DNA of 28,848 bases, from the NCBI GenBank assembly GCA_965366305.1, contig CBDUEX010000001.1, forward strand, positions 1 to 28,848. Reading direction: 5' to 3'. Below the pieces are notes generated by a model. The model was not told where the DNA came from and searched no databases. It saw nothing but the letters and a program-made list of their open reading frames with translations. The first letter of the stretch is position 1. Every line of letters starts with the position of its first letter. Below, in pieces: positions 1 through 28,848 of this stretch. The stretch is from an uncultured Bacteroidia bacterium (lineage in GTDB: Bacteria > Bacteroidota > Bacteroidia > NS11-12g > UBA9320). The position numbers were made by a program, and so were the translations under genes.

Positions 1-1
1 C

Positions 2-235
2 GGTTGTATGCAAACTGAAGGTAAAATGTTCCGTGATAATCAAGTCCGACTTATTAGAGAAGGTGTAGTTGTTTACACTGGAGCACTGGAATCTTTAAAA
101 CGTTTTAAAGACGATGTGAAAGAAGTTAACAAAGGATATGAGTGTGGTATTCAAATTAAAAACTACAATGACATTGAAATTGGAGACCTTATTGAAGGAT
201 TTAGAGAAGTTGAGGTTAAGCGAAAACTAAAATAA
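2..235 (+). CDS. infB: Translation initiation factor IF-2, C-terminal fragment (5'-truncated by window)
   Basis: Open frame from base 2 (GCMQTEGK...); contains [19 protein letters not shown], the IF-2 domain IV C-terminal signature; TAA at 233-235. The ATG at 8 is internal. Confidence 0.96.
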
Positions 236-279
236 ACGCTTCTATTTAATTAATTATTTCTTGCTAAATTGCACCTATT

Positions 280-1293
280 ATGAATAGGTCAATTATCCGT
301 GGGCTTGGCTTTTATGTCCCCGAAAATGTTGTAACCAATGATGATCTTTCGAAAATTATTGAGACCAATGACGATTGGATTACCGAACGAACTGGAATCA
401 AAGAACGAAGGTGGGTTGGTGATTCTGGCGAGAGCACCACGTCTATGGGAGTTAAAGCTGCACTTAACGCAATCGCTGATGCTAAAATTGATAAACATGA
501 TATTGACTTTATAGTTTTTGCAACACTTAGTCCAGATTATTATTTCCCAGGACCAGGGGTTTCTGTTCAAAAAGAACTTGAACTTGATACTATTGGTGCC
601 TTGGATGTTAGAAATCAGTGCAGCGGATTTGTATACGCAATATCAGTTGCTGATCAATACATTAAGACTGGAATGTATAAAAACATTTTAGTTATTGGCT
701 CTGAATATCAAAGTGGAGGATTAGATAAAACAACTCGAGGTAGAGGCGTTTCGGTTATTTTTGGAGACGGAGCTGGAGCCGCTATAGTTTCTGCTTCTCA
801 AGACAAAAATGAATCTGGTGGAATTCTATCTACTCACCTACACTCTGAAGGAATGCATGCTGAAGAATTAGCACTTTTACGACCTAGTACTTCGCATTGG
901 GTCCCTAGAATATTACAAGAAAATAATCCAGAGGATATCTCTTATTATCCTTATATGAACGGTAATTTTGTATTTAAACATGCAGTTACACGATTCCCTC
1001 AAGTGATTGGTGAAGCATTAAAACAAAACGGCTTTCAATCTTCAGACATCAGTCTGCTGATTCCTCATCAAGCGAATCTGAGAATAGCACAATTTATACA
1101 ACGCTCTATGAAACTAACTAACGATCAAGTGTTTAACAATATTCAAAAATACGGCAATACAACTGCCGCATCAATTCCCATTGCAATGGCTGAAGCCAAA
1201 CAACAAGGTCTCATTAAAAAAGGAGATCTCATCTGCTTGGCAGCTTTTGGTAGCGGCTTTACATGGGCAAGTGCATTAATAAGATGGACATGA
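280..1293 (+). CDS. fabH: 3-oxoacyl-ACP synthase III (FabH family)
   Basis: WITERTGIKERR, catalytic Cys in NQCSGF, IFGDGAGA, His in IPHQAN, Asn in YGNTTAASIP, C-terminal AFGSGFTW. Confidence 0.95.
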   Translation: MNRSIIRGLGFYVPENVVTNDDLSKIIETNDDWITERTGIKERRWVGDSGESTTSMGVKAALNAIADAKIDKHDIDFIVFATLSPDYYFPGPGVSVQKELELDTIGALDVRNQCSGFVYAISVADQYIKTGMYKNILVIGSEYQSGGLDKTTRGRGVSVIFGDGAGAAIVSASQDKNESGGILSTHLHSEGMHAEELALLRPSTSHWVPRILQENNPEDISYYPYMNGNFVFKHAVTRFPQVIGEALKQNGFQSSDISLLIPHQANLRIAQFIQRSMKLTNDQVFNNIQKYGNTTAASIPIAMAEAKQQGLIKKGDLICLAAFGSGFTWASALIRWT

Positions 1294-2150
1294 AGCTAGG
1301 ACAACAAGAATTGATTGCAATTGCAATTATCGCAATTGGGTCCTACGTATTAGTTCGTTTAGGGAAGCTCGTTATTAGACGACATATTCGAAAAGCATAC
1401 AGTGACCCTTCCGATACTGAAGTGCCGGCGACAAGTCTTAATTTCTTCTATAATACCTTCTCTTTTCTCGTATATACCGTTGCTGTGATGGCAATAATTT
1501 ATACGATTCCTCCATTTAAAAATATTGGCAAGACCCTTTTTGCCGGTGCTGGAATATTTGCAGCAATCGTAGGATTTGCATCACAACAAGCATTTTCTAA
1601 CATTATTGGCGGAATATTTCTAGTACTTTTCAAACCATTTCGAGTGGGCGACCTAATTCGAGTTGGTCAAATAAATGAAGGCTATGTTGAAGATATCACA
1701 CTAAGACATACAGTTATCAAAGACTTTGAAAACAAACGTATTGTAATTCCAAATGCACTTATTAGCACGGAAACGATCCATAATGCTACAATAAAAGATC
1801 CTAGGGTTATGAATAGAATACCTTTTGGGATCAGTTACGATTCTAATGTCGATCTGGCCATATCAATAATCAAAAAACATGCTGTAAAACATGATTTACA
1901 CATGGATTATCGTTCAGAATTTGATAAAAAGGAAGGTGTACCTGAAGTTGATGTTCGCGTAATTTCTTGGGATGATTCATCAATAACCTTGCGTGCATAT
2001 ATTTGGACGGATTCTCAACACGATGGTTTCATGCTAAAAACGGATTTATACAAAAGCGTTAAGAAAGATTTTGAAGAGAATGGAATTGAAATTCCATTCC
2101 CTCATCGAACTATTGTTTATAAAAACCATGAGCAGAAAGAAAAAATCTAA
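1290..2150 (+). CDS. mscS: Small-conductance mechanosensitive channel (MscS family)
   Basis: Three hydrophobic N-terminal segments then GFASQQAFSNIIGGIFL..KPFRVGDLI and ITLRHTVI, C-terminal GIEIPFPHR. Start moved from 1263 to ATG 1290 (ATGA overlap with the fabH stop); ATG 1284 is an alternative. Confidence 0.9.
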   Translation: MKLGQQELIAIAIIAIGSYVLVRLGKLVIRRHIRKAYSDPSDTEVPATSLNFFYNTFSFLVYTVAVMAIIYTIPPFKNIGKTLFAGAGIFAAIVGFASQQAFSNIIGGIFLVLFKPFRVGDLIRVGQINEGYVEDITLRHTVIKDFENKRIVIPNALISTETIHNATIKDPRVMNRIPFGISYDSNVDLAISIIKKHAVKHDLHMDYRSEFDKKEGVPEVDVRVISWDDSSITLRAYIWTDSQHDGFMLKTDLYKSVKKDFEENGIEIPFPHRTIVYKNHEQKEKI

Positions 2151-3174
2151 GAAGTTATTTCACAGTCCGATATCGCTTAATATCCCAAAAGACGATGGCA
2201 ATGTTTATCTCGATTGCTTAACCTATAGTGATGGAAAGTATGAACGCTTTAAAGGAAAAGATTGGGAAAAAATGGAAGCTTTTATCAATCAAAATAAAGA
2301 ACATACTACCTGGCTAAATCTCTATCCATTGGAGAATAAAAGGACGCTCGAGCAATTAGAAGAACACTACGGAATTAACCCATTCCTAATGGCAGATGCT
2401 GTAGATTTTTCTCTGAGATCTAAGTCTTGGTTCACAGAAAAACATCTGTTTTGTTCTTTTAAAATGATTAAACCTGATGTGGACGGTACTGAGCACATTA
2501 GCTTTATTATTGGTGATAATTATTTAATTAGCTTCCAAGAAAATCAAGAAGACATTTTTGATCATATTCGATTGAGGATTGAAATGAACTATGGTTTAAT
2601 TAGAAAAAAAGGAATTGACTATCTCTTCTTTCTTCTTTGTGATGCCTTAATTGACCAATACACTTTAGTAGCTGATGAATCAGAAAACCTAATTTTGAAA
2701 ATAGAAGAAGATTTAAATGTCAATCACAATAGCATTTCATTAACCCAAATACACGAAAAAAAGCAGGACCTTTCCACCACACATAAAGATATTCGTGCCG
2801 CTACAGATGTACTTGGCAGCGTATATGACTCAGAGTTTCCAGTAATATCTAGTTTTGTAAGGAAACTTTTCTCCTCTATAATTCATAACGCAAATTATTG
2901 TTTAGATTCCTATTCAAGACAATTAGAAAATACAAAGAGCCTATCTGATCTTTACTTTTCTCAACAAAATAATAAATTGAATGAGATGATTAAATGGTTA
3001 ACTATCATGTCTTCCTTCTTTATTCCTTTGTCATTTATCGCCGGCTTTTATGGAATGAATTTTGTAAACATGCCTGAACTTAAAAACCCATATTCATATC
3101 CGATTCTTGTTGGTTTTATGCTAAGTGTTGGTGCCTACATTGTTTTTCTATTTAAACGAAAAAAATGGCTTTGA
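2128..3174 (+). CDS. corA: CorA-family Mg2+/Co2+ transporter
   Basis: Two C-terminal TM helices with the GMN signature (FYGMNFVNMPEL) and FQE motif. Probable start ATG 2128 (MSRKKKSK) rather than 2071. Confidence 0.92.
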   Translation: MSRKKKSKKLFHSPISLNIPKDDGNVYLDCLTYSDGKYERFKGKDWEKMEAFINQNKEHTTWLNLYPLENKRTLEQLEEHYGINPFLMADAVDFSLRSKSWFTEKHLFCSFKMIKPDVDGTEHISFIIGDNYLISFQENQEDIFDHIRLRIEMNYGLIRKKGIDYLFFLLCDALIDQYTLVADESENLILKIEEDLNVNHNSISLTQIHEKKQDLSTTHKDIRAATDVLGSVYDSEFPVISSFVRKLFSSIIHNANYCLDSYSRQLENTKSLSDLYFSQQNNKLNEMIKWLTIMSSFFIPLSFIAGFYGMNFVNMPELKNPYSYPILVGFMLSVGAYIVFLFKRKKWL

Positions 3175-3608
3175 ATAAGACAAAAAAGAAGACTATTGGG
3201 ATTGTGGATGTGCTGGACTTACCCGAATCTAAATTGTCTCAGATTCCATGTAAAATAGATACTGGTGCATACAACTGCTCTATCGATTGTTCTTTTTTAG
3301 AATTAAAAGACGAAAATGGTGTTAAAAAGCTCAACTTTATTCTTTTGGATAAAAGAAGCAAACAATACAACGGTGAAGTAATTTCTACTACTACCTTTTG
3401 GCAAAAAAAAGTTAAAAGCTCAACTGGTGTGGTTGAATACCGATATCAAGTTCCATTAGATGTTGTATTGTTTGGAGAGCATTATAAGGCCGTGTTTAAC
3501 TTGAGCAGGAGACACAATATGCGTTATCCTATTCTATTGGGAAGAAATTTTTTAGCTAAGAGGTTTCTAGTTGATGTTAGTAAAAGGAATCTCTCTGCGA
3601 AGGATTAA
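3165..3608 (+). CDS. RimK-associated retropepsin-like aspartic protease (often annotated putative ATP-dependent zinc protease)
   Basis: KIDTGAYNCSID (DTG) and RHNMRYPILLGRNFL motifs; overlaps the corA stop by 10 nt. Confidence 0.85.
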   Translation: MALNKTKKKTIGIVDVLDLPESKLSQIPCKIDTGAYNCSIDCSFLELKDENGVKKLNFILLDKRSKQYNGEVISTTTFWQKKVKSSTGVVEYRYQVPLDVVLFGEHYKAVFNLSRRHNMRYPILLGRNFLAKRFLVDVSKRNLSAKD

Positions 3609-4453
3609 AATCGTAAAAGTGATTCTATAACTAAATGAGGTTCCGTAAATGGAATGAAATGATTTTCTTTAGGGTATCTAAACACTTCCAAACTTTTTGC
3701 ATTTACCAGTTTTGCCTCTGCATAGTCTTCATTCCCGGAAGGAACAAGTTTATCTTTTCCCCCTTGGATAATTTTTACGTCCATGGTTATCCGATGCCAC
3801 ATAGTATCCATACGAATTAACTCTTCTTTTGCCGGAATTATTTCTTCATTACTTACCCGAAAGCTCTTAGGCATTAACCAGCTAAGCCACTTAGTGCACA
3901 TAGGTTTTCTCCATTTTTCTTCTGGCTCTAATTCTGGCGATACTGAACCAGCTATGATTAATAACCCTGTGGCAATTTGAGGATCATCCATCGCCATTCT
4001 GCAAATAATCGGACCACCAAGTGAATGTCCAACTAAAATAAATTGCTGTGATTTAAACTGAGCTAATACCTCTCTTAGAATAAGGGATTGTTGAGCAATA
4101 CTTGGTTCTGAATTTCCGAATTCTGAATAGCCAAATCCTGGCCGATCGATAAGCAATACATTAAACGTGTTTAGAACATTAGTGTCCTTTGCATATTCTA
4201 AAAAATTACTTGAAGACCCTGGTGATCCATGTACAAATACCACCGTGGTTTTGGCAGTATCCTTCCCAACTAAGGTGTAATGTATTTCTCTTCCTGTAGC
4301 TAACTTTGTTCCAATTTCAACTGCATAACTTTCGCTTACTTTTCTTAACTGACGTAGTTGCTTTTTATCCGAAGATCGAAACTGAAAACAACTACCCACT
4401 AGTAGCCATAATAGTAACCCAATTCCCAAATATGCAAGTTTCTTATACCTCAA
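3605..4453 (-). CDS. Alpha/beta hydrolase with N-terminal signal or membrane anchor (possible lipoprotein)
   Basis: HGSPGS oxyanion loop, DRPGFGYS, nucleophile GHSLGG, Asp in GGKDKLVP, His in ENHFIP; N-terminus MRYKK plus hydrophobic stretch ending VGSC. Confidence 0.88.
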   Translation of the reverse strand: MRYKKLAYLGIGLLLWLLVGSCFQFRSSDKKQLRQLRKVSESYAVEIGTKLATGREIHYTLVGKDTAKTTVVFVHGSPGSSSNFLEYAKDTNVLNTFNVLLIDRPGFGYSEFGNSEPSIAQQSLILREVLAQFKSQQFILVGHSLGGPIICRMAMDDPQIATGLLIIAGSVSPELEPEEKWRKPMCTKWLSWLMPKSFRVSNEEIIPAKEELIRMDTMWHRITMDVKIIQGGKDKLVPSGNEDYAEAKLVNAKSLEVFRYPKENHFIPFTEPHLVIESLLRF

Positions 4454-6185
4454 CCAATTGTTTGCCTTGAAGTAAATAAACAGCGTTACACATTTTTAGT
4501 TCTTCTTGCTTGTGAGTTATAAAAATTGCAGTCTTACCGGTATCTTTCAAATGGCTAATAGATTCCAATGTTTGTGTTATAGATTCCCGATCTAAATTGT
4601 TGGTAGCTTCATCAAATATGAATATCTCAGCATCTTTATATAGAGCTCTAGCTATCGCAATTCTCTGCTTTTGCCCTCCAGAAATTTGATTGCCTAATTC
4701 CCCAACAGAAGTATTCCATTTGTCGTGTAAGCCTTCAACCCATGATAATAGATTTACTTGAGAGAGGCAGCTTTTAACCTTCTCCAAGTCTATTTCGTCA
4801 TCGGCTTGCAAAAACGCTACATTGTGCATGATGCTAGTATTAAGCATAAAAACATCTTGTTTTACATAAGAGAACAGATAACGATATGCTTCCTTGTTAT
4901 CCTCGTTTATGGTTAAATCATCCAGAGTTAACGATCCGCTATTGGGTTGTATTAATCTACATAAAAGATTTATAAAAGTAGACTTACCAGCTCCGCTTGC
5001 ACCCGTAATCCCAATGAAATCTCCTTTTTTAAGCACAAAGTCCAACCCTTTAAAAATGTGTTCCGAATCAGCATAGGAGAAACCTACATTATTAAGTTTA
5101 ATACTATTTTTAAACTGCAATGCCCCTTGAAAGCTCGCAGGTTTTTCAACTGTATCAGAAATTTCATTTTTAAAATAGTCTAACACATAACTATTTGTTG
5201 CCAAATTATTAAATGCACCCAATATCCTATTTACACTTGGCAGCATTCGAAACGAAACTGCTGCATATATAGACACATAAGAAATTAAACTGCTATTCCC
5301 TTTGCTAGTTATCAAAGCAAATAAAACTACACATAAAATCCCTCCTATTGCTACTACCTCATATAATCGCATGGGTATAAATTGAGAACTTACGTAAATT
5401 GATTTCTTATATTTAAATAGTTTTGCTTTTTCTCTTTCAAACTCCTCTTCAAAATAAGAGGTCCCTCTCCAAAGTTTTATACTGGCTATTCCTTGGGTTA
5501 ATTGGCTTATGTTTTCATAAAGTATTGGATTAATTTTATGGACCTTTTTACCCATCTTGCCAAGTCTATTTTTATTAAAGAATATTAAAAAACCTGCTGC
5601 AGGCATAATAGTTAATATGGTAAACAAGAAAAGAAAAGGCTTATAAAATAAAATGGAGCCCAACATTAAAATTAAAATAGAGAGTTCAGAAAGGAGCATA
5701 ATACTCGGGATTATGATTGTTTCGGGCAAGAAAAGTGCCGCACCAAATAGCTCATTTATAATTTCCGACGATTTTCTATTTTTAAAGTACAACAAATCGT
5801 TGTTAGCGATTTCACTGTAGCGTTTAGCCGATAAATCATCTGTTGCTTCAAAGGCAAATTTTACCTGACTTTTATTGATTTGTACGATAACAATGTTCTT
5901 GATTACATAGAAGACAAAGAGCAAGCAAGTTATTATTGCTACAAAATGTAACTGATCTTCAACACCGAGTGCCTTTGATAAAAAAGAAGTAAATACGTTG
6001 TGTTGAATGAAATTGGGTTTTAGAATGGATAATACTGTGTGAAGCAATACAGAAATACCGGCAATTTCAATAAGAGCACTAACAACGCTTAAAAAAACCA
6101 TTACCATGTACTTGGATCGCTGCTTCTTCGAGAAAATCGAAAGCAAACTCACCCAGGTATCCGCTATGCTTTTAATCTTCTTCAT
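4443..6185 (-). CDS. ABC exporter, fused permease and ATPase, resembling PglK/Wzk-type glycan flippases
   Basis: About 6 TM segments then Walker A GASGAGKST, signature ISGGQKQR, Walker B IFIFDEAT, H-loop ITH. Flippase-like subtype inferred from TM motifs such as FRMLPSVNRI. Confidence 0.85.
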   Translation of the reverse strand: MKKIKSIADTWVSLLSIFSKKQRSKYMVMVFLSVVSALIEIAGISVLLHTVLSILKPNFIQHNVFTSFLSKALGVEDQLHFVAIITCLLFVFYVIKNIVIVQINKSQVKFAFEATDDLSAKRYSEIANNDLLYFKNRKSSEIINELFGAALFLPETIIIPSIMLLSELSILILMLGSILFYKPFLFLFTILTIMPAAGFLIFFNKNRLGKMGKKVHKINPILYENISQLTQGIASIKLWRGTSYFEEEFEREKAKLFKYKKSIYVSSQFIPMRLYEVVAIGGILCVVLFALITSKGNSSLISYVSIYAAVSFRMLPSVNRILGAFNNLATNSYVLDYFKNEISDTVEKPASFQGALQFKNSIKLNNVGFSYADSEHIFKGLDFVLKKGDFIGITGASGAGKSTFINLLCRLIQPNSGSLTLDDLTINEDNKEAYRYLFSYVKQDVFMLNTSIMHNVAFLQADDEIDLEKVKSCLSQVNLLSWVEGLHDKWNTSVGELGNQISGGQKQRIAIARALYKDAEIFIFDEATNNLDRESITQTLESISHLKDTGKTAIFITHKQEELKMCNAVYLLQGKQLVEV

Positions 6186-7000
6186 TCAAGAATTTCAAGT
6201 AATTCTAATTCTATTATTATTGGCATATATCCCGGAACCTTGCTATTTCCATCTGGCCCAAATGCATAGGATGATGGCACAATTGCTCGTAAACTTTCTC
6301 CAACTGCAAGTTTTTTAGCAAGAAACTGTATTCCACGTAAAATGCTCTTATCTGAAGTGTCGTAAATTAATGGGTCTCCCTCTTTGCTAAAAGCAATAAT
6401 ATTTTCATTTATCGACTTTATAACATATTTTAATTTTGCCTTTTTAAAGTCAACTACTTCCAAATTAGTTGTTTTTAATTTTTCGAAGTAAATAAGTGTA
6501 TTGGTGTCCTGCTCTCCGTTCCATCCTGATTTTTTGATAAATCGTTCAACTCCTTCATTTTCAAACACTTGCTTGTGTGCTAAGTACTGCAGGTCATCCA
6601 ATTTATCACGCATCCAAAGCCTTACTTTAATCGGTTTCGATTTATCTAAACTTAACGGTGTTTTCCCTCCAAGAGCGATGTAAAAACTGTCTGCGTTGAT
6701 AGTAATATCAACACTATCTTGTACGCAAACTTGTGCCAATAGCTTCATAAGAGAGGTATTAGTATCGAGCTGTTTTGCATGAAGTTCTACTTTTCTTCCT
6801 AAAGTGTTGGTGTTTAAATAAATTGAATCCTTGCCGTTCTTCAATTCTAAATCAACTAACCAATGACTTTTTGAAGGTTCTATGCAATCTTTATCCCCTT
6901 TTAGATATTCTAATCCGCCAGACTTTTTATATTGCTTCGTATCATTACAACCCAAGATGGCAATTACAGCAAATCCAAGAAAAAGCATCTTTTTTATCAT
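6182..7000 (-). CDS. FKBP-type peptidyl-prolyl isomerase-like lipoprotein (GldI-like position)
   Basis: Lipoprotein signal MIKK..AILG-C18; C-terminal FKBP-like segment ILRGIQFLAKKLAVGESLRAIVPSSYAFG..GNSKVPGYMPIIIELEL; lies directly downstream of nrnA. Confidence 0.75.
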   Translation of the reverse strand: MIKKMLFLGFAVIAILGCNDTKQYKKSGGLEYLKGDKDCIEPSKSHWLVDLELKNGKDSIYLNTNTLGRKVELHAKQLDTNTSLMKLLAQVCVQDSVDITINADSFYIALGGKTPLSLDKSKPIKVRLWMRDKLDDLQYLAHKQVFENEGVERFIKKSGWNGEQDTNTLIYFEKLKTTNLEVVDFKKAKLKYVIKSINENIIAFSKEGDPLIYDTSDKSILRGIQFLAKKLAVGESLRAIVPSSYAFGPDGNSKVPGYMPIIIELELLEILE

Positions 7001-8004
7001 AAATATTCTGAATATGTTTTGATAGCTGATTTAACTTTATCTAAGGTCTCTTCTAGTGATTCTTTACTAGCTCCACCTGCCGCATTTTTATGTCCACCAC
7101 CATTAAAATATTGGGCTGAAAATTCATTGCAAGGGAAATTTGATTTACTTCTAAAGCTCATTTTCACTAAAGACCCTCTATCTATAATTAACGCACTCAT
7201 TTCCACTCCCTTGATACCCAATCCATAGTTCACAAAGCCCTCGGTATCTCCCGTTTTAACATTGTAATCTTCCAGTTCTTTAACGGTTAAATGTGAAAGT
7301 GCAACTTTCCCATCTTCAATCAATGTTATTTTTTTAGAAAGAAAGTATCCTAATAACTGTAGTCTCTCTAATCTATTTTGATCAAATAATCGTTCATACA
7401 AATGTGATGGTTTTACCCCTAGGTCTATTAAGGCACCTGCAGTTCTAATAGTGTCCCCAGTGGTGCTATTGTATCGAAAAGAACCCGTATCTGTAATTAA
7501 GCCAGTGTAAATACATTCTGCAGCATCTTTAGTTAAATGTTTGAGCTCCAAATGTGACTTGATGTAATAATATATTAATTCACATGTAGAACTTGCCCCA
7601 ATAGAACAAAGTCGTTCGTCATCAAAATCTTGAGGATCTCGATGATGGTCTATTAAAATGATTCTTGCATTGCTATTGGTAATTGCTTCACCCATTTTAT
7701 TTATCCTTCCAATGGCATTAAAATCCAAGCAATAAACCAATTCTGAATTAGCAATTATTTCATTTGATTTCTCTTCATTGCCTTCGTAAATTAATACATT
7801 TTCATTCCCAGGAATCCACCATAAGAAGTCAGCATAATCTGTTGGAGTAATTACAATAGAATCAATTCCGGCACTTTTGAAGTAGTTATATAAACCAAGA
7901 CTTGATCCCATTGCATCGCCATCAGGCTTGTGATGTGTTGTGATGACAATTTTACCTGAATGTTTCTTTAGGTCGTCTAAATTGTGTGATATTGTGTTTT
8001 GCAC
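6997..8004 (-). CDS. nrnA: DHH/DHHA1 phosphoesterase (oligoribonuclease / pAp phosphatase NrnA)
   Basis: [35 protein letters not shown] motifs; GTG start. Confidence 0.92.
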
Positions 8005-8046
8005 TTATTTTTTGCGGCAAAACTCGTTAAAAGATGGAGATAATTC

Positions 8047-8054
8047 TATTTTTG
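8047..8054 (+). promoter_or_regulatory. Bacteroidota sigma-70 -7 promoter element for ndk
   Basis: TATTTTTG matches TAnnTTTG and ends 20 nt before the ndk ATG; no clear -33 TTTG at canonical spacing. Confidence 0.65.
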
Positions 8055-8074
8055 CCGCCCTAAATCGAAAAACA

Positions 8075-8491
8075 ATGTCAAACATTACATTCACAATGAT
8101 TAAACCAGATGCAGTTTCAAACGGACATACTGGTAAAATAATAAACGATATTTTAGAAGGCGGATTTTCAATCAAAGCTATGAAATATCTTCATTTGAGT
8201 AAAGAGAAAGCGGAGGCTTTTTATGGTATTCATAGAGAGAGACCTTTCTTCAATGATCTTGTTTCATTTATGACTTCTGGTCCTATCGTTGCTGCTGTTT
8301 TAACTAAAAGTAATGCAGTTGAAGACTTCAGAACTTTAATTGGTGCTACCAACCCTGCTGATGCGGCGGCTGGTACAATCAGAAATAAATATGCAAAATC
8401 TATTGATGCCAATGCAATTCATGGCTCAGATAGCGATGAGAATGCCGCTGGTGAAGCTTCATTCTTTTTCTCAGCTTTTGAGATGTTCTAG
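8075..8491 (+). CDS. ndk: Nucleoside-diphosphate kinase
   Basis: [38 protein letters not shown] (phospho-His). Start corrected from 7940 to ATG 8075. Confidence 0.97.
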
Positions 8492-8575
8492 ATCCATTTA
8501 TCGTTTTTAGTTCATTTTTGGTGGTGATTATTTAATCATCCACACAATTTATCTTACTTTGACGCATTATTAATA

Positions 8576-10660
8576 ATGATGAAGTTTAAAAATAAGTTTT
8601 TTATCTTAATGCCCTTTGTATTTATTGCTTTTGGATTCTATTTAAAAGCTCAAGATGAAGGTGAAGATGTTCTTCTAAAGGCCATTAATGTTAGTTTACA
8701 AAATGCTCACTATGATCCAGTGGCAATTGACGATGCGTATTCAGAAAAAGCATATAATCTGTATATGAATAATATTGACCCGAATAAGCGAATGCTAATT
8801 CAGGAAGATATTGATAAACTAGAGCCATTTAAGCATTCTTTAGATGAAGAATCTACAAACGGAAAGTATACCTTCTTTGATGCATCTCTAGAGATCATTA
8901 ATAAGCGAACAGATTTAACTCAAACGTTCTTCACTGATCTTTTGGCTCAGCCTTTTGATTATTCTGTTGAAGAAACAGTAGATTTTAGTGAAGATATTCC
9001 TTACGCCAAAGACCAAACACAACTGAAAGAGAGATGGCGTAAATATTTGAAATACAATGTTTTAACTAGGCTTTATGCCGATCAAGTGGCACAAGATAAA
9101 GCCCTAGAGAAAAAGGATACCGTGTTTACACCCGTTTCTTTTGATAGCCTTGAAATTAAAGCAAGAAATAGTGTTTTAAAAACACATGTAGACTGGTACA
9201 AAAGACTGAAAAAGTTTGATAGACAAGATCGTCTTGCAGTATACATCAATAGCTTAACTGCTGTTTATGATCCTCATACCAATTATTTCCCGCCTGCAGA
9301 TAAAGACAATTTCGATATTCAAATGTCTGGGAGACTTGAAGGTATCGGTGCTCAACTGCAAGAAAAAGATGGCTATATTAAAATTACCAAAATTATTCCT
9401 GGAGGTCCAGCATCGTTGCAAGGTGATTTAAAAGCAAATGACCTAATACTTAAAGTAGCACAAGAAGGAGAAGAAGCGGTAGACATTGTTGATTGGAGAA
9501 TTGATGATGCGGTAAAAATAATTCGTGGTAAAAAAGGCACTAAAGTAACCCTTACTGTTCGACGACCAGATGGAAGTGAAGAAGCGATTACAATAACAAG
9601 AGACATTGTTGTTTTGGATGAAACCTACGCAAAATCGTTAATCATTAACGATGCAGATAACGTAAAGTCTGGCTACATTTACTTACCTAGCTTTTATGCT
9701 GACTTTAGAAATCCTCGCGGACGATTTAGTTGGAAAGATGTGAAAGTTGAAGTTGAAAAATTGAAAGCCGAAAAAGTTAAAGGTATTATACTCGATTTAA
9801 GAAACAATGGAGGTGGTTCGTTAGATGATGTTGTAAAAATGGCTGGATTATTTATTGACCAAGGGCCTATTGTTCAAGTAAAAGAAAAAGGTAGAAAGCC
9901 CCAAGTACTCGAAGATCGCTATGAAGGTGCAGAATGGGATGGTGCCTTAGTTATAATGGTAAACGAGTTTAGTGCATCCGCATCTGAGATTATGGCTGCT
10001 GCAATGCAAGATTATAATAGAGCTGTTGTAATAGGTTCATCTTCAACACATGGCAAGGGTACTGTGCAACGTTTTCTTGATTTAAATCAAACCTTACGCA
10101 GTAAAAATGTTCCTGAATTAGGCAGTGTAAAGCTAACTATCCAAAAGTTTTATCGTATCAACGGTGATGCAACCCAACTTAAAGGGGTAAGCTCCGATAT
10201 TCTTCTTCCAGATAATTACATGTACATCAAAACTGGTGAAAAAGAGCACGATTATCCAATGGTTTGGGATCAAATTGATAAGTCAAACTACGATAATAAA
10301 TCGTATAGCGTTCCTAAAAAGGTCTATAAAAACAGCATGAAACGTGTAAAAGAAAATGAGACCTTTCAATTGATTGAAGAAAATGCACGTAGATGGGAAA
10401 AACAACGAGAAGTAAATGTATATCCTCTTTCGTTTGCCAACTACAAATTGCAAGAAGAAACTGAAAAAATGGAAGGAGATAAATTTAAAGACTTAGGGAA
10501 AATTGATATCAACGGTTTTCAAGTCTCTAATATCCCTTCGGATGTAGCGAAAATTAATGCCGATGAGTCTCGCAAAAAACGAAACGAAGATTGGATGGAG
10601 GGTATAACCAAGGATCCATATATTTTTGAAGCTCTTCAAATAATCGAAGATTGGAATTAA
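8576..10660 (+). CDS. prc: Carboxy-terminal processing protease (S41 family, Prc/Tsp type) with PDZ domain
   Basis: Signal-peptide-like N-terminus, DPHTNYF, LEGIGAQL (PDZ), ILDLRNNGGGSL, catalytic SASASEI and GKGTVQ. Confidence 0.92.
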   Translation: MMKFKNKFFILMPFVFIAFGFYLKAQDEGEDVLLKAINVSLQNAHYDPVAIDDAYSEKAYNLYMNNIDPNKRMLIQEDIDKLEPFKHSLDEESTNGKYTFFDASLEIINKRTDLTQTFFTDLLAQPFDYSVEETVDFSEDIPYAKDQTQLKERWRKYLKYNVLTRLYADQVAQDKALEKKDTVFTPVSFDSLEIKARNSVLKTHVDWYKRLKKFDRQDRLAVYINSLTAVYDPHTNYFPPADKDNFDIQMSGRLEGIGAQLQEKDGYIKITKIIPGGPASLQGDLKANDLILKVAQEGEEAVDIVDWRIDDAVKIIRGKKGTKVTLTVRRPDGSEEAITITRDIVVLDETYAKSLIINDADNVKSGYIYLPSFYADFRNPRGRFSWKDVKVEVEKLKAEKVKGIILDLRNNGGGSLDDVVKMAGLFIDQGPIVQVKEKGRKPQVLEDRYEGAEWDGALVIMVNEFSASASEIMAAAMQDYNRAVVIGSSSTHGKGTVQRFLDLNQTLRSKNVPELGSVKLTIQKFYRINGDATQLKGVSSDILLPDNYMYIKTGEKEHDYPMVWDQIDKSNYDNKSYSVPKKVYKNSMKRVKENETFQLIEENARRWEKQREVNVYPLSFANYKLQEETEKMEGDKFKDLGKIDINGFQVSNIPSDVAKINADESRKKRNEDWMEGITKDPYIFEALQIIEDWN

Positions 10661-10688
10661 TCTGATTCTCTTACTAGTAACAAGGTTT

Positions 10689-10752
10689 GTTTAACTAAAT
10701 AAACCCCACTTTTCTCGCATACTTATCAAAATATCAAGTGGTTTAACTAAAT
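10689..10752. repeat. Two copies of the 12-bp motif GTTTAACTAAAT (10689-10700 and 10741-10752), candidate operator sites
   Basis: Exact direct repeat 52 bp apart with palindromic core TTTA-AC-TAAA; copy 1 lies within the 22-bp near-palindrome GGTTTGTTTAACTAAATAAACC (10684-10705). Confidence 0.45.
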
Positions 10753-10755
10753 TTG
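10748..10755 (+). promoter_or_regulatory. Bacteroidota -7 promoter element for the six-gene AAA+ operon
   Basis: TAAATTTG is a perfect TAnnTTTG ending 24 nt before ATG 10780; the TTG start used by the ORF track (10753) is part of this element. Confidence 0.7.
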
Positions 10756-10779
10756 AGCAACTTAAATTTACCAAAAACT

Positions 10780-12150
10780 ATGTCAGATTCCTTTGATTTA
10801 TTGGACCAGCTAGGTGACCAAAAAAAAGTAGAAGCCCTCAAAGCAAAAATTGAAAAGAAAACAAGCACAGATATAACATCTAAGCTTGATAAAATTGAAC
10901 AAGAAATTGAACAAGCTGTTGCAGACAATAGATCCACTGAGGATATTGTAAGCGGAATTATCAATGCCAATTTTGAAACACTAAATGGCGATGTTGATGC
11001 AACTGAAGCAGATTTACAAGAATTGATGCTTCACTTGCGATCGATGCTGGATAGCTGTGGCGGAGAGTTTGGCAAATTGCAAGAATTAAATGATTCAGAA
11101 TTAAAATTAATTGAGCTTGCAACAAAGGCAAGGGAGGCCGCTGAGCGTGAAGCAGCAGATGCAGAAAACTTATCAAGTGCCTGGAACATCTTATTTGGTT
11201 ATAAAAACAGAAAAGTAAAAAGCACCAAAGAAGATTTTGAAAAGAAAGTTGAAGGGCTTAAAAATGCCGAAGCAGAGGCTCAAAGAAGATACAGAGACCG
11301 TCTTAAAAATGCCGATATTGGTGAAAGCTTAAATAGAATAATAAGCCAGGTTCAAGGCATGGTAGGTATTGTAGAAAATATGATACTGGACGTAGACAAA
11401 CAAATAAGTGCTCTTAAAAACAGAAAAGAGCTTGCTTTTGAAACCAAAGAAAAAGCTGCTCGAATTATGGAAGAGCGTAAAGTAGATTTAGATGATGTTG
11501 AAGGGAAATTAAAGCAATCAGAATCTGAACTTACCGAGTTGGCTAACAATAGTCCTGAGTATACCGCCCAAGAGAAAAAAATCGCAGATCTAAAAGAACT
11601 AAGAGCAAACCTAAAAGGTAAGTTCAATATTGCACTTGGTATTTTTCAATCGAAAGAGCGGTTTGTTGATCAAATTGTAGTGCACCTTGAAGCTCAAACA
11701 ACAACTAAAAATAACCTAAAACAATTAATTGGTCAGTTAAAAAGTGATACGGAAGAACGTGTGACTACTTATGAATCAGGATTACAATTAATTCAATCTG
11801 CAACTGCACAAGAAGCTGCTTCAATGTATGAAGAAGCTGGTGTTAAAACCGATCAAAAAATTACAGAAATTGCTGCCAAAGTATTGGTAGGCTCTGAAAA
11901 AGATAGAATTACACGTGTTAAGAAACACCCACAACGAATGACGGAACTTCACAAGGTGTTAGTTGCCATGGCAGAAGCCACAGCTAAGTATAAAGAAGAA
12001 GATGCTAAGTTGATGGAACAACACAGTAATAAGTTCGGTATTGACGTAAGTAAAACATTCTCACATAACTACGAGAATAAGGTAGATAATGTCAAAGAAA
12101 GTAGTGGAGATAGCTCAAAAGGTAATACTGTAGATGATTTAATGGACTAA
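10780..12150 (+). CDS. Long coiled-coil protein, possibly distant TelA (toxic anion resistance)-like
   Basis: 456 aa from ATG 10780; rich in E/K/A/L/Q, helical heptad pattern, no TM; amphipathic WNILFG motif at about residues 135-140; low-complexity linker then terminal VDDLMD. CDS is secure; family call is tentative. Confidence 0.7.
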   Translation: MSDSFDLLDQLGDQKKVEALKAKIEKKTSTDITSKLDKIEQEIEQAVADNRSTEDIVSGIINANFETLNGDVDATEADLQELMLHLRSMLDSCGGEFGKLQELNDSELKLIELATKAREAAEREAADAENLSSAWNILFGYKNRKVKSTKEDFEKKVEGLKNAEAEAQRRYRDRLKNADIGESLNRIISQVQGMVGIVENMILDVDKQISALKNRKELAFETKEKAARIMEERKVDLDDVEGKLKQSESELTELANNSPEYTAQEKKIADLKELRANLKGKFNIALGIFQSKERFVDQIVVHLEAQTTTKNNLKQLIGQLKSDTEERVTTYESGLQLIQSATAQEAASMYEEAGVKTDQKITEIAAKVLVGSEKDRITRVKKHPQRMTELHKVLVAMAEATAKYKEEDAKLMEQHSNKFGIDVSKTFSHNYENKVDNVKESSGDSSKGNTVDDLMD

Positions 12151-12163
12151 CACAGTTTACTGA

Positions 12164-13261
12164 GTGAAAACCATTGATATAAATAATCACTTTACTTCCT
12201 TAGATAGAAGTGTTCTTGAAGGAGAAAACGCGTATAGCGACTACTTTGAGTATGTGAAACGTGCATTAAATATTCTTCTGAGCTCTTATGATAAGATTTC
12301 AAGCCAAACGCCCCTTGAAGTTACAGTTCTAAAAGAATATTCACAGAAATTCTTAAACACTATTGAAGCGTTTAGGTTGAAATACTCATTTGCAGAGAAT
12401 CAATCTATGCTGGTGGATTTAACTGAAAGTGGATTCCCAAATTTTTTAGAATTTAAAAGACTTGGAGACGATCTGCACAAAAAGGAAAGTGAGCTTTCTA
12501 AAATGCCAACAAAGGATTCGTTAAAACAAAACATTTTAGATCATCTGGTCAAAAAATTCAATGACCCTTCAACGCTATTACAGCAGCTTAGCAAACAATG
12601 CTACTTTAATAACTTAAATGCTCATAAGTTGTTTTTTGAGTTTAATCCTGGGAAAATTGAGCTGATAAAAGAAGCCAATGATAAAGAAGAAACCCGCACG
12701 TATTTTTACTCCTGGGCGTCTTTTGACAGTGTAACCAATAAACCATTTGTTTACACCATGGTTTTTGAAAACCCAACCAATATTTCAAATGAAAACACGG
12801 ATATTAAGAGGGACTTAGACTTTATTGAGGTTATTAAACGATGTACGCATAACAGTTCTCCACTTAAGGTTATTGCATCAGACATAGACAATTCTTACGA
12901 GAATATATATCCAAAGATTCTTAAGCGAATCGAAATTGGTCCTGTATTTGGAAAATATTCAAGAGACAAACACCCATTCACCCTTCTGCTAAATAACCAC
13001 TTTTCTGAAGAGGATTTTATATTCACTTATGAAACGGAAGTAGTTTTTTCAATTGGCCAAAAAAAGACCAAATCATTTTTATCAAAAGGAGAGTTAAGAC
13101 AAGTATTTTACATTGACGAAACAAACAAAGAATGCATGGAGAAAATGATTTCTCAAATTGATAAATACATGATAACGTCCCATCGTGTTTTACAATATTT
13201 GAATGATACCAGACCAGAAGTATTAAAGGGGCTTTCTGTACCTGCTTATATTTATAATTAA
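12164..13261 (+). CDS. Soluble protein of unknown function (operon gene 2)
   Basis: 365-aa ORF, GTG start 13 nt after the upstream stop; no TM or signal; motif-like blocks DLTESGFPNF, WASFDSVTNKPFVY, YPKILKRIEIGP. Confidence 0.8.
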   Translation: MKTIDINNHFTSLDRSVLEGENAYSDYFEYVKRALNILLSSYDKISSQTPLEVTVLKEYSQKFLNTIEAFRLKYSFAENQSMLVDLTESGFPNFLEFKRLGDDLHKKESELSKMPTKDSLKQNILDHLVKKFNDPSTLLQQLSKQCYFNNLNAHKLFFEFNPGKIELIKEANDKEETRTYFYSWASFDSVTNKPFVYTMVFENPTNISNENTDIKRDLDFIEVIKRCTHNSSPLKVIASDIDNSYENIYPKILKRIEIGPVFGKYSRDKHPFTLLLNNHFSEEDFIFTYETEVVFSIGQKKTKSFLSKGELRQVFYIDETNKECMEKMISQIDKYMITSHRVLQYLNDTRPEVLKGLSVPAYIYN

Positions 13262-13262
13262 T

Positions 13263-15224
13263 ATGGAAAAACAAGAATCATCATTGTTAAAAATTAAAGA
13301 GGCCGACCTTCTTGAATACAAAGAAGATATCACTGCATACTTGAAGCAAGTTGGTTGGAAGCCAGATAATAAAACTTCTAGTTCAAGTGTAGACCTAAAT
13401 TTTTTAACCAATGTAAATAAGGCTCTTGAGTTACAGCAAGAAGATGAAATATCCATCTTAAAAGCTGCAATTAGAATAAGTGACGACAGAGTTCTGTTGT
13501 CTAACACCTGTAATAAGATTTTAAACGCTGTTAGAACAGGTTACTCGCTCGGAAGGCATATTGCTAAATTATATTCAGACGCAAGCGGACTAGAGCTGCT
13601 ACAACAAAAAAACACAAGCGGCGACCTGCATCAGTCAGAACTTCCAGAGTTTCATGATAAGAGTCAAACGCAATCCGCCATACTTGTATATAGTGCAGCT
13701 TCGTATATTACGTATGCTTTAAACGATTTTATGGCCGATGAAGTTGCTTCCATACCAATGGATTTCAATGGAATCCCTCAAATTAGTTTGACAAGGCCAT
13801 CCAAAGCTATACAATGCACGCTATATTACTATGCGGCATACTTGGAGCGTTCTGGAATTGTGAATACCGATTTGCACTTTCTTAAAATTACATTATTATA
13901 CTTCGAACGCGTTGTTGAAGAAATTCAATTACGAAAAAATGCATTGAAGTACAGTGAGATTTTTACTCAAAACCACTACAAATTAGAAAACACTGAGTTC
14001 ATACTTCAAGGATTTGAAACTCATTCTGCTGCTAGTGTTAAAGGAATGCAATTTAATCCAACTAGAATGGAAGAAATTGTATCGAACAAGCAGGCAAAAC
14101 ACATGTTTAAACGATATGCAGAGCGATTGTTGTGCTACGATTTGGATGCTAAGAAGAATCCCATGAACGAATTAGGTGGTCTCCCTTCTATAACCATGGC
14201 CGATGGTAAACCAGGCACAGGTAAAAGCATGCTAATTGCAGCAACTGCAACCTTATTGCAAGAACGCTGCGATCAACTTGGACTGAATTTCCTTTTTTGG
14301 CCATTGCCAGAGAATATAGTTTCTACTTTCCAAGGAGGTACTGCCGAACGAGCGATGGAATGGTTTAAGCCCATGCAAGATCCAAACAAAATTGTTTTTG
14401 CTCCTATTGACGATGCCGAGAACAATTTAGAGGAGCGAACAAGACAAGGAGTTTCTGCAGGGGTACGTGAATTTATAGGCGTGTTTTTAAGAAACACTGA
14501 AGGAGCTTATGCCGTAAATCATGGCAATAGATTAATGAGTCTATTTACCAATATTCCCGATCAAATCGACAAGGCGGTTTTGTCTCGAATTCAAATGAGA
14601 ATTTCTATGGAAGGAGCATCAAATAAGTTCGACTTTATGGACCAGGATTATTTGTGGTGGCAGAAGTATGCTGAATTGGATAAAAACTTTGTAAACAACA
14701 CAATGCCAAACAACTATACGTTTATGGATGCTCAGAAAGAGGCAAATTCGATCAACGATTTAATTGAGGACAAATACAGCTTTACCAATCACAAAGTAGA
14801 AGATATTTATAGTGCAGTTAAGAAAAACACAGATCCAAATTCGCACGAATTTTTTGGAACGTTCTATGACGCTATTTTAGATCAATATCCTTTTTTCTCT
14901 TCAAGGGACCTTAGAAATATTCAGAAAGCAGTAGATGCACGATTAATAGATTTTGATCTTCCAGAAATATGGTGGGATAATCCCGATGACTTTTTCACCA
15001 AAGAGTACGATCAAAAATTAACTATCCTCAAAGATTTGATGAAACAGAATATGAAAGGTGCATCATTTGGACAAGTACGAATATTTGAAGCCCTAAATTA
15101 TATTGAAAATTCAATTCGAATTAATGAAACTGGAATTAACCGAGAAATTAAGCAACGGGCAAAAGAATTGTATATTCAACAACAAGCTAATCAACAACTT
15201 AACAGCGGAATTATAAATGATTAA
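13263..15224 (+). CDS. AAA+ ATPase of classical AAA type with a long N-terminal domain
   Basis: Walker A GKPGTGKS (res 315-322, nt 14205-14228), pore-loop-like IVSTFQGGT, Walker B IVFAPIDDAE (D383-D384), SRH FTNIPDQIDKAVLSR (res 428-442), lid motif SSRDLRNI. Confidence 0.9.
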   Translation: MEKQESSLLKIKEADLLEYKEDITAYLKQVGWKPDNKTSSSSVDLNFLTNVNKALELQQEDEISILKAAIRISDDRVLLSNTCNKILNAVRTGYSLGRHIAKLYSDASGLELLQQKNTSGDLHQSELPEFHDKSQTQSAILVYSAASYITYALNDFMADEVASIPMDFNGIPQISLTRPSKAIQCTLYYYAAYLERSGIVNTDLHFLKITLLYFERVVEEIQLRKNALKYSEIFTQNHYKLENTEFILQGFETHSAASVKGMQFNPTRMEEIVSNKQAKHMFKRYAERLLCYDLDAKKNPMNELGGLPSITMADGKPGTGKSMLIAATATLLQERCDQLGLNFLFWPLPENIVSTFQGGTAERAMEWFKPMQDPNKIVFAPIDDAENNLEERTRQGVSAGVREFIGVFLRNTEGAYAVNHGNRLMSLFTNIPDQIDKAVLSRIQMRISMEGASNKFDFMDQDYLWWQKYAELDKNFVNNTMPNNYTFMDAQKEANSINDLIEDKYSFTNHKVEDIYSAVKKNTDPNSHEFFGTFYDAILDQYPFFSSRDLRNIQKAVDARLIDFDLPEIWWDNPDDFFTKEYDQKLTILKDLMKQNMKGASFGQVRIFEALNYIENSIRINETGINREIKQRAKELYIQQQANQQLNSGIIND

Positions 15225-16488
15225 ACTCATTCAAAACGGCTTATTTGCGGATAACTTATTTGCGGTTAATAACCCGCTAATGGTAAAACGCTACAACGGC
15301 TGTTTGACTGATATAGGACTTACTCCTACAAAGCTAAAATCATTTCATATAGATGGTTGGGGTTGGAGTCCTGAAATTGCAGAGGAACAAGGCAACAGAA
15401 CTTACTTGTGCCATGGTTTGGCAAATCCATTTGGAATTATAATAAGTCCAGAACAAGAAAAGAGTTCCATTTACATGCCTTTTCATACGTTCGATTCGCA
15501 AATACATAAACTAATATTTAAACTTTATAAAGACCAAATTGCAGATATTACAGCCGTTTGTGGTTTATGGTTTGAGCTGGACCAAGAAATTACAGCCTAT
15601 CGATCTCCTCAAGATTTATTAATGGTTGACTATGTAAATGTTGCATTCTATTCAGTAGACCGCATTATGACCGCTGCTCAAGAACAGCGGGCTCTTATTC
15701 GCGAGTTTTATGATGTGCCTCAAGCATGGTCAAATAAAGAACTTCGCGATAGCATTATTGCAAGTAGTAAAAAACACGGCGATCTTCGATTTAAAAAATT
15801 TGAAATACCTAATACTCCTTTTGTAGATATTGAAAACTATTACACGCTGGCTTTCAACGGCTTATACGTATTCAAGAACCTCAATAATGATAAGCCTGTT
15901 TTGATATTTTCAAATGAACAATCAGAAGTTTCAGGAGAATCTACTCATGGTCATTTAGAATTCAATGCTTCAGACCCACAACTACTGAGCTATTTGTATA
16001 CTAAAAATATAATTTCTAACGACTTAAGCCTCTATCAAACCCACCCTGTTTTAATTGAACTCTTAAAAGATTTTATACTTATTGAAGCGGCGATTAATTT
16101 TGACGATAGCATTCCATTTAATGAATTGAACAAAACTCAGATGAAAGGCGTAGTTAACAAACTCTTATCGCAACATATTTTACCTGAAGAATACTTTGAA
16201 CTTGAGAAGCTCTTAACCGTTTTAAAAGACGATAAAGCTGTTCAATCTTATACCATTCCAGAGAAACTTAGATCGTACTTGCTTCATCCTCATTACTCAC
16301 TAAATGAGAATCAAACAAAAGTAGTTTGGCAACTATTGGGCAACATAAACAAGCACAACCCCTTAACTCTTTACCTGTTTAATAAATCGCTGTTCTATTC
16401 CAGCTATGGCAATTGGCATGAGCAAGTTCAGAGTTGGGTGGTAAAAAAACTTCTTGAACATAAACACATCTACAACAACTTAATATAA
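15217..16488 (+). CDS. Soluble protein of unknown function, DUF6638-like (recalled from memory, unverified)
   Basis: 423-aa ORF overlapping the ATPase stop by 8 nt (ATGATTAA); motifs FHIDGWGWSPEIAEE, NPFGIIISPEQ, YYTLAFNGLYVF. Confidence 0.75.
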   Translation: MIKLIQNGLFADNLFAVNNPLMVKRYNGCLTDIGLTPTKLKSFHIDGWGWSPEIAEEQGNRTYLCHGLANPFGIIISPEQEKSSIYMPFHTFDSQIHKLIFKLYKDQIADITAVCGLWFELDQEITAYRSPQDLLMVDYVNVAFYSVDRIMTAAQEQRALIREFYDVPQAWSNKELRDSIIASSKKHGDLRFKKFEIPNTPFVDIENYYTLAFNGLYVFKNLNNDKPVLIFSNEQSEVSGESTHGHLEFNASDPQLLSYLYTKNIISNDLSLYQTHPVLIELLKDFILIEAAINFDDSIPFNELNKTQMKGVVNKLLSQHILPEEYFELEKLLTVLKDDKAVQSYTIPEKLRSYLLHPHYSLNENQTKVVWQLLGNINKHNPLTLYLFNKSLFYSSYGNWHEQVQSWVVKKLLEHKHIYNNLI

Positions 16489-16492
16489 TTTT

Positions 16493-17008
16493 ATGGATAC
16501 TATACTTTCTCTCATTGTTGGCTTTGCATTCGGATTAATATTCACTTTCTGGGATAACAAAAACGGTAAGAAATGGTATAAACGCTGGCATAATTTAAGC
16601 CATAAATCTCCATTACCAGAGGACAGTAATTTAAGTTTTACAAACAACCAACCATTTTCAAAAAGACTTGTTCCAGCAATAATCTTAACTGCAATTTTTG
16701 GATACATCACCTGGATGTTTGGTGAATTAAACCTTATCTATACCATTCTAACATTTACACTTATTCTTATTGGCGTTCTTTTAGCATTTTACACAGGACC
16801 ACTCATTCTAAACGCTCTTCCAGGCAAACTTAAGGAGGCAAACAAAGCACTTAAGAAAATTGATGAATTAGAACAAGACTTAAAATCCAGTGCGGAAACT
16901 ATTCTTCCAACAAGAAAAGAAGAGGCCGAACCCATAAAAGAAGTTAAGCCTGAGAAGAAATCGGATGACGATTGGCGAAAAGGAGTAAAAGGTTTCTTAG
17001 ATAAATAA
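16493..17008 (+). CDS. Small membrane protein (3 predicted TM) with charged C-terminal coiled-coil tail
   Basis: Hydrophobic segments ILSLIVGFAFGLIFTFW, LVPAIILTAIFGYITWMFG, LIYTILTFTLILIGVLLAFY; then KLKEANKALKKIDELEQDL and terminal DDDWRKGVKGFLDK. Confidence 0.8.
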   Translation: MDTILSLIVGFAFGLIFTFWDNKNGKKWYKRWHNLSHKSPLPEDSNLSFTNNQPFSKRLVPAIILTAIFGYITWMFGELNLIYTILTFTLILIGVLLAFYTGPLILNALPGKLKEANKALKKIDELEQDLKSSAETILPTRKEEAEPIKEVKPEKKSDDDWRKGVKGFLDK

Positions 17009-17015
17009 ATAAGCT

Positions 17016-18611
17016 ATGGAAGAAGAAATTATTGAAGAAAATAAAAGTAGGCTTTATTGGATTGTCACTAACCTAAGAACTGGTTTCAAAAATTCAGTTA
17101 AAAATGCATTTAAAAAAAGGCCTATTATAAGTGTATTAGTAACAATACTCTTACTTTATATTGTTTTTGTTAGTCGAGGAACCTTACAGCCAGCTGTATT
17201 GTTTATTCGTAAATACTTTCTTCTAATTTCAATAATCGCCATTCTCCTTTTTTGGTTTACTAGAGGCTGGCCTTCTCGAACTACGAAAGGGAAGTTGTTG
17301 TCTACCATATTCCTCATTATTTTTACTGGTTTAAGTTGGTTTCTTGGGGAAGGACTTTACAAGTACTTCAGTTTATACTTTCATTATACAACAATTGAGA
17401 AGATTGATTTAGAAGAAATTCCATCCACCGGATTTGAGAGAATTCAACCAATTAATTCCGTTAAAACACTTATTAATCAAGAAGCGTTATCAGAAACTGA
17501 AGATGCTACAACGCCTCGTTTTATTCGCGGTAAGGATGGTAGGTACTATTATAGTTGTGCAGTTGGGCCGGCAAGAGAATATAAGGTTCAGCAAATGACC
17601 AAACACATGTACGAGTTGATACATATTCCAGCAGATTTGCCTGCTCCCGTGTTTTCAAAAAAGTACCGTGATGTCATCAATTTTGATATTGGAGAATTAT
17701 TGCTCTTTAGTAAAGAAACCTCTAATGCCGTAATCAAAAGATTTAACTTACTGCAATACATTAATTACGAACCCTCAGAATCTATATTTATCGAAAATGA
17801 TAAAGGTAAATGGTTGCAAGTGGTGCCACTTATTCGTTGGAAGGGCATCTTGTTTCCTCGCCCTGTATTTGGGGGTGTTATGCTAATTGAAGAATATGGA
17901 GAAAATGATTACGCTATTAATCGTATCATGTTTGGCAAAGGGAAATACATCAATAAAGATGAGATAAGCAATATCCCTGAACTTAGTGGTCAAAGTTTAT
18001 TGCCTAAAAAAGTGGCTCAATTTATTGCCGAAAGTTTTCGATTTACGAATGGATTTCTTTCGCCTATGCCCATGTATCATGAAGGAGATATTAGAATTCC
18101 TATTCTTCCTAATGATGTAGACCCTCAGCCTTTTACAACTTATTTTACCATAAATGGCAATGGAAAGTTGTATAACTTTTTTGGTCTTGAACCCTATCAA
18201 GAAAACAAAAAGGGCTTGAGCTTAAGCTTGCTTATACCCGGAGATAATGATAGTAAAGTGTACTATATCGATCACCGCAAATCAAATGAAAGTTACATAG
18301 GTAGCAGTGCGATTTCTGCTAAAATTATTGAAAGCAAGAAAAATTATGATTGGACCAAAAACTACCCTGCAGAAAGTCGCCCTTTTGTGAGAATAGTTGA
18401 TGGAAAATCTCGCTTCTTTTGGTTAAGTACAATTGTAACTAAAGCGGGAGAAAACAAAGGAGAATATATTGGCGGTAGCATTCCAGAAATTACACTTACC
18501 GATGCTCAACATGGAAAAGTAGTTTGGATAAGTCAAGATTCATTAATAAATAATGAAAGCTGGATTATTCAGGCGAAGAAAGAAATGCAGAGTTATTGGG
18601 AAAAAGAATAA
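17016..18611 (+). CDS. Membrane-anchored protein (3 N-terminal TM plus about 400-aa soluble, probably periplasmic, domain) of unknown function
   Basis: TM-like IISVLVTILLLYIVFV, YFLLISIIAILLFWF, LLSTIFLIIFTGLSWFLG flanked by basic residues; remainder hydrophilic with many short aromatic, beta-strand-like segments. Confidence 0.8.
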   Translation: MEEEIIEENKSRLYWIVTNLRTGFKNSVKNAFKKRPIISVLVTILLLYIVFVSRGTLQPAVLFIRKYFLLISIIAILLFWFTRGWPSRTTKGKLLSTIFLIIFTGLSWFLGEGLYKYFSLYFHYTTIEKIDLEEIPSTGFERIQPINSVKTLINQEALSETEDATTPRFIRGKDGRYYYSCAVGPAREYKVQQMTKHMYELIHIPADLPAPVFSKKYRDVINFDIGELLLFSKETSNAVIKRFNLLQYINYEPSESIFIENDKGKWLQVVPLIRWKGILFPRPVFGGVMLIEEYGENDYAINRIMFGKGKYINKDEISNIPELSGQSLLPKKVAQFIAESFRFTNGFLSPMPMYHEGDIRIPILPNDVDPQPFTTYFTINGNGKLYNFFGLEPYQENKKGLSLSLLIPGDNDSKVYYIDHRKSNESYIGSSAISAKIIESKKNYDWTKNYPAESRPFVRIVDGKSRFFWLSTIVTKAGENKGEYIGGSIPEITLTDAQHGKVVWISQDSLINNESWIIQAKKEMQSYWEKE

Positions 18612-18622
18612 TAAAACTAAAA

Positions 18623-19165
18623 ATGGCATCATTCAAATCATCGGCTGAATCTCAAATTACTATATCTGAACTTATGGTACCAGCTCACTCCAATTTTGGA
18701 GGTAAAATACATGGAGGATATATCCTAAGTCTCATGGATCAAGTAGCGTTTGCTTGTGCATCAAGACACAGTGGAAATTACTGTGTAACAGCCTCTGTAA
18801 ATAAAGTTGATTTCTTACATCCTGTAGAAGTTGGCGAATTGCTAATTCTCAAGGCATCTATAAATTACACTGGAAATACTTCTATGGTAGTTGGTGTTCG
18901 AGTTGAATCTGAAAACATTCAAACTGGTAAAACCAATCATTGCAATTCCTCTTACTTTACAATGGTAGCAAAAGATGAGAATGGTAAAAATGTAAAAATT
19001 CCAGGAATCCTGATTTCAGACAACCAAGGTATAAGAAGATTTGTAAGAAGTGTTAAAAGACAAGAACAAGCTCAAATGCGTGCCAGCAACTTTGGTGAAT
19101 CTACTTTCGATGCGAGTAAGTATACTGAATTATTAAAGCAACACAATGTTAAGTTAGCTGTTTAA
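18623..19165 (+). CDS. Acyl-CoA thioesterase (HotDog fold, YciA-like)
   Basis: MVPAHSNFGGKIHGGYILSLMDQVAFACA, VTASVNKVDFLHPVEVG, TGNTSMVVGVRVESE. Start corrected to ATG 18623. Confidence 0.9.
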   Translation: MASFKSSAESQITISELMVPAHSNFGGKIHGGYILSLMDQVAFACASRHSGNYCVTASVNKVDFLHPVEVGELLILKASINYTGNTSMVVGVRVESENIQTGKTNHCNSSYFTMVAKDENGKNVKIPGILISDNQGIRRFVRSVKRQEQAQMRASNFGESTFDASKYTELLKQHNVKLAV

Positions 19166-19836
19166 TCAGTTTCACAACATTCCATTTTTTCTTTTTCTAC
19201 ATCGTAATCCGGGCTTAAATAGGGGATACCTAATCCAGCAGATCTTATAATCAATACGAGACCTACAATCAAGAGTAATTTAGGCGTATGCTTATTTAAT
19301 TTTAGAATTAAGCTGCCTTTTCCAAATTTAGGTAAGTAGGATATGGCAAGTAGAATTGGTAATGTTCCCACGCCGAAGAGAAACATATAAAGAACAGCGT
19401 TTAATGCACTTCCAGCGTTTACAGACAATATAGCAGCTCCAAAAGACAAGCCACAAGGCAATAAGCCATTTAGAAAGCCAAGACTTATGCTGCCTGTTCT
19501 TCCTGGATTGATAGTTGACATCCAAGATGAAACCTTCTTAGACAGAAATTCAACTAAGGCGTTTACTGGTTTAATATAGCTTTTAAGTGCATAAAGCACT
19601 AACAACACACCGCTAGCTAATCCTACATATTGTTGCAGTTTAAATACTTGTAAGGGTGAAATTAAAAAGTAAAAAAATAGAGCTAAAACAGCGTAACCAA
19701 TCCATCTACCTAAATGGTGAACAAGAAGTGAGAATAGGGAATAATCACGAGCGGCTAAGCCCAACATTAATGGTCCACACATTGCTGCACAATGAAGACT
19801 TCCAAATAAACCCAAAATAAATGCAGACCACATCAT
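19162..19836 (-). CDS. DsbD_2 / sulfite-exporter-like membrane protein of cbb3 oxidase assembly clusters
   Basis: GLFGSLHCAAMCGP and GFLNGLLPCGL motifs, about 6 TM, last gene of the cco operon. Confidence 0.88.
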   Translation of the reverse strand: MMWSAFILGLFGSLHCAAMCGPLMLGLAARDYSLFSLLVHHLGRWIGYAVLALFFYFLISPLQVFKLQQYVGLASGVLLVLYALKSYIKPVNALVEFLSKKVSSWMSTINPGRTGSISLGFLNGLLPCGLSFGAAILSVNAGSALNAVLYMFLFGVGTLPILLAISYLPKFGKGSLILKLNKHTPKLLLIVGLVLIIRSAGLGIPYLSPDYDVEKEKMECCETD

Positions 19837-20267
19837 TTGACAATCTGCTTCTTAATAAAGAACGGTGTGCTATTTACACTTCCTTTAACTTCTATTACCC
19901 ATATGCCTTGTCCCAAATCACCTAAGTTGAAAGTCGACTCATTTTTTTGCGTAGGCATGTCGTTCTGTTCTACTTTAAGTGTTTTGTCTCTTTTAGAATC
20001 AGCAAGATTCACCAATCTAATTTCTTCAACTAACCCTATTGAATCAAATTCAAAATGAATGGTATTAGATTCGCTAGCAAACTTCATATTTACGTGTTCG
20101 CCAACTTTCTCCATGTTCATTCTTGAAGTGTGATCTTCACCTTTTTCGTAATAATCTTGCTCGTATAATGATTGGCTTGAGGTTGCCATTTTTATTCCCA
20201 TTGCTACAATAAAGACAATGAATAAAACCATAGCAAGTATCAATATTTTAGACCAATCCAATTTCAT
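19833..20267 (-). CDS. ccoH: FixH/CcoH-family protein
   Basis: N-terminal W..IL..M..FIVFI TM, LYEQDYYEKG motif, downstream of ccoG. Confidence 0.8.
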   Translation of the reverse strand: MKLDWSKILILAMVLFIVFIVAMGIKMATSSQSLYEQDYYEKGEDHTSRMNMEKVGEHVNMKFASESNTIHFEFDSIGLVEEIRLVNLADSKRDKTLKVEQNDMPTQKNESTFNLGDLGQGIWVIEVKGSVNSTPFFIKKQIVK

Positions 20268-20327
20268 TTTTTTACTTTAAGAATTACAAAGATGCTTAAA
20301 TCTTGTGAATGAATAAAGGTCTTTCAT

Positions 20328-21728
20328 TTATTGACGTACCGGAGCTAAAAACTTAGTATTAAATGTTTTAACTAATTCTCCTCCGATAAATAAATCCAAT
20401 TGCATTGGGATCTCATTTTCAAAGATGTCTTTTTGTTCCATCTCAATGAGCAGTACTTTTTTCTCTTCGTTGTTTGATTCTAAAATAGAGTCTTTATCTG
20501 CCCGAATAAGTACGGCGTTTTCACTTTTAAGTTCAATTTGGAAATCCATGTCTTCAAATGTTTTATTTACAAGTGACAGGTTATAAAGATTACTTACCTT
20601 TCCATCCGCAGCTTCGGTGTAGGTCATCCCTGGTACTCTAAAGATATTCGCCTCTACACTAGTTCTAGTTGCAAGAATTGCTACTGAAGATCCAAATAAA
20701 ATCAACATTACAATTGTATAAGCAATAATTCGAGGGGTGAATCTAAACCCAATTTTGTTCTGAATATTGTTTTTCGAATCAATGCGAATTAGTCCAAGAG
20801 GGAGATCTATTTTTTCCATCACAGAATCACAGGCATCCATACAAGCTGTACAATTAACGCACTCTAACTGAGTCCCATTCCTAATATCAATACCTGTTGG
20901 GCAAACATCAACACATAAGCCACAGTCTACACAATCGCCTTTGTCAGACTGCTCTTCGCCTCTTTTCTTTTTCCCTCGAGGCTCTCCTCTTACTTCATCA
21001 TACGCTACCACCATACTGTTGGGGTCTAGCATTACCCCTTGCAATCTTCCATAAGGGCAAATAATGACACAAACAATTTCGCGTAGCCTTGCAAATACAA
21101 TGTAAAACACAATTGTAAAAATTACCAATCCAATAAGAGTAATGTAATTCTCAGCTAATGGACCGGAAATTTTTTCCCATAACGCTTCATATCCAATCAG
21201 GTATACAAAAAAGGTGTGAGCTATAATAAATGAAATCAACAAAAACACGAAGTGCTTTGCTCCTTTCTTAAAAATTTTCTCACGGTTCCAAGGCATGGCG
21301 TCTAGCTTTTTTTGCTTATTCGCGTTGCCTTCTATCCAGTTCTCGATTTTTCGGAATACCATTTCCATAAAAATGGTTTGGGGGCATGCCCAACCGCACC
21401 AAACTCTTCCAAAAACCACTGTAAATAACACAATAAACACGAGTAGGGTAAGTGCAAGAAATACAAAGACGTGAAAATCTTGAGGCCAAAAGGGTTGTCC
21501 AAAAATTACAAACTTTCGTTCAAAAACATTTAGCAGCAAAAGTGGATATCCCCCAATTTTAATAAAGGGTGCTAAGAAAAAGAATGCTAAAAGAAACCAA
21601 CTTAAATATGTTCTATACCTGTAAAACGCTCCTTTTATAATTTTAGGATATATCCAAATCCTTTTGCCGCTGTCAGTAACATTAGCTAAATGTTCTCTGA
21701 AATTTTCTGTATTGGGATGATTGCTCAT
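20328..21728 (-). CDS. ccoG: Cytochrome c oxidase accessory protein CcoG/FixG (4Fe-4S, copper reductase-like)
   Basis: WCGWACPQT, CVIICPYGRLQ, CVDCGLCVDVCPTGIDIR, CVNCTACMDAC. Confidence 0.95.
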   Translation of the reverse strand: MSNHPNTENFREHLANVTDSGKRIWIYPKIIKGAFYRYRTYLSWFLLAFFFLAPFIKIGGYPLLLLNVFERKFVIFGQPFWPQDFHVFVFLALTLLVFIVLFTVVFGRVWCGWACPQTIFMEMVFRKIENWIEGNANKQKKLDAMPWNREKIFKKGAKHFVFLLISFIIAHTFFVYLIGYEALWEKISGPLAENYITLIGLVIFTIVFYIVFARLREIVCVIICPYGRLQGVMLDPNSMVVAYDEVRGEPRGKKKRGEEQSDKGDCVDCGLCVDVCPTGIDIRNGTQLECVNCTACMDACDSVMEKIDLPLGLIRIDSKNNIQNKIGFRFTPRIIAYTIVMLILFGSSVAILATRTSVEANIFRVPGMTYTEAADGKVSNLYNLSLVNKTFEDMDFQIELKSENAVLIRADKDSILESNNEEKKVLLIEMEQKDIFENEIPMQLDLFIGGELVKTFNTKFLAPVRQ

Positions 21729-21744
21729 TGTTTAAAGGGTAGTG

Positions 21745-22653
21745 CTACCCTTCTACTTCGTTACCTGGTGTTTCTTCTTCTTCAACAGAAGTTTCTTCTG
21801 AGGTTTCTTCTGGAACCCATTTGTCACCCTCAGCTGCTTTTGCACCAGGAGGATTTGTTCCTTCGATACTTAAAATATAACTGGTAACTTTCTGCATCAT
21901 ATCTGGGGTCATATTGTCTTGCCACGCTGTCATACCTTTCTCTACAACTCCATACTTAATTGTTTTAAATATGTTTTTAGCTCCTCCACCATGTTTCCAA
22001 AACTCATCGGTTAAATTAGGACCAACGCTACCTGCTCCTCCATCAGCATGACATACCTTACAGTTCTGAATATAAATTTTCTTACCTGCTTCAATATCTT
22101 CCGCACTGGTTAAAGCAACCACGGTGTTCTCATCAACACTGGCTCCTTCTTCTGTTAAACTTGAGGTTTTTGCTTGTTCAACCTCGGCCATTTCTGCAAT
22201 GTATTCTTCTTCTTGTGTGGGTCCACTTCCAGTAATGCTAAATCTTACAAAATAGATTACTGCAAACAAAATTGTACCATAAAATAAAAACATAAACCAT
22301 GGTGGAGGAGGGTTATCCAACTCATAAATTCCGTCATGAGGTTCGTTTATAATTGTATCCTTATCCGTACCTACTGGTTTAACTTGAAATATTTTTTCCC
22401 AAGTACTACGCTGATCGTACATTTTTTGTTCTTCGTTTTCGTATTCCCCTTGTACATACTTCTTCAAGCTAATTGTAACTTGGTAAAGTAAATAAGTTAC
22501 GACTAGAAGTAAGGCAACTACGGCATAGATTATCCAAAGTAAAGGTTGTGATAACCCGCCAGATTGAGCCGGTTCTGTTCCTTGAGCGAATAGGCTTACA
22601 GAAGGTAAACTTGCTGCTAAAATTAAAGCTATTTTATTCTTCATTATTTTCAT
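21745..22653 (-). CDS. ccoP: cbb3-type cytochrome c oxidase subunit III (monoheme CcoP)
   Basis: HDGIYELDNPPPPWF CcoP N-terminal motif, one CKVCH heme site, GPNLTDEFW, GMTAW. Alternative start ATG 22644. Confidence 0.92.
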   Translation of the reverse strand: MKIMKNKIALILAASLPSVSLFAQGTEPAQSGGLSQPLLWIIYAVVALLLVVTYLLYQVTISLKKYVQGEYENEEQKMYDQRSTWEKIFQVKPVGTDKDTIINEPHDGIYELDNPPPPWFMFLFYGTILFAVIYFVRFSITGSGPTQEEEYIAEMAEVEQAKTSSLTEEGASVDENTVVALTSAEDIEAGKKIYIQNCKVCHADGGAGSVGPNLTDEFWKHGGGAKNIFKTIKYGVVEKGMTAWQDNMTPDMMQKVTSYILSIEGTNPPGAKAAEGDKWVPEETSEETSVEEEETPGNEVEG

Positions 22654-22813
22654 TATTTGATGGTTGAAAGGGTAAATTTGATAAGTCTGTACATTGCTGC
22701 TTACTTAGCGAAAACATATACACTGCTGCTAGAATAAACACCATTAAAAAAATGAGAAGTGCAATTATTAAATAAATATCTGCTCCTTCTACGAATCCAA
22801 TCATCTTTCCCAT
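22634..22813 (-). CDS. ccoQ: cbb3-type cytochrome c oxidase subunit CcoQ (absent from the ORF track)
   Basis: Manual translation: MGKMIGFVEGADIYLIIALLIFLMVFILAAVYMFSLSKQQCTDLSNLPFQPSNNENNEE (59 aa), one TM, between ccoNO and ccoP. Confidence 0.85.
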   Translation of the reverse strand: MGKMIGFVEGADIYLIIALLIFLMVFILAAVYMFSLSKQQCTDLSNLPFQPSNNENNEE

Positions 22814-22822
22814 AATTTTATA

Positions 22823-24973
22823 TTATTTAGTTGCTTCTTCTTGATTGTTAATGTCTCTTCCTAGTTTATGCAAATAGGAAATTAAAGCAATGATTTCTTT
22901 TTTCGAGTCTACTTTTCTTCCTGCATCTTTTAGCAAGCCTCCGCTAATTTGGTTGGCTTGTTTTTCTAAATCTGCCATTGCAAAATCTTCATATCCTTCA
23001 GGGTATGGAACCCCTAAACTTCTCATTGTTGAGATTTTATTAGCTATACTCGAATAATCTCCATCTTCTTCAATCAACCAAGGATATGCAGGCATAATGG
23101 AACCATCAGAAGTTTCTCTCGGATCTTTCATGTGTCTAAAATGCCAATCTGCTGTTTTATATACCTTAGATGCGGTATTCCCAGATCGAGCTAAGTCGGG
23201 TCCAGTACGTTTACTTCCCCATAAAAATGGATGATCATAAACATGCTCTCCTGCTTTTGAGTATTCCCCATATCTTACTGTTTCAGATCTGAAAGGACGT
23301 ACTTGTTGCGAGTGACAATTATTACAACCTTCTCTTATGTAAATATCTCTGCCTTCTAATTCTAGAGGGGTATATGGCGTAACACTTGCTATTTTAGGTA
23401 CGTTTGATTCCACTAAAAATGTTGGCATAAACTCTACTAATCCTCCAATTGCAACTGCAACTAAAGAGAAAACAATTAACTGTGTTGGACGTTTTTCAAT
23501 CCATCTGTGCCAATGCGAATGTGCTACAACAGCTCCTTTTTCTTCTTTTACTAATGGATATGCTTCTGCTGCTTCATTGGGAACCAACTTCCCTGCTTTC
23601 ATTGTTTTAAACAGGTTCCACGACATTAAACATGCTCCGGTTAAGTATAATAACCCTCCAAACCCTCTTAGCATATGCATTGGTAAGATTTGAAGTGTAG
23701 TTTCAAGAAAGTTAGGATAACGTAGTACGCCGTCCGCAGTAAACTCTTTCCACATTAGGCCTTGAGTAAAGCCAGAGAAATACATAGGAATTGCGTAAAA
23801 CAGTATTCCTAGAGTTGCAAGCCAGAAGTGAGTTCCAATCATTTTCTTGGAGAAAATTTTTGTATTATATATTCTTGGAATAATGTAATACAGAATAGCA
23901 AAAGTTAATAATCCATTCCATCCAAGTGCCCCTACGTGCACATGAGCTACAATCCAATCAGTAAAGTGAGCAATAGCGTTTACGTTTTTAAGTGAAAGCA
24001 TAGGGCCTTCAAAAGTTGACATACCATAAGCTGTTAAACCAACTACCATGAACTTAAGAATAGCGTCATCTCTTACTTTATCCCACGCACCTCTTAAGGT
24101 TAATAATCCGTTGAGCATTCCACCCCAAGATGGTGCCAATAACATCACACTAAAAACTACACCAACCGTTTGTACCCATCCTGGTAAAGAAGTATATAAC
24201 AAATGGTGAGGACCCGCCCAGATGTACAAGAATATCAATGACCAAAAGTGTAGAATTGACAGTTTATACGAATAAATTGGTCGATTCGCCATTTTAGGCA
24301 TGAAGTAATACATTAATCCTAGAAACGGAGTGGTTAAGAAAAATGCCACAGCATTGTGTCCATACCACCACTGAACCAAGGCATCTTGAACCCCAGCAAA
24401 TGCAGAATAAGACTTAAATAATGATACAGGTAATGCAAAACTGTTTACTATATGAAGCATAGCCACAGTTATAAAAGTTGCTAAATAAAACCATATTGCA
24501 ACGTATAAATGCTTCTCTCTCCTCTTGTAAATTGTGCCTATCATGTTCCATCCAAATACCACCCAAATTAGTGCAATTGCAATGTCAATTGGCCACTCCA
24601 ACTCAGCGTATTCTTTCGAACTCGTTAATCCAAGAGGCAGTGTTATAGCCGCAGCTACAATAATCAATTGCCAACCCCAGAAATGAATACTACTTAATGC
24701 ATCACTAAACATTCTTGCTTTTAATAAGCGTTGTAATGAGTAGTAAATTCCCATAAAAATAGCATTTCCCACAAAGGCGAAAATGATAGCATTGGTGTGT
24801 AAAGGTCGTAGTCGTCCAAACGAAAGGTATCTCGTGTTGAAATTGAAATAAGGTTCGAACAATTGAAAGGCAATTGTAACTCCTACGAGCATGCCTACTA
24901 AGCCCCAGACCACTGTTGCTATACCAAAGTTTCGAACGATCTTATTGTCGTAATTGAAGGTCTCTTTTTGCAT
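22823..24973 (-). CDS. ccoNO: cbb3-type cytochrome c oxidase, fused subunits I and II (CcoNO)
   Basis: FGRLRPLHTNA, WWYGHNAV, WAGPHHL, IVAHVHVG metal ligands; fused CcoO part with GRDIYIREGCNNCHSQQVRP, WGSKRTGPDL, SIMPAYPW. Confidence 0.97.
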   Translation of the reverse strand: MQKETFNYDNKIVRNFGIATVVWGLVGMLVGVTIAFQLFEPYFNFNTRYLSFGRLRPLHTNAIIFAFVGNAIFMGIYYSLQRLLKARMFSDALSSIHFWGWQLIIVAAAITLPLGLTSSKEYAELEWPIDIAIALIWVVFGWNMIGTIYKRREKHLYVAIWFYLATFITVAMLHIVNSFALPVSLFKSYSAFAGVQDALVQWWYGHNAVAFFLTTPFLGLMYYFMPKMANRPIYSYKLSILHFWSLIFLYIWAGPHHLLYTSLPGWVQTVGVVFSVMLLAPSWGGMLNGLLTLRGAWDKVRDDAILKFMVVGLTAYGMSTFEGPMLSLKNVNAIAHFTDWIVAHVHVGALGWNGLLTFAILYYIIPRIYNTKIFSKKMIGTHFWLATLGILFYAIPMYFSGFTQGLMWKEFTADGVLRYPNFLETTLQILPMHMLRGFGGLLYLTGACLMSWNLFKTMKAGKLVPNEAAEAYPLVKEEKGAVVAHSHWHRWIEKRPTQLIVFSLVAVAIGGLVEFMPTFLVESNVPKIASVTPYTPLELEGRDIYIREGCNNCHSQQVRPFRSETVRYGEYSKAGEHVYDHPFLWGSKRTGPDLARSGNTASKVYKTADWHFRHMKDPRETSDGSIMPAYPWLIEEDGDYSSIANKISTMRSLGVPYPEGYEDFAMADLEKQANQISGGLLKDAGRKVDSKKEIIALISYLHKLGRDINNQEEATK

Positions 24974-24974
24974 A

Positions 24975-25136
24975 TTAATTTTGATTTATTTGTTTTGGTT
25001 GTTTTTTATCAAGTATTCTCATTGAAGGTGATTCTAAATCATCAAATTGTCCTTTTCGCACCGCCTTATAGAAAGCATATAAAAATATTAATGCTAACAA
25101 TAAACTTAGTGATATAAGTAATACAAGTATTTTCAT
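24975..25136 (-). CDS. ccoS: cbb3 oxidase maturation protein CcoS (absent from the ORF track)
   Basis: Manual translation: MKILVLLISLSLLLALIFLYAFYKAVRKGQFDDLESPSMRILDKKQPKQINQN (53 aa), with the GQFDDL..P..RIL signature; abuts the ccoI stop. Confidence 0.92.
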   Translation of the reverse strand: MKILVLLISLSLLLALIFLYAFYKAVRKGQFDDLESPSMRILDKKQPKQINQN

Positions 25137-27479
25137 TTATAATCCTATTTTTTTTGCTTTGTACTTTACTAATAACGTGTCCAATACCACTACTGAAATA
25201 GAGCTAATTGGCATAAGTATTGCCGCTATAATGGGCGTTAATAAACCCATAACCGCAAATGAAACTCCTGCAATATTGTAGATTAGAGAAAACACTAAAC
25301 TTAATTGCAAAATGGTTTTAGAATAGCGTGCTAACTCAAAAAACTTGGGTAAGTCAGTAAAGTTTTCTGAAATAAGAACTCCATCTGAACCTGGATAAAA
25401 ACCATTTAAGTTTTCCGTAATTGCTATACCAAAATCTCCAACTTGAATTGCTGAACTATCGTTTAATCCGTCACCCACCATCAATACTGGTGTTTGCGAT
25501 TTAATCTTTTCAATTTCAATTGCTTTTTGCTTCGGTTTTAAGTTGAACATAAGCTTAGTAAATCCACTATATAATTGCTGTAGCGTTGTGGCATCAGAAT
25601 CATTATCGCCACTTAAAACAGATATTTTATAATTTTTACCGAGTCTTTTTAATGTTGCCCCTAGTCCATTTCTATATGCCGAAACTATTTGAAAGTGTCC
25701 TACTATAATTTCATCTATAGAAACATATACTGAAGATGCCTTTGAGTCAGATTGTTCTGTTTTTAACCATTTAGATGAACCTAATTTAACCGCTTTCCCA
25801 TCTACTGTCCCTGATATGCCTTTGCCCGGTATTTCTTCAAAGTTGTCTACTTCTAATCTCGAATAAGAAGTTAAACTAGATGCAATTATGTTACTTATAG
25901 GGTGATTGCTCTGTTTAGCAAGCGAGTGAATTACTCGTAAATGATTGTCACTTAATTTAGGCCCTATAAAATTAATAGTTATCGCTTCTTTTTCAGTTAG
26001 TGTTCCAGTTTTATCAAATACCACGTGTTTGATCTTACTAAGTGTAGAAACTGAATCCGCATTTTTTATAAAGAAGTTGTTGTTAGAAAAAACCCTCAAA
26101 ATTCCTCCATAGGTAAACGGTGCACTTAACGCCAAAGCACATGGACAGGCAACAATTAAAACCGAGCTAAACACAAATGCCGCCTTGGAAGCATCAAAAT
26201 ACAGCCATGCAGCAGCAGAAATTATAGCAATTAGTACAACGGCAATTGTAAAATACCGGCTAATGTGGTTTGTCCAATGGGTTTCAAAGTTTTTGTTTCC
26301 TTGTTTTATGTTCCAAGTTTCCCATAACTTTTCAATGCTGGGAGCCTCACTCAATTCTATTTCGATCTCCGCCTCTTTCTGACAACCTCCTGCATATATA
26401 TTATTTGAAATTTTTACTTGCTCAGGAATACATTCACCGGTTATAAAAGAATAGTCTATTAATCCATTACCGCTCACTAGCTTACCGTTTACGGGAATGA
26501 TTTCACCGTGTTTAACAATAATAGTATCACCAATAGCTAATTGATCAATTCGTTCCCAGTCAATGGTGTTGTTAGCATTCTTTTTTCTAACAACCAATGG
26601 TATAAAATCTTGTATATTTCTATGATACGAAACTTGATCGTACACTTTGTGTTGAAACCATTTCCCGATTAATAAGAAGAAAACCAATCCCGCTAACGAA
26701 TCTAAATAACCGATTCCTGACCCACTTATAATTTCATATAAACTCCATCCAAACAAACTAATTAAACCCAAGCTAATAGGAATATTTATATGTGATTTAC
26801 CAGCTGCTAAAGCCCGATATGCAGATACCAAATATTCTCGTCCTGAATAAAACAAAACCGGAATACTGAGGAGAATTGACAGCAAACTAAAAAGACCTGC
26901 AAAAAATGCATCATTTGCTAGTCCTAAGCCAAGATAATGCGGCAAACTGTAGAGCATTATGTTCCCGAAACAGAAACCAGCTACTGCCAACTTTATTAAG
27001 TTTTGTTTGTTAAATTCTAGTTCTAAATCCTTTTGCTTCTGACCAAGGCTAATTTGAGGAGCATATCCAATATCCTCAAGTAATTGTGCCACATACGATA
27101 ATGGTGTTGACTTCTTTGCGGTTATGGTACATCTTCTCTGCTCAAAATTGACTCGGGCGGTTAAAATTCCGTCATGGAAAGATGGCAAATCTTCTAACAG
27201 TTCAATACATGAGGAGCAATGAATAGTTGGCAGAGAAATGCTAATTCTATACAATTCCGCATTCTCGTAATCCACCAATTGACTAAAATTCTCAGCAAGA
27301 TCATATTGCTTAAACTTTAAGCTGACATCCGATGTTGATCCCTTAATTTTGGTAACAACATCATCCAAGGTTGCACAACCATAACAGCAATAGAATTGAT
27401 TATTTATAACAACTACATCGTTATCACATGGTCCACTACAATAAGTGCACAATTGGTCTATGGACGTAGTTTGGGTCAC
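25137..27479 (-). CDS. ccoI: Copper-translocating P1B-type ATPase CcoI/FixI
   Basis: N-terminal CTYC..YCCYGC and HCSSC metal sites, TGE, CPC, DKTGT, HP, GDGLND, and TM motifs YN and MPISS; GTG start. Confidence 0.93.
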   Translation of the reverse strand: MTQTTSIDQLCTYCSGPCDNDVVVINNQFYCCYGCATLDDVVTKIKGSTSDVSLKFKQYDLAENFSQLVDYENAELYRISISLPTIHCSSCIELLEDLPSFHDGILTARVNFEQRRCTITAKKSTPLSYVAQLLEDIGYAPQISLGQKQKDLELEFNKQNLIKLAVAGFCFGNIMLYSLPHYLGLGLANDAFFAGLFSLLSILLSIPVLFYSGREYLVSAYRALAAGKSHINIPISLGLISLFGWSLYEIISGSGIGYLDSLAGLVFFLLIGKWFQHKVYDQVSYHRNIQDFIPLVVRKKNANNTIDWERIDQLAIGDTIIVKHGEIIPVNGKLVSGNGLIDYSFITGECIPEQVKISNNIYAGGCQKEAEIEIELSEAPSIEKLWETWNIKQGNKNFETHWTNHISRYFTIAVVLIAIISAAAWLYFDASKAAFVFSSVLIVACPCALALSAPFTYGGILRVFSNNNFFIKNADSVSTLSKIKHVVFDKTGTLTEKEAITINFIGPKLSDNHLRVIHSLAKQSNHPISNIIASSLTSYSRLEVDNFEEIPGKGISGTVDGKAVKLGSSKWLKTEQSDSKASSVYVSIDEIIVGHFQIVSAYRNGLGATLKRLGKNYKISVLSGDNDSDATTLQQLYSGFTKLMFNLKPKQKAIEIEKIKSQTPVLMVGDGLNDSSAIQVGDFGIAITENLNGFYPGSDGVLISENFTDLPKFFELARYSKTILQLSLVFSLIYNIAGVSFAVMGLLTPIIAAILMPISSISVVVLDTLLVKYKAKKIGL

Positions 27480-27511
27480 GATTTAATTAAGGTTCAAATG
27501 TCTTCTAGAAA

Positions 27512-27519
27512 CAAAGCTA
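27512..27519 (-). promoter_or_regulatory. Bacteroidota -7 promoter element for the cco operon
   Basis: Minus strand TAGCTTTG, a perfect TAnnTTTG, 32 nt upstream of the ccoI GTG. Confidence 0.7.
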
Positions 27520-27524
27520 ATGTT

Positions 27525-27538
27525 TTGAGCATTATCAG
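27525..27538. promoter_or_regulatory. FNR/CRP-like box, proximal
   Basis: TTGAG-CATT-ATCAG, 8/10 match to TTGAT-N4-ATCAA. Confidence 0.55.
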
Positions 27539-27546
27539 AAGATTAT

Positions 27547-27560
27547 ATGATATTCATCAA
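27547..27560. promoter_or_regulatory. FNR/CRP-like box, distal (overlaps the uspA stop codon)
   Basis: ATGAT-ATTC-ATCAA, 9/10 match to TTGAT-N4-ATCAA; centre 22 bp from the proximal box. Confidence 0.6.
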
Positions 27561-28348
27561 TGAGCTGGAATTACCAATAATGGTACACTTATATCGGCAC
27601 AAATGGTTTTAGTGATGCTGCGATTAAACAGATAATCCAAACGTGAATTTCTAGAATGATAAAGACTCAATATGTCTACATTGTTGTTGCTGAGGTAGTC
27701 ATTAATGCCGCCTACAACCTCCTGGTTTTCAACGACTTTTACGCCAATTTGGAAGCCTCTCAGCGGATAGCTTTTAGGTATCCCTCCTTGCGTTTCTTCA
27801 TTTAGAACTACCAACACATCTATGCTCGGCAATAACAATTTTAAACTATTTAAAAACTTCTCAATAAAGTCTACCTGCACTAATTCTTTTTTATCAGTAG
27901 CTAATACAAAATGGTGGACTGGTAGCTTTTCTTTAAGCTCTGGTATTGCAAATACAGGAAGCTTTGAAGTTCGAATTATTGATTCGGTAACGGATCCCAT
28001 AATTCTGGAACTAGCATTGGTTTCACCTTTGGTCCCCATTACTATTAAATCAATTTTCTGTGCTTTAGCATACACCTCAATCCAATCTTTTAAGTAGCCA
28101 TATTTAATATACTGCGTTGGCTTTTGCTGATAAACTTCTTGCACTTTTGCAAGCAACTCTTTCATATCCTTCTCAGCATCTTTCATCATCAATTGTTCCA
28201 ATCGAATCAGCACGCTTGCAGTAGAATGGGGTTGCTTTATAGCATGAACCAGCGTTACATTTATTTGCTCTTCTTTAAAATTATTATAAACGTAGTTTAT
28301 TGCGTGTTTTGAGTTGTCAGAAAAATCTGTTGGGATTAGAATATTCAT
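27557..28348 (-). CDS. uspA: Universal stress protein (tandem UspA domains)
   Basis: ILIPTDFSDNSKHA, DLIVMGTKGET..IMGSVTESIIRTSKLPVFAIP, second degenerate domain ending SVPLLVIP. Confidence 0.92.
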   Translation of the reverse strand: MNILIPTDFSDNSKHAINYVYNNFKEEQINVTLVHAIKQPHSTASVLIRLEQLMMKDAEKDMKELLAKVQEVYQQKPTQYIKYGYLKDWIEVYAKAQKIDLIVMGTKGETNASSRIMGSVTESIIRTSKLPVFAIPELKEKLPVHHFVLATDKKELVQVDFIEKFLNSLKLLLPSIDVLVVLNEETQGGIPKSYPLRGFQIGVKVVENQEVVGGINDYLSNNNVDILSLYHSRNSRLDYLFNRSITKTICADISVPLLVIPAH

Positions 28349-28358
28349 ACCTCTTTCA

Positions 28359-28730
28359 TTATGAAAATGTTTTTAAACTATCGGCACTAAGCTGCATTTG
28401 GTCTTGTAACGAATAGTTGTCCGTTCTTGTAGTTTCAATCCAATTTCTTCCCATCTTTCTAAAGACTTGAACATGCAAACCAAAGTCTGTTTCGAATGCA
28501 CTTTCTAACTCCGAAACTTTCATTTCAGCTGTAACCTTTAGTTCATTATCTTTTATTTTAGGGTTAAGGGTAGAGAAATGAACATTTTCAACTACCATAT
28601 CTTCTCTCGGCGAACCTTCAAGTCGATCATGAGATTTTGTAAAGAATTCAATTTTTAATCCTGTAAAAGCCTCAGAAAATTTTGACTTTATGTCGTTGAT
28701 ATTGCTATCTGAATGTATTTTCAATTCCAT
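28359..28730 (-). CDS. Small soluble protein of unknown function with an internal duplication
   Basis: 123-aa ORF co-directional with and 10 nt upstream of uspA; residues 2-30 and 63-90 align with each other. Confidence 0.8.
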   Translation of the reverse strand: MELKIHSDSNINDIKSKFSEAFTGLKIEFFTKSHDRLEGSPREDMVVENVHFSTLNPKIKDNELKVTAEMKVSELESAFETDFGLHVQVFRKMGRNWIETTRTDNYSLQDQMQLSADSLKTFS

Positions 28731-28735
28731 ATTTG

Positions 28736-28848
28736 CTACATTACTTTGGTTAAATAGTTCATATAATTGTCCTTCAGTTCATCGTAAATTTTAGAAAATG
28801 TAACCATACGGTCTACAAGCATGTCGTTTTCATTAGCCTTTCGGTGAT
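28736..28848 (-). CDS. C-terminal fragment of an unidentified protein (5'-truncated by window)
   Basis: Minus frame from 28846 reads HRKANENDMLVDRMVTFSKIYDELKDNYMNYLTKVM then TAG at 28738-28736, 5 nt before the next ATG; the other two minus frames stop early. Confidence 0.6.
   Translation of the reverse strand, partial: HRKANENDMLVDRMVTFSKIYDELKDNYMNYLTKVM

Follow-up and report, generated by a model that had tools for sequence, protein, structure and literature searches.

The window analysed here, a stretch of 28,848 nt from an uncultured Bacteroidia bacterium, contains six co-directional genes (10780–18611, all on the + strand), which we tentatively read as a self-contained operon encoding an undescribed envelope-associated AAA machine. 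The operon is not described in the searched literature, and five of its six proteins resemble nothing studied. As the original prediction of an uncharacterised multi-protein system had it, no characterised system matching the cassette was found in Pfam, NCBIfam, PADLOC, the PDB or the searched literature. The job of the operon is probably at the cell envelope, as we infer from the properties of its products. The features of the cassette are collected in Table 1.

Table 1. Features of the six-gene cassette and its promoter (positions in the window)
Feature	Position	Strand	Description
-7 promoter box TAAATTTG, Bacteroidota-type	10748–10755	+	Read directly from the sequence; 24 nt upstream of the gene 1 ATG
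Gene 1	10780–12150	+	ATG start; an alternative TTG at 10753 is also in the open frame
Gene 1 product	10780–12150	+	456-aa helical, coiled-coil protein without Pfam family
WNILFG motif of gene 1	11182–11199	+	From the alignment; W135 and G140 invariant among closer homologues
C-terminal motif V-[DN]-x-L-[ML]-[DE] of gene 1	12130–12147	+	Follows a variable low-complexity linker
Gene 2 product	12164–13261	+	365-aa soluble protein; N-terminal helical bundle, C-terminal long-strand beta domain; without family
Gene 3 product	13263–15224	+	653-aa classical-clade AAA ATPase
Walker A GKPGTGKS	14205–14228	+	G318, G320 and K321 invariant in 90 family members
Pore loop 1 F-Q-G (family pattern Ar-Q-G)	14328–14336	+	Y/F/W in 77/90, Q in 82/90, G in 89/90
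Walker B IDDAE	14406–14420	+	Asp replaces the catalytic Glu; D383 in 89/90
Sensor 1 and second region of homology (SRH) TN-P---D-A--SR---R	14547–14600	+	N430 in 90/90, R442 in 89/90, R/K446 in 84/90
Gene 4 product	15217–16488	+	423-aa DUF6638 protein; 8-nt overlap with gene 3
Gene 5 product	16493–17008	+	171-aa membrane protein; three TM segments, N-terminus out (predicted)
Gene 6 product	17016–18611	+	531-aa membrane protein; basic cytoplasmic N-terminus, three TM segments (predicted)

From gene 1 to gene 6, the inter-gene junctions are 13, 1, −8, 4 and 7 nt, exactly as had been reported for these ORFs, and short or overlapping junctions were observed both here and in at least 20 loci. The -7 box TAAATTTG continues into the extended box TAAATTTGAGCAACTT. 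The motif alone is not significant, with 27 copies in the window vs 42 expected; the position of the box TAAATTTGGGCAACTT ahead of gene 1 is kept in 9–10 of 11 related loci although the upstream DNA is otherwise unrelated, which supports the earlier proposal of a dedicated promoter. The absence of an internal terminator was borne out as well: the junctions of the cassette are free of terminator-like sites, and the eight weak ones that were detected (5.8 expected by chance) all lie within genes. Downstream, a thioesterase gene shares an overlap with the 3′ end of gene 6, and in this genome it may be transcribed together with the cassette. Because it is sited upstream of the cassette in relatives, we place it outside the module.

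Of the six proteins, only the ATPase encoded by gene 3 is recognisable. It matches PF00004 (E 1.3e-8, 35.8 bits vs a cut-off of 21.2), as the original parts list had implied. The ATPase family comprises 122 clusters at E ≤ 1e-30, all of ~650 aa; its profile matches Cdc48 D2, VAT and Afg2 (1e-28) and Vps4 (1e-15). Its PDB profile matches are confined to residues 251–457, and two regions are orphans: the N-domain (~residues 1–250, ~250–300 aa) and the C-terminal region (~460–653, ~190 aa). Besides the residues listed in Table 1, the second region of homology, which aligns to the SRH of Rpt4, includes D436 and A438, and the lid motif EG-A-x-T-x-x-D is common to Cdc48/p97/VAT/Afg2 and Msp1-type AAA proteins. 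At Walker B position 384, Asp is found in 84/90 family members and Glu in 5/90; judged from this alignment, the Asp is a variant of the whole family and no local mutation. With such an Asp, the ATPase could be of a poorly hydrolysing, structural type. The conserved pore loop and Arg fingers point to an active motor and away from a purely structural ring.

Conservation within the cassette is highest for the gene 1 protein. Its identity is 62–91% across more than 100 Bacteroidota clusters, and its conservation exceeds that of the ATPase and also that of the neighbouring housekeeping protease Tsp. Its C-terminal motif is present in 104 full-length Bacteroidota homologues (as EDDLLG in locus L017) and missing from distant homologues; from the alignment, we infer that it is a candidate docking motif. 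Searched at E ≤ 10, a set of 12 diverse homologues of gene 1 gave no match to Snf7 (PF03357) or PspA_IM30 (PF04012), a profile search of the PDB returned generic coiled coils only, and no homology to any membrane-remodelling family could be detected. Like TelA/KlaB (PF05816), the gene 1 protein is soluble, all-helical and ~400 aa in size. Gene 1 could be a divergent TelA within a module for toxic-anion or tellurite resistance. In a comparison of language-model features, TelA clusters appear from rank 15 onwards (score 0.88, 199 features in common), the predicted structures of a close hit and a TelA cluster are loosely similar (TM ~0.5), and one distant locus, L019, has a bona fide TelA gene a few genes 3′ of the core. 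However, we give this idea very little credence: the Pfam TelA model has no match among those 12 homologues, even at E ≤ 10, or anywhere in the genome, profile–profile comparison with gene 1 (hhalign) yields a probability of 0.1%, the proposed common xFG motif is missing from five TelA proteins, and the TelA of L019 is a separate, additional gene.

Genes 2 and 4 encode the soluble partners. Wherever an ATPase locus extends far enough, gene 2 immediately precedes the ATPase gene, and the 8-nt overlap of genes 3 and 4 is retained in most Bacteroidia loci. The AlphaFold2 models of both proteins are confident, with a pLDDT of 88.6 and pTM of 0.86 for gene 2 and a pLDDT of 91.1 and pTM of 0.86 for gene 4. 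In Foldseek searches of the PDB and BFVD, the gene 2 model had no match at E ≤ 0.001; the gene 4 model has no structural neighbour in the PDB (best E 0.9) or BFVD either. Gene 4 matches PF20343 over residues 12–415 (E 9e-36, 124 bits vs a cut-off of 27), the family DUF6638, which has no described function and no mention in the searched literature.

In agreement with the original parts list, genes 5 and 6 each encode three hydrophobic segments. The charged C-terminal tail of gene 5, ~70 aa in length, is predicted to be cytoplasmic from hydropathy and K+R counts in 17 homologues, and a homologue or positional equivalent of gene 5 is present in L016, L017 and L021. The topology of gene 6 is based solely on the positive-inside rule; it places a ~415-aa domain outside the cytoplasm, and the counts agree in 11 homologues. 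Although ~50 columns of the gene 6 alignment are invariant, the protein has no relative in Pfam or the PDB. In some loci that carry only the first four genes in common with this cassette, genes 5 and 6 are swapped for DUF2333 (PF10095), which also has a predicted extracytoplasmic domain. Gene 6 has no Pfam match to DUF2333, and its HMM scores DUF2333 proteins at E > 0.3; at the sequence level, the two are alternative partners, unrelated at this sensitivity.

An export or assembly device, analogous to EccA-type or secretion-chaperone ATPases, could be built from the same parts: the ATPase would unfold or chaperone the gene 1 protein, with its C-terminal motif as the signal, for insertion or export via genes 5 and 6. 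Consistent with it are the position of that conserved motif after a disordered linker, the predicted extracytoplasmic domain of gene 6, and weak coil matches of one gene 1 homologue to the SipB translocator and of a distant one (L019) to Bacillus HBL. These matches, however, are below threshold and of the kind typical for coiled coils. Genes 5 and 6 add up to only six TM segments and belong to no recognisable family of channels or translocases, and distant gene 1 homologues lack the signal; we regard such a device as quite improbable.

Synteny of all six genes was observed in 15 Bacteroidia MAGs, one Cellulophaga MAG and one Patescibacteria MAG. With ATPase identities of 22–30%, the block of genes 1–4 (for the coiled-coil protein, the unknown protein, the AAA ATPase and DUF6638) is found again in S. 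meliloti, on Vibrio megaplasmids, in metagenome contigs and on one phage-like contig. The homologues expected in marine Flavobacteriia were found. Homologues of the cassette genes are co-located across phyla, and the loci show a four-gene cytoplasmic core that is inherited as a unit and joined to a lineage-specific membrane partner. The cassette is carried by 4/27 (15%) of the genus, by ~30% of the sampled Flavobacteriaceae and by 1% of the sampled Bacteroidota; among other Patescibacteria it is present in 0/300. Within the genus it is present or absent as a block in the Tsp–thioesterase neighbourhood. Because the distribution is patchy, the system is dispensable; all of its parts are under strong purifying selection.

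Patchiness even inside one genus, together with the isolated Patescibacteria occurrence and the copies on Vibrio megaplasmids and the phage-like contig, could reflect an anti-phage or other conflict system, an alternative that the original prediction had also raised. The ATPase and its partners would then sense infection, and the membrane proteins would be the effectors in the style of abortive infection. A weak IetA-like hit of the AAA protein in PADLOC-DB 2.0 (E 0.0088, 13.5 bits) also points this way. However, this sole hit is sub-significant, nothing in that database matches the remaining five proteins, and the cassette contains no nuclease, protease, TIR, Sir2 or pore-forming effector domain. 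The strong purifying selection on all parts, the high identity of gene 1 and the carriage by ~30% of the sampled Flavobacteriaceae also speak against it, as do the flanks, which consist of housekeeping genes (cbb3 oxidase, NDK, Tsp and similar) with no defence gene, integrase or transposase among the neighbours. Weakened in this way, an anti-phage role is rather improbable.

Membrane-protein quality control is unlikely, if less so. According to this explanation, a soluble AAA ring, bound to the products of genes 5 and 6, would extract or unfold damaged or mislocalised proteins of the inner membrane or exposed to the periplasm, like Msp1, Cdc48 or FtsH but protease-free, with genes 1, 2 and 4 as substrate adaptors. 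A classical-clade unfoldase with conserved pore loops and a profile closest to Cdc48 D2, VAT and Afg2 would suit this task, as would membrane partners with predicted extracytoplasmic domains, and the gene for the periplasmic protease Tsp adjoins the cassette in this lineage. However, the Tsp adjacency is limited to close relatives, and the conserved core has no protease or degradation partner. A generic quality-control role also leaves unexplained why conservation peaks in the 456-aa coiled-coil protein and why the membrane partner is swapped between unrelated families.

In the envelope-associated machine that we favour, the gene 3 ATPase would form a ring whose Ar-Q-G pore loops pull at, or take apart, assembled gene 1 protein at the inner membrane face. 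The unusually high conservation of gene 1 suggests that most of its surface is interface, and the Asp-for-Glu replacement in Walker B suggests slow, switch-like hydrolysis. Genes 2 and 4, translationally coupled to the ATPase, would serve as adaptors or regulators, and the pair of genes 5 and 6 would anchor the machine and link it to conditions in the periplasm or envelope. Functionally, such a machine would be like ESCRT-III/Vps4 or PspA-type membrane maintenance, yet made of unrelated proteins. A more specific version is doubtful but conceivable by analogy: an independently evolved bacterial counterpart of ESCRT-III/Vps4 for ATP-driven membrane maintenance or remodelling, in which a self-assembling coiled coil is remodelled by an AAA ring through two new-fold adaptors, a pair with a large periplasmic domain provides trans-membrane coupling, and the whole has spread horizontally between phyla and onto at least one large phage.

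To our knowledge, classical AAA ATPases are rare in bacteria apart from FtsH, and we know of no characterised bacterial member that does not define a major cellular process. Here, a classical AAA ATPase is accompanied by five families without a characterised relative, two of which have confident predicted folds unlike anything solved. If the role of the cassette were solved, a new envelope-associated process would very likely come to light, and DUF6638, and indirectly DUF2333, would gain a function. Experiments are feasible, since both cultivable Flavobacteriaceae and S. meliloti carry copies.

Compared with known systems, the layout proposed originally (ESCRT-III/Vps4, PspA/Vipp1 or TelA) stands as far as the set of AAA, helical and membrane proteins is concerned, but membership does not: no PspA, Snf7, TelA, MIT or Vps4_C domain was found. 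The ESCRT-III/Vps4 or envelope-stress reading is therefore kept as an analogy, since family signals are lacking and the complex of the ATPase N-domain with gene 1, the sole complex predicted, scored 0.36 vs 0.47 for the control, a non-specific signal that speaks neither for nor against binding. Like CdvC/CdvB and Vps4/Snf7, the cassette places a single-domain classical AAA gene beside the gene for a helical, probably self-associating protein; a substrate-binding N-domain (here by analogy), a presumed polymer subunit with a short conserved C-terminal motif and a probable site at the membrane are further likenesses. Different from Vps4, gene 3 lacks MIT (PF04212) and Vps4_C (PF09336) at E ≤ 0.1 and has DD in Walker B. 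ESCRT-III subunits are half the size of gene 1, which has no Snf7/PspA signal, and ESCRT has no counterpart to the two extra core proteins of unknown fold or to the periplasm-facing membrane pair.

PspA/Vipp1 (IM30) systems with PspB/PspC likewise combine a soluble helical protein and small membrane proteins in one operon, and by this analogy an envelope-stress role is plausible for the cassette; however, no cassette protein matches PF04012, PspB, PspC, Toastrack or LiaF. A neighbourhood survey of PSP and ESCRT-III reported other AAA associations (a Vps4-like protein with a TPR-6TM protein; a double-AAA protein), and the cassette is absent from it (PMC11237479). The best profile matches to the gene 3 core (1e-28 to 1e-24) are Cdc48/p97/VAT/Afg2 and Msp1-type proteins, which share its SRH Arg fingers, pore loop and lid motif. 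Different from them, gene 3 has one AAA domain with an orphan N-domain and a C-terminal extension, its pore loop is Ar-Q-G vs their Ar-hydrophobic-G, and its Walker B has Asp where theirs has Glu. NSF D2 is a classical AAA domain that also carries Asp at the catalytic Walker B position; gene 3 differs from it in that the pore loop and the Arg fingers are conserved.

The six genes form a conserved operon, whose features are collected in the table. The original prediction had described co-directional genes with junctions of 13, 1, -8, 4 and 7 nt, a dedicated -7 promoter and no internal terminator. The ORF positions and spacings were confirmed, and none of the terminator-like sites in the window sits in a junction. 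The junctions are equally short in at least 20 related loci, and most Bacteroidia loci also retain the 8 nt shared by genes 3 and 4. The dedicated promoter also stood: although the bare -7 motif is not enriched (27 in the window, 42 expected), the extended box TAAATTTGGGCAACTT keeps a constant distance to the start codon in 9-10 of 11 loci, as seen in an alignment of the 125 nt 5′ of gene 1. The sequence 5′ of this box is unrelated among the 11 loci; since its position is kept while the DNA further upstream is not, the alignment suggests that the promoter moves along with the cassette. A sigma-70 scan of the window gave fewer hits than shuffled sequence, the sigma-70 model not being applicable to Bacteroidota.

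Features of the cassette and of its flanks in the window
Feature	Coordinates	Strand	Size or remark
-7 box (Bacteroidota type), TAAATTTG	10748-10755	+	24 nt 5′ of the gene 1 ATG
Gene 1 (coiled coil)	10780-12150	+	456 aa
Gene 2	12164-13261	+	365 aa
Gene 3 (AAA ATPase)	13263-15224	+	653 aa
Gene 4 (DUF6638)	15217-16488	+	423 aa
Gene 5 (membrane protein)	16493-17008	+	171 aa
Gene 6 (membrane protein)	17016-18611	+	531 aa
NDK ORF	7940-8491		GTG start listed
cbb3-type oxidase cluster	19162-27479	-	complete

The flanks of the cassette in the window are housekeeping in nature: the cbb3 oxidase cluster and genes for NDK, a DHH phosphoesterase, FKBP, an ABC ATPase and the protease Tsp. The oxidase cluster encodes a fused CcoN-CcoO (716 aa, COX1 + FixO), CcoP, FixG, FixH, a membrane protein of the DsbD_2 family and an HMA-domain P-type ATPase resembling FixI. 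With its listed GTG start, the NDK ORF shares 65 nt with the 5′ end of the divergent DHH gene; because its Pfam match sets in only at residue 50, the true start is probably later.

The neighbourhoods bore out that the ATPase homologues are co-located with the other genes across phyla. An ATPase scan with one genome per species returned 17 loci, and all six genes are syntenic in every sufficiently long one; this synteny covers 15 Bacteroidia MAGs, one Cellulophaga MAG and one Candidatus Buchananbacteria MAG at 43-44% ATPase identity. In distant members (22-30% identity), genes 1-4 are always present and in unchanged order. They are followed by gene 5- and gene 6-like proteins in locus L021 and one other distant contig, by a TM-anchored DUF2333 protein in loci L019, L020 and L031 (S. 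meliloti Ak57), and by nothing obvious on a Vibrio megaplasmid. Because genes 1-4 are constant and what comes after them varies, the unit, as judged from gene order, consists of a core of four genes and a membrane partner that can be exchanged.

The gene 4 family, DUF6638, occurs in 4/27 genomes of the genus of the window organism, 16/65 of its family, 0/85 of the sister family and 3/400 of the other Bacteroidota; it was found in 75/250 genomes of the family of the Cellulophaga MAG and in 0/300 further Patescibacteria genomes. Inside the genus, the cassette has one neighbourhood, in which the arrangements differ. The order is Tsp, cassette, thioesterase in the window and genome G485, and Tsp, thioesterase, cassette in genome G401 and likewise in L009, a MAG outside the genus sample. 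Genome G441 is without the cassette, and its Tsp gene is directly followed by a 69-aa thioesterase remnant, which may be a deletion scar. The cassette behaves as a single block in being acquired, relocated or lost. In the window, the 4HBT thioesterase gene overlaps the 3′ end of gene 6; as it lies upstream of the cassette in relatives, it adjoins the module without belonging to it. Its position was compared at window 18596-19165 and in loci L036, L049 and L009.

Several loci show further peculiarities. In a 1.3-Mb MAG contig (L002:9955-11729), the homologues of genes 4 and 5 are each broken into two frames, by either frameshift errors of long-read assembly or decay of both genes. In S. meliloti Ak57 (L031:8986-10731), an endonuclease-domain gene and an ISRm16 transposase lie between the ATPase and DUF6638 genes; the record is labelled pSymB, yet at 3.7 Mb it is chromosome-sized. 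SMc02733, the candidate module ATPase gene of S. meliloti, is mentioned once, as a ChvI-bound intragenic fragment (PMC3687685), which we did not count as evidence; the neighbouring locus tags gave no hits. At L019:12181-17956, two small ORFs come after the core, and then DUF2333, an ORF of 203 aa, a bona fide TelA gene, an ORF of 215 aa, DUF2617 and a protein of >533 aa; the whole run is co-directional and may represent an enlarged form of the system.

The 17.9-kb locus L020 carries the core genes and DUF2333 among many small co-directional genes, and some of its genes match phage families (NADAR, Thg1, a YqeY-like tRNA amidotransferase and a QueE-like radical SAM protein). L020 probably represents a large phage that carries the module. 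No ATPase homologue, and hence no cultured phage with the ATPase, was found in 50,697 phage records, and a viral-contig scan with the L020 ATPase gave no matches. That the cassette serves conflict or defence, an alternative of the original prediction, is quite improbable, as PADLOC found no match for the cassette proteins.

Gene 3 encodes the sole cassette protein in which a domain can be recognised; this is a classical AAA module (PF00004) and aligns to proteasomal Rpt4. The family profile matches Cdc48 D2, VAT and Afg2 at 1e-28 to 1e-24, compared to 1e-15 for Vps4. These matches are confined to residues 251-457; the N-terminal 250-300 and the C-terminal 190 residues gave none. At E<=1e-30, the family comprises 122 clusters built at the 50% identity level, almost all of ~650 aa. 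Among 90 full-length members, the Walker A motif, the sensor-1 Asn, the SRH Asp/Ala/Arg, the second Arg/Lys, the lid motif G-A-x-T-x-x-D and R548 are essentially invariant. Pore loop 1 is of Ar-Q-G type (Y/F/W in 77/90, Q in 82/90, G in 89/90). The Walker B motif reads D-D-A-E; Asp occupies its catalytic position in 84/90 and is a trait of the family as aligned. Gene 3 is probably an active motor that translocates by means of its pore loops.

Genes 1, 2, 5 and 6 have no family in Pfam, NCBIfam or PADLOC. AlphaFold2 gave confident models for gene 4 (pLDDT 91.1, pTM 0.86; alignment of 43 homologues) and gene 2 (pLDDT 88.6, pTM 0.86; 37 homologues), the latter predicted as a helical bundle followed by a long-β-strand domain. 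Foldseek at E<=0.001 identified no neighbour of either model in the PDB, nor of gene 2 in BFVD, and Atlas searches with both gave no usable matches. TM-scores in the Foldseek searches of the two models were <0.25; recurrent hits of gene 2 to a lipid-binding cup fell in this range and were taken as noise. The two proteins are not detectable paralogues (hhalign probability 1%). Both of unknown fold, they are translationally coupled to the gene 3 motor. The Pfam model matches most DUF6638 proteins of Flavobacteriaceae in two pieces only (~5-225 and 345-395) within a single open frame, which indicates a highly divergent middle third in this lineage.

Gene 1 is 62-91% identical across >100 Bacteroidota clusters, and in matched loci its conservation exceeds that of the ATPase and of the adjacent housekeeping protease Tsp. 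Such a level is unusual for a coiled coil and suggests constraint over most of the surface, as self-assembling proteins show. Its C-terminal end, after a variable low-complexity linker, is a V-[DN]-x-L-[ML]-[DE] motif, present in 104 full-length homologues and absent from distant ones. Judged by sequence conservation, the cassette is under strong purifying selection even though it behaves as a block subject to gain, relocation or loss.

The topologies of genes 5 and 6 were assigned by rule from hydropathy and K+R counts, which are consistent across homologues. Gene 5 is predicted to have three TM segments, an N-out orientation and a charged cytoplasmic tail of ~70 aa. Gene 6 is predicted to begin with a basic cytoplasmic N-terminus (7-8 K/R, zero acidic residues), followed by a tight TM1-TM2 hairpin, a basic loop and TM3; the remaining ~415 aa are predicted to lie outside the cytoplasm because they are acidic. 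It has ~50 invariant columns across 11 homologues and no relative in Pfam or the PDB. Comparison with DUF2333 gave no detectable signal of relationship; in each of the two, the main domain is predicted to be exposed on the extracytoplasmic side. The membrane partners of the cassette probably span to the periplasm.

We tentatively propose that a gene 3 ATPase ring at the inner membrane would remodel or disassemble an assembly formed by the gene 1 protein. In this proposal, genes 2 and 4 would serve as adaptors, and genes 5 and 6 as the anchor and the coupler across the membrane; membrane or envelope maintenance would be the likely setting. That the cassette instead performs quality control of membrane proteins is unlikely, and that it is a device for export or assembly is very improbable. 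Prediction of a complex of gene 1 with the ATPase N-domain scored 0.36, compared to 0.47 for the control with an unrelated protein.

The lead to a TelA-like resistance module came from language-model features and a loose structural match (Atlas) of gene 1. Against it, the Pfam TelA model matched 0/12 diverse gene 1 homologues at E<=10, a TelA search of the whole genome gave no match, hhalign against five TelA proteins returned a probability of 0.1%, and the proposed common motif is missing from those five; such a module is extremely improbable. The PspA/ESCRT-III likeness of gene 1 in the original prediction gained no sequence support either, as PF04012 and PF03357 gave no signal and the PDB matches are generic coiled coils only. 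Different from Vps4, to which gene 3 had been likened, the ATPase yielded neither an MIT nor a Vps4_C domain. A wide-ranging survey of the gene neighbourhoods of PSP and ESCRT-III reports other bacterial AAA associations, this cassette not among them (PMC11237479). The claim of novelty withstood the literature check: no described system matching the module was found, nor functional literature on DUF6638, DUF2333 or DUF1523; the name DUF6638 occurred in none of the papers searched. Five of the six module protein families are without a characterised relative, two of these with confident predicted folds that have no solved neighbour.
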